In this document: positions 1-36,286 of the stretch, one piece after another | How positions within the stretch are numbered: position 1 is the stretch's first letter | How the letters are laid out: the number at the start of each line of letters is the position of its first letter | DNA from: Candidatus Woesearchaeota archaeon | GTDB lineage: Archaea > Nanobdellota > Nanobdellia > Woesearchaeales > ARS49 | NCBI GenBank assembly: GCA_018303245.1 | Contig: JAGVYM010000047.1 | Coordinates: 1-36,286 of the forward strand | DNA length: 36,286 nt | Direction: 5' to 3' | The notes under the pieces: generated by a model | What the model was told of the DNA's origin: nothing | The model's input: only the letters and a program-made list of their open reading frames with translations | The model's database searches: none | Made by a program: the position numbers and the translations under genes

Positions 1-240
1 TATGATATGCTCAAAGCCATCCAGGACAAGGGTGGCACGATTATTCCGACCCATCTTCTGTACAAGTCAAACCTTTCCCATCAGCGCATGAAGCTGTATT
101 TGGAAGAGTTGAAAGAGAAGAAACTCTTGATTGAAGGGCATGAAAAAGACAAGTTGGTCTACAAGCTCACCGATGAAGGTTTGGGTTTCTTGAAGAATTT
201 CAAACAGTTGAAGGAGTTTACCGAGGCGTTTGGGTTGTGA
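1..240 (+). CDS. small winged-helix DNA-binding protein; the 5' end is probably outside the window
   Basis: Frame 1 is open from nt 1 (YDMLKAIQDKGG...). K/E-rich wHTH-like sequence (LYLEELKEKKLLIEGHEKDKLVYKLTDEGLGFL), as in small archaeal wHTH regulators. Stop at 238-240. Confidence 0.55.
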   Translation, partial: YDMLKAIQDKGGTIIPTHLLYKSNLSHQRMKLYLEELKEKKLLIEGHEKDKLVYKLTDEGLGFLKNFKQLKEFTEAFGL

Positions 241-243
241 AAA

Positions 244-366
244 GGTCGCCGGCGCCAGGAGTTTCAGGCCTCTCGCCCGCCAACAAAGCGAAAAGCTTTT
301 GAACCCGGAAACCTTTGCAGGTTACGACTGTATCAAAGTTGTTGGCCAACCAGATCGGCCGCCGGC
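244..366. ncRNA. GC-rich structured element, candidate small RNA or structured 3' UTR; class unknown
   Basis: A GC-rich block of about 120 nt in AT-rich intergenic DNA. Terminal helix GCCGGCG(248-254)/CGCCGGC(360-366). Perfect 8-bp helix GCCAACAA(279-286)/TTGTTGGC(339-346). Hairpin AACCT-TTGC-AGGTT (310-323). Followed on the + strand by a T-run (TTATTTTTTATT, 367-378). Strand not resolved. Confidence 0.3.
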
Positions 367-451
367 TTATTTTTTATTATATTGCTGGCTTAAAGTGTCT
401 TTCTCAAACAAAATCGTAAAATCTTCAGCTTTTTCTGAAGAACTACCAGTA

Positions 452-461
452 ACTTTATTAT
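452..461 (+). promoter_or_regulatory. TATA-box-like element for the downstream M50 protease gene
   Basis: ACTTTATTAT is centred about 27 nt upstream of the ATG at 484. The same spacing recurs at many genes in this window. Confidence 0.4.
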
Positions 462-483
462 GTCCCGTAACTAGTTCTGAAGT

Positions 484-1041
484 ATGCACTTTTCCCACAT
501 CGAACTAAAAGAACTGGCAAAAGCGTTGCTGGCAGTCTCGCTGATGTTCACAATAGCGTATGTTGGTCTAAGCACAGCTGCAATCGGCGCGTTTCCAATC
601 ATTTTGCTCACTGCAGGCCTTGGCTTTGTGCTGCACGAGTTAGGTCATAAATTCCTCGCGCAGAAGTATGGTTGTTGGGCGGAGTTTCGTGCGAACAACC
701 AAATGTTGCTTCTTGGCGTTTTGCTCAGCATAACTGGAATCGTGCTTGCAGCGCCCGGCGGGGTGTATATTCGTGGCGCGACAATTCAGCAGCATGGGAA
801 GATTGCGATCACTGGTCCACTGGTGAATGTTTTTCTCGCAAGCCTCTTTGGATTTCTGTATTTTTTGTTTTCTTTAACATTGCTCAAGTATGGTTTTTCG
901 ATAAACTCGTTCTTGGCGATGTTTAACATGATTCCCTTCCCACCCTTTGATGGGCACGCCGCGTGGAACTGGAATAGGGCGGCGTACGGTGTGGTCGCCA
1001 TCGCGGCGATAGTGCTTGTCGCGTTGTCAACGTTCGTATAA
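484..1041 (+). CDS. site-2 protease family (peptidase M50) membrane metalloprotease
   Basis: Multi-TM ORF with the HELGH zinc motif (VLHELGHKFLAQKYG) inside a TM segment and a downstream NxxPxxxxDG-like segment (FNMIPFPPFDG). Confidence 0.8.
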   Translation: MHFSHIELKELAKALLAVSLMFTIAYVGLSTAAIGAFPIILLTAGLGFVLHELGHKFLAQKYGCWAEFRANNQMLLLGVLLSITGIVLAAPGGVYIRGATIQQHGKIAITGPLVNVFLASLFGFLYFLFSLTLLKYGFSINSFLAMFNMIPFPPFDGHAAWNWNRAAYGVVAIAAIVLVALSTFV

Positions 1042-1074
1042 TACCTTAAAAAGAAGCGCAAATAACATAGGATT

Positions 1075-1700
1075 ATGAAAACATACGGTGGTTTATTTGA
1101 AATACTTATTTCGTTAGATAACCTCAAAGAGGCGTATAGAAAAGCAAAAAGGAGAAAAGAACACAAGGCATCAGTTCAGGAGTTTGAAAAGCATTGGCAG
1201 CTTTATCTTGTTCAGCTCCATCTTGAGTTGAAGACTAAAACGTATATTCCTCGAAAGCTCAAGACATTCATCTTACGGGATCCAAAACAAGAATTATCAG
1301 TGTGAGTGACTTTCGCGACAGGATTGTGCATCACGCATTGGTAAACATCTTGCAACCGATTTTTGAGCCACGATTTATGATAGTTACGCAAGCAGGAAAG
1401 GTAAGGGAACTGCGGCCGCACTTGAGCGCTTCGACACTTTCTTAAGAAAAGTAACAAAAAACGGAAAAGTGCGCCTGGCCTCAGAGCAGAACATTGGAGG
1501 TTTTGTATTTAAAGCAGACATTAAGAGTTATTTTGATAGTGTTGACCAAGTAATTCTAATTGAAATTATTGAAGAGCGTATTAATGATAAAGATATACTT
1601 TGGCTCATCGATCGAATTCTGCAAAATTATAATTCAGGCACTCCTGGGAAAGGGATACCTCTTGGAAACTGGACAATCGAATTTTTATACCCTCTTCTCA
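1075..1700 (+). pseudogene. reverse transcriptase (DGR/retron/group-II-like class), frameshifted and 3'-truncated
   Basis: RT N-terminal signature in three frames. Frame 1, 1075-1305: LFEILISLDNLKEAYRKAKRRKEHK...YIPRKLKTFILRDPKQ. Frame 3, from 1308: DFRDRIVHHALVNILQPIFEPRF. Frame 2, from 1376: YDSYASRKGKGTAAALERFDTFLRK...FKADIKSYFDSVD...GKGIPLGNWT. No YxDD motif or thumb follows. Confidence 0.75.
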
Positions 1701-1751
1701 GTTATGTATGTAAAGGTAAAACCACGCCATTTATCTTCAATATAGAAACAA

Positions 1752-2879
1752 ATGGAAGCAAATGAAGTAACTTGGAAAGAGAAGCCAAACGAATATTGCC
1801 ACTGGACAGCTGTGCGAACAGAGTATTTAACGGACTCGAGTAGATTAGTTTTCATGACAAACACGTATCTGGGACTTGCTCCTGAACTAGTGCTTGATAT
1901 TCATAGAACAGCGTTGATTCTTCGAAAAGAGAAAAAATTAGGTCAACGGAATATTTCACGTAAACTTTTTGAGAAATATGGCGTTTTAATTTCTGAAAGT
2001 ACAATTGCAGGTTGGCTCTATCAAGGAAATGTTCCTTATGCAAATTCAAGAACGCAGTTTAAACCTAAACCGATTCCGGCAAAGGATGTGCTGCACAAAC
2101 TCTACGTTGGTGAAGGGCAAAGCGCGAATAAGATTGGCGTGTTATTAGGAGTCTCCACAATAATTGTAATTAACTGGCTGAGACATTATTCTATTAGCCC
2201 ACGAACCCATTTGGAGTCCATGCAACTATTTGATGTAAAAAAAGCACTTAGAGAAAAAGCACGCATTATGCCCACCAAAGAATATTCCACGTTAACATCG
2301 GAAAAAGCTTATGTTCTGGAAGTTTTGTGCGGTGATGGTTATATTGACAAAGGAAGATTGCGTCTTGAAATTAGATACGACAAAGAGTTCGCAGAAGAAT
2401 TTAAGGACTGCATTGAAAAAATTTATGGAGGCGTTCACAAGGTTAATTACTACGCTGCGCGGAATACGTTTATAGTTGACATAAGCCGTGAAGTAATGTG
2501 TTCTGACCTTTTCAAATACGGTGTTTTTGATACGTGGAACTGGATTGTTCCCAAACAAATTCTAAACTCAAATGATGTTAACATTATGGGCAGTTTTGTA
2601 AAAGGTGTCTTTGATAGCGAAGGTCATGTTGAAAAATATGGAATAACGATGCTTACTGCAAGTAAGAATGGGGCAGATAACATGATAACGCTTCTTTCTC
2701 GCTTAGGAATAACTGCTCATAAATACAAGAGCAGGCAGTATGCGGTTATTTCGATAACTCATTGGGAGAATATGAAAAAGTTTTCAGATCTGGTCGGATT
2801 CAACATACGGAGAAAACAAACCGCTTTGGAGAAATCACTTAATGAACGAAAATATCACGTACAAGTCAGAACCAAATAA
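1752..2879 (+). CDS. LAGLIDADG-family homing endonuclease with N-terminal HTH repeats
   Basis: Two LAGLIDADG-type motifs (AYVLEVLCGDGY and GSFVKGVFDSEGHV) with the usual spacing. The N-terminal half has two HTH-like segments (ISESTIAGWLYQG; QSANKIGVLLGVSTIIVINWL). The true start codon is uncertain. Confidence 0.8.
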   Translation: MEANEVTWKEKPNEYCHWTAVRTEYLTDSSRLVFMTNTYLGLAPELVLDIHRTALILRKEKKLGQRNISRKLFEKYGVLISESTIAGWLYQGNVPYANSRTQFKPKPIPAKDVLHKLYVGEGQSANKIGVLLGVSTIIVINWLRHYSISPRTHLESMQLFDVKKALREKARIMPTKEYSTLTSEKAYVLEVLCGDGYIDKGRLRLEIRYDKEFAEEFKDCIEKIYGGVHKVNYYAARNTFIVDISREVMCSDLFKYGVFDTWNWIVPKQILNSNDVNIMGSFVKGVFDSEGHVEKYGITMLTASKNGADNMITLLSRLGITAHKYKSRQYAVISITHWENMKKFSDLVGFNIRRKQTALEKSLNERKYHVQVRTK

Positions 2880-4689
2880 AGATGAAGAATTAAACAATAT
2901 TCTGAATCCTTTGGTGAAAAAATGGTTCCAAGGTAAATTCAAGTCTTTTACACCCTCGCAGCAGTATGCAGTGATGGACGTGCATTCAAGGAGTAACATA
3001 CTAGTATCTGCTCCCACTGGCAGTGGAAAAACACTCACTGCCTTTCTTTCTGTTCTCAACGAACTTGTAGACTCTGCTGAAAAAGGAATATTGGAAAATA
3101 AGATTTATGCAGTTTACATATCTCCTTTGAAGGCATTGGCTTCCGATATCAAAGTCAACTTGATGACTCCACTACAAGAGATGGAACAACTCGCAGGCCG
3201 TTCTTTGGGAATCCGTGTTGGAGTCAGGACTGGAGACACTACTCAATCTGAAAAGAGTCAGATGCTTAAACACTGTCCACACATTCTTGTGACCACGCCC
3301 GAGTCGCTGAGTATTCTTCTCTCATCGATTAAATTCAAAGAGCACCTCAAAAATGTTGAGTGGTGTATCGTTGATGAAATTCACGCATTGGCGGAAAACA
3401 AGCGCGGGGTCCATCTCTCCTTGTCCCTCGAGCGATTGCAAAGACTTTCTGACCATCTCTGTCGCGTCGGTTTAAGCGCGACTGTATCTCCACTTGAAGA
3501 AATCGCAAGATACTTAGTTGGTCCGACCAGGCCGTGCACGATTGTTGACATTCAATTTCTCAAAGAGAGAGATTTCAAAGTAGTCTCGCCGGTCGACAGT
3601 CTGATTGACACGCCGCATGGAGATATCCATCACGCAATGTATGATGTTATTGACAAATTAATTCAGGAGCATAAGACTACGTTGATTTTTACCAACACGC
3701 GAAGCGCGACTGAGCGAGTGGTTGATCATCTCAAGAGTAGGTTTCCCAAAAAATACATTGGGAACATTGGCGCTCATCATGGGAGCATGAGCAAGCACGC
3801 CCGACTTGATATCGAGGAAAAATTGCGGAAGGGGGAGCTTAAGGCGGTTGTTTGCTCGACAAGTCTTGAACTTGGTATTGATATAGGATACATCGACCTG
3901 GTAATCTGTCTTGGTTCTCCAAAGTCAGTTGCGAGATTTTTGCAGCGTGCGGGCCGTAGCGGTCACAAATTGCATGAAACAGTAAAAGCAAGGGTTCTTG
4001 TCATGGATCGCGACGATCTAGTTGAGTGTGCGGTGTTATTAAAAAGCGCGATGGAAAAGAAGATCGACCGTGTCCACATTCCGACCAACGCACTTGATGT
4101 GCTTGCCCAGCAGATTATTGGGATGGCACTTGAGGAAGGTTGGGAAGAAAACGTGTTGTTTGATACAGTTCGTAAAAGTCATTGTTATGCGACATTGAAG
4201 CGCGATGACTTTAATCAAGTGTTAAGCTATCTTGCCGGCGAGTTTGTCGATTTGCAGGACCGCCATATTTATGCAAAAATCTGGCGTGAAGATGGAAAGA
4301 TTGGAAAAAGGGGGAAATTGAGCCGTGTTATATTCATGACGAATGTTGGCACGATTCCTGATGAGTCTTTTGTCACCGTGAAGATTGGGAACGAAAGTAT
4401 TGGCATGCTTGATGAGAGTTTTGTTGAGCGTATGAAGCCGGGTGACGTTTTTGTGCTTGGCGGCGAGACGTATATGTTCAAGTTCACGCGCGGAATGGTT
4501 GCCCAGGTCTCAGCATCGGCAAACCGACCTCCCACAGTCCCTTCCTGGATAAGTGAAATGCTTCCGTTGAGTTTCGACCTTGCGATGGAGATAGGACGTT
4601 TTCGAAGGTTGATGTTTGAGCGGTTGCGCAGCAGTGAGAACCGCAATGCAGTCATCAAGTTCATCAATGAATATTTGTATGTTCAATGA
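2842..4689 (+). CDS. lhr: Lhr-type DEAD/DEAH-box helicase, N-terminal part (helicase core plus wH/beta-barrel region)
   Basis: Motifs APTGSGKT, DEIH, SAT, and QRAGRSGH, then FMTNVGTIPDE and GDVFVLGGETYMF, as in Lhr-core proteins. Ends at a stop at 4687-4689, and homology continues in another frame. Confidence 0.85.
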   Translation: MNENITYKSEPNKDEELNNILNPLVKKWFQGKFKSFTPSQQYAVMDVHSRSNILVSAPTGSGKTLTAFLSVLNELVDSAEKGILENKIYAVYISPLKALASDIKVNLMTPLQEMEQLAGRSLGIRVGVRTGDTTQSEKSQMLKHCPHILVTTPESLSILLSSIKFKEHLKNVEWCIVDEIHALAENKRGVHLSLSLERLQRLSDHLCRVGLSATVSPLEEIARYLVGPTRPCTIVDIQFLKERDFKVVSPVDSLIDTPHGDIHHAMYDVIDKLIQEHKTTLIFTNTRSATERVVDHLKSRFPKKYIGNIGAHHGSMSKHARLDIEEKLRKGELKAVVCSTSLELGIDIGYIDLVICLGSPKSVARFLQRAGRSGHKLHETVKARVLVMDRDDLVECAVLLKSAMEKKIDRVHIPTNALDVLAQQIIGMALEEGWEENVLFDTVRKSHCYATLKRDDFNQVLSYLAGEFVDLQDRHIYAKIWREDGKIGKRGKLSRVIFMTNVGTIPDESFVTVKIGNESIGMLDESFVERMKPGDVFVLGGETYMFKFTRGMVAQVSASANRPPTVPSWISEMLPLSFDLAMEIGRFRRLMFERLRSSENRNAVIKFINEYLYVQ

Positions 4690-5797
4690 TTGTTTGAGTC
4701 GCGCTGTCGCGTTTGCCCTCTCGCGGACACAGCACCGGGATGTTGAACTTGGCATCAGCGATAATGGTTTTTACATCACCGGTTCAAAATTGCTTAGGCC
4801 AGTGAGCGCGTTCAAACTTCTGAAGGCAGACAAGCTTGACACGGTGATGCGCGCGGCGATTGAGAAAAGCGAGGTCTTGAAGCGCAGGTTCAGGCATTGT
4901 GCGACGCGCGCGTTCATGATTCTGCGCAATTATATGGGCCATCAGAAACGCGTCGGAAGGCAAGCGGTGAGTTCGATGATTCTGATGTCGCTCCTCAAGC
5001 GCATCGATGAGGATTTCACAATTTTGAAAGAGGCCAGGCGCGAGTGCTTGGAGGACGTGATGGATATTGGGAACGCGCGAAATGTAATTCAAAGAGTGGA
5101 AAAAGGAGATATAGTGATTACTGAAATTCAGAACACTATTCCTTCCCCGTTCGCGCTCAATCTTGCGTTGCAAGGCTACAGCGATATCCTTCGAATTGAA
5201 GATAAATATGAGTTCTTGCGCAGGATGCACGAGCAGATTCTTGCGAAAATCGGCGGCAGTCAACCTGAACTAATCAACGGCAAGGAGTATGTCCAGCGTT
5301 CGAAGGAGGCACGGGCAGAGTTCAAGGACCAGCTGCGCAGCGAAGTGGAATCCCTTTCAGTCTCAACGTTTATGAAGGCAGAGTTGCTTCGCATCGTGAA
5401 CGGTGAGCGTTCTTCGCTTGACCCTGGTGTTATTAATCTTTTGCAGGGCGTCGAAGCCTGGCCGCAAGAACTGCGTAAGTTTGCAGAAACAGTAAGGGGA
5501 GATCTCAAGAGTTCTGCGTTTTCGTACGAGGATTTCTGGAAAGAGGAGGAAGAGAAACTTTCCGAGTCAGAGGAAGAACAAAAGCGAGCGCTGTTTGATG
5601 AGTTTAATGATGGTGCAAAGAAACTGCGCGTCGATTCACAAATCCGTTACGATGTGTACAAGATGATTGCTGGCGACAAAGAGGGTTTCAGGCAGGAAAC
5701 GTTTCAGTGGCTCAAAGACAACTTTGCCAAAGGAGTTGCTCGCACCTGGAAGGACAGCATTGCAAAGTTTTTGCAGGGGAAGGCCCGGACGTTGTGA
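4616..5797 (+). CDS. lhr: Lhr C-terminal part (DEAD/H-associated domain) in a different frame, plus a K/E-rich tail
   Basis: NDCLSRAVAFALSRTQHRDVELGISDNGFYIT, RFRHCATRAFMILRNY, and PSPFALNL match the DEAD_assoc domain of Lhr. Homology starts near nt 4684. The part of the ORF upstream of that is probably not translated. Confidence 0.7.
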   Translation: MSGCAAVRTAMQSSSSSMNICMFNDCLSRAVAFALSRTQHRDVELGISDNGFYITGSKLLRPVSAFKLLKADKLDTVMRAAIEKSEVLKRRFRHCATRAFMILRNYMGHQKRVGRQAVSSMILMSLLKRIDEDFTILKEARRECLEDVMDIGNARNVIQRVEKGDIVITEIQNTIPSPFALNLALQGYSDILRIEDKYEFLRRMHEQILAKIGGSQPELINGKEYVQRSKEARAEFKDQLRSEVESLSVSTFMKAELLRIVNGERSSLDPGVINLLQGVEAWPQELRKFAETVRGDLKSSAFSYEDFWKEEEEKLSESEEEQKRALFDEFNDGAKKLRVDSQIRYDVYKMIAGDKEGFRQETFQWLKDNFAKGVARTWKDSIAKFLQGKARTL

Positions 5798-5808
5798 ACT
5801 GATGTCCA

Positions 5809-5816
5809 TTTTTTTT
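5809..5816 (+). terminator. T8 run, a likely archaeal terminator after lhr
   Basis: TTTTTTTT lies 12 nt after the stop codon at 5795-5797. Confidence 0.45.
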
Positions 5817-5873
5817 AATCACTTGACAATAATTGCAAAAGTTAAATAATGTGCTCCTTTCACCTCCTAGATT

Positions 5874-6100
5874 GCCGAGGCGGACATTTCGGTTGCCCTG
5901 AAAAGGGTGCGAGTACGACAGCCTCTGTTCGGTGTTCAACCAAACACGTGACGACTGGACTATAGCTCGTCAGCGTGCGTCTACACTGATTAAGCTCGTT
6001 GGTAGCGCGTAGGAGATAACCTGTCATCAATCCACACTCGAAGATGAGGATTCGATAGGGTGTCGGTACAGGCACTCTTACACCGAGTCCAGACCTCGGC
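5874..6100 (-). ncRNA. structured RNA candidate of about 227 nt, possibly a divergent SRP (7S) RNA; strand and identity are tentative
   Basis: The ends pair: GCCGAGG(5874-5880)/CCTCGGC(6094-6100), extended by GGAC/GTCC. Read on the minus strand, the 5' part (GCCGAGGUCUGGACUCGGUGUAAGAGUGCCUGUACCGACACCCUAUCGAAUCC) resembles the SRP Alu domain: a GGUG loop, GUGCCUGUA, and a CCC loop. There are two adjacent perfect hairpins in the middle. A/T-rich TATA-like boxes lie about 25-30 nt outside both ends. No convincing helix-8 (GNAR/AGCA) motif was seen. Confidence 0.4.
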
Positions 6101-6108
6101 TCTTTACC

Positions 6109-6297
6109 ATGCAAAAAAGGAAAAATTTGAGGAAACATTCTCGCAGGCCAAGTAGGAATGGCAAGGGTTCAAAGGTTCGTAAGCTGATTCTTCTTGCGAG
6201 AAGGAACGCGCGAGGGAAAAAGAGAGTGGTGAGTAAGAAGAGTGCGTCGCGTGTCAAGAAATCAGTCAGAAAAAGTGCCGGAAAGAAAAGGCGTTGA
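6109..6297 (+). CDS. very basic (K/R-rich) 62-aa protein, hypothetical
   Basis: ATG ORF, roughly 40 percent Lys/Arg (KKRVVSKKSASRVKKSVRKSAGKKRR). It ends 21 nt before the HIT gene, which has no TATA box of its own, suggesting co-transcription. It could also be non-coding. Confidence 0.35.
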   Translation: MQKRKNLRKHSRRPSRNGKGSKVRKLILLARRNARGKKRVVSKKSASRVKKSVRKSAGKKRR

Positions 6298-6318
6298 TTT
6301 GTTGACAGTTGACCACTT

Positions 6319-6750
6319 ATGAACTGTCCTTTTTGCACCATCGATAAAGGAAAAACAAAAAGTATCCAGGAAAAGGAGCACGTTCTTGTTGTCTTCAGCA
6401 ATCCGCGCTTAATGCCAGGTCATCTTTTGGTGATCCCCAAGCGTCACGTCGAGCGTCCTTCTGAATTAAACGCAGATGAACGTAAAGAATTGTTTGATAC
6501 TGCAATCGAGTTCCAAGAGAAAATTCTCACAAAATTCGCAAAAGGATGTGACATAAGTCAGCATTGCAGACCGTTCTTGCCCGAGAGCTGGACAAAAGTT
6601 AATCACGTGCATTTGCACCTGCGTCCGCGTGAGTTTGAGGATGAGTTGTATCAGAAGTCTCAAAAGGGTGAGAAAGATTTGTGGAAAGACTTACCCCAAG
6701 ATGAATTCAAGCGAGTTCTGCAAACACTTAATCTCACCAAACCTTTATAA
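6319..6750 (+). CDS. HIT (histidine triad) family protein
   Basis: N-terminal CPFC and the histidine triad NHVHLHLRP. Confidence 0.85.
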   Translation: MNCPFCTIDKGKTKSIQEKEHVLVVFSNPRLMPGHLLVIPKRHVERPSELNADERKELFDTAIEFQEKILTKFAKGCDISQHCRPFLPESWTKVNHVHLHLRPREFEDELYQKSQKGEKDLWKDLPQDEFKRVLQTLNLTKPL

Positions 6751-6752
6751 AT
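6744..6752 (+). promoter_or_regulatory. TATA box for proS (leaderless)
   Basis: TTTATAAAT is centred 25 nt upstream of the ATG at 6774 and overlaps the stop codon of the HIT gene. Confidence 0.5.
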
Positions 6753-6773
6753 TCCCTTCTTTCCTCTCGACAT

Positions 6774-8234
6774 ATGCCCAAGAAAGATGACGTTACGCAA
6801 GGAATCACTGTGAAAAAGGCAGATGATTGTTCTGAGTGGTATACGCAAGTCATTCAGAAAGCGGAGTTGGCTGAGTATACTGATGTTTCGGGCTGTATGA
6901 TTTTCCGTCCCCGTGTCTTCGCGATTTGGGAAAAGCTGCAAGCCTTTTTCGACGCAGAAATTAAAAAGCTCGGCGTCAAGAACGCATACTTCCCAATTTT
7001 TATTCCTGAACATCTTTTGATAAAAGAGAAAGAGCACGTTGAGGGTTTTGCTCCTGAAGTCGCGTGGGTGACGCAAGGGGGTAACTCGCCGTTGAACGAG
7101 CGGTTAGCAATTCGTCCAACGAGCGAGACCATCATGTATGATGCGTACGCGAAGTGGATTAGAAGCTATCGTGACTTGCCGCTCAAAATCAATCAATGGG
7201 TGAATGCCGTCCGCTGGGAGTTCAAGCATCCGGTTCCCTTCCTTCGAGGACGAGAATTCCTCTGGCAGGAAGGCCACACTGTGTTTGCGAAGAAAGCGGA
7301 TGCTGAAAAGGAAGTTCTCGACATATTGGAGCTTTACCGAAGAGTGTTCGAAGAGTGTCTTGCCCTTCCGGTCATCAAAGGAAAGAAGAGTGAGAACGAA
7401 AAGTTTGCGGGCGCTGATTATTCTACCTCAGTAGAAACCCTCACGCCAAGCGGCAAGGCGGTTCAGGCGGCGACAAGCCATCACCTAGGCCAGCGGTTCG
7501 CGAAGAGTTTTGGTATTGAATTCCTGGATGAGAACAGTCAGAAGTCAATTCCTTATCAAAACAGTTGGGGCTTCTCGACCCGTTCGATTGGCGCGATGAT
7601 TCTATTCCACGGCGACGACAAAGGGATTGTGATTCCACCAAAAGTCGCTCCGCTTCACGCAGTTGTCATCCCCATTGTGTTTGACAAAGACAAAGAGTTA
7701 GTCCTCAAAGAAGCAAAGAAAATCGCAGACTCACTCAAAAAAGCAGGAGTTTCAGTCGAGCTTGACGACCGTGATTCATACACTGCGGGCTGGAAGTTCA
7801 ATGAGTGGGAACTCAAAGGCGTTTGCCTGCGCATTGAAGTTGGCCCTAAAGATGTTGAGAAAAAGCAGGCTGTTGTGGTGCGCAGGGACACTGGCAAGAA
7901 GGAGTTTGTGAAAATCACAGACCTTGCAAAACACATCGAGTCTGAACTTGAAGCGATGCAAACTGATATGTTTACTAAAGCAAAGAAGTTCTTGACAGAA
8001 AACACAGTCCACGCAAAATCTTGGTCCGAGTTTGAAAAAGCGATCAAGGCCAAAAAGCTTATTGTCATGCTTTGGTGCTGCATAGAGAAGTGTGCACAAG
8101 ATATCAAGGAAAAGACGGAAGGTGCAAAGTGTTTGAACCTGCCTTTTGAAGAAAACAAAACAGCAACAAAAGACAAGTGTGTCCACTGCGGCAAACCCGC
8201 AAGTGCGGTTGCGTTGTTTGCCAAGTCATACTAA
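6774..8234 (+). CDS. proS: prolyl-tRNA synthetase, archaeal/eukaryal type
   Basis: Class II aaRS motifs (RPTSETIMY, FLRGREFLWQEGHT, SWGFSTRSIGAMILFHGDDKG), an anticodon-binding domain, and a C-terminal zinc-type domain ending in ...SY, typical of archaeal ProRS. Confidence 0.95.
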   Translation: MPKKDDVTQGITVKKADDCSEWYTQVIQKAELAEYTDVSGCMIFRPRVFAIWEKLQAFFDAEIKKLGVKNAYFPIFIPEHLLIKEKEHVEGFAPEVAWVTQGGNSPLNERLAIRPTSETIMYDAYAKWIRSYRDLPLKINQWVNAVRWEFKHPVPFLRGREFLWQEGHTVFAKKADAEKEVLDILELYRRVFEECLALPVIKGKKSENEKFAGADYSTSVETLTPSGKAVQAATSHHLGQRFAKSFGIEFLDENSQKSIPYQNSWGFSTRSIGAMILFHGDDKGIVIPPKVAPLHAVVIPIVFDKDKELVLKEAKKIADSLKKAGVSVELDDRDSYTAGWKFNEWELKGVCLRIEVGPKDVEKKQAVVVRRDTGKKEFVKITDLAKHIESELEAMQTDMFTKAKKFLTENTVHAKSWSEFEKAIKAKKLIVMLWCCIEKCAQDIKEKTEGAKCLNLPFEENKTATKDKCVHCGKPASAVALFAKSY

Positions 8235-8285
8235 CCACCTTAACAAAAGAGAGAATTTTTATATTCTGCTGATTTGCTGACCAGT

Positions 8286-8790
8286 ATGAATCAGCGCATG
8301 ATTGTTAAAATTATTTCAGTGTTACTTATTATTGGTGCAGTGGTTACAATAGGATATCCTATTATTTACATTCTACTTTCAGGTACGAGTGACATTGTGA
8401 GCCAACAACGTTTTGGTCCTCCGCAATCCATTTATGAGCCAACGTTTTGGTCCTCCGCAATCCATTTATGAGCGCTTGGCAGCGATTATTTTCGACAATT
8501 TGTTGTTTTTTGGGCTAGGAGTGTTTCAATTCATTGTCGGACTAAAACTTTGGAAATTACGGTCTTGGTCAAGAGTTGTCGCAGGTATTTGGTTCGGAAT
8601 TGCATCTTTGTACGTTCTTGGAATCTCACTGTGGAAGGTATTTCTTTATTTTTTTAGGAACCTTTACAGTTGGGTTAGTTTAGATTGGTGGCTCGTTCTT
8701 GGTTTATTGGTTATTGCCGCAATTCTAGGTATTCTAATTTCTTGCCTTTTGTTGTTCAATAAGAACACGAAACTTCTTTTTATAAAGTGA
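8286..8790 (+). pseudogene. small multi-TM membrane protein gene split by a 34-bp tandem duplication
   Basis: ORFs 8274-8471 and 8413-8790 both encode QRFGPPQSIYE. Removing one 34-bp copy joins them into one ORF of about 160 aa. TATA-like TTTTTATATT (8256-8265) lies 25 nt upstream of the ATG at 8286. Confidence 0.6.
8406..8473 (+). repeat. perfect 34-bp tandem direct duplication (2 copies)
   Basis: CAACGTTTTGGTCCTCCGCAATCCATTTATGAGC occurs at 8406-8439 and again at 8440-8473. Confidence 0.95.
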
Positions 8791-8845
8791 ATTCATAACT
8801 CTTATAAGCCAGATATTCGTTTGTTTTTTTTGTGGGTGATTTCAA

Positions 8846-9223
8846 ATGGAAACAGCGTATGCAGTTGAAACGTCAAAATCAGTGAGTGATGCAGTGGTTG
8901 CAGTTCTTAAGGCTGTTGAGCAGAAAGGTTGGGCGGTGTTTGCCGTGATTGATCTGCAGGAGCGCCTTATAGCTAAGGGATTTGCGCAAAAGCCGGTGAA
9001 GGTCATCGAGATTTGTTCGGCAAAGCACGCGAACGCGATGTTGAATAAGAACCGGCTTGTTTCGTTGTGTATGCCTTGCAGGATTGCAGTGTTTGAGGAT
9101 GGCAAGACGAGGATTGCGACCATGCGCCCTGTAATACTGGCAGGCATGTTTGACGGAATTTCTGTGCAAGATGTCGAGTTGATTGACGCGGACTTGCGTA
9201 CAATAGTGGATGCGGCGGCATAA
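8846..9223 (+). CDS. DUF302 domain protein
   Basis: 125 aa with a DUF302-like pattern (VFAVIDLQ..., EICSAKHANAML, LCMPCRIAVFEDG). GGGTGAT SD-like motif at 8834-8840. TATA-like CTTATAAG at 8801-8808. Confidence 0.75.
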   Translation: METAYAVETSKSVSDAVVAVLKAVEQKGWAVFAVIDLQERLIAKGFAQKPVKVIEICSAKHANAMLNKNRLVSLCMPCRIAVFEDGKTRIATMRPVILAGMFDGISVQDVELIDADLRTIVDAAA

Positions 9224-9225
9224 CT

Positions 9226-9234
9226 CTTATAAAT
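9226..9234 (+). promoter_or_regulatory. TATA box for the transketolase gene (leaderless)
   Basis: CTTATAAAT is centred 25 nt upstream of the ATG at 9255. Confidence 0.5.
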
Positions 9235-9254
9235 CCCCCTTCCATTCTCGTTTT

Positions 9255-11042
9255 ATGCAAAAAGAGGTCGTTTTACAACAGATTGCAAACCGTTTGCGCC
9301 ATCATGTTCTCCATATGACCACTCGAGCAGGCTCTGGTCACCCTACAACTTGCCTAAGCTCGGCAGAAATTATGGCTTGTTTGTTTTTCTCCGATATGAA
9401 ATACAATGCCAAGCACCCGCAAGACCTCGCCAACGATGAATTCATCTTGAGCAAGGGCCACGCTGCTCCGATTTTATGGGCAGCCTACGCAGAGGCAGGA
9501 GTTATTCCATTCGCTGAACTTTCCAAGTTCCGCACGTTTGAATCTCAGCTTGAAGGTCACCCTACGCCAAGGATGCCGTGGGTTAAAGTCGCGACTGGAA
9601 GCCTGGGTCAAGGTCTTTCCATAGGTGTGGGGATGGCGCTCGCCCAGCGATTGCACAAATCAAATGCGAAAACATTTGTGCTCGTGGGTGATGGTGAATG
9701 TGCTGAAGGAAGTGTCTGGGAGGCAGCAAGTCTCGCAGCAAAACTGCACGTTTCAAATCTTGTCGCAATAGTCGACTGCAATAGACTTGGGCAATCTGGT
9801 GAATCATTGCACGGCAAACACGCGGATGTCTGGAAGAAGAAATTCGAAAGCTTTGGCTGGTCGGCAAAAGTTATTGATGGTCACAATATCAAAGAGATTC
9901 TGCGCGCTTTTGCAGAGAAAAAGAAATGTCCAGTTGTAATCATTGCCAAGACAGTCAAAGGCAAAGGAGTTTCTTTCCTGGAAGACAAGGAGGGCTGGCA
10001 CGGCAAGGCGCTTTCTCCTGGTGAACTTATCGACGCGCTTCGTGAACTTGGACCGCTTCCAGGAATAGACGCAAAAAAGTTTGTCCATCATAGAAAACCA
10101 ATGGCGCAAAAGTTGTCCTGGCTTGGAGTTCCAGCAGTCAGTTACAAGCATGGTGACCAAGTAGCGACACGGGAAGGGTATGGCACGATGATTGCAAAGC
10201 TTGGTAAAAACCCAAGGATTGTCGCGCTTGATGGTGATGTGAAGAATTCGACGTTTGCAGAAAAATTTAAGTCTCTTTATCCGGCGCGTTTTGTGGATTC
10301 GTTCATCGCAGAACAAAACATGGTTGGAATGGCGATGGGTTTTGCCGCGAAAGGGTTTGTTCCGTTCGCAAGCACCTTTGCAGCGTTTCTCACAAGAGCT
10401 CACGACCAATTAAGGATGGCTGCGATTTCGCGATTGAATCTTAAGTGCGTCGGCTCGCACGCGGGAGTTTCGATTGGGGAGGATGGTCCGTCCCAGATGG
10501 GCTTGGAAGACCTTGCGTTGTTCCGCTCGCTTCCCGAAAGCACAGTCTTGTATCCTTGCGACGCGGTTTCAGCGGAGAAATGTACTGCATTGCTTGCTCA
10601 ATCAACAGGAATCGGTTACTTGCGTACCACACGGCCTAAGACTTCAGTGATTTACAAATCCGCAGACTTGTTTGTCATCGGCGGAAGCAAACTTATTGTA
10701 AAAGGAAAAGACTTGCTCATCATCGCCGCAGGAATCACAGTCCACGAATCGCTCAAAGCTGCAAAGCTGCTTAAAAAGAAAGGAATCTCCGCAAGTGTGC
10801 TTGACGCGTATTCAATAAAGCCGCTAGACGCAAAAACCATCAAAGTGCAGGCCAAAGGCAAGCAAGTTATTGTGGTTGAAGATCATTACGCGCAAGGAGG
10901 TCTTGGCGAAGCTATCGCAAGTTCAGGAATTTCTATTACGCATTTGTGCATCAAAGAGATTCCTCGTTCGGGAAAAGCAGATGTTCTTCTTGCAAAGTAT
11001 GGGATTGATGCGAAAGCGATTGTAGCTGCAGTAAAGAAGTAA
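9255..11042 (+). CDS. tkt: transketolase (fused N- and C-terminal halves)
   Basis: SGHPTTCLS, GSLGQGLSIGVGMA, and GDGECAEGSVWEA (TPP binding), then a pyrimidine-binding/C-terminal half (FIAEQNMVGMA, SHAGVSIGEDGPSQ). The start is moved to 9255 based on the TATA spacing; the ORF-track start at 9210 overlaps the DUF302 gene. Confidence 0.9.
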   Translation: MQKEVVLQQIANRLRHHVLHMTTRAGSGHPTTCLSSAEIMACLFFSDMKYNAKHPQDLANDEFILSKGHAAPILWAAYAEAGVIPFAELSKFRTFESQLEGHPTPRMPWVKVATGSLGQGLSIGVGMALAQRLHKSNAKTFVLVGDGECAEGSVWEAASLAAKLHVSNLVAIVDCNRLGQSGESLHGKHADVWKKKFESFGWSAKVIDGHNIKEILRAFAEKKKCPVVIIAKTVKGKGVSFLEDKEGWHGKALSPGELIDALRELGPLPGIDAKKFVHHRKPMAQKLSWLGVPAVSYKHGDQVATREGYGTMIAKLGKNPRIVALDGDVKNSTFAEKFKSLYPARFVDSFIAEQNMVGMAMGFAAKGFVPFASTFAAFLTRAHDQLRMAAISRLNLKCVGSHAGVSIGEDGPSQMGLEDLALFRSLPESTVLYPCDAVSAEKCTALLAQSTGIGYLRTTRPKTSVIYKSADLFVIGGSKLIVKGKDLLIIAAGITVHESLKAAKLLKKKGISASVLDAYSIKPLDAKTIKVQAKGKQVIVVEDHYAQGGLGEAIASSGISITHLCIKEIPRSGKADVLLAKYGIDAKAIVAAVKK

Positions 11043-11073
11043 GTTCTGTTGTATCGAAATAGTATTAAATTCT

Positions 11074-11295
11074 TTATGAATGATGAACGGACATTATGAC
11101 GCATTGAGATATTATCATTTCGCAACTGCTGTTGTGGCTGACGCACTTGAAAAGTTGCTTACATTGTTCGATAATTTGCTCAATCTTCGGCTTGCTTAAA
11201 ACTGCCGCTTTGTCTGCTTTCTTCGCTTTGAGAACTGAGATTGCAAACAAATTATACGCAATAATTCGTTCAGGAGAGGGATAAATAACGCTCAT
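11074..11295 (-). CDS. hypothetical 73-aa protein, possibly an N-terminal fragment of a Fic/Doc-family protein
   Basis: IYPSPERIIAYNLFAISVLKAKKADKAAVLSKPKIEQIIE resembles the N-terminus of archaeal Doc-like proteins, but no Fic motif (HxFx[DN][AG]N[KG]R) is present. Confidence 0.3.
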   Translation of the reverse strand: MSVIYPSPERIIAYNLFAISVLKAKKADKAAVLSKPKIEQIIEQCKQLFKCVSHNSSCEMIISQCVIMSVHHS

Positions 11296-11301
11296 GCTTT
11301 G

Positions 11302-11748
11302 CTATCTCTTCCAAATCACTTCATTCCCTTTGTGAATTTTGGTTATTCTGTTCAAAGGTATGAATCTTTCATGTCCATTCTCTGCGATGATTAAAAAGTC
11401 ATGTTCGATTTTCTTGATGGCGTGTGCATGGATTTTATGGTCGTGTTTTCCGAGTTCATCGTAATACGAGATGTGATGGAGTTCACCGCGTTTGGATAGC
11501 GTAGATACTTCATGGAGAAGTTTTGCAATTTTACGTATGCGTGCAGAGAACGGATCAAATTCGCGGTACATATAACCAGTCATTGTAAGAATGAACAGTC
11601 CGACGAAGAGAGAAAAATAAACATTTTTGAGCAGTGGGATTTCGTAGGAGACTTCCCAGATTCCGCGCCAGAACAAGATGATTCCGATGGCGTAGAGCAG
11701 TGAGTAGAGGAACTGTCGGTCTTCTTCGCGCAAGGTGTAGAAACTCAT
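11302..11748 (-). CDS. membrane-anchored DUF504/UPF0248-like protein
   Basis: Two N-terminal TM helices. The C-terminus (ISYYDELG...IPLNRITKIHKGNEVIWKR) matches the DUF504 signature (IPxHRI...W.R). There is a 4-nt overlap with the upstream AMP phosphorylase gene. Confidence 0.6.
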   Translation of the reverse strand: MSFYTLREEDRQFLYSLLYAIGIILFWRGIWEVSYEIPLLKNVYFSLFVGLFILTMTGYMYREFDPFSARIRKIAKLLHEVSTLSKRGELHHISYYDELGKHDHKIHAHAIKKIEHDFLIIAENGHERFIPLNRITKIHKGNEVIWKR

Positions 11749-13235
11749 ATGATTTCAACTCTTTCTTTAAGTAATGCTTTGATTGCGAAGGCGAGTTTAT
11801 TTTTGTTCCGGGCGTATACTGTGAGGATGCGTTCTCCTTTGTGGACTGGTTCTCCGCAGGTCTTGTGCAGGTAGACTCCCGCGTCCGGGTCGAGCGGGGC
11901 GCCCGCGAGTCGGCCTACTTTTGCGATGAGTGCAGTCTCGATGGTTTTTATTTTACCGTTCTTTTTGGCTTTGAGTGTGAAGGTCTCTCGGGCAGGGAGA
12001 AGTTTTTCTGGATTGGGAGGTTTTCCTCCTTGCGCCTCGATTATTTTGCACATGGCTCCCCATGCGGCTCCTGTGGAGAGAAGTTGTTGTGCAAGTGCTT
12101 TTCCTTTTCCCGGTTTTGACTTGCCGGTGAACTCTAAGAGAATTCCTGCTTGTTCAACACTTTTGGAAACCAAGTCCTGCGGAGCCCGTTTGTCTTCTTT
12201 GAGCGTCCACAGCACGTCGCGCGCTTCAAGAACAGGTCCGATTCCGCGTCCTACGGGTTGTGAGCCGTCGGCGATGACAGTCTTGACTTTGATGTGGAGA
12301 ATGTTTCCTAGTTCTGCGAAGTGTTTGGCAAGATGTTTTGCTCCACGTTTGTCCGGGACTTTTGCTCCTCTGCCGATGGGGATTTCCATCAAGAGGTGGG
12401 TTGCTCCCACGCTGGCTTTTTTTGCCATTATTGATGCGAGCATCTGTCCTTCTGCATCGATGGAGAGTGGGTGTTCGATGTTGATGATTTTGTCATCCGC
12501 AGGTGCGAGGTTGACTGCTCCTCCCCAGATGATGAAGCCGCCGACATCATCGATGATTTTATTGAGTTTTCGTAACGGAATCTGGACGGGCGCGAGCACT
12601 TCCATGGTATCTGCTGTTCCCGATGGTGATGTGATGGCCCTGCTGCTGGTTTTTGGGACGATACAGCCTGCGGCGACAAGGATGGGGACTATGACCATGG
12701 TTGAACGGTTTCCCGGAACTCCGCCGATGGAGTGCAGGTCGACCACAGGATACTTTTTGATGCGAAGCACGTCTCCGGTCTGTGCGAGGGATCTGGTGAG
12801 TGAGACAATTTCTTTGGTGTTCATTCCGCGAGTGTAGGTTGCGATGACAAAACTGGTGAGCTCAATGTCGGTGAGTTTGTTGTCCACGATGTCGCGGATG
12901 ATGCTCTCGATTTCTTTTGGGGTGAGATGTTTGCCATCAAGCTTTCGTTTTATCGCTCCGATGCTTTCAGGTTTTGAGGCGACTTCGACGTTGACGACCT
13001 CGCCGTGTTTTGTGCTGAGCTCATCAAGCACTTCTTCGAATAGTCCGATGTGGCCTGGCAGGACTGCTTTTCTGCTTTCTCCAACATCTACGATTGCGAT
13101 GGTTTTTCTGCCATTGCGGTTGAGGGCCACGCGGTCCATTGGGTGCAAGTCAAGCAGCCTCGCGTCTTTTTCATTAAGAAGGACTACTTTGACATCTCCT
13201 GTTGCAATATCCATGTCCTTGACTGTGAGTTTCAT
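11745..13235 (-). CDS. AMP phosphorylase (archaeal thymidine-phosphorylase family, long N-terminal form)
   Basis: 496 aa. N-terminal extension MKLTVKDMDIATGDVKVVLLNEKDA typical of AMPpase, then the glycosyltransferase family-3 core (HSIGGVPGN, TSSRAITSPSGTAD). Confidence 0.85.
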   Translation of the reverse strand: MKLTVKDMDIATGDVKVVLLNEKDARLLDLHPMDRVALNRNGRKTIAIVDVGESRKAVLPGHIGLFEEVLDELSTKHGEVVNVEVASKPESIGAIKRKLDGKHLTPKEIESIIRDIVDNKLTDIELTSFVIATYTRGMNTKEIVSLTRSLAQTGDVLRIKKYPVVDLHSIGGVPGNRSTMVIVPILVAAGCIVPKTSSRAITSPSGTADTMEVLAPVQIPLRKLNKIIDDVGGFIIWGGAVNLAPADDKIINIEHPLSIDAEGQMLASIMAKKASVGATHLLMEIPIGRGAKVPDKRGAKHLAKHFAELGNILHIKVKTVIADGSQPVGRGIGPVLEARDVLWTLKEDKRAPQDLVSKSVEQAGILLEFTGKSKPGKGKALAQQLLSTGAAWGAMCKIIEAQGGKPPNPEKLLPARETFTLKAKKNGKIKTIETALIAKVGRLAGAPLDPDAGVYLHKTCGEPVHKGERILTVYARNKNKLAFAIKALLKERVEII

Positions 13236-14314
13236 CTGAAGTGGTGGAGGGGATGAACGTGTTCCCGCTCGTATATTTCAAATAAGGTCTGGAAGAGTGA
13301 AAGGACGAATGGTCCGATTATAAGGCCAATGATTCCGAACAGGAATAATCCTCCGAATACCCCAACTAGAATGAGAAGGGGATGAACTTTTGATCTTCCT
13401 GCGATGATGAATGGCTTGAGGATGTTGTCTGCTGATGAAATTACGAGCAGTCCAAATATGAACAGGCCGACTCCGCGTGCGATAAGCGACGGCTCTCCTT
13501 GGATGTATCCGTTGAGCAGCAAGAACAGGCTTGCCGGAAGCCAGACGATGGCAGTTCCTAAGAATGGGACAAGAGCGAGGATTGCCATGAGGACTCCCCA
13601 CCAGAGGAATCCTTGGATCCCAAAAAGCCAGAATCCGAATGCGCCAAGCGCCCCCTGGACAAGCGCGACGACGAAACTTCCATAAATTAGTGCGTAGGTG
13701 ACTTCGCTGAATTGCGTGATTATCTGGTGCTGATGGTGTTCGTGTAAAGGAATGAGGAGCGCCATGCGTCGCACGAGATCTTTTCCGTCAATAAGGAGGT
13801 AATAGGTTGTGAAGAACAGGATGAGTGCGTTTATGACCAATTGTGGAAGTGAGACGAGCCATGAGCTGACTCGTTGAGTGAATGTCCGGACGATAGTGGT
13901 GAGGATTCCAAGTATGTAGTCGCGGGTGTCAGGTTCGCGCATGAGTTCGTTGGCGCTGTTGACAAGATTGCAGACCGTTCCTTGGTCAAGGCAATGTCCT
14001 TCGATAAGTTTTCCTCCAATGATGTCTTGCTTGAGGAAGAGGTAGGATTCTTGTGCTTCCCGAGTGAGATTTTGTAATAGTATCACTGCAGGTACTGCAA
14101 TCATGACGAGAATAAGGAGGACGGTGATGAATGCTGCGATTCCTTGCGAGTTGAGTTTGCGCGCAAGCCAGCGATAGATTGGAGTGAAGACGAACGCAAG
14201 CACCGCTCCGCCGATGACGCTCCCAAGGAAGGGCCACATGATGATTAGGCTCGCGATTCCGATTACGATAAGTGTGCCTAAAAAGAAGTTGCGATACGTG
14301 TCCTCTTTTTGCAT
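13232..14314 (-). CDS. AI-2E (PerM/UPF0118) family transporter
   Basis: 360 aa, about 8 TM helices, typical AI-2E organisation and C-terminal motif region (LVPFLGTAIVWLPA, ADNILKPFIIG). Confidence 0.8.
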   Translation of the reverse strand: MQKEDTYRNFFLGTLIVIGIASLIIMWPFLGSVIGGAVLAFVFTPIYRWLARKLNSQGIAAFITVLLILVMIAVPAVILLQNLTREAQESYLFLKQDIIGGKLIEGHCLDQGTVCNLVNSANELMREPDTRDYILGILTTIVRTFTQRVSSWLVSLPQLVINALILFFTTYYLLIDGKDLVRRMALLIPLHEHHQHQIITQFSEVTYALIYGSFVVALVQGALGAFGFWLFGIQGFLWWGVLMAILALVPFLGTAIVWLPASLFLLLNGYIQGEPSLIARGVGLFIFGLLVISSADNILKPFIIAGRSKVHPLLILVGVFGGLFLFGIIGLIIGPFVLSLFQTLFEIYEREHVHPLHHFR

Positions 14315-14337
14315 ATTGGGAAATAGAGGCCAGAGTA

Positions 14338-14345
14338 TTTATAAA
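14338..14345 (-). promoter_or_regulatory. TATA box for the AI-2E transporter gene (leaderless)
   Basis: Palindromic TTTATAAA is centred about 27 nt upstream of the ATG at 14314. Confidence 0.45.
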
Positions 14346-14367
14346 TGTTGCTTCAGAAAAATAAAAT

Positions 14368-14481
14368 GAGCCCGGCCAGGTTCGAACTGGCGACTTGCTC
14401 GACTTTGAAAGGCCGAAGGCGTTTCAAAGAAATGCCTTGGCTTTCGTCAACGAGCCGTCATAACCGCTAGACCACGGGCTC
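14368..14481 (-). tRNA. tRNA-Val (anticodon GAC) with an anticodon-loop intron of about 42 nt
   Basis: Minus strand: GAGCCCG-UG-GUCU-AGCGGUUAU-GAC-G-GCUCG-UUGACGA[42-nt intron, about 14402-14443]CGAGC-AAGUC-GCCAG-UUCGAAC-CUGGC-CGGGCUC. All four stems pair. The intron forms its own long hairpin. CCA is not encoded. Confidence 0.85.
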
Positions 14482-14506
14482 AATGTATATTGTTTATTCA
14501 CTTTTT

Positions 14507-14548
14507 GAGCCTGTGGTTCCGCCACGAGAGTGGCTAGACCACGGGCTC
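14507..14548. repeat. 42-nt hairpin that contains a 16-nt copy of the tRNA-Val 5' end
   Basis: GAGCCTGTGGT-TCC-GCCAC-GAGA-GTGGC-TAG-ACCACGGGCTC. GCTAGACCACGGGCTC (14533-14548) is identical to 14466-14481, which is tRNA-Val nt 1-16 on the minus strand. Confidence 0.7.
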
Positions 14549-14595
14549 GGTTATAATAATCAAGCGGGCAAGGAGCGGTTTATAAAGCTTTTCTC

Positions 14596-15264
14596 CTATT
14601 GTTCCCAAACGTTCACATCGCCGCCACTCTGCACAGGATATGCTCGTTGTGCAGTTTTCAGGATGACTTCGGCTACTTTTAACGGCGGAACTCCTTCAAA
14701 GTTTGTCATGCGCGTTGCGGTAAGTCCGGGGTTGACATTAACGATAAAAAGGCCTGGATGTTCTTTTGCAATTCCTTGGGTGAATCCGCGGACTCCGAAT
14801 TTGGTTGCGCAGTATGTGGTGAGTTCTTCGTATGCGGTGATTCCTGCTTGACTTGCGATGTTGATGAGTGTTTCTTTTATGTGCGGTAGGGCTGCTTTCG
14901 TAAGCTTGATTAGGCCTTCGAGATTGGTCCTGATTTGAAGTTCAATTTCCTCGTTGGTCTGTTTAAGCAAAGGCTTCGAGGCGATAACTGCTGCGTTATT
15001 TATGAGGATGTCAACGTGCTGGAATCGCTCAAGAGTCTTTTTCACACAGTCCGCGATGCTTGTGTTGTCAACGACATCAAGGTACAAGACAAAGACCTCA
15101 GCTCCGTGTTTTCTACATTCAGCCGCGGTCTTTTCTGCTTCTTCTTTATCTTTGTAATAAGTTAGTACGAGCTTGCATTTTTCTTTGGAAAATAGTTTTG
15201 CGGTTTCGCTACCAATTCCAATACTCGCTCCGGTTATAAGGACGACTTTTCCGTTGAGTGTCAT
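14596..15264 (-). CDS. short-chain dehydrogenase/reductase (SDR) family oxidoreductase
   Basis: TGASIGIG cofactor motif, NNAA, and catalytic YCATK. Confidence 0.9.
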   Translation of the reverse strand: MTLNGKVVLITGASIGIGSETAKLFSKEKCKLVLTYYKDKEEAEKTAAECRKHGAEVFVLYLDVVDNTSIADCVKKTLERFQHVDILINNAAVIASKPLLKQTNEEIELQIRTNLEGLIKLTKAALPHIKETLINIASQAGITAYEELTTYCATKFGVRGFTQGIAKEHPGLFIVNVNPGLTATRMTNFEGVPPLKVAEVILKTAQRAYPVQSGGDVNVWEQ

Positions 15265-15285
15265 GAACGAATTAAAGAGGGAGAG

Positions 15286-15294
15286 TTATAATAA
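15286..15294 (-). promoter_or_regulatory. TATA box for the SDR gene (leaderless)
   Basis: TTATTATAA (minus strand) is centred 26 nt upstream of the ATG at 15264. Confidence 0.45.
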
Positions 15295-15303
15295 TGTTAC
15301 GAA

Positions 15304-15329
15304 AGCCTCTGACGGGAAGCAACACCCTC
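15304..15329 (-). repeat. displaced copy of the tRNA-Thr 3' end (att-like direct repeat, left island border)
   Basis: AGCCTCTGACGGGAA (15304-15318) is identical to 23346-23360, the acceptor 3' strand, T-stem and discriminator of tRNA-Thr. An imperfect extension (CACCC) corresponds to the T arm. Confidence 0.6.
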
Positions 15330-15405
15330 TTCGTAAGCACAAACTCGCTTACAGGTTGATGCGAGAATCTGATAAGGTGTACTCCAGCAAGTATTTATTT
15401 CAAAT

Positions 15406-15451
15406 GTTGGGTTTAATACCCCGCAGCTTGCTGCGGTTTGCAGTATCCAAC
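15406..15451. repeat. structured repeat copy 1 (stem-loop element)
   Basis: GTTGG...TAATACCCCGCAGCTTGCTGCGG...CCAAC. The inner hairpin CCGCAG-CTTG-CTGCGG is enclosed by the 5-bp outer stem GTTGG/CCAAC. Confidence 0.5.
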
Positions 15452-15460
15452 TTTGAAATT

Positions 15461-15546
15461 AGAAAATACCGGTCGACCGCAGTAGAGAAAATGAGCGTAA
15501 TACCCCGTCAGCTTGCTGCGGGATAGCTCATTTTCAGGTATTTTCT
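15461..15546. repeat. structured repeat copy 2 inside nested inverted repeats
   Basis: Outer 10-bp stem AGAAAATACC (15461-15470)/GGTATTTTCT (15537-15546). Palindrome CGGTCGACCG (15470-15479). Second 10-bp stem GAAAATGAGC (15487-15496)/GCTCATTTTC (15526-15535), which encloses TAATACCCCGTCAGCTTGCTGCGG. Confidence 0.55.
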
Positions 15547-15564
15547 TTATTTCTTTTGAATTGC

Positions 15565-15663
15565 TTAAGCAAATTGTGCAATGACCCAGATGATAAAATA
15601 CAAAATCCCTACTATGAAGACAATCCAGGCTAAGACGCCAATCCATCCGAAGTTGCCCTTCAT
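15565..15663 (-). CDS. possible 32-aa single-TM peptide
   Basis: ATG ORF MKGNFGWIGVLAWIVFIVGILYFIIWVIAQFA. It is not in the ORF track because it is under 60 aa. Hydrophobic core typical of small membrane proteins. No other support. Confidence 0.3.
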   Translation of the reverse strand: MKGNFGWIGVLAWIVFIVGILYFIIWVIAQFA

Positions 15664-15788
15664 TTCAGTTGCACTTAAAGAGTTAGCAACGTCAATTAGT
15701 GAAGCACGTAATTAACTATCACTGGACACGCTTCAACGAAAGTCTTATTAATGAACAAACCTTCCATTAAAAAGGGGTGTAAAAGAGG

Positions 15789-16703
15789 ATGCCTGCGCTT
15801 GCACAAGAACATCTGAAGAAAGAATCTGCTCAGACTGCAGAGCTTATAGAGATTAAGGAATTCAAGGCAAAAAATGGAAGTATCTTCTTAGGTGACTGTC
15901 TTAAGACAATGCAACAACTGCCAGAAAACAGTATCACTTTGGCATTCACATCACCACCTTATCTTAACGCAATAAACTATGAAGAGCATGTTGAAAAACT
16001 TCAAGGAAAGAAAGAACGATGGGAGCGTAAAGAAGTATCATATTCTGAGTATCGCGACTTTTTAGTCTACCGCTTCAAAGAACTCCTTCGTATCACCAAG
16101 CCAGGAGGATATAACGTAGTTAACATTGCGCCAGTCGGCTGGAACGGTACGCGCGTCGCTTTACCATTCCATTTTGTTAGCTGGATGGAGTCCATAGGCT
16201 GGAAGTTCTGCGAAGATATTATTTGGGAAAAACCAGTTGCAAAAGACAGAAGATCCGGAGTCTTACTACAGCACCCCTATCCTGGTTATTATTATCCGAG
16301 TCTTGTTTCTGAATACGTCTTTGTCTTCCAGAAACCCGCAGAAAAAGAAAAAACAGAAAACATTTACTGGCACAGGTCAAAAGAAGAAAAGGAAAGAAAT
16401 CGCATTGACTTGAAAGACTACCAAGGCGAGATGAGTAAAAACGTTTGGAAAATACGTCAAGTAGCACCACAAGAAACCATTCATCCTTGCGCGTTTCCTG
16501 TTGAACTTGCTTCAAGAATAATCAAATTTTACTCATACAAAGATGATGTAGTAGTAGACATCTTTGCCGGAAGTGGACAAACATTGTTAGCCGCTGAAAT
16601 GCAAGGTAGAAAGTTCATAGGAATGGACACGCAAAAAGAATATGTTGATTATGCTCTTGAAAAGATCAAGAAGGTGGAAGGGCAAAAGAAGCTCACTGAT
16701 TAA
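15789..16703 (+). CDS. DNA methyltransferase, beta-class (N4-cytosine or N6-adenine), type II R-M
   Basis: Motif IV FTSPPY near the N-terminus and motif I VVDIFAGSGQT near the C-terminus (beta permutation). SPPY favours m4C. Confidence 0.9.
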   Translation: MPALAQEHLKKESAQTAELIEIKEFKAKNGSIFLGDCLKTMQQLPENSITLAFTSPPYLNAINYEEHVEKLQGKKERWERKEVSYSEYRDFLVYRFKELLRITKPGGYNVVNIAPVGWNGTRVALPFHFVSWMESIGWKFCEDIIWEKPVAKDRRSGVLLQHPYPGYYYPSLVSEYVFVFQKPAEKEKTENIYWHRSKEEKERNRIDLKDYQGEMSKNVWKIRQVAPQETIHPCAFPVELASRIIKFYSYKDDVVVDIFAGSGQTLLAAEMQGRKFIGMDTQKEYVDYALEKIKKVEGQKKLTD

Positions 16704-16704
16704 T

Positions 16705-17829
16705 ATGAATGTTCTTGCAAGAATTGAAAACGTAGTATATGAATCTTTACTTTGTCGCGATCTCCCAATTGTTTCTTTGAAAGAGTTTGAAAATGGCAAA
16801 GCATTTGTCAATTCCTCTTTTGTAATTGATATTAAAGAAGGAAAAATTGCTGTAAGTCACTGGGTTTCTGCAAAAAGAACACGAAGTTACCCTTTCGCTC
16901 GTGTTTATGACACCATGAATTACAAAACCAGAGTCACAATCATACCTCTTGTAAAAGATGAAGGCAAAGATGGTGATCGAGATTATTTACAATGGGATAC
17001 TGTTTCACTCATGAGTCTTCTTGGTGTACACGTAATCATTGCGTACTACAAAAAAGCCAAAAAATCAGAAGAATACAAAAATAAGATAACAGACCAGGAA
17101 TTTGATTACAAATACCTCAAAGAGAAACTCCAAGAATTACTGAAATACAAATCTGGCGCGTTACACTGGAATCTGAAACAATTATCAGAAATCAACAAAA
17201 TCTCAAAGAAATGCGAAAATGCGTATTACAAACAAATAAGCAAAAAATGTGGTGTAGAGCTTCATGGCATCGATAGTTTCAAAGAACGCATTAGGCAAAT
17301 CACGGAAGACGTGGAAAAATTCAAGGAGTTTTCAAGAGAACTTGCAAAATCGGCACAGCACAGAGAATCGCTTACAACCCAACCAAAAGAACGAGTCGTA
17401 AATGAAAAAGGCACAATAACTATAACTAATTACTTGGGCGGGGCATACTATTTCACTGTTGATGAACTTGTTATTGACAAGAAAAAACTATTTTTGATCG
17501 AAAAGAAGCATTCTCGCGATTCAATTCCGAGCCTTGCGGATGTTCAGGATGGACTAATTAAGATGATTCTGTACTCTAATCTTGCACAAGCAACAGTTGA
17601 TGGTATTGAATATCAAATCAAGCCAGTACTTGGACTTACTGCAGATCATTTCACAGGATTGTGCGGAAGCCTAACCGAATTGCAAGCTTGTGGAAAGCAG
17701 TTAAGCAAAAGTGATTTTGAGATGCTTTCTACATTATTCAAAGAGGCGGAGAAAAATGGATTTAAAGTATTTATTATGGATTCTTCCAAGAAAACACTCC
17801 AAGACAAGTTTTTAGATAAAATATCTTAA
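16705..17829 (+). CDS. putative cognate type II restriction endonuclease
   Basis: The ATG lies 1 nt after the MTase stop. Candidate PD-(D/E)xK core: VDELVIDKKKLFLIEKKHS. I recognise no other family. Confidence 0.5.
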   Translation: MNVLARIENVVYESLLCRDLPIVSLKEFENGKAFVNSSFVIDIKEGKIAVSHWVSAKRTRSYPFARVYDTMNYKTRVTIIPLVKDEGKDGDRDYLQWDTVSLMSLLGVHVIIAYYKKAKKSEEYKNKITDQEFDYKYLKEKLQELLKYKSGALHWNLKQLSEINKISKKCENAYYKQISKKCGVELHGIDSFKERIRQITEDVEKFKEFSRELAKSAQHRESLTTQPKERVVNEKGTITITNYLGGAYYFTVDELVIDKKKLFLIEKKHSRDSIPSLADVQDGLIKMILYSNLAQATVDGIEYQIKPVLGLTADHFTGLCGSLTELQACGKQLSKSDFEMLSTLFKEAEKNGFKVFIMDSSKKTLQDKFLDKIS

Positions 17830-17868
17830 AACAATAAGTATTTTAAGACTCGTGATTCAATAAGCGTT

Positions 17869-18108
17869 ATGTTAACACTTTCAAAATCCAAGTACGTTTT
17901 GGGCCTTCAATGTCCTAAACTTTTGTGGTGTTTGTTTAATGCTCCGGAACTTATTCCACCAATAGATGAAAGCACGCAAGCTATTTTTGATCAAGGTCGT
18001 GAAGTTGGCAATTTTGCTGAAACTCGAAGACACCGCATCATCCCAATCAGTTCAACTTTTGTGAAGATGACATCAAAAGCATCTTTGGATTGTACGAACC
18101 AGAATTAA
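17869..18108 (+). pseudogene. N-terminal fragment of a DUF2779-type (Cas4/RecB-like) nuclease
   Basis: LSKSKYVLGLQCPKLLWCLFNAPELIPPIDESTQAIFDQGREVGNFAE matches the characteristic DUF2779 N-terminus. Similarity ends after about 50 aa and the ORF stops at 79 aa. Confidence 0.5.
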
Positions 18109-18341
18109 GTATCCTGCGTGTCTGGAATCCTAATTCTCAAAGAAATCCTATTTACCCTGATTATTTGGACTCGTTGAAAGACCATGAGAGTTGGGTTGTT
18201 CTTGCTTCAATACTCTCTCAACCAACTTGCACTCCCAAAATTATACACCACGTTATCGAACGAAAAGGGTTTAGCAAAGGTTACGAATACCTCTTAGAAA
18301 TAATCACGAGAAACCCAAATACTGAATTGAGAACACTTGAC

Positions 18342-18581
18342 TTAATCATGAACGACACTCTTGTTGAGCCACGCGTAATATTGTTTGAGTATGACTTTGA
18401 CGTCGTGTTTTGTCCAGAAAGAGTATTCGCCATTTTCGTACGTGTTGACGAGCCGTTTCAAGTCAAGCTCAGTTGCCTTTTCATACGGCTTGCCGATTTT
18501 ATGAATGAACGTAAAGAAATCTTCACAGGCAAATGAGAAAATGAAAAAGTCAGCACCAAAATTCAGCCTGCTCTGGTTCAT
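18342..18581 (-). pseudogene. N-terminal fragment of a tyrosine recombinase/integrase (SAM-like domain only)
   Basis: KATELDLKRLVNTYENGEYSFWTKHDVKVILKQYYAWLNK resembles the N-terminal core-binding domain of archaeal integrases. No catalytic domain is found in any frame downstream. Confidence 0.45.
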
Positions 18582-18660
18582 ATTCTGGACAATACTCTTC
18601 GGAATAGGCGGACTTGTTTACATCGTATGGGTGTACTTCAAACAGCAAGAGGCAAAATGA
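18541..18660 (+). CDS. 39-aa single-TM protein, translationally coupled to the lipoprotein gene
   Basis: MKKSAPKFSLLWFIFWTILFGIGGLVYIVWVYFKQQEAK. Its TGA overlaps the next ATG (ATGA at 18657-18660). Confidence 0.4.
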   Translation: MKKSAPKFSLLWFIFWTILFGIGGLVYIVWVYFKQQEAK

Positions 18661-19580
18661 AAAAATTCTTTGCTTTGATATTCTTATGCTTCTTTCTTAT
18701 TTCCTGTTTACAGCCAACACCAGTCCCGCTTGAATCCACTGAGCCAAGTATGCAAGAAGACGCGGAAACGCCAACATCTGAACAAACATTAGAACCAGAA
18801 ACTGGCAAGGCGAAAATGACTCCTGAAGAACTTCGTGATTTGTTGGAGTCAGGTTATTTCAAAGATGAATCCAACAAGCCAAAACCAACAGAAGTAATAC
18901 AATCAGATGAGACTGATTTTGTTGAAGTACCAAAGTCAGAGCCCACTACAGGAGCTTCGTTATTGAGCAAGTGCATTCAAATCTGCATAAAAAACGGTGA
19001 AGTAGATGGAGCAGACAAAAAAACAATGGAATTCTTGCCTTCTGCTTGTAGTGCTGCTTGTGGAAACATTGCGATGTACGGTGGTGAAGAACGGCTTTTG
19101 ACAGTAATTAAACATTACGAAGAGTCCATCAAGTTTCACCAGAATTTTAACGCAGGGCTCTACGATAAAGATATAGAACAATGCAAGACGTGGAAAACAG
19201 AAGCGATAACTGCAAAGAACGAGCACTGGCACTTCCAAAGCAATTATGCTGAAGCTCATCAAACAAAAATCGATGACAACACGCTAAGGGTGTGCGAACA
19301 AAGCGTTAAAGACTGGGTTTTAGAACAAAAACAAGAAAAGCCTCTTGGAATAGAGTTTAAAGAAGAGGCAGATTCTATAAAGGATAAAGAGCGTAAAGTC
19401 ACTGATGAATGTTATCCCACTATGTATGAATATAAACGATTGGTATTCACGAAAAGAAATGAGTTAGACCAGCACAATCTTGAGAAGGAGTCTATTAGCG
19501 ATTGTTTGCTAAGAGTCATTCATCCTGAATTTTACGACTACATCGAAGGCTTGAAGAAAGGCATCCCTAACTGGCAATAA
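18657..19580 (+). CDS. secreted lipoprotein-like protein, function unknown
   Basis: Signal peptide with a lipobox-like LISC (MKKFFALIFLCFFLISC), an acidic low-complexity linker, and a Cys-containing C-terminal domain. Confidence 0.65.
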   Translation: MKKFFALIFLCFFLISCLQPTPVPLESTEPSMQEDAETPTSEQTLEPETGKAKMTPEELRDLLESGYFKDESNKPKPTEVIQSDETDFVEVPKSEPTTGASLLSKCIQICIKNGEVDGADKKTMEFLPSACSAACGNIAMYGGEERLLTVIKHYEESIKFHQNFNAGLYDKDIEQCKTWKTEAITAKNEHWHFQSNYAEAHQTKIDDNTLRVCEQSVKDWVLEQKQEKPLGIEFKEEADSIKDKERKVTDECYPTMYEYKRLVFTKRNELDQHNLEKESISDCLLRVIHPEFYDYIEGLKKGIPNWQ

Positions 19581-19766
19581 AGACCGATACCAAAAGCCTG
19601 CCCAAACTGCAACAGCAGAATATGGGACAAACCAAAATAAAAAACACTGGCACTGCTACATTTTCTTCGGACGCCGGGACCGAGTAGTGCATACTCCTGT
19701 GATTTCTAATATGTGTAGAAGTAGCGAAGTATAAAAGAATTACGAAAGAATGACAATGCATCAAGT

Positions 19767-20600
19767 TCACTTTACAATTCCCAGTCTTAGAAGTCGGGCA
19801 CGAATGGCACTTGGTTGTCTTCCCATTACTTGTGCTATTTCTTTTATTGGTTTATTTTCAAGGAACAACTCTTTTAATCTGTTCTCTAATTCGTCATCCC
19901 AAGGCTCATGAGCGCTAGGATGAGCCGTGTGTATTTTCTGAAGGCGTGTCAGGGTTTTCGGAGCATCTAAGTCTATGTTTCCGTTCTTTTTAATCTGATT
20001 AACCTGCACCCCATTAGGCACAGTAAGCCAACGAGTAATCAACGCTTCATATTCGGTGAGCCGACAACCTTGTCCCTCACTTGAAGGATTTTGAATCCCA
20101 AAATCTTGAGCAAGCCAATCAGTGAAAGTCAAAACATGAAGTTTTTCAGACGCATTATAAATATAAAACCAGACATTAATTCGAGAGTTTTTTAATTTCT
20201 CCTTATCAGGCACTGATATGGACTTAACTTTATCAATTATCTCGAACTTGGAATTTATCACAACCATTTGGGAATGTTTATACTTGTTTAAAAGTTTGAA
20301 ATCTTTTTCATTAAGGTCGCCATTCCACCTATATCTGACTTCTACCACTCTTCGCTTACCACTTTTATGAATAATAACAAAATCAGGCAAAGTTTTAAGG
20401 AAATCAGCATTATCACCCAAGTCTGTAAAACTGAAGTCATCTTTAAATGCTTTTGTGAAATATTCCATTTGGGTTGTTGGAATAGTCATATATTCCTTTC
20501 CTAAATGGCATACAAGAAAGCCCATATCCCTGAAAGCATGTTCAATTAAAACTTCTGCAATCTTCCCTTTCACCATACGTTCAGTAACATCAACAGTCAT
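19767..20600 (-). CDS. PD-(D/E)xK-like nuclease-fold protein with a C-terminal HTH domain
   Basis: N-terminus: KGKIAEVLIEHAFRDMGF ... LPDFVIIHKSGKRRVVEVRYR, i.e. an E / PD / ExK-like layout with R in place of K. C-terminus: WDDELENRLKELFLENKPIKEIAQVMGRQPSAIRARLLRLGI, a Myb/sigma-r4-like HTH. The start is set at the ATG at 20600, 26 nt downstream of a TATA box at 20622-20629 (minus strand). Confidence 0.65.
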   Translation of the reverse strand: MTVDVTERMVKGKIAEVLIEHAFRDMGFLVCHLGKEYMTIPTTQMEYFTKAFKDDFSFTDLGDNADFLKTLPDFVIIHKSGKRRVVEVRYRWNGDLNEKDFKLLNKYKHSQMVVINSKFEIIDKVKSISVPDKEKLKNSRINVWFYIYNASEKLHVLTFTDWLAQDFGIQNPSSEGQGCRLTEYEALITRWLTVPNGVQVNQIKKNGNIDLDAPKTLTRLQKIHTAHPSAHEPWDDELENRLKELFLENKPIKEIAQVMGRQPSAIRARLLRLGIVK

Positions 20601-20647
20601 AGTCCTCAATAAACCAAGCTCATATAAAAGTCTTGTTAAGAAAAGAA

Positions 20648-20748
20648 GTGTTTAGCTGCAAGAGGTGCCGAGCGACACATTTGTCGTCAATGACACCATT
20701 AAATTCATTATTGAATTGTGAAAATTTGTCTAGACGTGAGCTAAACAC
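20648..20748. promoter_or_regulatory. nested palindromic (cloverleaf-like) element of about 100 nt between divergent promoters
   Basis: Outer 10-bp stem GTGTTTAGCT (20648-20657)/AGCTAAACAC (20739-20748). Inner hairpins CGACA-CATT-TGTCG (20673-20686) and AATTCA-TTAT-TGAATT (20702-20717). Palindrome GTCTAGAC (20728-20735). Confidence 0.45.
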
Positions 20749-20803
20749 GTACATAAAGAACAAAACTTATTAAATAACATGTGAATATCTTATCATAATA
20801 CAG

Positions 20804-20811
20804 TTTATAAA
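20804..20811 (+). promoter_or_regulatory. TATA box for the RecQ-family helicase gene
   Basis: TTTATAAA lies about 85 nt upstream of the ATG at 20897. A GAGGA SD-like motif lies about 9 nt before the ATG. Confidence 0.4.
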
Positions 20812-20896
20812 GGAATTTATCAAGAGAAAGAAAAAAGAACCTATTGGCCAATCTCAAAAAAGAGGAGTTGAGATATTAACTATTTGAGGAAATTTA

Positions 20897-23023
20897 ATGG
20901 AAGACAAAACTGAATTGAACGATTTTGAAAGAAGAATAATCGAGCAAGTAGAACATGCAAATGCAAACGACATTGATTTTTCAGATTGTACTCCGCTGAA
21001 CGTTGCTCGGACGGTATTCGGATTTAATGGTTTCAAGGAAAATGGACAAGAAAAAATAATCGAGTTCGTTCTACATAAAAAAGGAGACGTTTTAGGAATT
21101 ATACCAACAGGCGGCGGGAAATCTGCTTGTTTTCAAATACCTGCATTAATTCAGAAAAACATGACTGTGGTAATTAGTCCATTAATCGCTTTGATGAAAG
21201 ATCAAGTGGAAAGTTTAGTTAGGAAGGGAATTCATTCCTCCTTTTTTATTAATTCTTCAATAAATGAAGAGGTTAAAGAAAAGATAATTTCTTTAATTAT
21301 GCAAAATAAAGTAAAATTACTATATATTGCTCCGGAATCTTTACAATCAGAAAGAATTCAAAATATTTTATCAAAAGTTAAAATAGATTTAGTGGTTGTT
21401 GATGAAGCACACTGCATATCGACTTGGGGACATAACTTTAGACCTGATTATCTAAAATTAGCAGAGATAATAGAAACACTCGGTTCTCCGCCAGTATTAG
21501 CATTGACTGCGACAGCCACAAAAAAAGTCATTATTGATATTAATATACAATTAAAGAGGGAGTTTAAGACGTTTAAGGCAAGTTTTGATAGGCCTTTATT
21601 GTACATGGTTGTTCAGGATGTTCCCGATAATATTGATAAAGAAATCTTTTTCCTAAACTTAATTAAAAAACTAACTGGACCAACAATAGTATTTGCCCGA
21701 ACAAGAGAATTAACTGAAAACCTTTCAATTCTATTAAACCAGAATAACATAAGAAGTATTTTCTATCATGCGGGACTAAATTCTGAAGAAAGGCAAAAAC
21801 GACAAAACTCATTCATGGATGGCGAATGCAATATTATCATTGCAACAATTGCGTTTGGCATGGGTATTGATAAGAAAGACATAAGAAACATCATCCATTA
21901 CAATATGCCTCAATCTGTTGAAGGATATTATCAAGAAATAGGGAGAGCGGGGAGAGATGGAGATAAGTCAAATTGTATTTTACTTTTTACCGAAGGAGAT
22001 ATTCATAGAATGAAAGCGTTAATTTCTACAGATTGGCCTAACAAAGAGAAAATCGAGGACTTAATTAACCATTTAAAAAACAAAACAACTAATTTAATAT
22101 TTGCTAATGCGAAAGGATTAGAATATGAAACGGACATAAAGGAAATTCCCGTACGTTTGATTTTACACAGATTAGAAGAAGCAGAAGCAATAAAGAAATA
22201 TTCCAGTGTGCTTCATAATTTTAAAGTAAAATTTAATAAAAAGCATCTTGAAATTATTGCTTTATCAGATAAAAGGTATGTTGATGATATTAAGAAAATA
22301 TTATCTTCTGAATATTTTAAAAGCGTAAGATCAATTATTAATCTTGAGATGTTAGTTGATGAAACAAAAATGAATTACTTTAAAGTTCTAGAAATTTTTA
22401 GGTATTTGGCTGGTCAGAATTACATAGATATAACAAAAGAACAACATAAAGATTTAATTTTTATTAAAAAAGAACTAAATTCATTTGATATTGCGCCTCT
22501 TGTAACTCTTTTTCAAGATATATTAAATAAAAACTACCAAAAAATTGATGATCTTGTCATATGTCTAACATCTCAAAATTGTATTCGTAGAAGTGTTTTA
22601 GAATATTTTGATGAACCAAACTTAAAAACGAAATGTGACATGTGTTCTAATTGTGTTGCATTAGAAATGTTAAATACTATACCTATGAAGATAAATGAGA
22701 ATTATGCCACGGATGAAGAGATAACTGCATTATCAAGTCTTAAAATAGATATAAATAGTGACGAATTTCATATTATCTTACTAAAATCAGTGGGAATTGA
22801 TAAGTGCATCCCTAAAAAAGATTTCGCTAAAGTACTAAATGGTACTTTACACAGATTATCTGCAAAGTGGAAATTTGAATTATGCTCTTATAATATATTA
22901 AAAGAAGAAGAATCGAAGATTGGAGATACTGTAAACAAATTAGTATCTGATGAATTAATGGAAATTACTCCTGATGGTGAATTAAGAATTACAAAAAAGG
23001 GAATAACTACCCTTTTAAAATGA
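20897..23023 (+). CDS. recQ: RecQ-family ATP-dependent DNA helicase with a large insertion and an extended C-terminus
   Basis: PTGGGKSACFQIPAL, VISPLIALMKDQV, VVDEAHCISTWGHNFRPDY, LTATAT, and YQEIGRAGRDG. The RecQ zinc motif (NCIRRSVLEYFDE...CDMCSNC) appears only about 210 aa after motif VI. The gene is very AT-rich. Confidence 0.9.
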   Translation: MEDKTELNDFERRIIEQVEHANANDIDFSDCTPLNVARTVFGFNGFKENGQEKIIEFVLHKKGDVLGIIPTGGGKSACFQIPALIQKNMTVVISPLIALMKDQVESLVRKGIHSSFFINSSINEEVKEKIISLIMQNKVKLLYIAPESLQSERIQNILSKVKIDLVVVDEAHCISTWGHNFRPDYLKLAEIIETLGSPPVLALTATATKKVIIDINIQLKREFKTFKASFDRPLLYMVVQDVPDNIDKEIFFLNLIKKLTGPTIVFARTRELTENLSILLNQNNIRSIFYHAGLNSEERQKRQNSFMDGECNIIIATIAFGMGIDKKDIRNIIHYNMPQSVEGYYQEIGRAGRDGDKSNCILLFTEGDIHRMKALISTDWPNKEKIEDLINHLKNKTTNLIFANAKGLEYETDIKEIPVRLILHRLEEAEAIKKYSSVLHNFKVKFNKKHLEIIALSDKRYVDDIKKILSSEYFKSVRSIINLEMLVDETKMNYFKVLEIFRYLAGQNYIDITKEQHKDLIFIKKELNSFDIAPLVTLFQDILNKNYQKIDDLVICLTSQNCIRRSVLEYFDEPNLKTKCDMCSNCVALEMLNTIPMKINENYATDEEITALSSLKIDINSDEFHIILLKSVGIDKCIPKKDFAKVLNGTLHRLSAKWKFELCSYNILKEEESKIGDTVNKLVSDELMEITPDGELRITKKGITTLLK

Positions 23024-23346
23024 AAGTCATTATTAATAATTCACAAACTCGTAGCATTTATAAATAAAAAATCCGAATTCTTAACAGCCGACACTTAACA
23101 TCCACAGGTTGAACAATACGTTAAGAAAAGAGGTATTTGCTGAACACTACATTTCGTGAACATTCGCTATTAAGAAAACCACACTATGTTTTTAACAAAG
23201 CTCTTGCGGTCACAAGTGGACGACACAAGCCGACAAGCTCCCTAAAGTATGTTCAAACCTCAAATGTAAAAGCCCATACTGGGACTCCAAGAGAAAAGAA
23301 AGGAAAATCTAAAAGAATCCCTAAGTTTGTTACGTTTGGTTATACA

Positions 23347-23441
23347 GCCTCTGACGGGAATTGCACCCGCGACCTCCACCTTTTTGTTGACGTTTTGTTC
23401 TTGATACCAAGGTGGCGCAATGGCTACTATGCTACAGAGGC
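23347..23441 (-). tRNA. tRNA-Thr (anticodon GGU) with a 23-nt intron; atypical D and T loops
   Basis: Minus strand: GCCUCUG-UA-GCAU-AGUAGCCA-UUGC-G-CCACC-UUGGUA[intron 23382-23404]A-GGUGG-AGGUC-GCGGG-UGCAAUU-CCCGU-CAGAGGC, discriminator U. TATA-like TTTTTAAAGG (23468-23477) lies about 30 nt upstream. The T loop has G at position 55 and the D loop lacks GG. Confidence 0.65.
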
Positions 23442-23540
23442 AATGGTGTTGTGTGGTTTGGTCGTGGTTTTTAAAGGTTTGTTTGGGGAGCGTGAATGAA
23501 AGCCGAAAAATATAAATATGTGTATACATATGTAGACTCC

Positions 23541-23777
23541 ATGGGAACAAAAACAATTGCGATCATGGATGATGTGTATGCTCTTTTGAAAGCGCTTAAA
23601 GCGCCTCATGAAAGCTTTTCAGATGCATTAAGAAGGCTTGCGAAAACAAAAGGAGATATTGTGGCTCTTGCGGGAAGCTGGGGAGATATTTCAGATAAAG
23701 ACGCGGAAAAGATAAAAAGCGCACTTATCCGTATGCGCAAAGGAACTCGCATTGACGAGTTGCGGAAACGTTTATGA
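23541..23777 (+). CDS. vapB: VapB-type antitoxin (archaeal putative-antitoxin family)
   Basis: MGTKTIAIMDDVYALLKALKAPHESFSDALRRL is the typical N-terminus of this antitoxin family. ATGA overlap with vapC. Confidence 0.8.
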   Translation: MGTKTIAIMDDVYALLKALKAPHESFSDALRRLAKTKGDIVALAGSWGDISDKDAEKIKSALIRMRKGTRIDELRKRL

Positions 23778-24157
23778 TCCTTGACACAACAATATTGATT
23801 GATTTCTTACGCGGAGAGGAACGCGCAATTCGTTTTGTTGCAGATCATTCCCCTCTATGGACAACTGAAGTGAACGTCTTTGAATTGTTTGTAGGCGCTT
23901 ACCTTGGAGGAGTTGTGCAGAAGAAAAAAGATAACGCTGGTGCATTGATTGAGCGATTGATTGTTCTGCCTCTTGATCGCAAAGCATCAATAAAGGCTGC
24001 CGAACTTGCAAGTGAGCTGATTAAAAAAGGTCTTACAGTTGAGACTGCAGATAATTTGATTGCGGGAATTGCATTGACAAATGGAATAACAGAAATAGTG
24101 ACTGCAAACAAATCACATTTTGAGCGATTCGATGAGTTGAAAGTCATTTCTTATTGA
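23774..24157 (+). CDS. vapC: VapC PIN-domain ribonuclease toxin
   Basis: MILDTTILIDFLRG (first acidic residue), FEL, ADNLIAGIAL, and TANKSHF: the PIN domain layout. Confidence 0.9.
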   Translation: MILDTTILIDFLRGEERAIRFVADHSPLWTTEVNVFELFVGAYLGGVVQKKKDNAGALIERLIVLPLDRKASIKAAELASELIKKGLTVETADNLIAGIALTNGITEIVTANKSHFERFDELKVISY

Positions 24158-25908
24158 CTTCCACGTCCCCGTTGTCCTTCAGCCAGTTCCTGGACGTCAG
24201 CAAGGGTATTAATATCATTGATTCCGCGGTCTTCTCGCATGCGTACCAGTCGTGGAAAGCGTAATGCATATCCGGAGGAGTAAGTCGGGGATTTCTGGAT
24301 TTCTTCATAATTTACTTCAATCACAATCTTGGGTTTGACCTTGACTTCGCGCCCTTTTTCTTCGGTGATGTCCGGCAAAAGCAGTTTGGTCAGTTGTCCA
24401 AAGCTAAGTCCTTCTTCCTCTTTTTCTTTAATTCCTGTTCCCACCCGTCCTATCTCAACAATTTCGTCGTCTTCATTACGCACGCCAATCATGAACGAAG
24501 CAAGCCATTTTCCCCGTTTACCCTCGCCCCATTCTGCGCCCGTAATAACAACCTCAAGTGTATCCATTGTCGGCTTGACTTTGACTCCGAATCCTACGCG
24601 AGAGCCAGGTTTGTAGACGCTATGCAAATTTTTGAGCATGATTCCTTCGTTTCCGGAAAGCAAAGATTTTTTGTAGAAAGCATCTGCTTCTGCTTCACTT
24701 TTCACCAATATTTTCTCTGACAATTTGAACGCAAGAGGAAGGGAATCAACAATGTTCTCCAAGATTTCGCGCCGTTCCTCGAACGGTGTTTTCAGAAGGC
24801 TCTTTCCATCGTAATTGATGATGTCGAAGACGTTCACCTCAACAGGGAACTTTTCCGCAAGTTCATGGATGTCGTATTTGCGCTTGATGCGCTGGCTGAT
24901 GCTTTGGAACGCAAGGTATTTTTTAGTTTTTTTGTCGATACCTGCGACTTCCGAGTCCATGATGAACCTTCCTGCACCGACATGTTTTTTCACCATCTCA
25001 ACCACATCAGGGAACTGTTCAGTCACATTCTCAAGCCTGCGTGTGAACAGCGTTATCTTTCCGTTTGTTTTGTGAATCTGCAGTCGAAAACCATCGTACT
25101 TGTATTCTGCCGCAGCAGGTGTTCCGACAGTTTCGAGTCCTTCTGCAATGGTCTTTGCCTTTTGGAAGAGCATGACTTTGACAGGTTTTCCTGGCTTGAC
25201 TTCGACATGTTCAAGTCCTTTGGCTCCTTTTTCGCGCAAGAGCTCGAACACCTCGGCGAAGTCGTTTGTCGCGTCGAACGCTTCTTGAACAAGTGTGCTG
25301 TAGTTCTCGTACACTTCGCGGTCAGGTATGGTGACTTCTTTTTCTTTCTCATCGTAAGTGATTCCTGCTTCTTTGCCGAAGAATGCCCAGATTAAAGCAT
25401 CACGGATGGTTCCGTCTCCAAGCCCGACGCGCAGTTCGCCAAGCACAGTGCGCACGATATATTTTGCTTCGATTGGTTTTGCGCTAGTCAGTAATTCTGC
25501 GACCAGTTGGACTTTGCGCTCGACGCTTCCTGACCCTTCGAGTTCTGCTATTTTGTGGAGGTTGTCAAACACTTTTTTGACCGTGAGCGCGCTTGAGAAT
25601 AGCGATGATTGACTTTTTTTCTGCATAAGTTTTTCAGCTGTTTTTCCTAAGTCTCCTGTTTCTTTCCACAGACCACCCAATTTTTCTGTTGATGCTCCGC
25701 TCGCCAAGGCGATTGCTTTCACGACCAGTTTATTTGCCATTCCAAGTTCGCGCTGGTCCCAATTGGGAAACACTCTTCCCTGAACTAAAATAATGACTGC
25801 TGGGTCGTCTGCAGTTTTCAAAAATTGTGCGACCAAGTGGGTCTTTTCAAGCCGCTTGGTGGTATTTTCCAGCGTTTGGTAGACGTCAGCGAGCTTTTCG
25901 TACTTCAT
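24151..25908 (-). CDS. lig: ATP-dependent DNA ligase
   Basis: 585 aa. Adenylation motif I EYKYDGFR, plus DSEVAG, EGIMLK, and KVKP, and a C-terminal OB domain. Confidence 0.95.
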   Translation of the reverse strand: MKYEKLADVYQTLENTTKRLEKTHLVAQFLKTADDPAVIILVQGRVFPNWDQRELGMANKLVVKAIALASGASTEKLGGLWKETGDLGKTAEKLMQKKSQSSLFSSALTVKKVFDNLHKIAELEGSGSVERKVQLVAELLTSAKPIEAKYIVRTVLGELRVGLGDGTIRDALIWAFFGKEAGITYDEKEKEVTIPDREVYENYSTLVQEAFDATNDFAEVFELLREKGAKGLEHVEVKPGKPVKVMLFQKAKTIAEGLETVGTPAAAEYKYDGFRLQIHKTNGKITLFTRRLENVTEQFPDVVEMVKKHVGAGRFIMDSEVAGIDKKTKKYLAFQSISQRIKRKYDIHELAEKFPVEVNVFDIINYDGKSLLKTPFEERREILENIVDSLPLAFKLSEKILVKSEAEADAFYKKSLLSGNEGIMLKNLHSVYKPGSRVGFGVKVKPTMDTLEVVITGAEWGEGKRGKWLASFMIGVRNEDDEIVEIGRVGTGIKEKEEEGLSFGQLTKLLLPDITEEKGREVKVKPKIVIEVNYEEIQKSPTYSSGYALRFPRLVRMREDRGINDINTLADVQELAEGQRGRGSQ

Positions 25909-25947
25909 GGTGAATTGAAGAGAAAGAGGGTATTTATGGGTTGTGGA

Positions 25948-26310
25948 TTATGACCTGCGGTACCCAAGGTACCATTCATGACAGCAGTGCATCACGTCAA
26001 ATTTTGTTCCGTTGTACGAGAATTGTGCTCTGTCACGAAGCCAACTTGCACCTAAGTATAAGTGTTTAACATCTTTGGCGCCAAGTGATGCAATTGCTAA
26101 TTCTAGTAAGTTAGGGTAGTTGTCGGGCCAAATGCCTATATCAATATCTTTGTAGTCTGAAGTCACAAGGGCGCTTCCCGAGAGTCTAATAGTGAGTTCT
26201 GGTCGTGTTAGCTTGTCAAGTACATCTTTGAGGTTTTGAGCGTCCTTTGGTTTGATGTGTGGGAATTGCTCGCACACTTCTTTTGCAGGGTCATATACTT
26301 GCACTGTCAT
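25948..26310 (-). CDS. minimal nucleotidyltransferase-fold protein
   Basis: RLSGSALVTSDYKDIDIGI fits the GS...D(I/L)D pattern of MNT-type nucleotidyltransferases. Confidence 0.5.
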   Translation of the reverse strand: MTVQVYDPAKEVCEQFPHIKPKDAQNLKDVLDKLTRPELTIRLSGSALVTSDYKDIDIGIWPDNYPNLLELAIASLGAKDVKHLYLGASWLRDRAQFSYNGTKFDVMHCCHEWYLGYRRS

Positions 26311-26364
26311 GTTTTAACGTTTAATCCGAATTGTTTTTAATGATTGTTGTGAAGAAGAATATAA

Positions 26365-26959
26365 TCAATTTTTGCTTGCGCTCGCAGTTGAATAATTAGT
26401 GGTAACGCTGCCATGCCTCTCTTTCGCGATTTCTGCAAGTGCTTTGTAGTCTGCGTTGCCCGGCTCGCATTTGAGCAAATCGCCATAGTACTGCATGAGT
26501 GTTCCTTCCACGTCATATTCTGCTGCCAGATGGTCATCAAAGTTTCTGCCTTTTTGGCTCAAGTGTACGTTCTCATGGTCGAACACATATCGCCGAGCAA
26601 CGTTTTGTGAGACTCCGATAATTGGTGAGTTGTTTTCCTTCACTGTTAAAGTATGTTCTGGCATAATCTGCAAAACTGCTGTCGCGTCCAAGCCCGATCC
26701 GTGCCTTATGATAAGGGACGGGTTCGTCGACTACAGGAATGTTTTTCTTGAGCTGTCCAATGAGGTCGTGGCACTCGCACGTACAGGCAGAGCTTCCTGC
26801 AAGTTCTTTTCTGTTTTGGAGTATTTGTTGTTTGACTGTAGAACCACTCGAATACATTGAATGGGTCCGTTCAGTAGGAGCATGTGCGGGGCCACAGAGC
26901 ATACAATTTGCTCCAGATATTCCTGTTCTCGAATTCCCTGCATAGGATGTTAAAGTCAT
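26365..26959 (-). pseudogene. Cys-rich/HEXXH-motif protein gene, apparently frameshifted
   Basis: Two same-strand ORFs (26573-26959 and 26365-26691) overlap by 119 nt in different frames. The upstream part has CMLCG and CTCEC. The downstream part has FDHENVHLS (HEXXH). The family is not recognised. Confidence 0.35.
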
Positions 26960-27076
26960 AATTGGAGAGAAAAGACGTGTAAAAATAAAAAGTTTTGTGA
27001 CAGAAAAGTCATTGCAGGAGTTTAGGCGTCCTGTTGTGAATTACAAAAATCGCAGGGTTCCTGTCCAAGTCTTCTG

Positions 27077-27277
27077 GTGCGTTATTTTGAGCACAAAATG
27101 GGAAAACTGAAAAAACCATTTATTGACAAAGTACTCGCGGAATTCAATGTGAAACCAGAAGAAGTTTTGTTTGTTGACGATTTCCCCGGGAATGTTGAAA
27201 AAGCGAAATTGTTTGGAATGAACGCAATACAATTTACTGAACTGAACGAACTCAAACAGTATCTGAAACTAAGCTAA
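27077..27277 (+). pseudogene. C-terminal fragment of a HAD-superfamily hydrolase
   Basis: GKLKKPFIDKVLAEFNVKPEEVLFVDDFPGNVEKAKLFGMNAIQF covers HAD motifs III-IV only. The motif I (DxD) region is absent upstream. GTG start. Confidence 0.5.
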
Positions 27278-27384
27278 GCTTTTATACTTTCAACTTCTAC
27301 GAATGACTATGACTAGCACCTGTGTTTTTTGTGTCATTGAGCCATATCAATAGCTCAAATTTGATTGAGTGCACGCCGGTGTGT

Positions 27385-27894
27385 TCACTTCAAAAAATCT
27401 GATTTATGCTCGTAGAGCCATCGATAGCACACGTCGAGCTGCGGGTGAATCTTCTCGCCGTTTGTTACCAGTTTGAATGCGTCATCTAAATCTATGAATT
27501 CTCCGCTGGCAACCTCACCATCCGCGAAATTGAATCCATCTTCTGCGAAAGCAACAAAGAGTTCTATGAATCTTTTGTGCCCATCTGAAGTAAAGAGCAG
27601 AGAATTCATTTTGTGGACTGGAACTTTTAACCCGAGTTCTTCACCCATTTCGCGTTTGGCTGCATCTTCGTATGATTCTCTTGATTTGACATGTCCTCCT
27701 GCGCTTGTGCAGTAGTAGCCTGGAAGGAATGATTTTGTTTCTGCACGTTTCTGGAAATAAACTTGCTTTGTTTTTGGATGTATTACAAAAACGTGCACGA
27801 TGCGATGATTAAGTTTTTTCACGTAAATTTCCTCCTGTGTTGTTTTTCCAGTCACTTCGTTTTTGTCGTTAACGATGTCCATATATTCGCCCAT
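27385..27894 (-). CDS. NUDIX hydrolase
   Basis: Nudix box GGHVKSRESYEDAAKREMGEELGL. GGAGG-like SD upstream. Confidence 0.85.
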   Translation of the reverse strand: MGEYMDIVNDKNEVTGKTTQEEIYVKKLNHRIVHVFVIHPKTKQVYFQKRAETKSFLPGYYCTSAGGHVKSRESYEDAAKREMGEELGLKVPVHKMNSLLFTSDGHKRFIELFVAFAEDGFNFADGEVASGEFIDLDDAFKLVTNGEKIHPQLDVCYRWLYEHKSDFLK

Positions 27895-28181
27895 TTTTTC
27901 CCTCCCTCAACTCTTTTATCAGTATCTCTTTTAAGGTGTCTTCTATCTTCTCTTTCGACGTATCTGTTAGGCAATATGGGCATTTGCATTATCTCCTTTT
28001 CATATCTCTGCTTTCTATTCCAGAGTTTCTGAAAGGAACTGTCCTGACGATCGACACGTTCCTTTGAAGCAGCATATGCTCGTTCGTGCCATACTATATC
28101 ATCAACCGATATAAAGATGTGTGCCTTAATATCAAAGAAGTCTTGAACAACAGGCAGTTGTTCACCCTTGCAAAAAAGCAA
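27852..28181 (-). CDS. hypothetical protein (weak)
   Basis: TTG-start ORF that overlaps the Nudix start by 43 nt. No recognised motif. Confidence 0.25.
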   Translation of the reverse strand: MLFCKGEQLPVVQDFFDIKAHIFISVDDIVWHERAYAASKERVDRQDSSFQKLWNRKQRYEKEIMQMPILPNRYVEREDRRHLKRDTDKRVEGGKKWANIWTSLTTKTK

Positions 28182-28209
28182 GGAGCTTGGTTTTAAAGTC
28201 AGGCACGAT

Positions 28210-28623
28210 TCAAAAAAGTAACCACTTCGGCAGTACTGGCTTGATTAAGAGCAACAAGTAGGGTGCTGCGACAACAAGTGCTCCAACAAGGATGCTGTGG
28301 AACCACGTTTCTCCGCCGCCACTTATTCCTGTTGCAGTTTTTGCCTTGCTGACTGCATGGATTTTTATTGCAGCCAATAGCCCAACAGCAATTTGCAACC
28401 CGATTGCGTTTCCAAGTACAGGAATTTTAGCAAGAAAGGGAAGAAGTGAAAGTACATATGCTGCGTTTATTGAACAAAATACAAAGAGTATTGAAAGCAG
28501 AATTGCGTGGACCGTGTGACCAGCACGATGAATGGGAAGCGTGACATCGCGATGGATAACTATTGTTTCATAAATTCCAATGATTAATCCAAATAACAAT
28601 GCAGGACCTATTGAAAGTTCCAC
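28210..28623 (-). CDS. integral membrane protein (4 TM), unknown function
   Basis: Hydrophobic ORF. The start is placed at the GTG at 28623, preceded by a GAGGTGA SD. TATA-like TTTAAA near 28660-28671. Confidence 0.55.
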   Translation of the reverse strand: MELSIGPALLFGLIIGIYETIVIHRDVTLPIHRAGHTVHAILLSILFVFCSINAAYVLSLLPFLAKIPVLGNAIGLQIAVGLLAAIKIHAVSKAKTATGISGGGETWFHSILVGALVVAAPYLLLLIKPVLPKWLLF

Positions 28624-28735
28624 GTGTTCACCTCTTTTCAAAAACAAGAAACACCGTACCATTTAAAACTTTGTAAAGTATTGTCGTAAAGTCCGGCGCA
28701 ATGTTTATATAGAACGCGCACGCTACTTGCTGCTA

Positions 28736-28954
28736 ATGAAAAGGGGCAAAGCTACACGTGATGTACATCATGCAAACAAAGAGTTTGAAGAGGCAGTAAA
28801 ATTTCTTTACAAATCAACTGAAGACTACTTGCACGCAGCACTCGAACTTGCAAAACTTCAAGGCAGTAAGAAGTTACGAAAAGTGAAACCTCACATATTG
28901 CAAATTGCAAAACAAGCAGATGAACTCTACAAAACGCACGTGAGGAAGAAATAA
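28736..28954 (+). CDS. small alpha-helical protein, unknown function
   Basis: The ATG at 28736 is 29 nt downstream of the TATA-like TTTATATA (28704-28711). The next gene starts 2 nt after its stop. Confidence 0.45.
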   Translation: MKRGKATRDVHHANKEFEEAVKFLYKSTEDYLHAALELAKLQGSKKLRKVKPHILQIAKQADELYKTHVRKK

Positions 28955-28955
28955 A

Positions 28956-29633
28956 ATGGGACTGCTTAGCATATTTAGTAAAAAGGTGAATAATTTTGAG
29001 CAGTACACTGCAGACTTGGAGCGATTAAAGCAAGAAGAAAGTGAAACCGAAGTTGAAGAGGAGAAAGTTGTCCAGAGCGAGGGCCAGATATTACAACAGA
29101 TCTATCAATTAACTGACAAAAAGGCAAAAATTGTTGGAAGCCAGGGAGCGTATTTCAAAGCCACTTCGGCAACAATCGATGCGATGAAAAACCTTTCTCT
29201 TGGTTTTGGAAATGCATTTCGCGCCATCGGTTTCAAACCCAAAATGGCTCTTTTCAGACTTGGCGCTGCAAAACAAGTTCTATTTGGAGGCAGCAGCCAA
29301 GACGCAATGGCTATTGCTGACGCAAATATTGCGGAAATGGGGAAAAAAGTCGACCAAATGAATATGGCGTTGAGACTTGAAAAAGCACAAAGCAATCCTG
29401 TTTTTCAAATCTGCATTGACAAAATAGGAATTGTTAATCAGCAAAAACAGCTCCTGAAGACCTTGACTGCATATCTTAACAGCGAAAAAAAGAAAATTGA
29501 ACAGGAGGCACAGAAAGCCGAGAAAATTGTTGAAGAACTCCAAGAGGAATTTGATAACATTCGCATGGATGTCGAGATAATCAAAGCAAAACGCAAAACC
29601 GCGCAGGACAGACTCTACAAGCGGGCAGCGTGA
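28956..29633 (+). CDS. coiled-coil protein, unknown function (weak resemblance to the PspA/ESCRT-III superfamily)
   Basis: 225 aa. N-terminus MGLLSIFSKK followed by long heptad-like E/K/Q-rich helices. Confidence 0.5.
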   Translation: MGLLSIFSKKVNNFEQYTADLERLKQEESETEVEEEKVVQSEGQILQQIYQLTDKKAKIVGSQGAYFKATSATIDAMKNLSLGFGNAFRAIGFKPKMALFRLGAAKQVLFGGSSQDAMAIADANIAEMGKKVDQMNMALRLEKAQSNPVFQICIDKIGIVNQQKQLLKTLTAYLNSEKKKIEQEAQKAEKIVEELQEEFDNIRMDVEIIKAKRKTAQDRLYKRAA

Positions 29634-29679
29634 TTTTTTGTCGAAAACTTTATAAATGCACTATTGAGTGTTACCACTT

Positions 29680-30279
29680 ATGAGTTTAGTACCTGACTAT
29701 CGAAAGGAATACGAAATACCTGACTACCAAAAACAGTACGAAGGAATTCTCCATAGAGTAGATAGTAATCCGCTTCCAAAAGCAGCGTTTGAAAAAATTC
29801 TTTCACTTCACCAGGACAGCCCATTCAAGCCAGTGCCTGCGATAATCGATGCGCAAAGTCAGCAAGTAATCGGTAAACTAGAGCAGGATTTACTCGCGTT
29901 GCGCCGAGTAGCAGAAGATGGAAGAGCTGACCCTTGGGCTGCGTACTGCGCCGAATGGAGTGCACAGGGAAAAGCGTTCTACGCCTGCAAGCTTGATGAA
30001 ACAATCGCACAGCCTGAAGACATCATCAAAACATATATCGCGTATGGAAGGTTGAACGCGTCATATGGTTGGAGACTTGGTGGGAGCACACAAAAAGTTA
30101 GACGACAGCAACGATTCAAAGGATGGCCGCGATTGCAAGCACTCGCAAACGCATTTATGATAGGATTTGACTCTAAAATAGATGATGATTGGGTTAAGCT
30201 ATCGGTTTATGCGAAAGAAAGATTCCCTGAAGTTAACCCTAAGCACAAGAAATACGATTCTATTTCAAAACATGCTTAA
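29680..30279 (+). CDS. hypothetical protein
   Basis: The ATG at 29680 is 27 nt downstream of TTTATAAAT (29649-29657). No recognised motif. Confidence 0.55.
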   Translation: MSLVPDYRKEYEIPDYQKQYEGILHRVDSNPLPKAAFEKILSLHQDSPFKPVPAIIDAQSQQVIGKLEQDLLALRRVAEDGRADPWAAYCAEWSAQGKAFYACKLDETIAQPEDIIKTYIAYGRLNASYGWRLGGSTQKVRRQQRFKGWPRLQALANAFMIGFDSKIDDDWVKLSVYAKERFPEVNPKHKKYDSISKHA

Positions 30280-30787
30280 CTTTTCGTGTTGACCTTGCGG
30301 AATCAATCCATTTGCAAAACTTCTCAATTTGGCGATACAGTTTTTTGTGCTCTGAGGAAAGCTCCCGCATACTTTCTTTTGCCAACTGTTCAAACCCTTT
30401 TGGCAGTTTCTCAGGTAATTCATCAAATGACCTGACGATTTTGTCAGAATACGTTTGAAAAAACGGATTTATCCACACTTTGCCGTTTCTTGGTTCGTGC
30501 GCGTGAAGACGTAAAGGGAGAACGGTGAGCACTGCTTTTCCAGCCTCTTTGGCACAGGTCATCAGAACAATCGTTTCGCGGTCTAATTCCTGCTCTGCAT
30601 TGACAACGACCACATCAGCCTGGCGGATTAAGTCTACTTCATGAGCCACTGTGTCTTTTGCTCGATCATTTTTTACAAGTAATTGAACATCATGCCGTTT
30701 TGCAATAAGTTGCTCTTTTTCTTCACGCCAAGAACCTTCAGGTCCAATCAGTCGTACTTTTAGTTTTTTCTTCGCCATTGTAATCAA
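30260..30787 (-). CDS. hypothetical protein with weak nucleoside 2-deoxyribosyltransferase-like similarity
   Basis: IRQADVVVVNAEQELDRETIVLMTCAKEAGKAV resembles the NDT-family core, but the catalytic Glu is not evident. Confidence 0.4.
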   Translation of the reverse strand: MITMAKKKLKVRLIGPEGSWREEKEQLIAKRHDVQLLVKNDRAKDTVAHEVDLIRQADVVVVNAEQELDRETIVLMTCAKEAGKAVLTVLPLRLHAHEPRNGKVWINPFFQTYSDKIVRSFDELPEKLPKGFEQLAKESMRELSSEHKKLYRQIEKFCKWIDSARSTRKVKHVLK

Positions 30788-30793
30788 GTGTAG

Positions 30794-31120
30794 TTATTTT
30801 TTCTGTACTTTCCAGCTGCAAAAGGTGGGGAGTTTTGAATATATTTTGTATCTTACTAGGTCAATTTTCTTTGCGTTTGGAGTGGCTTTAGCGTCAACGT
30901 AGTCAAGAATTTCGAACTTGTTTTTGATAATTGTTCCTATGACTGTTTGCAAAGTTCTGTGAACTTTGATGACTGGTTGTCCGCTCCAGTTTTCGTACCT
31001 AGTGCCTTCTTTGAAGTAATCTCCAAACACCCTTCCTTTATCACGAGAATGACCAAGGAGCCGATATTCTTTTCCCGCAATCTTTACTTTTTCGCGTATG
31101 GAAAAGAGTGGATTTGGCAT
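30794..31120 (-). CDS. hypothetical protein
   Basis: 108-aa ATG ORF. No recognised motif. Its 5' end overlaps the ProRS-fragment ORF on the opposite strand. Confidence 0.45.
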   Translation of the reverse strand: MPNPLFSIREKVKIAGKEYRLLGHSRDKGRVFGDYFKEGTRYENWSGQPVIKVHRTLQTVIGTIIKNKFEILDYVDAKATPNAKKIDLVRYKIYSKLPTFCSWKVQKK

Positions 31121-31490
31121 TCAACGATGTTTTCATGCAACGATGGAAATCTACAAGGACGAACACGGCATTAACTTTCCAGCAAGCATAAGACCATTTG
31201 ATGTTTCAGTCATTGTAATGAATCCAGAAGATGATAATCAAATGAGAAAGGGAGTTCGTTGTTATGACGCATTAATTGGTACTGGAAAGAAAACAGTGCT
31301 AGATGATCGTCATGGAAAAACACTAAAAGAAAAAGTAGAACTTTCTGACTTTTATGGAATTCCAGTAAAATTAGTGATCGGCAGAAAAGAAGCACAAACT
31401 GATTCTGTTACGATTAAACAAAGAGAAAATGAAGAAGGAAAACTAGTTACTTTTGAACCACAAATAGTGGAGGCATATCTCAATGGATAA
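31098..31490 (+). pseudogene. stand-alone class II aaRS anticodon-binding domain, resembling the C-terminus of bacterial-type ProRS
   Basis: GFGIQRCFHATMEIYKDEHGINFPASIRPFDVSVIVMN ... VLDDRHGKTLKEKVELSDFYGIPVKLVIGRKE follows the pattern GIGVSRL..AIIE..D..GI.WP..IAPF.V.I...N ... LDDR...G.K..D..LIGIP. The catalytic domain is absent upstream. Confidence 0.55.
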
Positions 31491-31914
31491 TTGTCTTTTC
31501 TGCGGAATTGCAGATAAAAAAATTCCAGGTTACGTGATTTACGAAGACGATAAACATATTGCCGTTCTTGATATTTATCCTGCCGTCAGAGGGCAGTCGT
31601 TAGTATTACCCAAGAAACATTTTGGAAGTTATGTTTTTGAAATGGGAAAAGATGATTATCTTGCATTGATGATTGCTTCTAGAAACGTGGCCAAGTTAAT
31701 CGATGAAAAACTGGGGGCTTTAAGGACGTGCATGGTTATGGAAGGAATGGAAGTAGATCACGCCCATATTAAGTTGTATCCAATTCACGAAGTCCTCACA
31801 AACATCGCTCCTGAAACAATTGACTTGAACAAGTATCCGGGATACATTAGCACAAAACACGGAGAGCGAATGAGCAATTCTGACTTGGAAATAATACTCG
31901 CAAGATTTAAATAA
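31483..31914 (+). CDS. HIT family protein (HinT-like) with a variant triad
   Basis: CLFCGI N-terminus. The triad region reads DHAHIKLYP, i.e. HxHxK instead of HxHxH. There is an 8-nt overlap with the upstream ORF. Confidence 0.8.
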   Translation: MDNCLFCGIADKKIPGYVIYEDDKHIAVLDIYPAVRGQSLVLPKKHFGSYVFEMGKDDYLALMIASRNVAKLIDEKLGALRTCMVMEGMEVDHAHIKLYPIHEVLTNIAPETIDLNKYPGYISTKHGERMSNSDLEIILARFK

Positions 31915-31935
31915 GTACTAGTAACCCTCTTTCAT

Positions 31936-32967
31936 ATGATAAAACCCAAAAAAATATCTCGCGGAGACACGATTGCTCTACTCGCGCCTTCAGGTGGACT
32001 TGGTGGACTTTTTCCTCACAGAGTGGATAGTGCGAAAAGAGCGTTGGAAAAACTTGGTTTTAAGGTTAAAGAGTTTCCGACTGCTCGAAAGTTTCAAGAT
32101 GGCAAGGCAGGAACTCCTGATGAGCGTATAAAAGACTTGCATGATGCATTCAGCGATCCGTCAATTAAGGCAATTATGTGCACTATTGGGGGCTTGTGCT
32201 CAAACGAGATAATTGGCAGGCTTGATTATGAGTTAATAAAAAAGAACCCAAAAATGTTTTGCGGGTACTCTGATATTAGTATCTTGCATCACGCAATTGC
32301 CAGAAGAACAGGGCTTGTTACGTTTTACGGTCCTGCAGCAATGACTCAATTTGGCGAGTTTCCAGAACCTTTACCGTATACTGTTGAACATTTTCTGAAA
32401 GCAACGACTTCAACAAAACCAGTTGGTACGATTAAGCCTTCTGAAAAGTGGACTGATGAAACTAGTTTGGACTGGTCAAAAAAGCTTGACTTGACAAGGC
32501 CACGCAATCTTTACGAAAATGAAGGGCACATTTGGTTAAAGGAAGGAAAAGCAACAGCGCCAATTATTGGAGGTTGTCTAAGTTCAATCATGCAACTTAA
32601 AGGAACGCCTTACGATTTTGACTCTACTGGAAAGATTTTATTCGTTGAAACCTGCGAAGGTCAAGATTTCACCAAAGGAGAGCCTTTAGGCTATGCTGAT
32701 GCTCACATTATGGACTTACGCAATGCAGGAGTGTTTGATAAAATTAAAGGACTTGTTGTAGGAAGACCTTTTGGCTACTCTGCAGAAGATCGCAAGAAAT
32801 TCGTGGACATCATTGCCAAACATGTTGCAAGTTACAATTTCCCTGTTCTGGTAAACGTAAATGTCGGTCATGCTGACCCTATCATCACAATTCCACTCGG
32901 TGTAACCGTAACGCTAGACTCAGCTCAAAACAGGTTTTCAATTGATGAAAGCGGCGTTTCAGAATAA
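31936..32967 (+). CDS. S66 family LD-carboxypeptidase (LdcA/MccF-like)
   Basis: GDTIALLAPSG, the catalytic Ser context GYSDISILH, and the C-terminal GHADPIITIPLGV. Confidence 0.85.
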   Translation: MIKPKKISRGDTIALLAPSGGLGGLFPHRVDSAKRALEKLGFKVKEFPTARKFQDGKAGTPDERIKDLHDAFSDPSIKAIMCTIGGLCSNEIIGRLDYELIKKNPKMFCGYSDISILHHAIARRTGLVTFYGPAAMTQFGEFPEPLPYTVEHFLKATTSTKPVGTIKPSEKWTDETSLDWSKKLDLTRPRNLYENEGHIWLKEGKATAPIIGGCLSSIMQLKGTPYDFDSTGKILFVETCEGQDFTKGEPLGYADAHIMDLRNAGVFDKIKGLVVGRPFGYSAEDRKKFVDIIAKHVASYNFPVLVNVNVGHADPIITIPLGVTVTLDSAQNRFSIDESGVSE

Positions 32968-33688
32968 TTTATTGAATATTCTTAATAATCAATGGCAAGG
33001 TATGGACATGAATTTTGGAAGGCTACAAGGATACGTTCCTATGGAGAAGAATATTGTGTATTTCAGAAGAGGTAATGATGAACTTTCTCTTAACATTACT
33101 AATGCTTGTCCAAATGCTTGTGTATTTTGTATTAGAGACTATGACCTGGGATGGGGTGTTTCGAATCTTTATATGGATCGCGATCCCGATATAAAAGAAA
33201 TACTGGGTGCGTTTGATCAAGAAGCACAATGGATTTCGGAAGAAGGAACATCTATAAAACGAGTAAAAATATGCGGTTACGGTGAACCAATACTGCGATT
33301 TAATGATCTCGCGTCCATCGTAACACACGTTAAGAAAAAATGTCCCAAGACAACAATACAATTAACAACAACAAGGTGGCCTTATTTTAGATTCATCTCT
33401 CAAGATACAGCACCCCTGCGAGAGCTTAAAGCAGCAGGTCTTGATATTATCTATCTTAGTTTGCACGCTCTTGATGAAGAACAATACAAAAGACTTGTAA
33501 GGCCAGGTATAACAACGTATGATACAAATGCATTTTCTGATAGCTTAAGATTTGCTAGGGCAACTCGTGAAGCAGGATTTCAGTTAAAATTAGGGTTTAT
33601 CAGAGTGGGCGCAGTAGATGAGTTGGGAATTAAAGCACTTGCGGCTGAATTGGATGCTGAATATGAATTGCGGGAGTTTGAAAAATAA
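32942..33688 (+). CDS. radical SAM protein (small TatD-associated-type family)
   Basis: CPNACVFC (CxxxCxxC) in LNITNACPNACVFCIRD, followed by ICGYGEPILRF. An alternative start at 33002 would remove the overlap with the peptidase gene. Confidence 0.8.
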   Translation: MMKAAFQNNLLNILNNQWQGMDMNFGRLQGYVPMEKNIVYFRRGNDELSLNITNACPNACVFCIRDYDLGWGVSNLYMDRDPDIKEILGAFDQEAQWISEEGTSIKRVKICGYGEPILRFNDLASIVTHVKKKCPKTTIQLTTTRWPYFRFISQDTAPLRELKAAGLDIIYLSLHALDEEQYKRLVRPGITTYDTNAFSDSLRFARATREAGFQLKLGFIRVGAVDELGIKALAAELDAEYELREFEK

Positions 33689-34449
33689 TGATAAACTCAC
33701 TACAAGAAAAGTTCACTAAGGCAAGAAGAACTCTTTTCGCCAGAATTTTTGAAACAGCAAATTTAGACCGCATTCATCCTGTGAATTCCTTTGAAAAGAT
33801 AGAATTAGTAACGAGAGATATGACTGCGAAGCTTGGCATTCCTCTAACTGAAGAAGAAGATACTTTGGCTAGGCAAAGAACAAATTCACTTACAACCATA
33901 TCACCCAGATACGACGTTATATTTTTCATATCTGGGAACCCCACTCATTATGGCCATATTTTCACCGCTGAAGAGTCCGCACACCAGACAAATTCAATAG
34001 TTCATTTATTTGTGACTAAAGGTCATTATAAAAAAAGAGGTTTACCTGAACATAGTGATAGACTGAACTTGGCAATGAGACTGGCCACGGGTTCAATGAA
34101 CGTTTCTGTTGAGAATCACGAGTTTGAAGGTGAACGAATTGCGGGCCTGGAATATTATTCATCAAAATTTAGAAATTTTGCTCAATTGATAGGGTCTGAT
34201 GTTTTAGGAAGGTATTCTCAAGAAGATAGAGGCGTTTTTGCTTACCCGTACATATTATTTGTAAGATCTCCCGATGACCTTGAGACTTACCCTGATATTG
34301 TGAGAAGATTTGTGCACTTAGAAATTGTGAGGAGTGACATAAGGCCTATTAGCAGCACATCAATAAGAAAAAGGCTTATTTCTGACAAAATCTATCCACC
34401 ACTTTTAAGACAACACGTTATGCCTTATTTGGAAGCAGGCGTTCAGTAA
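33688..34449 (+). CDS. NadD/NMNAT-like nucleotidyltransferase
   Basis: (H/T)xGH motif in ISGNPTHYGH and ISSTSIRKRL (ISSTxxR). TAATG overlaps with both neighbouring genes. Confidence 0.7.
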   Translation: MINSLQEKFTKARRTLFARIFETANLDRIHPVNSFEKIELVTRDMTAKLGIPLTEEEDTLARQRTNSLTTISPRYDVIFFISGNPTHYGHIFTAEESAHQTNSIVHLFVTKGHYKKRGLPEHSDRLNLAMRLATGSMNVSVENHEFEGERIAGLEYYSSKFRNFAQLIGSDVLGRYSQEDRGVFAYPYILFVRSPDDLETYPDIVRRFVHLEIVRSDIRPISSTSIRKRLISDKIYPPLLRQHVMPYLEAGVQ

Positions 34450-34925
34450 TGGATCGCGCGCAGCTTCCTTTTCGTTCGAACACTGAAGGCTACCTCCTTG
34501 ATAGTGTTGGAAATGTTCTTGCGCAGGTGCAAGATGGTATTCTTGTTTTTCCAGGAGGTGGCGTGGAAAAGGACGAAGCTATCCTTGATGTAATTACAAG
34601 GGAGACTTTTGAGGAAACAGGCGTTGTTATTGAACACGTTCGCTTGCTTGGAACAATACGTTTTGTTTGGAGTGAGTCTTGGGCAAGAACAGAAAAGCAA
34701 AAATTGCGTTTTGAACAGTTTGAGGGTGAAGAAATGCACTTTTTCACCGGGCGAATAAAAGAGTTTAGAGAGCCAATTGGTGAAGACAAGTGGATTGGTG
34801 AGTTATTAATGCCTGTGAGCAAGGCCATTGAGTTTCTTGAGTCTCAAAAGCCATTCAAAAGTGAGGCTTTGTATAGAGAGAAACAACTCGGTTTTCTGAA
34901 AACAATACTGGGGAGATTTCATTAG
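34449..34925 (+). CDS. NUDIX hydrolase
   Basis: Nudix box GGGVEKDEAILDVITRETFEETGV. Confidence 0.8.
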   Translation: MDRAQLPFRSNTEGYLLDSVGNVLAQVQDGILVFPGGGVEKDEAILDVITRETFEETGVVIEHVRLLGTIRFVWSESWARTEKQKLRFEQFEGEEMHFFTGRIKEFREPIGEDKWIGELLMPVSKAIEFLESQKPFKSEALYREKQLGFLKTILGRFH

Positions 34926-34989
34926 TATTTTTCAGATTAGCAATGGTCAAACGTTACATTTAATAAACACAACTTCACCTAAAACCACC

Positions 34990-35571
34990 ATGACAACCAA
35001 GTTAGATGCAGAATACAGAAAAGAAGGATTCCACTGGGGACTAAATCCCTCTTCCGCTGTAAAAAACATTTTGCATCTGAAATCACAAGGAACTGTTCTT
35101 GATATTGGTGTGGGAGAAGGAAGAAATGCTCTTTTCCTAGCGCAAAACGGTTTTGCGGTCACGGGAATTGATATATCTGAAGAAGGAATAAAGAAATTCA
35201 CACAGGAAGCCCAAAAACGCGGCCTGCACGTACACGGCATAGTCGCTGATATCACGACAGCAGAGTTAGAAAAATATGATGTTATTTTAGCAATAAACTT
35301 GCTTCAATTCCTTACGAAAGAGAAAGCATATGCAACCATCGAAAAAATGAAAAAACACGCAGAACCGGATGGAATAAACATCATCCAAGTTTTTCTAAAG
35401 GAAAACCAGGGGAGTTTTCCCTATTTATTCTCAAAAGATGAACTAAAAACACTTTATTCTGATTGGGACATTCTCCTTTACAAAGAATACGAAACACCTA
35501 AAGAAAAACATGGGAACGGACCTTGGCACCATCACTATGTTGCAGAAATAATAACAAAAAGAAAAAATTAG
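34990..35571 (+). CDS. class I SAM-dependent methyltransferase (TehB-like)
   Basis: VLDIGVGEGRNALFLAQNGFAVTGIDIS (motif I plus an acidic post-I residue). TATA-like TTTAATAAA lies about 25 nt upstream of the ATG. Confidence 0.85.
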   Translation: MTTKLDAEYRKEGFHWGLNPSSAVKNILHLKSQGTVLDIGVGEGRNALFLAQNGFAVTGIDISEEGIKKFTQEAQKRGLHVHGIVADITTAELEKYDVILAINLLQFLTKEKAYATIEKMKKHAEPDGINIIQVFLKENQGSFPYLFSKDELKTLYSDWDILLYKEYETPKEKHGNGPWHHHYVAEIITKRKN

Positions 35572-35574
35572 GCT

Positions 35575-36030
35575 TTAACCTCCTGAACAATAACTTCCGC
35601 AACTGCCCCCATCGCCAGAACTGCAATCAGCAGCGCTCGGTGTAGGCCAAAATTTTGCATCTGGTTCGCCAAAGATCGAACGATACGCAGCAATGGTCTT
35701 TTTGTATGCTTCTATCTCAGGTCTATCTGAGGGCACATGGTCCACAAAACTACCAATCCGTTCAGATAATCTTCTATACAGGGGTGTGTTTAGAACCAGT
35801 TCGTGCCAGTAAACATCAATTTCATTTGAGGGAGCGAACTTTCCTTTAATCCCTCCAGCAATACCTAAAAACTTCACTGTCTCTCCTCGAAGTCCGCGCA
35901 GGTAATCAGAATCTTCTACCTTTTTGATTACTCTGGAATCAACTGGTGAAAGATCAAAATCGGTCAACAAATCAACAATAGATCTCACGCGTTCCTCGTT
36001 TATCCTTTCCCGTTCTAAAACCGCTTCCAT
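35575..36030 (-). CDS. GRDP/DUF1399-like protein with a Cys/Gly/Ser-rich C-terminal tail
   Basis: EIDVYWHELVLNTPLYRRL...VDHVP fits the D..WH.H.L.T..Y...H.P pattern. The tail is AADCSSGDGGSCGSYCSGG. Confidence 0.5.
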   Translation of the reverse strand: MEAVLERERINEERVRSIVDLLTDFDLSPVDSRVIKKVEDSDYLRGLRGETVKFLGIAGGIKGKFAPSNEIDVYWHELVLNTPLYRRLSERIGSFVDHVPSDRPEIEAYKKTIAAYRSIFGEPDAKFWPTPSAADCSSGDGGSCGSYCSGG

Positions 36031-36286
36031 TTTTACCCTCCCCTAAATAATCGGTAGGAGTCCGATAAACATTTATATTTTATCCAAATAAATTATATGG
36101 ACTATATAATTGACGTGAAGACGTCATCTGAGTAGCGCCTTAGCCTACAGCAATCATGCAATATTTTAGGAAATACTACAACCGTTGCGCGGCTTCAAAC
36201 TCGCGCAAGTCCAAAATAGCTGTTTTGAACTATCACGTAGTTATGCGAAACTTTTAACAATTCCTCTCGCTTATACAGTGTTGTTA

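Follow-up and report, generated by a model that had tools for sequence, protein, structure and literature searches.

A low-GC stretch of 8,027 bp (positions 15319-23345) in the DNA of an uncultured Woesearchaeota-type archaeon, analyzed here as a window of 36,286 nt, is bracketed by two direct copies of the 3' end of a tRNA-Thr gene. This arrangement raises the questions of whether the stretch entered the chromosome as an integrative element and whether it can still move. The initial annotation had read it as the attL/attR footprint of integration into a tRNA 3' end. Our analysis bears this out: a repeat that is unique in the window, an intact tRNA, exact empty sites, and an integrase stump indicate that 15319-23345 is very probably the remnant of an integrative element in a DPANN groundwater archaeon. 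Features of the island are collected in Table 1.

The borders of the island could be read directly. On the plus strand, AGCCTCTGACGGGAA occurs exactly at the two core positions and nowhere else when the window was scanned allowing two mismatches (0.04 expected). There were no further copies with up to three mismatches in the window, and none of the eight matches with four mismatches fell inside the island. As annotated, the proximal copy forms the terminal 15 nt of a genuine minus-strand tRNA-Thr(GGU), with the discriminator as its last base, and all 15 nt recur at the distal border. The imperfect similarity that had been noticed beyond the 15-mer is also real. With a 5-nt gap, tRNA sequence continues at the distal border as a T-arm mimic as far as about 15337. 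An intact relative element on another contig (L062, described below) has conserved this mimic, and positions 5325-5402 of L062 align with 15374-15295 of the window at 79% identity. The distal copy and its mimic lie 40 bp upstream of an SDR gene. Sliding GC and tetranucleotide analyses, proposed earlier as a check, found a compositional shift. GC content is 35.8% in the island and 45.6% in the left flank, so the island is AT-rich as claimed, but the contrast with the right flank (41.4%) is smaller than had been implied. The lowest-GC 8-kb stretch of the window starts at 15151, and tetranucleotide distance peaks at 20-24 kb.

The tRNA at the proximal border has an intron, which affects how it is called. 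Rfam model RF00005 scored 50.3 bits on 23346-23441(-), while ARAGORN with default settings found no tRNA in the window. Removal of the 23-nt intron at position 37/38 gave a 73-nt tRNA that ARAGORN called Thr(GGU), and this spliced form differs from the intron-less tRNA-Thr(GGU) of L022 by one D-loop base and compensated anticodon-stem changes. The call of Phe(AAA) returned by ARAGORN in intron mode was rejected as an artefact of intron placement. At the neighboring tRNA-Val, we observed a precise 88-nt presence/absence difference with a 21-nt repeat at its bounds. Default tRNA finders miss or mis-assign two intron-containing tRNAs in the window, and such islands will therefore go unnoticed in the annotation of archaeal metagenome-assembled genomes.

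Table 1. Positions (window coordinates), strands, and supporting evidence for features of the tRNA-Thr island
Feature	Position	Strand	Evidence
Distal 15-bp core, a displaced tRNA-Thr 3'-end copy; border on SDR side	15304..15318		Exact copy; L008 ends at 15318; L032/L033 join here
Element-borne att arm with degenerate T-arm mimic (15319-15337)	15319..15374		79% identity to distal arm of L062
Non-coding decaying spacer between att arm and methyltransferase gene; 144 bp deleted in some strains	15402..15545		Absent from L002/L011 and L034
Predicted type II DNA methyltransferase, N6/N4 class	15789..16703	+	PF01555 7.5e-41; PADLOC MTase_II 7e-57; 86.5% aa identity to L062 gene
Predicted type II restriction endonuclease; ORF open from 16642	16705..17829	+	PADLOC REase_II PDLC03572 6e-81; 81% aa identity to L062 gene
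DUF2779-type gene fragment, N-terminal 50 codons	17869..18018	+	56% identity to annotated DUF2779 proteins in tblastn (E 2e-10)
Tyrosine integrase stump, N-terminal SAM-like domain only	18327..18599	-	phmmer relatives; tblastn E down to 1e-14
Predicted lipoprotein, orphan; lipobox LISC after second Met	18627..19580	+	Read from translation
Orphan 280-aa protein with C-terminal helix-turn-helix	19767..20609	-	Sigma70_r4_2 0.0019; phrog_323 1.9e-7
RecQ-family helicase, solitary accessory gene	20897..23023	+	TIGR00614 374 bits
Proximal 15-bp core, tRNA-Thr positions 59-73	23346..23360		15-mer and Rfam; contig L020 starts at 23346
tRNA-Thr(GGU), intact, integration target; 23-nt intron at 23382-23404	23346..23441	-	Rfam 50.3 bits; spliced form called Thr(GGU)

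The search for an empty site in relatives, also proposed earlier, was successful in a sister species and, with base-level precision, in the window species itself, where two metagenome contigs (L032 and L033) carry VapB, tRNA-Thr, a single 15-mer, and the SDR gene. Positions 2-478 of L032 correspond to 23822-23346 of the window and positions 464-1312 to 15318-14470, the overlap being the 15-mer. The junction in L033 is identical, and both contigs read ...gttacgaaAGCCTCTGACGGGAAttgcacccgcg... across it. The tRNA-Thr sequence is the same in occupied and empty alleles, and their flanks are 99.9-100% identical over about 1 kb. A single sample (ERZ27254754) contained attB (L033), attL (L050), and a contig beginning exactly at 23346, and the Logan contig that ends at 15318 came from a third sample. 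In the sister species (L021), a ligase gene, tRNA-Thr, one 146-aa ORF, and the SDR gene are present with no island. Cells with and without the island coexist in the aquifer population. Because the island is missing from some natural cells with single-base precision, we consider it a classic, now crippled, integrated mobile element.

The fragment in the middle of the island that had been taken for the N-terminus of a tyrosine integrase is genuine. A 79-codon ORF at 18342-18581(-) encodes the N-terminal domain of a tyrosine integrase of ~400 aa, with residues about 27-116 of about 400 surviving. Index-free phmmer found 76 relatives, and each of the nine full-length relatives tested contains PF00589. 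A tblastn search with 24 integrases found no catalytic remnant of this type anywhere in the window. Since the catalytic domain is absent, we infer the recombinase mechanism from relatives and not from the window copy.

The most informative of these relatives is an intact 4.8-kb element in another archaeon (L062; JGI 3300037479 Ga0394879_0088024). Its order is tRNA-Thr(CGU) at 528-623, a 404-aa integrase, restriction endonuclease, methyltransferase, and an imperfect repeat of the 3' end of the tRNA (27 nt at 5381-5407, with two mismatches). The integrase adjoins the tRNA and is convergent with the restriction-modification (R-M) pair, and the stump in the window is transcribed away from its tRNA, as in the intact relatives. 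Like the window island, L062 combines a tRNA-Thr target, this integrase lineage, a convergent R-M layout, a homologous distal arm, and the T-arm mimic with its 5-nt gap. Unlike the island, it is short, has a complete integrase with catalytic domain beside the tRNA, contains three small ORFs, targets the CGU isoacceptor with a 27-nt repeat, and has a second, truncated integrase after it. Also absent from L062 are the RecQ, helix-turn-helix, and lipoprotein block and the DUF2779 stump. The closest full-length relative of the integrase (L057) starts 88 bp after a tRNA-Thr(GGU), and the lineage is shown to be linked to tRNA-Thr. Both L057 and L062 have an int-proximal arm (TCGGAACACC...) that is absent beside the window tRNA, where a functional attR may therefore lack one of its arms. 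From the empty sites, the integrase stump, and these two relatives, we therefore conclude that Woesearchaeota-type DPANN archaea harbor a family of integrative elements that target tRNA-Thr and that the window island is a decayed, composite member of it. The earlier suggestion that the island is composite or rearranged agrees with this, as the integrase of L062 lies beside its tRNA whereas 4.75 kb of mosaic DNA intervenes in the window.

The cargo shared with L062 is the R-M pair. The putative methyltransferase and endonuclease genes of the island are adjacent, as in type II R-M systems, and both predictions, already made in the initial annotation, were recovered by PADLOC. This pair is the predicted functional core of the island, with a likely role in defense and/or addiction. 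The DUF2779 fragment downstream had also been recognized correctly. A full-length DUF2779 protein was rejected, as the match is limited to the N-terminal 50 residues with no Pfam domain; the Pfam match is absent because the model covers the missing part.

The mosaic block that separates the integrase stump from the tRNA comprises the lipoprotein, helix-turn-helix protein, and RecQ-family helicase genes. Profile searches, including Pfam and PADLOC, returned no family match for the predicted lipoprotein. For the 280-aa protein, annotated as a nuclease with a helix-turn-helix, only the latter part was confirmed: the match to DUF790 (0.013) was below the cut-off, and the sole relative shares only the helix-turn-helix. 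In the AF2 model of this protein, pLDDT is about 61 for residues 231-240 and 76-93 from residue 241 to the C-terminus. The description of the helicase as an atypical recQ was apt. It passes the recQ_fam subfamily model TIGR00614 (cut-off 219.8 bits), but assignment to bacterial-type RecQ (equivalog TIGR01389) was rejected at 435 bits against a cut-off of 640, with no RQC or HRDC match, and the displaced Zn-binding motif lies at residues 544-586. No other gene is as AT-rich as the helicase gene (GC 0.299, GC3 0.226), whose relatives with 77%-79% amino acid identity occur in unrelated contexts, with similarity stopping at the ORF. A Dpd or PsyrTA defense system was rejected, as the PADLOC matches to DpdF and PsyrT reflect the generic helicase core only and the island contains no DpdA-K or PsyrA partners. 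Scanning the island for the 15-mer revealed no internal att copy at the boundary of the block.

Comparison with L062 shows the original element as a compact unit of integrase, putative type II restriction enzyme, and putative methyltransferase. The attachment site of such an element would have mimicked the tRNA-Thr 3' half over about 30 nt, and site-specific recombination through a tyrosine recombinase would have inserted the element at the 3' terminus of tRNA-Thr(GGU) in the chromosome. Strand exchange within the shared 15 bp would have rebuilt an intact tRNA at one junction and left a displaced 15-bp copy and a degenerate T-arm mimic at the other. In the order of decay that we infer, the integrase later lost everything beyond its N-terminal domain, with the DUF2779 gene stump at the break, and the 4.75-kb mosaic block came to lie between the integrase stump and the tRNA. 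The island would then have persisted as a strain-variable block, and the empty alleles may be either ancestral or products of excision.

With no catalytic domain left in the window, the island is incapable of independent movement, and the initial statement that it is no longer mobile therefore stands for autonomous mobility. It does not extend to mobility in trans, as the occurrence of occupied and empty alleles with near-identical flanks in one sample makes recent gain or loss possible, perhaps through an integrase supplied in trans. That the island is still mobilized, with a related resident integrase excising and reintegrating it at its two retained att sites and the empty sites being fresh excision products, is nonetheless an unlikely explanation that deserves some weight. 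Neither 15-bp core has a mismatch, the arm on the element side is conserved in L062, and intact integrases of the same lineage occur in similar environments. As a point against our main reading, the near-identical flanks of both alleles fit uneasily with a long history of decay, unless recombination homogenized the flanks or the island had decayed before it was acquired. Against mobilization in trans, the 36-kb window contains no second integrase and the int-proximal arm is absent. We also found no circular (attP) junction in viral contigs or any other contig examined, so any current excision is hypothetical.

We consider it very improbable that site-specific recombination played no part, with a fortuitous repeat or local duplication and empty alleles formed by slippage or microhomology-mediated deletion between its copies. 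Exact direct repeats of at least 15 nt are not rare as such (three in the window compared with a mean of 1.1 in Markov simulations), and the difference at tRNA-Val suggests that deletions between short repeats may happen in this population. However, the chance expectation for 15 nt recurring in the same orientation exactly at the tRNA 3' terminus is only ~2e-5. Next to the repeat lies an arm that shares homology with the att arm in an independent element whose intact integrase sits at tRNA-Thr, a stump of that integrase lineage lies inside the island, the composition of the island is deviant, and the sister species lacks it. Slightly less credible still is an assembly artefact, in which sequences would have been falsely fused into an empty site, either at the 15-bp repeat or from species that occur together. 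A chimera of this sort is conceivable for one variant contig (L039; Logan, k = 31), and the window species and the sister species share 42 identical nt of the tRNA, more than k. The empty-site junction itself, however, was the same in two independent datasets (a k141-named contig and an ANAN16 scaffold), with both flanks 99.9-100% of window type, and contigs in further assemblies end at exactly 15318 and 23346, as predicted for a true graph branch. Given the usual k ranges, 15 bp should also be shorter than any k of such assemblers. Finally, an SSV-type element, whose integrase gene would contain the att site and leave split halves at the island ends, is refuted: although a 147-codon open frame spans the junction of the reconstructed circular form, it had no family match up to an E value of 10, tblastn with the 24 integrases found no Int(N) or Int(C) pieces at either end, the remnant is internal, and the L062 integrase is whole while integrated.

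Integration at tRNA-Thr by a tyrosine integrase, followed by decay, thus remains our reading, and its value lies outside the mechanism itself. To our knowledge, mobile elements of Woesearchaeota-type DPANN archaea are poorly charted and no member of the group is genetically manipulable. The island is an unusually clean, base-resolved integrated element from such an archaeon. Recovery of the occupied site, empty site, decayed copy, and intact relative defines attB and attP sequences, and the 404-aa protein of L062 is a candidate integrase for a site-specific integration tool in these organisms. R-M content also varies between co-occurring strains of one groundwater population, which bears on virus and host-symbiont dynamics. 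More tentatively, the window island and L062 may together represent an undescribed family of self-integrating R-M units of minimal size (~5 kb) in DPANN archaea that use a tyrosine integrase, target the shared tRNA-Thr 3' half, carry the R-M pair as essentially their sole cargo, and accumulate as tandem copies at the site, with the window copy still gained and lost through an integrase in trans.

Integration into tRNA 3' ends by tyrosine integrases is textbook biology, so the mechanism itself is not surprising, and the island is a well-documented further example of a known element type rather than a new kind of thing. Elements of this type include P4-like bacterial islands and non-splitting archaeal integrated elements. 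The island shares with them the 3'-end repeat, regenerated intact tRNA, deviant composition, accessory or defense cargo, empty site, and decay of the integrase followed by fixation. It differs from typical cases in its DPANN host, the intron in its target tRNA, and an integrase that is N-terminal only and 4.75 kb from the tRNA. SSV-type archaeal integrases, whose own gene is split on integration, likewise have archaeal hosts and target tRNA 3' halves, but the att site in the window lies outside the integrase gene. Cis-mobilizable elements, known from streptococci as islands with flanking att sites but no recombination module, similarly keep both att cores, lack a functional integrase, and could conceivably be mobilized in trans, whereas the window gives no sign of a helper element or excised circles. 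R-M systems have themselves been described as mobile units (PMC4176335; PMC2875022). There, as in the window, a small element bounded by short direct repeats has a type II pair as its main cargo and shows presence/absence polymorphism; the vehicle described there is an IS-related or transposon-like unit, whereas here it is a tRNA-targeting tyrosine-integrase element in an archaeon.

On sequence comparison, the island (15319-23345) belongs to a family of tyrosine-integrase elements that target tRNA-Thr, of which it is a decayed and composite copy. It is bordered by two copies of the 15-mer AGCCTCTGACGGGAA, which the initial annotation had described as a direct repeat of the tRNA-Thr 3' end. Both copies were found on the + strand, with no third copy in the window at up to two mismatches (0.04 matches expected). 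Up to three mismatches added no further copy in the window, and none of the eight four-mismatch matches lay inside the island. A search for internal degenerate att copies that might delimit tandem elements likewise found none. Exact direct repeats of at least 15 nt are unremarkable in this window (three, against a mean of 1.1 in Markov simulations); recurrence of the 3'-terminal 15 nt of a tRNA in the same orientation has an expectation of ~2e-5.

Because ARAGORN at default settings reported no tRNA in the window, the tRNA-Thr was verified separately. The Rfam tRNA model scored 50.3 bits, with a large insertion 3' of the anticodon, and canonical 37/38 splicing takes out 23 nt to leave a 73-nt tRNA that ARAGORN reads as Thr(GGU). 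We rejected the Phe(AAA) call of ARAGORN's intron mode, which came from odd intron placement. The spliced tRNA differs from an intron-less tRNA-Thr(GGU) in a comparison contig (L022) only by a single base in the D-loop and by compensated pairs in the anticodon stem. The 15-mer corresponds to tRNA positions 59-73, with the discriminator base as its end.

Positions of features in the window and in comparison contigs L062 (another archaeon) and L057
Contig	Feature	Position	Detail
Window	15-mer, distal copy	15304-15318	
Window	15-mer, tRNA-Thr copy	23346-23360	
Window	tRNA-Thr(GGU)	23346-23441 (-)	
Window	tRNA-Thr intron	23382-23404	
Window	MTase	15789-16703	type II R-M pair with REase
Window	REase	16705-17829	type II R-M pair with MTase
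Window	DUF2779-type protein	17869-18018	N-terminal 50 codons
Window	Integrase stump	18327-18599 (-)	
Window	79-codon ORF of stump	18342-18581 (-)	
Window	Non-coding deletion polymorphism	15402-15545	144 bp
Window	Zinc-ribbon-like open segment	23196-23309 (+)	QSSCGHKW...CSNLKCKSPYW
Window	VapB/VapC toxin-antitoxin pair	23496-24157 (+)	GC3 0.31-0.34
Window	tRNA-Val(GAC)	14366-14482 (-)	42-nt intron
Window	Copy of first 16 nt of tRNA-Val	14533-14548	67 bp upstream
Window	Lhr-type helicase ORFs	2842-4689, 4616-5797 (+)	615 + 393 aa
Window	Tandem duplication, 2 copies	8406-8473	34 nt, perfect
L062	tRNA-Thr(CGU)	528-623	23-nt intron
L062	Integrase		404 aa
L062	REase + MTase		81% aa, 86.5% aa; convergent with integrase
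L062	Small ORFs		n = 3
L062	tRNA-end repeat	5381-5407	27 nt, 93% identical
L062	Second integrase	5483-5914	truncated at 143 aa
L057	Repeat on both sides of integrase gene	186-222, 1468-1504	37 nt

The empty site that the initial annotation had proposed to look for in related genomes exists as an exact join in two same-species contigs, and the locus is island-free in a sister species. It came to light when exact proteins were looked up with only a small flank around them, which collapsed identical neighbourhoods and exposed variants. L032 (SAMN03842430) aligns over positions 2-478 with window 23822-23346 and over positions 464-1312 with window 15318-14470, the overlap being the 15-mer; L033 (ERZ27254754) is joined in the same way, and the predicted attB, ...gttacgaaAGCCTCTGACGGGAAttgcacccgcg..., is read in both. 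A chimera is unlikely, since 15 bp is shorter than any k-mer in the usual range of those assemblers and two different assemblies agree. The island is present in all long conspecific contigs. Logan contig L008 stops exactly at 15318 and contig L020 starts exactly at 23346, the kind of end that an assembly graph produces where a second junction exists. Occupied and empty states coexist in one sample, as ERZ27254754 yielded the attL contig L050 and L020 alongside L033. The sister-species contig (L021, ligase 88% aa) reads ligase, tRNA-Thr, one 146-aa ORF and SDR, with neither island nor VapBC. Logan contig L039 (SRR3989338_784888), in which window-type VapBC and tRNA (99.8%) adjoin the L021-type 146-aa ORF and SDR (98.9%), may represent a genuine third arrangement or else a k=31 chimera over the 42-nt tRNA stretch common to both species, and was set aside.

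The window proteins are labelled 'Candidatus Woesearchaeota archaeon' by NCBI, and contigs with identical proteins originate from Rifle aquifer and related groundwater metagenomes. A ligase-based GTDB scan returned just the nearest representative, a 'Nanoarchaeota archaeon' MAG with a ligase only 50% identical and no usable synteny. GTDB genomes gave no match to the tRNA 3'-half pattern, and JGI metagenome contigs none to the exact attB junction. It is possible that the island is mobilised in trans, but no attP junction, as a circular form would carry, was present in viral contigs or in any contig from the MTase and RecQ look-ups or otherwise fetched, which argues against this.

The tyrosine-integrase N-terminal fragment proposed earlier was confirmed by its relatives. 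Its 79-codon ORF had no match in Pfam, PHROGs, PADLOC or a word-indexed homology search, and NCBIfam gave XerA at E 0.09 only. Index-free phmmer against 1.84 billion representatives found 76 relatives, in which residues 27-75 of the ORF align with positions 60-110 of ~400-aa proteins; in all nine full-length relatives tested, the catalytic domain (PF00589) spans about 135-300. When 24 relatives were compared with the window by tblastn, they matched the stump only (integrase residues about 27-116), and no catalytic-domain remnant was found anywhere in the window. An SSV-type split integrase was rejected: the reconstructed junction ORF lacked homology, and tblastn with the 24 relatives matched nothing at either island end.

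An intact, compact homologous element lies at the tRNA-Thr of another archaeon (L062). The arm inside its distal repeat is conserved with window 15319-15374, and the T-arm mimic has an identical 5-nt gap. Because of this att-arm homology, it is very unlikely that the 15-bp repeat of the window arose by chance microhomology. Directly past the distal att copy of L062 lies a second, truncated integrase, a sign that elements have accreted in tandem, and integrases decayed, at the tRNA-Thr of that genome as well; this truncated gene is also the closest DNA-level match to the window stump (86% over 50 nt). The closest full-length integrase relative, on L057, starts 88 bp past a tRNA-Thr(GGU), and conjugation-type genes follow. 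This region (L057 93-9473), which comprises the tRNA, the same-lineage integrase, a TrbC-like pilin, a resolvase and an ATPase of VirB4/TraC type, is a putative integrative conjugative element that occupies the corresponding tRNA of a different organism; the sequence covered ends short of its distal att.

The island was described initially as AT-rich, and computed GC supports the shift: GC is 0.358 across the 8,027 bp that separate the cores, against 0.456 in the left flank and 0.414 in the right, where the contrast is thus smaller. The minimum-GC 8-kb stretch of the window starts at 15151. The shift is stepped, with 0.389 from the R-M pair to the lipoprotein and 0.321 in the HTH/RecQ part, and flank-relative tetranucleotide distance is highest at 20-24 kb. 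RecQ is a compositional outlier (GC3 0.226). Near the left end, window 1001-3000 is a second low-GC stretch (0.37-0.38; ORF 1752-2879, GC3 0.34) and may be another accessory segment.

Among the cargo genes, the annotated type II R-M pair, DUF2779 fragment and atypical recQ all held, whereas only the HTH part of a claimed nuclease-HTH gene did. In that 280-aa protein, an orphan like the lipoprotein, a C-terminal HTH is the sole supported part: the AF2 model is usable in the HTH only, and sequence comparison with the PDB returned nothing beyond a weak match to the HTH. The helicase is a RecQ-family protein, yet falls below the RecQ equivalog cut-off. Its relatives, 77-79% identical, lie in unrelated neighbourhoods, and likeness ends at the ORF limits; one adjoins HNH and radical-SAM genes, and another sits in a type III R-M/PD-(D/E)XK/Fic defence cluster. 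No tRNA, integrase or HTH partner occurred in the RecQ-relative neighbourhoods examined, and viral contigs gave nothing relevant for RecQ and the HTH protein. The gene is a solitary accessory gene that moves from one context to another. Since these contexts have no tRNA or integrase link, there is no support for reading the RecQ block as a further element of this family. Within the 320-bp RecQ-tRNA spacer, a zinc-ribbon-like segment may be another gene relic; one integrase relative resembles it weakly in its C-terminal Zn-ribbon region, at a non-significant E of 1.6. L002/L011 and L034 lack 144 bp of the non-coding DNA that separates the att arm from the MTase gene.

Accessory DNA lies on both sides of tRNA-Thr, as the VapBC pair between the tRNA 5' side and the ligase has low GC3 and is absent in L021, in which only 60 bp separate the ligase stop codon from the tRNA. 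The SDR gene lies between two intron-bearing tRNA genes, being flanked by tRNA-Thr and a tRNA-Val(GAC) that default ARAGORN and Rfam (E up to 1) missed and ARAGORN intron mode caught. The first 16 nt of tRNA-Val are duplicated within a tRNA-like fragment. At the 3' end of tRNA-Val, some strains have an 88-nt insert (window about 14349-14386; L001 about 10917-10966) whose limits are marked by a 21-nt duplication of the tRNA end, CCTGGCCGGGCTCATTTTATT. The insert is present in L001, L002 and L013-L015, and a single copy is seen in the window, L004, L007 and L008, which explains why several assemblies break there; an earlier, separate integration may have left the insert as a scar. Elsewhere, a 154-bp stretch carried by all other conspecific contigs is missing at window 26617. 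This loss, not a multiple of 3, cuts a 249-aa ORF into 26365-26691 and 26573-26959; either the gene is a pseudogene in this strain or the assembly is wrong here. A frameshift may underlie the two overlapping Lhr-type helicase ORFs, which gene callers give as 1035 aa on other contigs. The tandem duplication lies upstream of DUF302/transketolase genes.

The comparisons establish the borders, the empty site, the integrase remnant and the intact homologous element; the order of decay events, and the status of the empty alleles as ancestral or as excision products, are matters that we infer. A non-exhaustive full-text literature search found no description of this element family in DPANN archaea. 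The work defines attB, attP and a candidate integrase in a lineage that is intractable. The stump and the intact integrase genes have equal orientation relative to the tRNA. Counted from the tRNA, L062 has integrase, REase, MTase and att, whereas the window has 4.75 kb (RecQ, HTH, lipoprotein), integrase stump, DUF2779 stump, REase, MTase and att. Integration at tRNA 3' ends is well known. Mobile R-M units are likewise well known (PMC4176335, PMC2875022).

What the first reader, a model, noticed from the sequence alone, without database searches (positions are those of the whole stretch)
19767..23023. Divergent pair of a PD-(D/E)xK-like nuclease-HTH protein and an atypical RecQ helicase: candidate defence or mobile-element module
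Inside the island, two genes share a 296-bp divergent promoter region.

- A 277-aa protein has an N-terminal restriction-endonuclease-like layout (E in KIAEVLIEHAF, PD in LPDFVII, VEVR in place of ExK). It also has a central region with no motif I recognise and a C-terminal Myb/sigma-r4-like HTH (KEIAQVMGRQPSAIRARLLRLG).
- A 708-aa RecQ-family helicase has its Zn-binding motif (CIRRSVLEYFDE...CDMCSNC) about 210 aa after motif VI. From memory, the gap in E. coli RecQ is about 50 aa. That implies an insertion of roughly 150 aa (about nt 21975-22575), plus an unassigned C-terminal tail of about 120 aa.

Helicase-plus-nuclease pairs are a recurrent architecture of anti-phage systems (Hachiman- and Nhi-like logic). 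I do not recognise this particular combination or its divergent arrangement. The location next to an R-M system and VapBC, inside an AT-rich island, fits a defence island.
Basis: inference. Interest (0 to 1): 0.7.

Follow-up and report, generated by a model that had tools for sequence, protein, structure and literature searches.

The report
Mosaic island: RecQ helicase beside nuclease-like gene
A DNA-unwinding (RecQ) gene and a neighbouring nuclease-like gene in an uncultured tiny archaeon are real and correctly read, but they were put side by side recently inside a patchwork mobile island and do not form a conserved defence system.

Summary
Both genes exist as described, 296 bp apart and divergent.

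**The 277-aa protein.** It is a PD-(D/E)xK-type nuclease-like domain from an uncharacterised family of about 78 clusters. The family motif is E…PD…E-V-K; here the lysine is arginine. A Myb-like HTH is attached at the C-terminus.

**The RecQ.** It carries a ~160-aa insertion, probably two winged helices, before the zinc motif, and an RQC-like tail. That spacing (~226 aa) recurs in most of the best 120 homologues, bacterial ones included, so it is a subfamily trait.

**The island.** The pair lies in an 8-kb low-GC segment bounded by an exact 15-nt repeat of a tRNA 3' end. The type II R-M is inside it; VapBC is outside.

**Against a conserved module:**
- 0 of 69 loci with the nuclease family hold a RecQ.
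- Only 1 of 7 other RecQ loci has a family member next to it.
- A 94%-identical RecQ cassette sits beside UvrD elsewhere, and its homology stops 43 bp upstream of the RecQ start.
- PADLOC does not recognise the 277-aa protein.

**For a biological link:**
- The same HTH ends at least 14 RecQ clusters of the clade.
- One relative is a Cas4-like nuclease–RecQ fusion.
- One locus reads RadB–RecQ–nuclease–topoisomerase IA.

Most likely this is a repair-type helicase with a possibly cooperating nuclease or regulator. Modest interest.

The parts
15304..15318 (+). Distal att-like copy: exact 15-nt duplicate of the tRNA 3' end (AGCCTCTGACGGGAA). It marks the left edge of the island.
   Evidence: Found as repeat D10. 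It occurs only twice in the window, with 0.04 copies expected. It lies where GC drops.
15789..17829 (+). Type II restriction-modification pair inside the island: N4/N6 methyltransferase at 15789-16703 and restriction enzyme at 16642-17829, with overlapping ends.
   Evidence: Pfam N6_N4_Mtase E 7.5e-41. PADLOC MTase_II E 7e-57 and REase_II E 6e-81.
20001..20600 (-). Nuclease-like domain of the 277-aa protein (aa 1-200). It has a PD-(D/E)xK-type fold and belongs to an uncharacterised family. Motif residues are E16, E36, P72-D73 and E87-V88-R89, with arginine where the family has lysine.
   Evidence: Exhaustive phmmer search found 78 clusters. Alignment A1 gives the motif. AF2 with the alignment gives pLDDT 82.9, pTM 0.81. 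Weak fold and Pfam hits are mostly to PD-(D/E)xK nucleases.
19770..19949 (-). C-terminal Myb/homeodomain-like HTH module (aa 218-277) of the 277-aa protein. The same module ends many RecQ proteins of this clade.
   Evidence: AF2 is confident for aa 232-277. Profile A5 matches PDB 2lvs at E 2.4e-7 and c-Myb at 6e-4. The module ends 14 full-length RecQ clusters, plus the RecQ fragment P0006, P0002 and P0148. It is 87% nt-identical to the RQC+HTH gene in L011.
20601..20896 (.). 296-bp divergent intergenic region. Only its last 43 bp (20854-20896) belong to the transferred RecQ cassette.
   Evidence: Sequence. The blastn breakpoint is at 20854.
20996..22051 (+). RecQ helicase core (aa 34-385) with intact motifs I (PTGGGKS), II (DEAH), the aromatic loop and VI (GRAGRDG).
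   Evidence: Pfam DEAD and Helicase_C. TIGR00614 recQ_fam scores 374 bits against a cutoff of 220. PDB RecQ, RECQL5 and BLM hits reach E ~1e-73. Motif positions.
22052..22531 (+). ~160-aa insertion (aa ~386-545) between the helicase core and the zinc motif, probably two winged-helix domains. It is a subfamily-wide feature.
   Evidence: The gap appears in the alignment to D. radiodurans RecQ. Spacing is 224-231 aa in most of the top 120 homologues. Weak wHTH hits fall at two positions of profile A3.
22532..22666 (+). RecQ zinc-binding motif (C562, C580, C583, C586).
   Evidence: Pfam RecQ_Zn_bind at aa 544-586, E 2.4e-7. All four cysteines are invariant in A3. Profile matches RecQ structures at E 9e-8.
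22667..23023 (+). C-terminal ~120-aa tail, likely a divergent RQC-like winged helix. The range includes the stop codon.
   Evidence: The Pfam RQC hit exceeds its cutoff in the 66%-identical homologue P0014 at the equivalent position. Precomputed RQC hits also exist for P0003 and P0016, marked weak at their loci. The tail's own profile finds nothing in the PDB.
20854..23120 (+). RecQ cassette, 93.9% nt-identical to a contig where RecQ follows UvrD. It has sharp homology breakpoints on both sides.
   Evidence: blastn of window against L088. RecQ GC of 0.299 matches that contig (0.287), not the window outside the island (0.436).
23346..23441 (-). Intron-containing tRNA gene, probably Thr-GGU with a 23-nt intron. 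Its 3' end faces the island and carries the proximal att-like repeat at 23346-23360.
   Evidence: Rfam tRNA at 50.3 bits. ARAGORN with introns allowed. Repeat D10. The Thr-GGU assignment is my reading of the anticodon loop; ARAGORN itself called Phe.

Best explanation
**Setting (shown).** The region is part of an 8-kb mosaic genomic island. The island is integrated at the 3' end of an intron-containing tRNA gene in a Candidatus Woesearchaeota (DPANN) genome.

**The helicase.**
- Shown: the 708-aa gene is an intact member of a large RecQ subfamily. Its architecture is helicase core, ~160-aa probable tandem winged-helix insertion, zinc motif, RQC-like tail.
- Inferred: in related archaea this looks like the cell's genome-maintenance RecQ. 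It sits next to RadB and topoisomerase IA, next to UvrD, or among ribosomal-protein genes.
- Shown: this copy shares a ~2.27-kb, 94%-identical, low-GC cassette with another genomic context.
- Inferred: the cassette entered the island by horizontal transfer.

**The 277-aa gene (shown to be a mosaic).** It joins a PD-(D/E)xK-type nuclease-like domain of an uncharacterised family to a Myb-like HTH module. The catalytic lysine is replaced by arginine. In many relatives the same HTH module is the C-terminus of RecQ.

**The pair.** The two genes are a recent, lineage-specific juxtaposition, not a conserved two-gene defence system.

**Mechanism (inferred).** If they cooperate, the shared HTH directs the nuclease-like protein to the same DNA or partner that the long RecQ forms reach on their own. 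RecQ unwinds 3'-5'. The PD-(D/E)xK protein cuts or binds the resulting flap, branch or end. This would resemble RecQ-RecJ, Sgs1-Dna2, WRN or archaeal Hjm-Hjc in recombination-intermediate and stalled-fork processing. With R in place of K, the protein may instead act mainly as a DNA-binding regulator of the divergent promoter.
For: **Island**
- tRNA at 23346-23441(-).
- Exact 15-nt repeat of its 3' end at 15304-15318. A second copy of a given 15-mer is expected about 7e-5 times in 36 kb (my calculation).
- GC is 0.358 inside and 0.436 outside.

**RecQ identity**
- recQ_fam model passes its cutoff.
- PDB RecQ hits at E 1e-73.
- Motifs intact.

**Insertion is a subfamily trait**
- Spacing is ~226 aa in most of the top 120 hits.
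- M. smegmatis RqlH is a precedent, with a 90-aa spacer (PMC3378886).

**Repair or housekeeping contexts of orthologues**
- RadB | RecQ | nuclease-family gene | topoisomerase IA.
- UvrD | RecQ at 94% identity.
- Ribosomal-protein neighbourhood.
- Some clade members carry canonical RQC plus HRDC.

**Recent juxtaposition**
- Homology to L088 runs only from 20854 to 23120.
- RecQ GC is 0.299 against 0.369 for the 277-aa gene.
- The HTH-coding 181 nt are 87% identical to a different gene, RQC+HTH in L011.

**No conserved pairing**
- 0 of 69 nuclease-family loci have a RecQ (positive control). Of these loci, 38 have at least 3 kb on one side.

**Functional link**
- The HTH lies on 14 RecQ clusters, on an RQC-only protein and on two nuclease-family proteins.
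- P0050 is a Cas4-like nuclease-RecQ fusion.

**Nuclease fold**
-.
Against: - No biochemical or expression data exist.
- Fold-search hits are all weaker than E 1e-3. The nuclease fold is therefore inferred from motif, topology and enrichment of weak hits.
- No integrase was found in the island, and no empty site was recovered. Integration is inferred from the repeat and composition only.
- The housekeeping role of orthologues is inferred from neighbours in only about seven loci. Three of those are next to R-M, Cas1 or an integrase.
- The island also carries an R-M system, and nuclease-plus-helicase is a common defence logic, so a defence role is not excluded.
- Whether this genome has another RecQ is unknown.
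Confidence: 0.55

Rival explanations
1. The pair is a dedicated two-gene anti-virus or anti-plasmid defence system carried on a defence island. RecQ translocates on or unwinds invading DNA, and the PD-(D/E)xK protein degrades it.
For: - The pair sits in a tRNA-integrated, low-GC island together with a type II R-M system.
- The fold is nuclease-like.
- Some RecQ orthologues lie beside type III R-M or Cas1.
- The bacterial branch of the nuclease family neighbours type I R-M methylases in 6 loci.
- A RecQ-like helicase system, PsyrTA/RqlHI, is a known defence system.
Against: - PADLOC gives no hit for the 277-aa protein. The RecQ hits reflect mainly the generic helicase core. The NCBIfam DpdF score is 219 against a cutoff of 550.
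- The pairing is not conserved: 0 of 69 and 1 of 7 loci.
- The two genes have separate origins.
- The catalytic lysine is replaced by arginine.
- Orthologues occur in housekeeping contexts.
- The family was not found in viral contigs.
Confidence: 0.12
2. There is no functional coupling. The genes are accidental neighbours in a patchwork island. The 277-aa protein is a stand-alone HTH regulator or a decaying selfish nuclease, and RecQ acts alone.
For: - The RecQ cassette boundary at 20854 excludes the neighbour and most of the intergenic region.
- GC contents differ.
- The K-to-R change in the active site suggests loss of catalysis.
- The nuclease family is found in unrelated contexts.
Against: - The same HTH module is fused to RecQ in at least 14 clusters and to an RQC-only protein.
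- A second, independent adjacency of a family member to a 74%-identical RecQ exists in L015.
- Nuclease-RecQ fusions exist in the clade.
- The 277-aa sequence was retrieved unchanged from 16 contigs in several samples.
Confidence: 0.28
3. The island is an integrated plasmid or virus remnant, and RecQ plus the nuclease-like protein serve its own replication or recombination.
For: - tRNA-end direct repeats and low GC.
- Contigs break at the left junction.
- PHROG 323 'transcriptional regulator, D5-like' hits the HTH region at E 2e-7.
Against: - No integrase, replication initiator, capsid or other viral or plasmid hallmark was found.
- The family is absent from IMG/VR.
- The RecQ cassette has a chromosomal-looking counterpart beside UvrD.
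Confidence: 0.05

Closest known systems
RecQ-family DNA helicases (TIGR00614 recQ_fam; E. coli RecQ, D. radiodurans RecQ, human RECQL5/BLM)
   Same: - The helicase core has all motifs, including the aromatic loop.
- It has the four-cysteine zinc motif and an RQC-like tail.
- It passes the recQ_fam cutoff.
   Different: - It fails the RecQ equivalog cutoff, 435 against 640 bits.
- It has ~160 extra residues between the core and the zinc motif.
- It has no HRDC domain.
- In sister proteins the C-terminus is a Myb-like HTH.
Mycobacterium smegmatis RqlH clade of RecQ-like helicases (PMC3378886)
   Same: It is a RecQ-like ATPase separated from the tetracysteine zinc domain by a lineage-specific spacer, and it lacks HRDC.
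   Different: - The RqlH spacer is 90 aa, against ~160 aa here.
- RqlH has a ComF/PRTase C-domain. No such domain was found here.
PsyrTA / RqlHI toxin-antitoxin-like defence system (PMC4670107; bioRxiv 10.1101/2022.05.11.491447)
   Same: It is a two-gene unit with a RecQ-like helicase and a partner that carries an HTH. The PADLOC PsyrT model hits the helicase core and the first part of the insertion.
   Different: - There is no PRTase domain on the helicase.
- The partner is PD-(D/E)xK-like, not DprA-like.
- The genes are divergent, not an operon.
- No PADLOC hit was found for the partner.
PD-(D/E)xK nuclease superfamily (archaeal Hjc resolvase, VRR-NUC, TnsA N-domain, Cas4)
   Same: - The E...PD...E-x-K motif pattern is present.
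- The core is alpha-beta-beta-beta-alpha-beta.
- The weak best matches are mostly to these families.
   Different: - No hit reaches significance.
- The family has no Pfam, NCBIfam or PDB representative.
- The window protein has R at the K position.
Helicase-nuclease partnerships in recombination: RecQ-RecJ, Sgs1/BLM-Dna2, WRN, Hjm-Hjc, and RecQ-Topo III (from established knowledge; RecQ-Topo III also cited in PMC8185306)
   Same: - A RecQ helicase is genomically linked to a nuclease. In L015 it is also linked to RadB and topoisomerase IA.
- A fused Cas4-like nuclease-RecQ exists in P0050.
   Different: - The nuclease family is different.
- The association is sporadic.
- No physical or functional interaction is demonstrated.

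Membership tests
RecQ family helicase (TIGR00614) | SF2 helicase core with RecQ-type motifs, scoring above the family cutoff | tested here: met
   TIGR00614 scores 374.1 bits against a cutoff of 219.8. Motifs I, II and VI and the aromatic loop are present.
RecQ family helicase (TIGR00614) | Four-cysteine RecQ zinc-binding motif | tested here: met
   Pfam RecQ_Zn_bind E 2.4e-7. The cysteines are invariant in 19 homologues.
Canonical bacterial RecQ (TIGR01389 equivalog) | Full-length match above the equivalog cutoff, with the zinc domain abutting the core and RQC plus HRDC present | tested here: not met
   435 bits against a cutoff of 640. There is a ~160-aa insertion. No HRDC hit was found.
PsyrTA / RqlHI | C-terminal PRTase/ComF-like domain on the helicase | tested here: not met
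   No PRTase or ComF Pfam hit was found. The PADLOC PsyrT match covers only aa 37-459.
PsyrTA / RqlHI | DprA-like antitoxin encoded in an operon with the helicase | tested here: not met
   The neighbour has no PADLOC or Pfam DprA hit and is divergently transcribed.
Dpd system (DpdF helicase) | DpdF equivalog score and neighbouring dpd genes | tested here: not met
   NF041063 scores 218.7 bits against a cutoff of 550. The island genes tested hit no Dpd model, and their top Pfam and PADLOC matches are to other families.
PD-(D/E)xK nuclease superfamily | Conserved acidic and lysine catalytic motif (E/D ... D ... E-x-K) | tested here: inconclusive
   The family has an invariant E36, P72 and E87, with D73 and K89 at least 90% conserved. 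The window protein has R89 in place of K.
PD-(D/E)xK nuclease superfamily | Restriction-endonuclease-like alpha-beta-beta-beta-alpha-beta fold | tested here: inconclusive
   The AF2 model (pLDDT 82.9) has the expected order of elements. The best Foldseek hits are mostly PD-(D/E)xK nucleases, but all have E above 1e-3.
PD-(D/E)xK nuclease superfamily | Metal-dependent nuclease activity | not testable with these tools
   This needs an enzyme assay.
Conserved two-gene defence module (generic criterion) | The two genes recur as neighbours across lineages | tested here: not met
   0 of 69 nuclease-family loci hold a RecQ. 1 of 7 other RecQ loci holds a family member. For one of those seven, the P0013 locus, no DNA was held, so its neighbours were judged from the gene table alone.
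tRNA-integrated genomic island | Direct repeat of the tRNA 3' end bounding a compositionally distinct segment | tested here: met
   Exact 15-nt repeat. GC is 0.358 against 0.436.
tRNA-integrated genomic island | Integrase gene, or an observed empty site in a relative | tested here: not met
   The island ORFs searched gave no integrase hit. All contigs with the flanking SDR gene that extend far enough carry the island.

The most novel reading that the evidence does not exclude
The short-form RecQ and the nuclease-HTH protein are a split version of the fused forms seen in relatives (RecQ-HTH; Cas4-like nuclease-RecQ). Together they form an undescribed, island-borne helicase-nuclease system of DPANN archaea. 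The Myb-like HTH is the shared targeting module, and the system acts on invading or branched DNA.
Probability: 0.12. Interest if true: 0.6.

Novelty: new member of a known kind. Interest (0 to 1): 0.3.

Why it matters
- **Negative result.** This attractive 'helicase + nuclease in an island' pair is not a conserved defence module. That saves follow-up effort.
- **Uncharacterised nuclease family.** The work defines a PD-(D/E)xK-like family of about 78 clusters at 50% identity. It occurs in DPANN archaea, CPR bacteria and Bacteroidota, and has no Pfam or PDB entry.
- **RecQ subfamily.** A widespread RecQ subfamily carries a ~160-aa, probably double winged-helix, insertion before the zinc motif.
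- **Mobile HTH module.** A Myb-like HTH module moves between RecQ, an RQC-only protein and the nuclease family. This is a lead on how DPANN archaea organise recombination-intermediate processing.
- **Gene flow.** The region is a clear case of recent gene-cassette and domain exchange among co-occurring Woesearchaeota.

Tried and rejected
- **Word-indexed homologue search with the 277-aa protein.** It found only the protein itself plus one HTH-sharing protein. The exhaustive phmmer search with aa 1-200 was needed to find the family.
- **Single-sequence AF2.** It failed for aa 1-232, with pLDDT around 33. It was replaced by an alignment-based model.
- **Profile of the nuclease family against PDB sequences.** No hit.
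- **Foldseek against PDB and BFVD.** No hit at E below 1e-3. The results were used only as an enrichment argument.
- **The search for related loci with the 43-sequence alignment.** A narrower 11-sequence alignment worked, but its patterns favour typical family members. They would miss window-like variants, so the 0 of 69 result is biased toward the main branch.
- **Viral contigs.** No family member found.
- **Profile of the RecQ tail against the PDB.** No hit. The RQC assignment rests on Pfam hits in homologues.
- **Extra ~170-aa domain of P0033, between the tail and the HTH.** It looked nuclease-like by eye but could not be assigned. That idea is dropped.
- **Search for an empty integration site via the flanking SDR protein.** None found.
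- **19-nt repeat flanking RecQ (20635 and 23120).** By my estimate about 0.3 such pairs are expected in 10 kb, so it is not significant alone. It is kept only because one copy coincides with the cassette breakpoint.
- **PsyrTA and Dpd membership.** Considered and rejected.

Full report

Yes. The ORF list gives 19767-20609(-) and 20897-23023(+). The first is 280 aa from TTG. From the ATG at 20600 it is 277 aa and identical to database protein P0001, which NCBI names 'sigma-70 region 4 domain-containing protein [Candidatus Woesearchaeota archaeon]'. The second is 708 aa. The spacer from 20601 to 20896 is 296 bp. All quoted motifs are present.

D. radiodurans RecQ aligns to residues 34-384 and then to 547-587 with only five of its own residues in between. 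A ~160-aa insertion before the zinc motif (C562, C580, C583, C586) is therefore real, and a ~120-aa tail follows. GC drops to 0.27-0.34 over the pair.

**2. The 277-aa protein**

Pfam, NCBIfam and PADLOC recognise nothing in aa 1-200. An exhaustive phmmer search with aa 1-200 found 78 clusters at E <= 1e-3, mostly stand-alone proteins of ~200 aa.

- **Motif.** In a 43-sequence alignment, E36, P72 and E87 are invariant. D73 and K89 are at least 90% conserved. This is an E...PD...E-V-K pattern. The window protein has arginine at the lysine position.
- **Fold.** With this alignment AlphaFold2 gives pLDDT 82.9 and pTM 0.81, with an alpha-beta-beta-beta-alpha-beta core. No Foldseek hit reaches E 1e-3. 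Many of the best weak hits are PD-(D/E)xK nucleases: the SPARDA nuclease, Hjc resolvases, VRR-NUC, I-Ssp6803I, Cas4-like proteins, bunyaviral endonuclease and phage resolvases. Unrelated folds such as JAMM/Rpn11 proteins appear among them. The weak Pfam hits of family members point the same way, to TnsA_N, VRR_NUC, DUF790, PDDEXK_14 and NERD, with BRCT and other unrelated families also listed.
- **Verdict on the fold.** I take the nuclease-like fold as likely. Catalytic competence of this member is open.
- **HTH.** The C-terminal 60 residues are a Myb/homeodomain-like HTH. The profile matches PDB 2lvs at E 2.4e-7 and c-Myb at 6e-4.

**3. The RecQ**

It passes the RecQ-family model (374 bits against a cutoff of 220). 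It fails the canonical RecQ equivalog (435 against 640).

- **Clade.** About 55 clusters share 44-94% identity over the full length. Those that carry a source name are mostly Woesearchaeota or Nanoarchaeota.
- **Insertion.** The distance from motif VI to CxxCxxC is 224-231 aa in most of the best 120 hits, including ~640-aa bacterial proteins. The insertion is therefore a subfamily trait. A profile of it gives weak winged-helix hits at two separate positions, so two winged helices are likely.
- **Precedent.** A spacer between the ATPase and the zinc domain is described for M. smegmatis RqlH, at 90 aa (PMC3378886).
- **Tail.** The tail is probably RQC-like. Pfam RQC exceeds its cutoff at the equivalent place in the 66%-identical P0014. 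The tail's own profile finds nothing in the PDB.
- **Variants in the clade.** Members vary at the ends: a C-terminal HTH, HEAT repeats, canonical RQC plus HRDC, an N-terminal dual-OB domain, and an N-terminal Cas4-like nuclease.

**4. Are the two genes a module?**

*Nuclease-family loci.*
- I examined 69 loci: 6 species-representative genomes and 63 metagenome contigs.
- 38 of them have at least 3 kb on one side.
- None contains a RecQ or the HTH. The positive control worked.
- The search patterns favour typical family members, so window-like variants may be under-sampled.

*Other RecQ loci (seven examined).* Only L015 holds a nuclease-family gene.

| RecQ homologue | Locus | Neighbours |
|---|---|---|
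| P0010 | L015 | RadB \| RecQ \| Zn-ribbon nuclease-family member \| topoisomerase IA; hmmsearch E 8e-17 |
| P0007 (94% identical) | L088 | UvrD |
| P0045 | L018 | ribosomal proteins L44e, S27e and eIF2-alpha |
| P0009 | L013 | type III R-M |
| P0013 | no DNA held | Cas1 |
| P0016 | L017 | deoxyhypusine synthase and an integrase |
| P0008 | L089 | HNH and radical-SAM genes |

*Separate origins.* blastn shows that the window shares 93.9% nucleotide identity with the UvrD-RecQ contig only from 20854 to 23120, with sharp breakpoints. RecQ GC (0.299) matches that contig (0.287). The 277-aa gene has GC 0.369, and the genome outside the island has 0.436. The RecQ therefore most likely arrived as its own cassette, and the 'shared promoter' is mostly not part of it.

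*Mosaic structure of the 277-aa gene.* Its last 181 nt are 87% identical to the end of a different gene, an RQC-plus-HTH protein in L011, from a sample that also holds the window population.

**5. Evidence for a looser biological link**

- The same HTH is the C-terminus of at least 14 RecQ clusters of the clade. It also ends an RQC-only protein and another nuclease-family protein, P0148.
- P0050 fuses a Cas4-like nuclease to RecQ.
- L015 places a family member between RecQ and topoisomerase IA, next to RadB.

These are domain-fusion and neighbourhood hints that RecQ, a PD-(D/E)xK nuclease and the HTH act in one pathway. By analogy with RecQ-Topo III, RecQ-RecJ, Sgs1-Dna2 and Hjm-Hjc (established knowledge; RecQ-Topo III is also cited in PMC8185306), that pathway would be recombination-intermediate or fork processing.

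**6. The island**

Rfam finds a tRNA at 23346-23441(-). ARAGORN finds it only when introns are allowed. I read it as Thr-GGU with a canonical 23-nt intron.

The tRNA's 3'-terminal 15 nt recur exactly at 15304-15318, where GC drops. The 8.06-kb segment between the two copies holds the type II R-M pair, small ORFs, a 317-aa unknown protein, the 277-aa gene and RecQ.

VapBC (23496-24157) and the DNA ligase lie outside. No integrase and no empty site were found, so integration is inferred.

**7. Known systems**

- **PsyrTA/RqlHI.** It requires a PRTase domain on the helicase and a DprA-like partner. Neither is present.
- **DpdF.** The score is far below its cutoff.
- **PADLOC.** It has no model for the 277-aa protein.

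**8. Verdict**

The most probable reading (about 0.55) is a mosaic tRNA-integrated island. It holds a recently acquired, repair-type RecQ of a widespread insertion-bearing subfamily, next to a mosaic nuclease-like/HTH gene. The HTH module hints at possible cooperation. A dedicated defence system is unlikely (about 0.12).

Novelty is limited to a new member of known kinds, with two by-products: an uncharacterised PD-(D/E)xK-like family and a RecQ-associated HTH module. Interest is 0.3.

Noticed in passing
window 15304-15318 and 23346-23441: An intron-containing tRNA was missed by default ARAGORN but found by Rfam and by ARAGORN with introns allowed. Its 3'-terminal 15 nt are duplicated 8 kb away. 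This defines an island that contains the R-M system, the 277-aa gene and RecQ, but no integrase.
   Followed up: yes
window 14366-14482 and 14533-14548: A second intron-containing tRNA (Val-GAC, 42-nt intron) lies on the minus strand. A 16-nt piece of its 5' end (GCTAGACCACGGGCTC) is repeated exactly 67 bp further on. This may be another integration scar.
   Followed up: no
window 20854-23120 vs L088 2665-4932: The RecQ gene with 43 bp upstream and 97 bp downstream is 93.9% nt-identical to a contig where RecQ follows UvrD. That contig comes from the same aquifer sample as one of the window-population contigs. This suggests recent cassette transfer between co-resident Woesearchaeota.
   Followed up: yes
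window 20635-20653 and 23120-23138: A 19-nt imperfect direct repeat (GTTAAGAAAAGARGTRTTT) brackets the RecQ gene. The right copy starts exactly at the cassette's homology breakpoint. It could be an insertion footprint or chance.
   Followed up: partly
window 19769-19949 vs L011 633-813: The HTH-coding end of the 277-aa gene is 87% nt-identical to the end of a gene for a Zn-ribbon + RQC + HTH protein (P0002), including a 41-aa identical stretch. This indicates recent domain shuffling.
   Followed up: yes
L015 3134-8779: The cluster reads RadB-like | RecQ (74% identical) | Zn-ribbon nuclease-family gene | topoisomerase IA. It looks like a recombination-intermediate processing locus in a related archaeon.
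   Followed up: partly
L090 8001-12014: A 951-aa protein fuses an N-terminal Cas4-like PD-(D/E)xK domain, with cysteines placed as in Cas4 iron-sulphur clusters (my reading of the sequence), to the same type of RecQ. A PLD-family (PLDc_2) gene follows it.
   Followed up: partly
L024, L052, L056, L058, L060, L078: In a bacterial-looking branch of the nuclease family, the gene sits next to a type I-like N6 methyltransferase. In L024 it is also next to HsdS and an integrase. This suggests a restriction-related role there.
   Followed up: partly
protein P0004 (1.1-kb JGI contig): A 272-aa protein joins an aminopeptidase-N-like N-terminus (PF17900) to the last ~145 residues of this RecQ at 97% identity. 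It is probably an assembly chimera, or possibly a real fusion.
   Followed up: no
window 15419-15436 and 15504-15521: Two copies of a GC-rich palindromic 18-mer (CCCCGCAGCTTGCTGCGG) lie 85 bp apart. They sit just inside the left island junction, between the att-like repeat and the methyltransferase gene.
   Followed up: no
L001/L093 vs L002/L095 (other contigs of the window population): Strain variants differ just outside the island. The spacer between the methyltransferase and the SDR gene is 373 bp in one and 525 bp in the other. The pyrimidine-nucleoside phosphorylase gene is replaced in one variant by two unknown genes. Several contigs end at the left junction.
   Followed up: no

Follow-up and report, generated by a model that had tools for sequence, protein, structure and literature searches.

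Part of the locus studied here can be compared with the microcin C and agrocin 84 systems. The MccH clade of HIT hydrolases carries the signature ExxxxxHxHxKxx, and the Lys of this E-x5-HxHxK motif is essential in MccH (PMC7157772). In this study, we have explored a 36,286-nucleotide stretch (the window; contig JAGVYM010000047.1) from a Candidatus Woesearchaeota archaeon, a tiny inhabitant of groundwater, in which a HIT hydrolase gene (31483..31914, + strand; Pfam HIT) encodes the same active-site motif as MccH (E87-x5-H93-x-H95-x-K97). This motif is common to all of the full-length HIT homologs compared (66/66). The clade is widespread and occurs, for example, in cyanobacteria. The HIT gene is followed by an S66 serine peptidase gene (31936..32967, +; Pfam Peptidase_S66 N- and C-terminal domains) whose product resembles MccF and not LdcA by bit scores, with 150-203 bits to MccF or MccF-like PDB chains versus 47-72 bits to LdcA chains. 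Residue-level alignment to 5usd places Ser112, Glu238 and His312 at the catalytic positions, and 12 further genomes of the phylum have orthologs at 50-66% identity. The original prediction had called this peptidase MccF/LdcA-like, had considered a classical LdcA role unlikely and had taken the HIT/S66 pair to point to aminoacyl-nucleotide chemistry; the bit scores and the MccH-clade motif agree with it, and on sequence grounds we assign the two products as putative MccH- and MccF-type enzymes.

The HIT and S66 genes also have a conserved genomic setting: other DPANN archaea carry an intact cassette in which we identified, with Pfam and NCBIfam, an AsnRS-core paralog, NIF3, a SAM methyltransferase, an extra ProRS, a ProRS-like protein, HIT and S66. 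The AsnRS core of this cassette has no anticodon-binding domain, the extra ProRS is bacterial-type and the ProRS-like protein is divergent. In the genome G178, and on a marine archaeal contig, the ProRS-like, HIT and S66 genes form a trio with the same 8-nt overlap between the first two as in the window, and S66 is the last gene of the cassette in both. The three G178 proteins are 64%, 82.5% and 66% identical to those of the window, more than the housekeeping proteins (39% for ligase, 57% for archaeal ProRS), which implies transfer. More broadly, 9 of the 20 sampled S66 loci have an aaRS-like gene immediately before S66, among them loci whose S66 is only ~35% identical to that of the window. 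The expectation that the ProRS piece, HIT and S66 would be syntenic elsewhere was borne out in other DPANN genomes, where their neighbours include paralogs of class II aaRS as well as SAM methyltransferases.

In the window, the first gene of the trio (31098..31490, +; Pfam HGTP_anticodon, NCBIfam bacterial ProRS) is what a 5' truncation has left of a ProRS-like class II aaRS paralog. It had been proposed to be the C-terminus of a bacterial-type ProRS, and this is genuine: its best match is to residues 439-552 of the 559 of bacterial ProRS, at 76.6 bits against an NCBIfam cutoff of 558. It had also been described as a stand-alone anticodon-binding domain, a view that we do not retain: the gene is a remnant and does not encode a conserved small protein. 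Homology begins only at 31110, equivalent to residue 271 of the intact 396-aa protein. What is left are the final ~126 residues of a paralog of ~396 aa, which other DPANN archaea have in intact form, and these comprise no more than the terminal part of motif 3 plus the anticodon-binding domain. They share 64% identity with the G178 paralog over its residues 271-396 and are free of stop codons. The N-terminal part was found neither in the window nor in the rest of the genome, where only residues 271-396 are represented, and the genome also has no AsnRS-core paralog. In place of the missing 5' part lies a divergent 108-aa ORF of the ORF list (30794..31120, - strand), which overlaps the 5' end of the remnant by 23 nt and marks the flank of the breakpoint. 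It has no match in Pfam, NCBIfam, PADLOC or PHROGs and no paralog in its own genome. A second truncated example, at another locus, has a different breakpoint and retains ~65 residues fused to a SWIM-finger peptide, with HIT and S66 kept; this truncation arose independently, with the same outcome as in the window.

These observations bear on the possibility that the 130-aa domain is a functional protein in its own right (binding tRNA(Pro), for example, or serving as a partner subunit of HIT or S66) rather than debris. An ORF that is intact in at least eight assemblies, an undisrupted frame with 64% identity to the tail of its ortholog and translational coupling to the HIT gene would all fit such a role. 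We nevertheless consider it unlikely, because intact cassettes encode the full 372-396-aa protein and never a free domain, because the second truncation breaks at another residue and joins what it keeps to an unrelated peptide, and because the 5' end of the ORF overlaps the divergent gene and has no TATA-like element at promoter distance. The tail was probably kept only because the HIT gene, which overlaps it, starts within it.

Judged by its sequence, then, the segment 31098-32967 (module 1) is what remains of the 3' part of a DPANN/CPR cassette of a putative microcin C/agrocin-like kind, in which the two predicted detoxifying enzymes were kept and the synthetase genes were lost. As microcin C and agrocin 84 suggest by analogy, the intact form most likely produces a compound resembling an aminoacyl-adenylate and also confers protection from it on the cell. 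HIT would cut the P-N or acyl-phosphate link of the aminoacyl-nucleotide and S66 its amide bond. In this genome, the deletion of the synthetase genes, which extends into the ProRS-like gene as far as residue 271, has probably left an orphan immunity or detoxification pair. The HIT clade may also have another primary role.

Downstream of S66, the window continues with a radical SAM (rSAM) gene, a NadD-like nucleotidyltransferase gene and a Nudix gene, and the original prediction had read all six same-strand ORFs as a single pathway. Its description of the locus was accurate. The ORF list agrees for 6/6 (31098-31490, 31483-31914, 31936-32967, 32942/33002-33688, 33688-34449 and 34449-34925, then 34990-35571), Pfam and NCBIfam support the domain assignments, and the junctions are as reported: ATGGATAA at 31483-31490 for the 8-nt overlap between the remnant and HIT, a 21-nt gap before 31936 between HIT and S66, and TAATG overlaps at 33686-33690 (rSAM/NadD-like) and 34447-34451 (NadD-like/Nudix). 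The six-gene arrangement was found in at least eight independent metagenome assemblies and is therefore no assembly chimera. The junction between S66 and rSAM had not been covered. Homolog alignment places the rSAM start at ATG 33002, which leaves a 34-nt spacer (32968..33001, +) with a TATA-like TTTATTGAATATT 22-34 nt 5' of this ATG, as read from the sequence. Most rSAM orthologs have a comparable TATA-like element at a similar upstream distance. The element is only suggestive of a promoter of the rSAM gene's own, and the genes from rSAM to Nudix (33002-34925, module 2) are probably driven by such a promoter. Transcriptional read-through from S66 to rSAM over the spacer is possible.

We compared 39 loci (15 rSAM, 20 S66 and 4 HIT). 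Each half of the six-gene set is syntenic elsewhere, but the complete set never is: the two modules are adjacent in 0 of the 39 loci, and neither is found nearby the other. In 400 other genomes sampled from the phylum, including all 62 that are S66-positive (62/62), the rSAM subfamily has no member, and S66 is present in only 3 of the 12 rSAM-carrying genomes, where it is unlinked. Together with the end of the intact cassette at S66 in G178 and the marine contig, and with the TATA-like element of the rSAM gene, these data make it very unlikely that all six genes are one operon for making, modifying or detoxifying an aminoacyl- or peptidyl-nucleotide or a modified dinucleotide, with rSAM, NadD-like and Nudix building a modified adenylate or dinucleotide and HIT and S66 acting as processing or immunity enzymes. 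Such an operon would agree with the co-directional genes and tight junctions, with the nucleotide-handling family of every product and with the aminoacyl-nucleotide-detoxifying types of HIT and S66. Tight junctions are, however, the norm in this genome, which has a coding density of ~90%, with 37% of same-strand neighbours overlapping or abutting, 50% lying no more than 25 nt apart and eight tight runs of at least six genes, so that tight coupling alone is weak evidence for a shared function. The same figures, with eight other tight runs of that length, could suggest that the six genes are functionally unrelated, packed by genome streamlining and without meaningful module structure. This is extremely improbable, as the ProRS-like/HIT/S66 and rSAM/Nudix sub-syntenies are kept across families and habitats with translational overlaps, and as both sets consist of patchy accessory genes and do not form a housekeeping backbone. 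Based on this, we regard it as likely that the string consists of two patchy accessory modules, each conserved independently, that came to be placed end to end in the lineage of the window. As all six products plausibly handle nucleotides, a functional link between the modules could possibly have been gained after the fusion.

By sequence comparison, module 2 is a local variant of what appears to be a rare rSAM-Nudix operon. The small rSAM enzyme (228 aa; 33002..33688, +; Pfam Radical_SAM) belongs to a rare DPANN/CPR subfamily of ~58 protein clusters at 39-60% identity, and scores below cutoff on both TIGR04038 (93.7 bits, cutoff 129.7) and TIGR04100 (91.4 bits, cutoff 262). C36, C40 and C43 form its CX3CX2C motif, C91 is likewise invariant in the homolog alignment, and an AF2 model (pLDDT 92.9) presents the generic rSAM core only. 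The Nudix hydrolase (34449..34925, +; Pfam NUDIX) has an intact Nudix box (G36-x5-E-x7-R-E-x-x-E-E-x-G) and groups with the Nudix proteins linked to rSAM in 11 other loci. It is also the best match in its genome to the profile of these proteins (36.5 bits versus 26.4 and 23.9), a weak score at which it is a probable ortholog of the Nudix that accompanies rSAM elsewhere in DPANN. The anticipated co-occurrence of rSAM and Nudix in other archaea was found in 12 of the 15 rSAM loci, in which the genes overlap by 4 nt and occur in two conserved orders. Thirteen of the 15 also carry a thymidylate-kinase-like (Tmk-like) paralog, additional to the genuine Tmk, and further partners are, variably, GT2, PIG-L, WbqC and a methyltransferase, or a polyprenyl synthase. 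The window differs from these loci in having, between rSAM and Nudix, a NadD-like nucleotidyltransferase instead of the Tmk-like paralog. Tentatively, a substrate would receive its nucleotide-activation state from the kinase or nucleotidyltransferase, the rSAM enzyme might modify this substrate, and Nudix could cut the pyrophosphate of substrate or product.

The NadD-like gene (33688..34449, +; 253 aa) is an orphan with a ~75-aa N-terminal extension and a weak CTP_transf_like/NadD match (PF01467, 19.6 bits against a cutoff of 21; TIGR00482, 31.3 against 112.45). It is absent from 60 relatives and has no word-level homologs, and 1.84 billion cluster representatives gave a single weak match (E = 4.5e-7). 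Its proposed place in a shared neighbourhood did not hold, since no syntenic counterpart was found anywhere. One could propose that it forms an ordinary NAD salvage pair with Nudix (NMN adenylyltransferase plus ADP-ribose/NADH pyrophosphatase, as in bifunctional NadM-Nudix), with an unrelated rSAM neighbour. It is the only PF01467 member of its genome, both NadD catalytic motifs are present (P-T-H87-Y-G-H90 and I-S-S-T-S-I-R227), it has a weak PHROG NMNAT match, and NadM-Nudix models, in their Nudix half, give weak matches to the Nudix protein (E = 0.004-0.006). This proposal is doubtful given the scores far under the NadD cutoffs, a genome without NadE, NAPRTase or NadM (many relatives also lack any NMNAT), and the grouping of the Nudix protein with rSAM-linked Nudix proteins of loci without NMNAT. 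In addition, the gene has been inserted, with a 4-nt overlap at each end, exactly where other loci couple rSAM and Nudix directly, and its near lack of homologs would be unusual for a housekeeping enzyme.

After a 64-nt gap follows a TehB-like class I SAM methyltransferase gene (34990..35571, +; Pfam TehB, 93 bits). The TATA box that had been attributed to it is present in this gap as the TATA-like element TTTAATAA, 25-32 nt upstream of the ATG. Against the profile of the cassette methyltransferase its product scores 33.7 bits, compared with 54-68 bits for four other genes of the same genome, and it probably lies outside both modules.

Re-reading the sequence confirmed the six co-directional open reading frames of the original prediction, with their coordinates and junction sequences, and Pfam and NCBIfam confirmed all of its domain calls. 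We treat these genes as two modules. Module 1 consists of a ProRS-like piece (31098-31490; HGTP_anticodon), a HIT hydrolase (31483-31914) and an S66 peptidase (31936-32967; Peptidase_S66 N- and C-terminal domains). Module 2 consists of a radical SAM enzyme (rSAM; 33002-33688; Radical_SAM), a NadD-like protein (33688-34449; a weak cytidylyltransferase-like/NadD match) and a Nudix hydrolase (34449-34925; NUDIX), after which comes a TehB-like gene (34990-35571). The gene order is identical in at least eight independent assemblies. Tight packing, on the other hand, is nothing special in this genome (GCA_018303245.1; small, 0.95 Mb in 71 contigs), which is about 90% coding, with 37% of same-strand gene pairs overlapping or abutting, half lying no more than 25 nt apart, and eight tight runs of six genes or more. 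The junction between the S66 and rSAM genes, absent from the earlier description, is a 34-nt spacer containing the TATA-like element TTTATTGAATATT; such an element lies at a comparable distance in most orthologous rSAM loci, and the position of the rSAM start, 33002, comes from an alignment with 42 homologs.

The six genes had been proposed to form one operon serving a single pathway around an aminoacyl- or peptidyl-nucleotide or a dinucleotide. As one set they did not survive the comparison of gene neighbourhoods, in which the two modules lay apart in all 39 comparison loci (15 around rSAM, 20 around S66 and 4 around HIT). Furthermore, the rSAM subfamily was found in none of the 400 other genomes of the phylum sample, and only 3 of the 12 rSAM-carrying genomes have an S66 gene, none of them inside the flanks fetched around rSAM. 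We therefore conclude that modules 1 and 2 are not linked. What stands of the single-pathway proposal is synteny in two separate parts, together with the MccF- and MccH-type signatures of the S66 and HIT proteins. In ultra-compact DPANN genomes, what looks like a tightly coupled operon can thus be a mosaic of unrelated accessory cassettes, and operon calls should be checked for synteny across lineages, beyond the tightness of their junctions.

The leftmost gene had been read as a stand-alone anticodon-binding domain. Comparison with other DPANN loci replaces this by a ProRS-like gene that has lost its 5' part. An intact seven-gene cassette lies at positions 1168-8059 of a locus from a groundwater archaeon (L057, genome G178) and at 1-6466 of a marine archaeal contig (L080), in the order AsnRS-like gene, NIF3/DUF34, methyltransferase, ProRS, ProRS-like gene (396 aa), MccH-type HIT and MccF-type S66, and it ends at S66 in both complete copies. 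The ProRS of the cassette is near-canonical and bacterial-type (408 aa, 557 bits), and G178 also has a separate archaeal ProRS of its own. The piece in the window shares 64% identity with residues 271-396 of the ProRS-like protein of G178 and overlaps the HIT gene by 8 nt, as in G178; the HIT and S66 proteins of the two genomes are 82.5% and 66% identical. It is equivalent to residues 439-552 of 559 of bacterial ProRS and scores 76.6 bits, far below the equivalog cutoff of 558. We found no ProRS-like catalytic core upstream of the fragment or elsewhere in the genome, and neither the AsnRS-core paralog nor the cassette methyltransferases in the window or the genome, so that the window holds a remnant of the cassette and not a complete member. 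A further locus (L081, 4547-6467) carries a 153-aa ORF whose last ~65 residues are ProRS-like and fused to an unrelated SWIM-finger peptide. Behind it stand intact HIT and S66 genes, with a DNA methyltransferase next to them. The breakpoint of this ORF differs from that in the window, and the locus is a second, independent truncation of the same cassette. Because of this, the ProRS fragment is best described as the debris of a deletion, the 3' end of which was probably kept on account of its overlap with the HIT start codon.

Two housekeeping proteins served as a yardstick for this likeness: the ATP-dependent DNA ligase encoded by the genome and the full archaeal-type ProRS at 6774-8234 of the window share 39% and 57% identity, respectively, with their G178 counterparts. 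That the cassette proteins are more alike (64%, 82.5% and 66%) points to a horizontal spread of the cassette. More widely, S66 genes occur in 63 of the 401 genomes of the phylum sample. When the flanks of 20 S66 matches were fetched, class II aaRS-like genes stood upstream of S66 in nine of them, as an AsnRS-core paralog of ~378 aa without anticodon-binding domain and/or a divergent ProRS-like protein of 372-396 aa, or as a full-length AspRS/AsnRS-type protein. Class I SAM methyltransferases usually accompany these loci, and in one of them a RimL-type GNAT directly follows S66. An unusually dense array was seen at 1341-8099 of L059 (G072:C23), where a stretch of ~7 kb contains three AspRS/AsnRS-like genes (one core-only) and two S66 genes. 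A cassette of aaRS paralogs and MccF is widespread in ultra-small archaea and bacteria, and it has twice independently decayed from its 5' end with HIT and S66 kept; our literature search turned up no account of aaRS paralogs combined with MccF in DPANN.

The two genes that were kept carry the signatures of known resistance enzymes. The HIT protein (PF01230, 32.8 bits against a cutoff of 21.5) has the motif E87-GMEVD-H93-A-H95-I-K97-LY, a modified triad of the form ExxxxxHxHxKxx, and E-x5-HxHxK is common to all 66 full-length homologs. This form defines the MccH clade, in which the third His is replaced by Lys and a Glu stands six positions ahead of the first His; in this clade, whose members cleave the phosphoramide bond of processed microcin C, the Lys is essential and the N-terminal catalytic His has been lost (PMC7157772). 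In an alignment by eye, the window protein also lacks this His (H39 of E. coli HinT), with Gln38 in its place (AVRGQ38SLVLP, as against SAPGHTLVVP in a canonical paralog on contig C36 of the same genome), whereas MccH has Phe. The bacterial members of the clade among the HIT loci examined stand alone amid transposases. Stand-alone resistance genes often sit alone among transposases. The genome holds further HIT-family genes (C6:6243-6719, C36:7416-7928 and C8:23769-24943); among its HIT genes are a second with the MccH-type E-x5-HxHxK, 39% identical to the one in the window, one canonical HxHxH protein and a tandem pair of HIT-like genes whose triads are degenerate.

The S66 protein (PF02016, 126 bits; PF17676, 91 bits) is clearly MccF-type by its sequence. 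It scores 150-203 bits to MccF and MccF-like chains of known structure and 47-72 bits to LdcA chains, and reaches only 94 bits on the NCBIfam LdcA equivalog, the cutoff of which is 378. Ser112 (GYSD), Glu238 and His312 (GHxxP) align to the catalytic positions of the MccF-like structure 5usd, and Trp172, within SEKWTDE, lines up with SETWSDD in an MccF-like protein of B. anthracis. In E. coli MccF, the adenine-stacking Trp of the catalytic loop is W186.

Microcin C, as encoded by the mcc clusters of E. coli and Hyalangium minutum, is countered by the immunity enzymes MccF (S66), MccH (HIT phosphoramidase) and the MccE C-terminal domain or RimL-type acetyltransferases (PMC7157772, PMC8323819); passages of the second source set these out as three enzymatic mechanisms, MccF, MccH and RimL-like MccE. 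All three enzyme classes occur around DPANN aaRS paralogs: the window combines an MccF-type S66 with its Ser, His and Glu and a HIT protein with ExxxxxHxHxK and no N-terminal His, and the GNAT that follows S66 in one related locus recalls MccE. The window pair comes without biosynthetic genes, which is also true of stand-alone MccF and MccH homologs. There are clear differences from the microcin C model. An MccA peptide, an MccB ThiF-like adenylyltransferase and an MccC exporter are all missing, the residue replacing the N-terminal His of the HIT protein is Gln and not the Phe of MccH, the intact relatives combine HIT and S66 with aaRS paralogs, and the host is an archaeon. A second system for comparison is agrocin 84. 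The agrocin 84 cluster of pAgK84 includes the aaRS-type adenylation enzyme AgnA, the remotely ProRS-like AgnC1 and SAM-dependent enzymes, and is described, in those passages of the source that deal with it, without MccF or MccH (PMC8323819). The intact DPANN cassette matches this core with an aaRS-type enzyme, a ProRS-like protein and SAM-dependent enzymes, and its extra aaRS copy could correspond to an immune copy of the target, as AgnB2 LeuRS does; the window, unlike agn, keeps none of the putative biosynthetic genes. A plasmid search with the AsnRS-core paralog gave ~28% identity, at family level only, to plasmid-borne aaRS-related genes, with Agrobacterium plasmids among the matches, and for this reason we claim a resemblance to agn in domain content and not close homology.

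Based on these comparisons, we infer that the product of the intact cassette is an aminoacyl-adenylate-like compound against which it also gives protection, and that HIT and S66 in the window would be an orphan immunity pair. Module 1 is accordingly predicted to be what decay has left of a microcin C/agrocin-like system, reduced to its immunity part. Selective retention of HIT and S66 is what would be expected if they serve in immunity or detoxification, as they would still be useful against the compounds of neighbours. MccH-type HIT hydrolases have been characterised in bacteria, and here the same active-site signature is found in an archaeon, which makes the predicted MccH/MccF-type activity the most testable point of our analysis.

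Module 2 belongs to another family of loci. The rSAM subfamily comprises ~58 clusters at 39-60% identity from Nanoarchaeota, Pacearchaeota, Woesearchaeota and a few Patescibacteria, and stands well apart from TatD-linked proteins of Firmicutes, to which identity is ~30%. Fetching 17 rSAM loci gave 15 distinct comparison loci (two pairs represent the same genomic place), the ORFs of which were clustered. Two arrangements recur, mostly with 4-nt overlaps: type A, with a divergent AbrB-domain regulator, then rSAM, in some cases a methyltransferase, GT2, Tmk-like, PIG-L, WbqC and Nudix; and type B, with rSAM, Nudix, polyprenyl synthase and Tmk-like. The two arrangements have in common a core of rSAM, Nudix and a thymidylate-kinase-family protein, and no HIT, S66, ProRS-like or NadD-like homolog lies within 6-8 kb in any of the 15. 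The kinase (c1) scores 36-49 bits and was rejected as a housekeeping Tmk, the same genomes also holding a genuine Tmk at 95-118 bits. Searches of the genome in question found no Tmk-like paralog, GT2, PIG-L or WbqC, so module 2 amounts to a minimal pair of rSAM and Nudix, between which a unique nucleotidyltransferase is inserted. In type-A cassettes the product of the divergent gene has ~306 aa and carries an AbrB/MazE-type domain at its N-terminus (for example L017, 6949-7869, minus strand); the genome studied here has four paralogs of it (C51, C29, C40 and C52), though it has no type-A cassette.

The best sequence matches of the window rSAM are TIGR04038 and TIGR04100, with which it has in common a small single-domain architecture with CX3CX2C; like TIGR04038-type proteins, it is paired with a nucleotide or nucleic-acid hydrolase. 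It falls below both cutoffs, however (93.7 bits against 129.7 and 91.4 against 262), at ~30% identity. TatD was seen neither next to rSAM in the four loci whose neighbours were called with Pfam nor in the gene clusters that recur across the rSAM loci, the recurring partners being Nudix and the Tmk-like kinase, and a literature search on TIGR04038 and TatD-linked rSAM proteins returned nothing relevant. The AlphaFold2 model (pLDDT 92.9) matches generic rSAM cores only (NifB, viperin-like, PylB, BioB and SuiB), with TM ~0.62 for NifB and viperin-like folds, and the fold comparison thus points to no particular function.

Viperin and CMPK2 provide a precedent for a radical SAM enzyme whose NTP substrate comes from a kinase of the thymidylate-kinase family. 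A weaker reading of the rSAM/Nudix/Tmk-like cassette is that it represents a new archaeal nucleotide-modifying system on viperin-like logic. In relatives the rSAM is operonic with a dedicated Tmk-family paralog, and the model finds some of its best fold matches in viperin-like structures (TM 0.62-0.64, rmsd 3.0-3.4 Å). This match is to the generic rSAM core, the NifB, PylB, BioB and SuiB cores fitting about equally, and the window has no kinase. Moreover, the window rSAM, at 228 aa, falls short of the 250-290 aa of the structures, being ~60 residues shorter and devoid of the C-terminal NTP-binding extension; its PADLOC pVip match (18 bits) covers residues 30-119, the cluster-binding region, only, and NCBIfam returned no viperin match. 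The longer rSAM cassette (rSAM, methyltransferase, GT2, kinase-like, PIG-L deacetylase, WbqC and Nudix) also shows, as an analogy of domain content only, the enzyme-class mix and translational coupling of the tunicamycin cluster, with its TunB rSAM, TunD glycosyltransferase, TunE N-deacetylase, TunM methyltransferase and TunN small pyrophosphatase (PMC6965331, PMC6105854). The window differs in having only rSAM, Nudix and the NadD-like gene, with an rSAM of 228 aa against 337 aa for TunB. Module 2 would process a nucleotide-linked substrate that rSAM modifies and in which Nudix cleaves a pyrophosphate.

The Nudix protein (PF00293, 39 bits) has a complete Nudix box (G36-GVEKD-E-AILDVIT-RE-T-F-EE-T-G-V, following GX5EX7REUXEEXGU). 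It clusters with the rSAM-linked Nudix proteins and is the best match in its genome to their profile, if weakly (36.5 bits against 26.4). A second Nudix gene of the window (27385-27894, minus strand) clusters with a 175-aa protein beside another rSAM locus (L018), and the sequence of that protein resembles type-1 isopentenyl-diphosphate isomerase more than a nucleotide pyrophosphatase.

The NadD-like protein is nearly an orphan: 60 relatives lack it, a word-level search of 5.8 billion clusters returned the query itself only, HMMER found a single weak relative among 1.84 billion representatives (P0122, E = 4.5e-7), a PDB sequence search gave nothing significant, and its single-sequence AlphaFold2 model reaches a pLDDT of 32. 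It shares with NadD and the bifunctional NadM-Nudix the motifs PTH87YGH90 (PxHxGH) and ISSTSIR227 (ISSTxxR), and its gene adjoins and is translationally coupled to a Nudix gene. Unlike them, it has an N-terminal extension of ~75 aa and virtually no homologs, and scores 31.3 bits on TIGR00482, the cutoff of which is 112.45. As NadE, NAPRTase and NadM were not found in the genome, the gene does not belong to a canonical NaMN-to-NAD route; a possible role is NMN salvage. Apart from this gene we recognised no NAD synthesis in the genome. NadM is patchy in relatives, and NadE and a NadM-like NMNAT are adjacent in several of them (G039:C47, G006:C4, G040:C22 and G038:C27).

The fusion of the two modules might nevertheless be functional. 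The rSAM, NadD-like and Nudix genes would then have been recruited beside the MccH/MccF pair after the loss of the synthetases, and together provide a new route, independent of synthetases, to an rSAM-modified adenylate or dinucleotide, or a defence against one, with the NadD-like protein taking over the adenylyl transfer of the ancestral aaRS paralogs. We consider this quite improbable, and retain the reading of two unlinked modules. The chemistry of rSAM and the orphan NadD-like enzyme are the most obscure points, and the latter, together with the rSAM/Nudix/Tmk-like cassette, may be worth enzymology.

As to the wider setting, Rfam found no RNA family in the region, flanking ORFs of unknown type had no PHROG matches, and a search for repeats and marks of mobility around 28-36 kb gave short repeats at chance level only. 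PADLOC returned weak matches only (a ThsC-type HIT at 21.8 bits and pVip at 18 bits), and on these scores an assignment to a defence system was dropped. The TehB-like gene was rejected as the methyltransferase of the cassette (33.7 bits, against 54-68 bits for four other methyltransferases of the genome). Just downstream of the region, ~2.5 kb past the 3' end of the window, other assemblies of this population carry a gene for an IS200-type Y1 transposase (9529-9960 of the sister contig L005), which suggests that the neighbourhood is recombinationally active. Within the window, Rfam found a 96-nt tRNA at 23346-23441 (minus strand) that ARAGORN missed, presumably because of an intron inside. An ORF with a LAGLIDADG domain (1752-2879) overlaps the start of an Lhr-like helicase (2842-5797) that itself appears to be split (2842-4689 and 4616-5797), an arrangement that could be related to a homing endonuclease or an intein, or reflect a frameshift.
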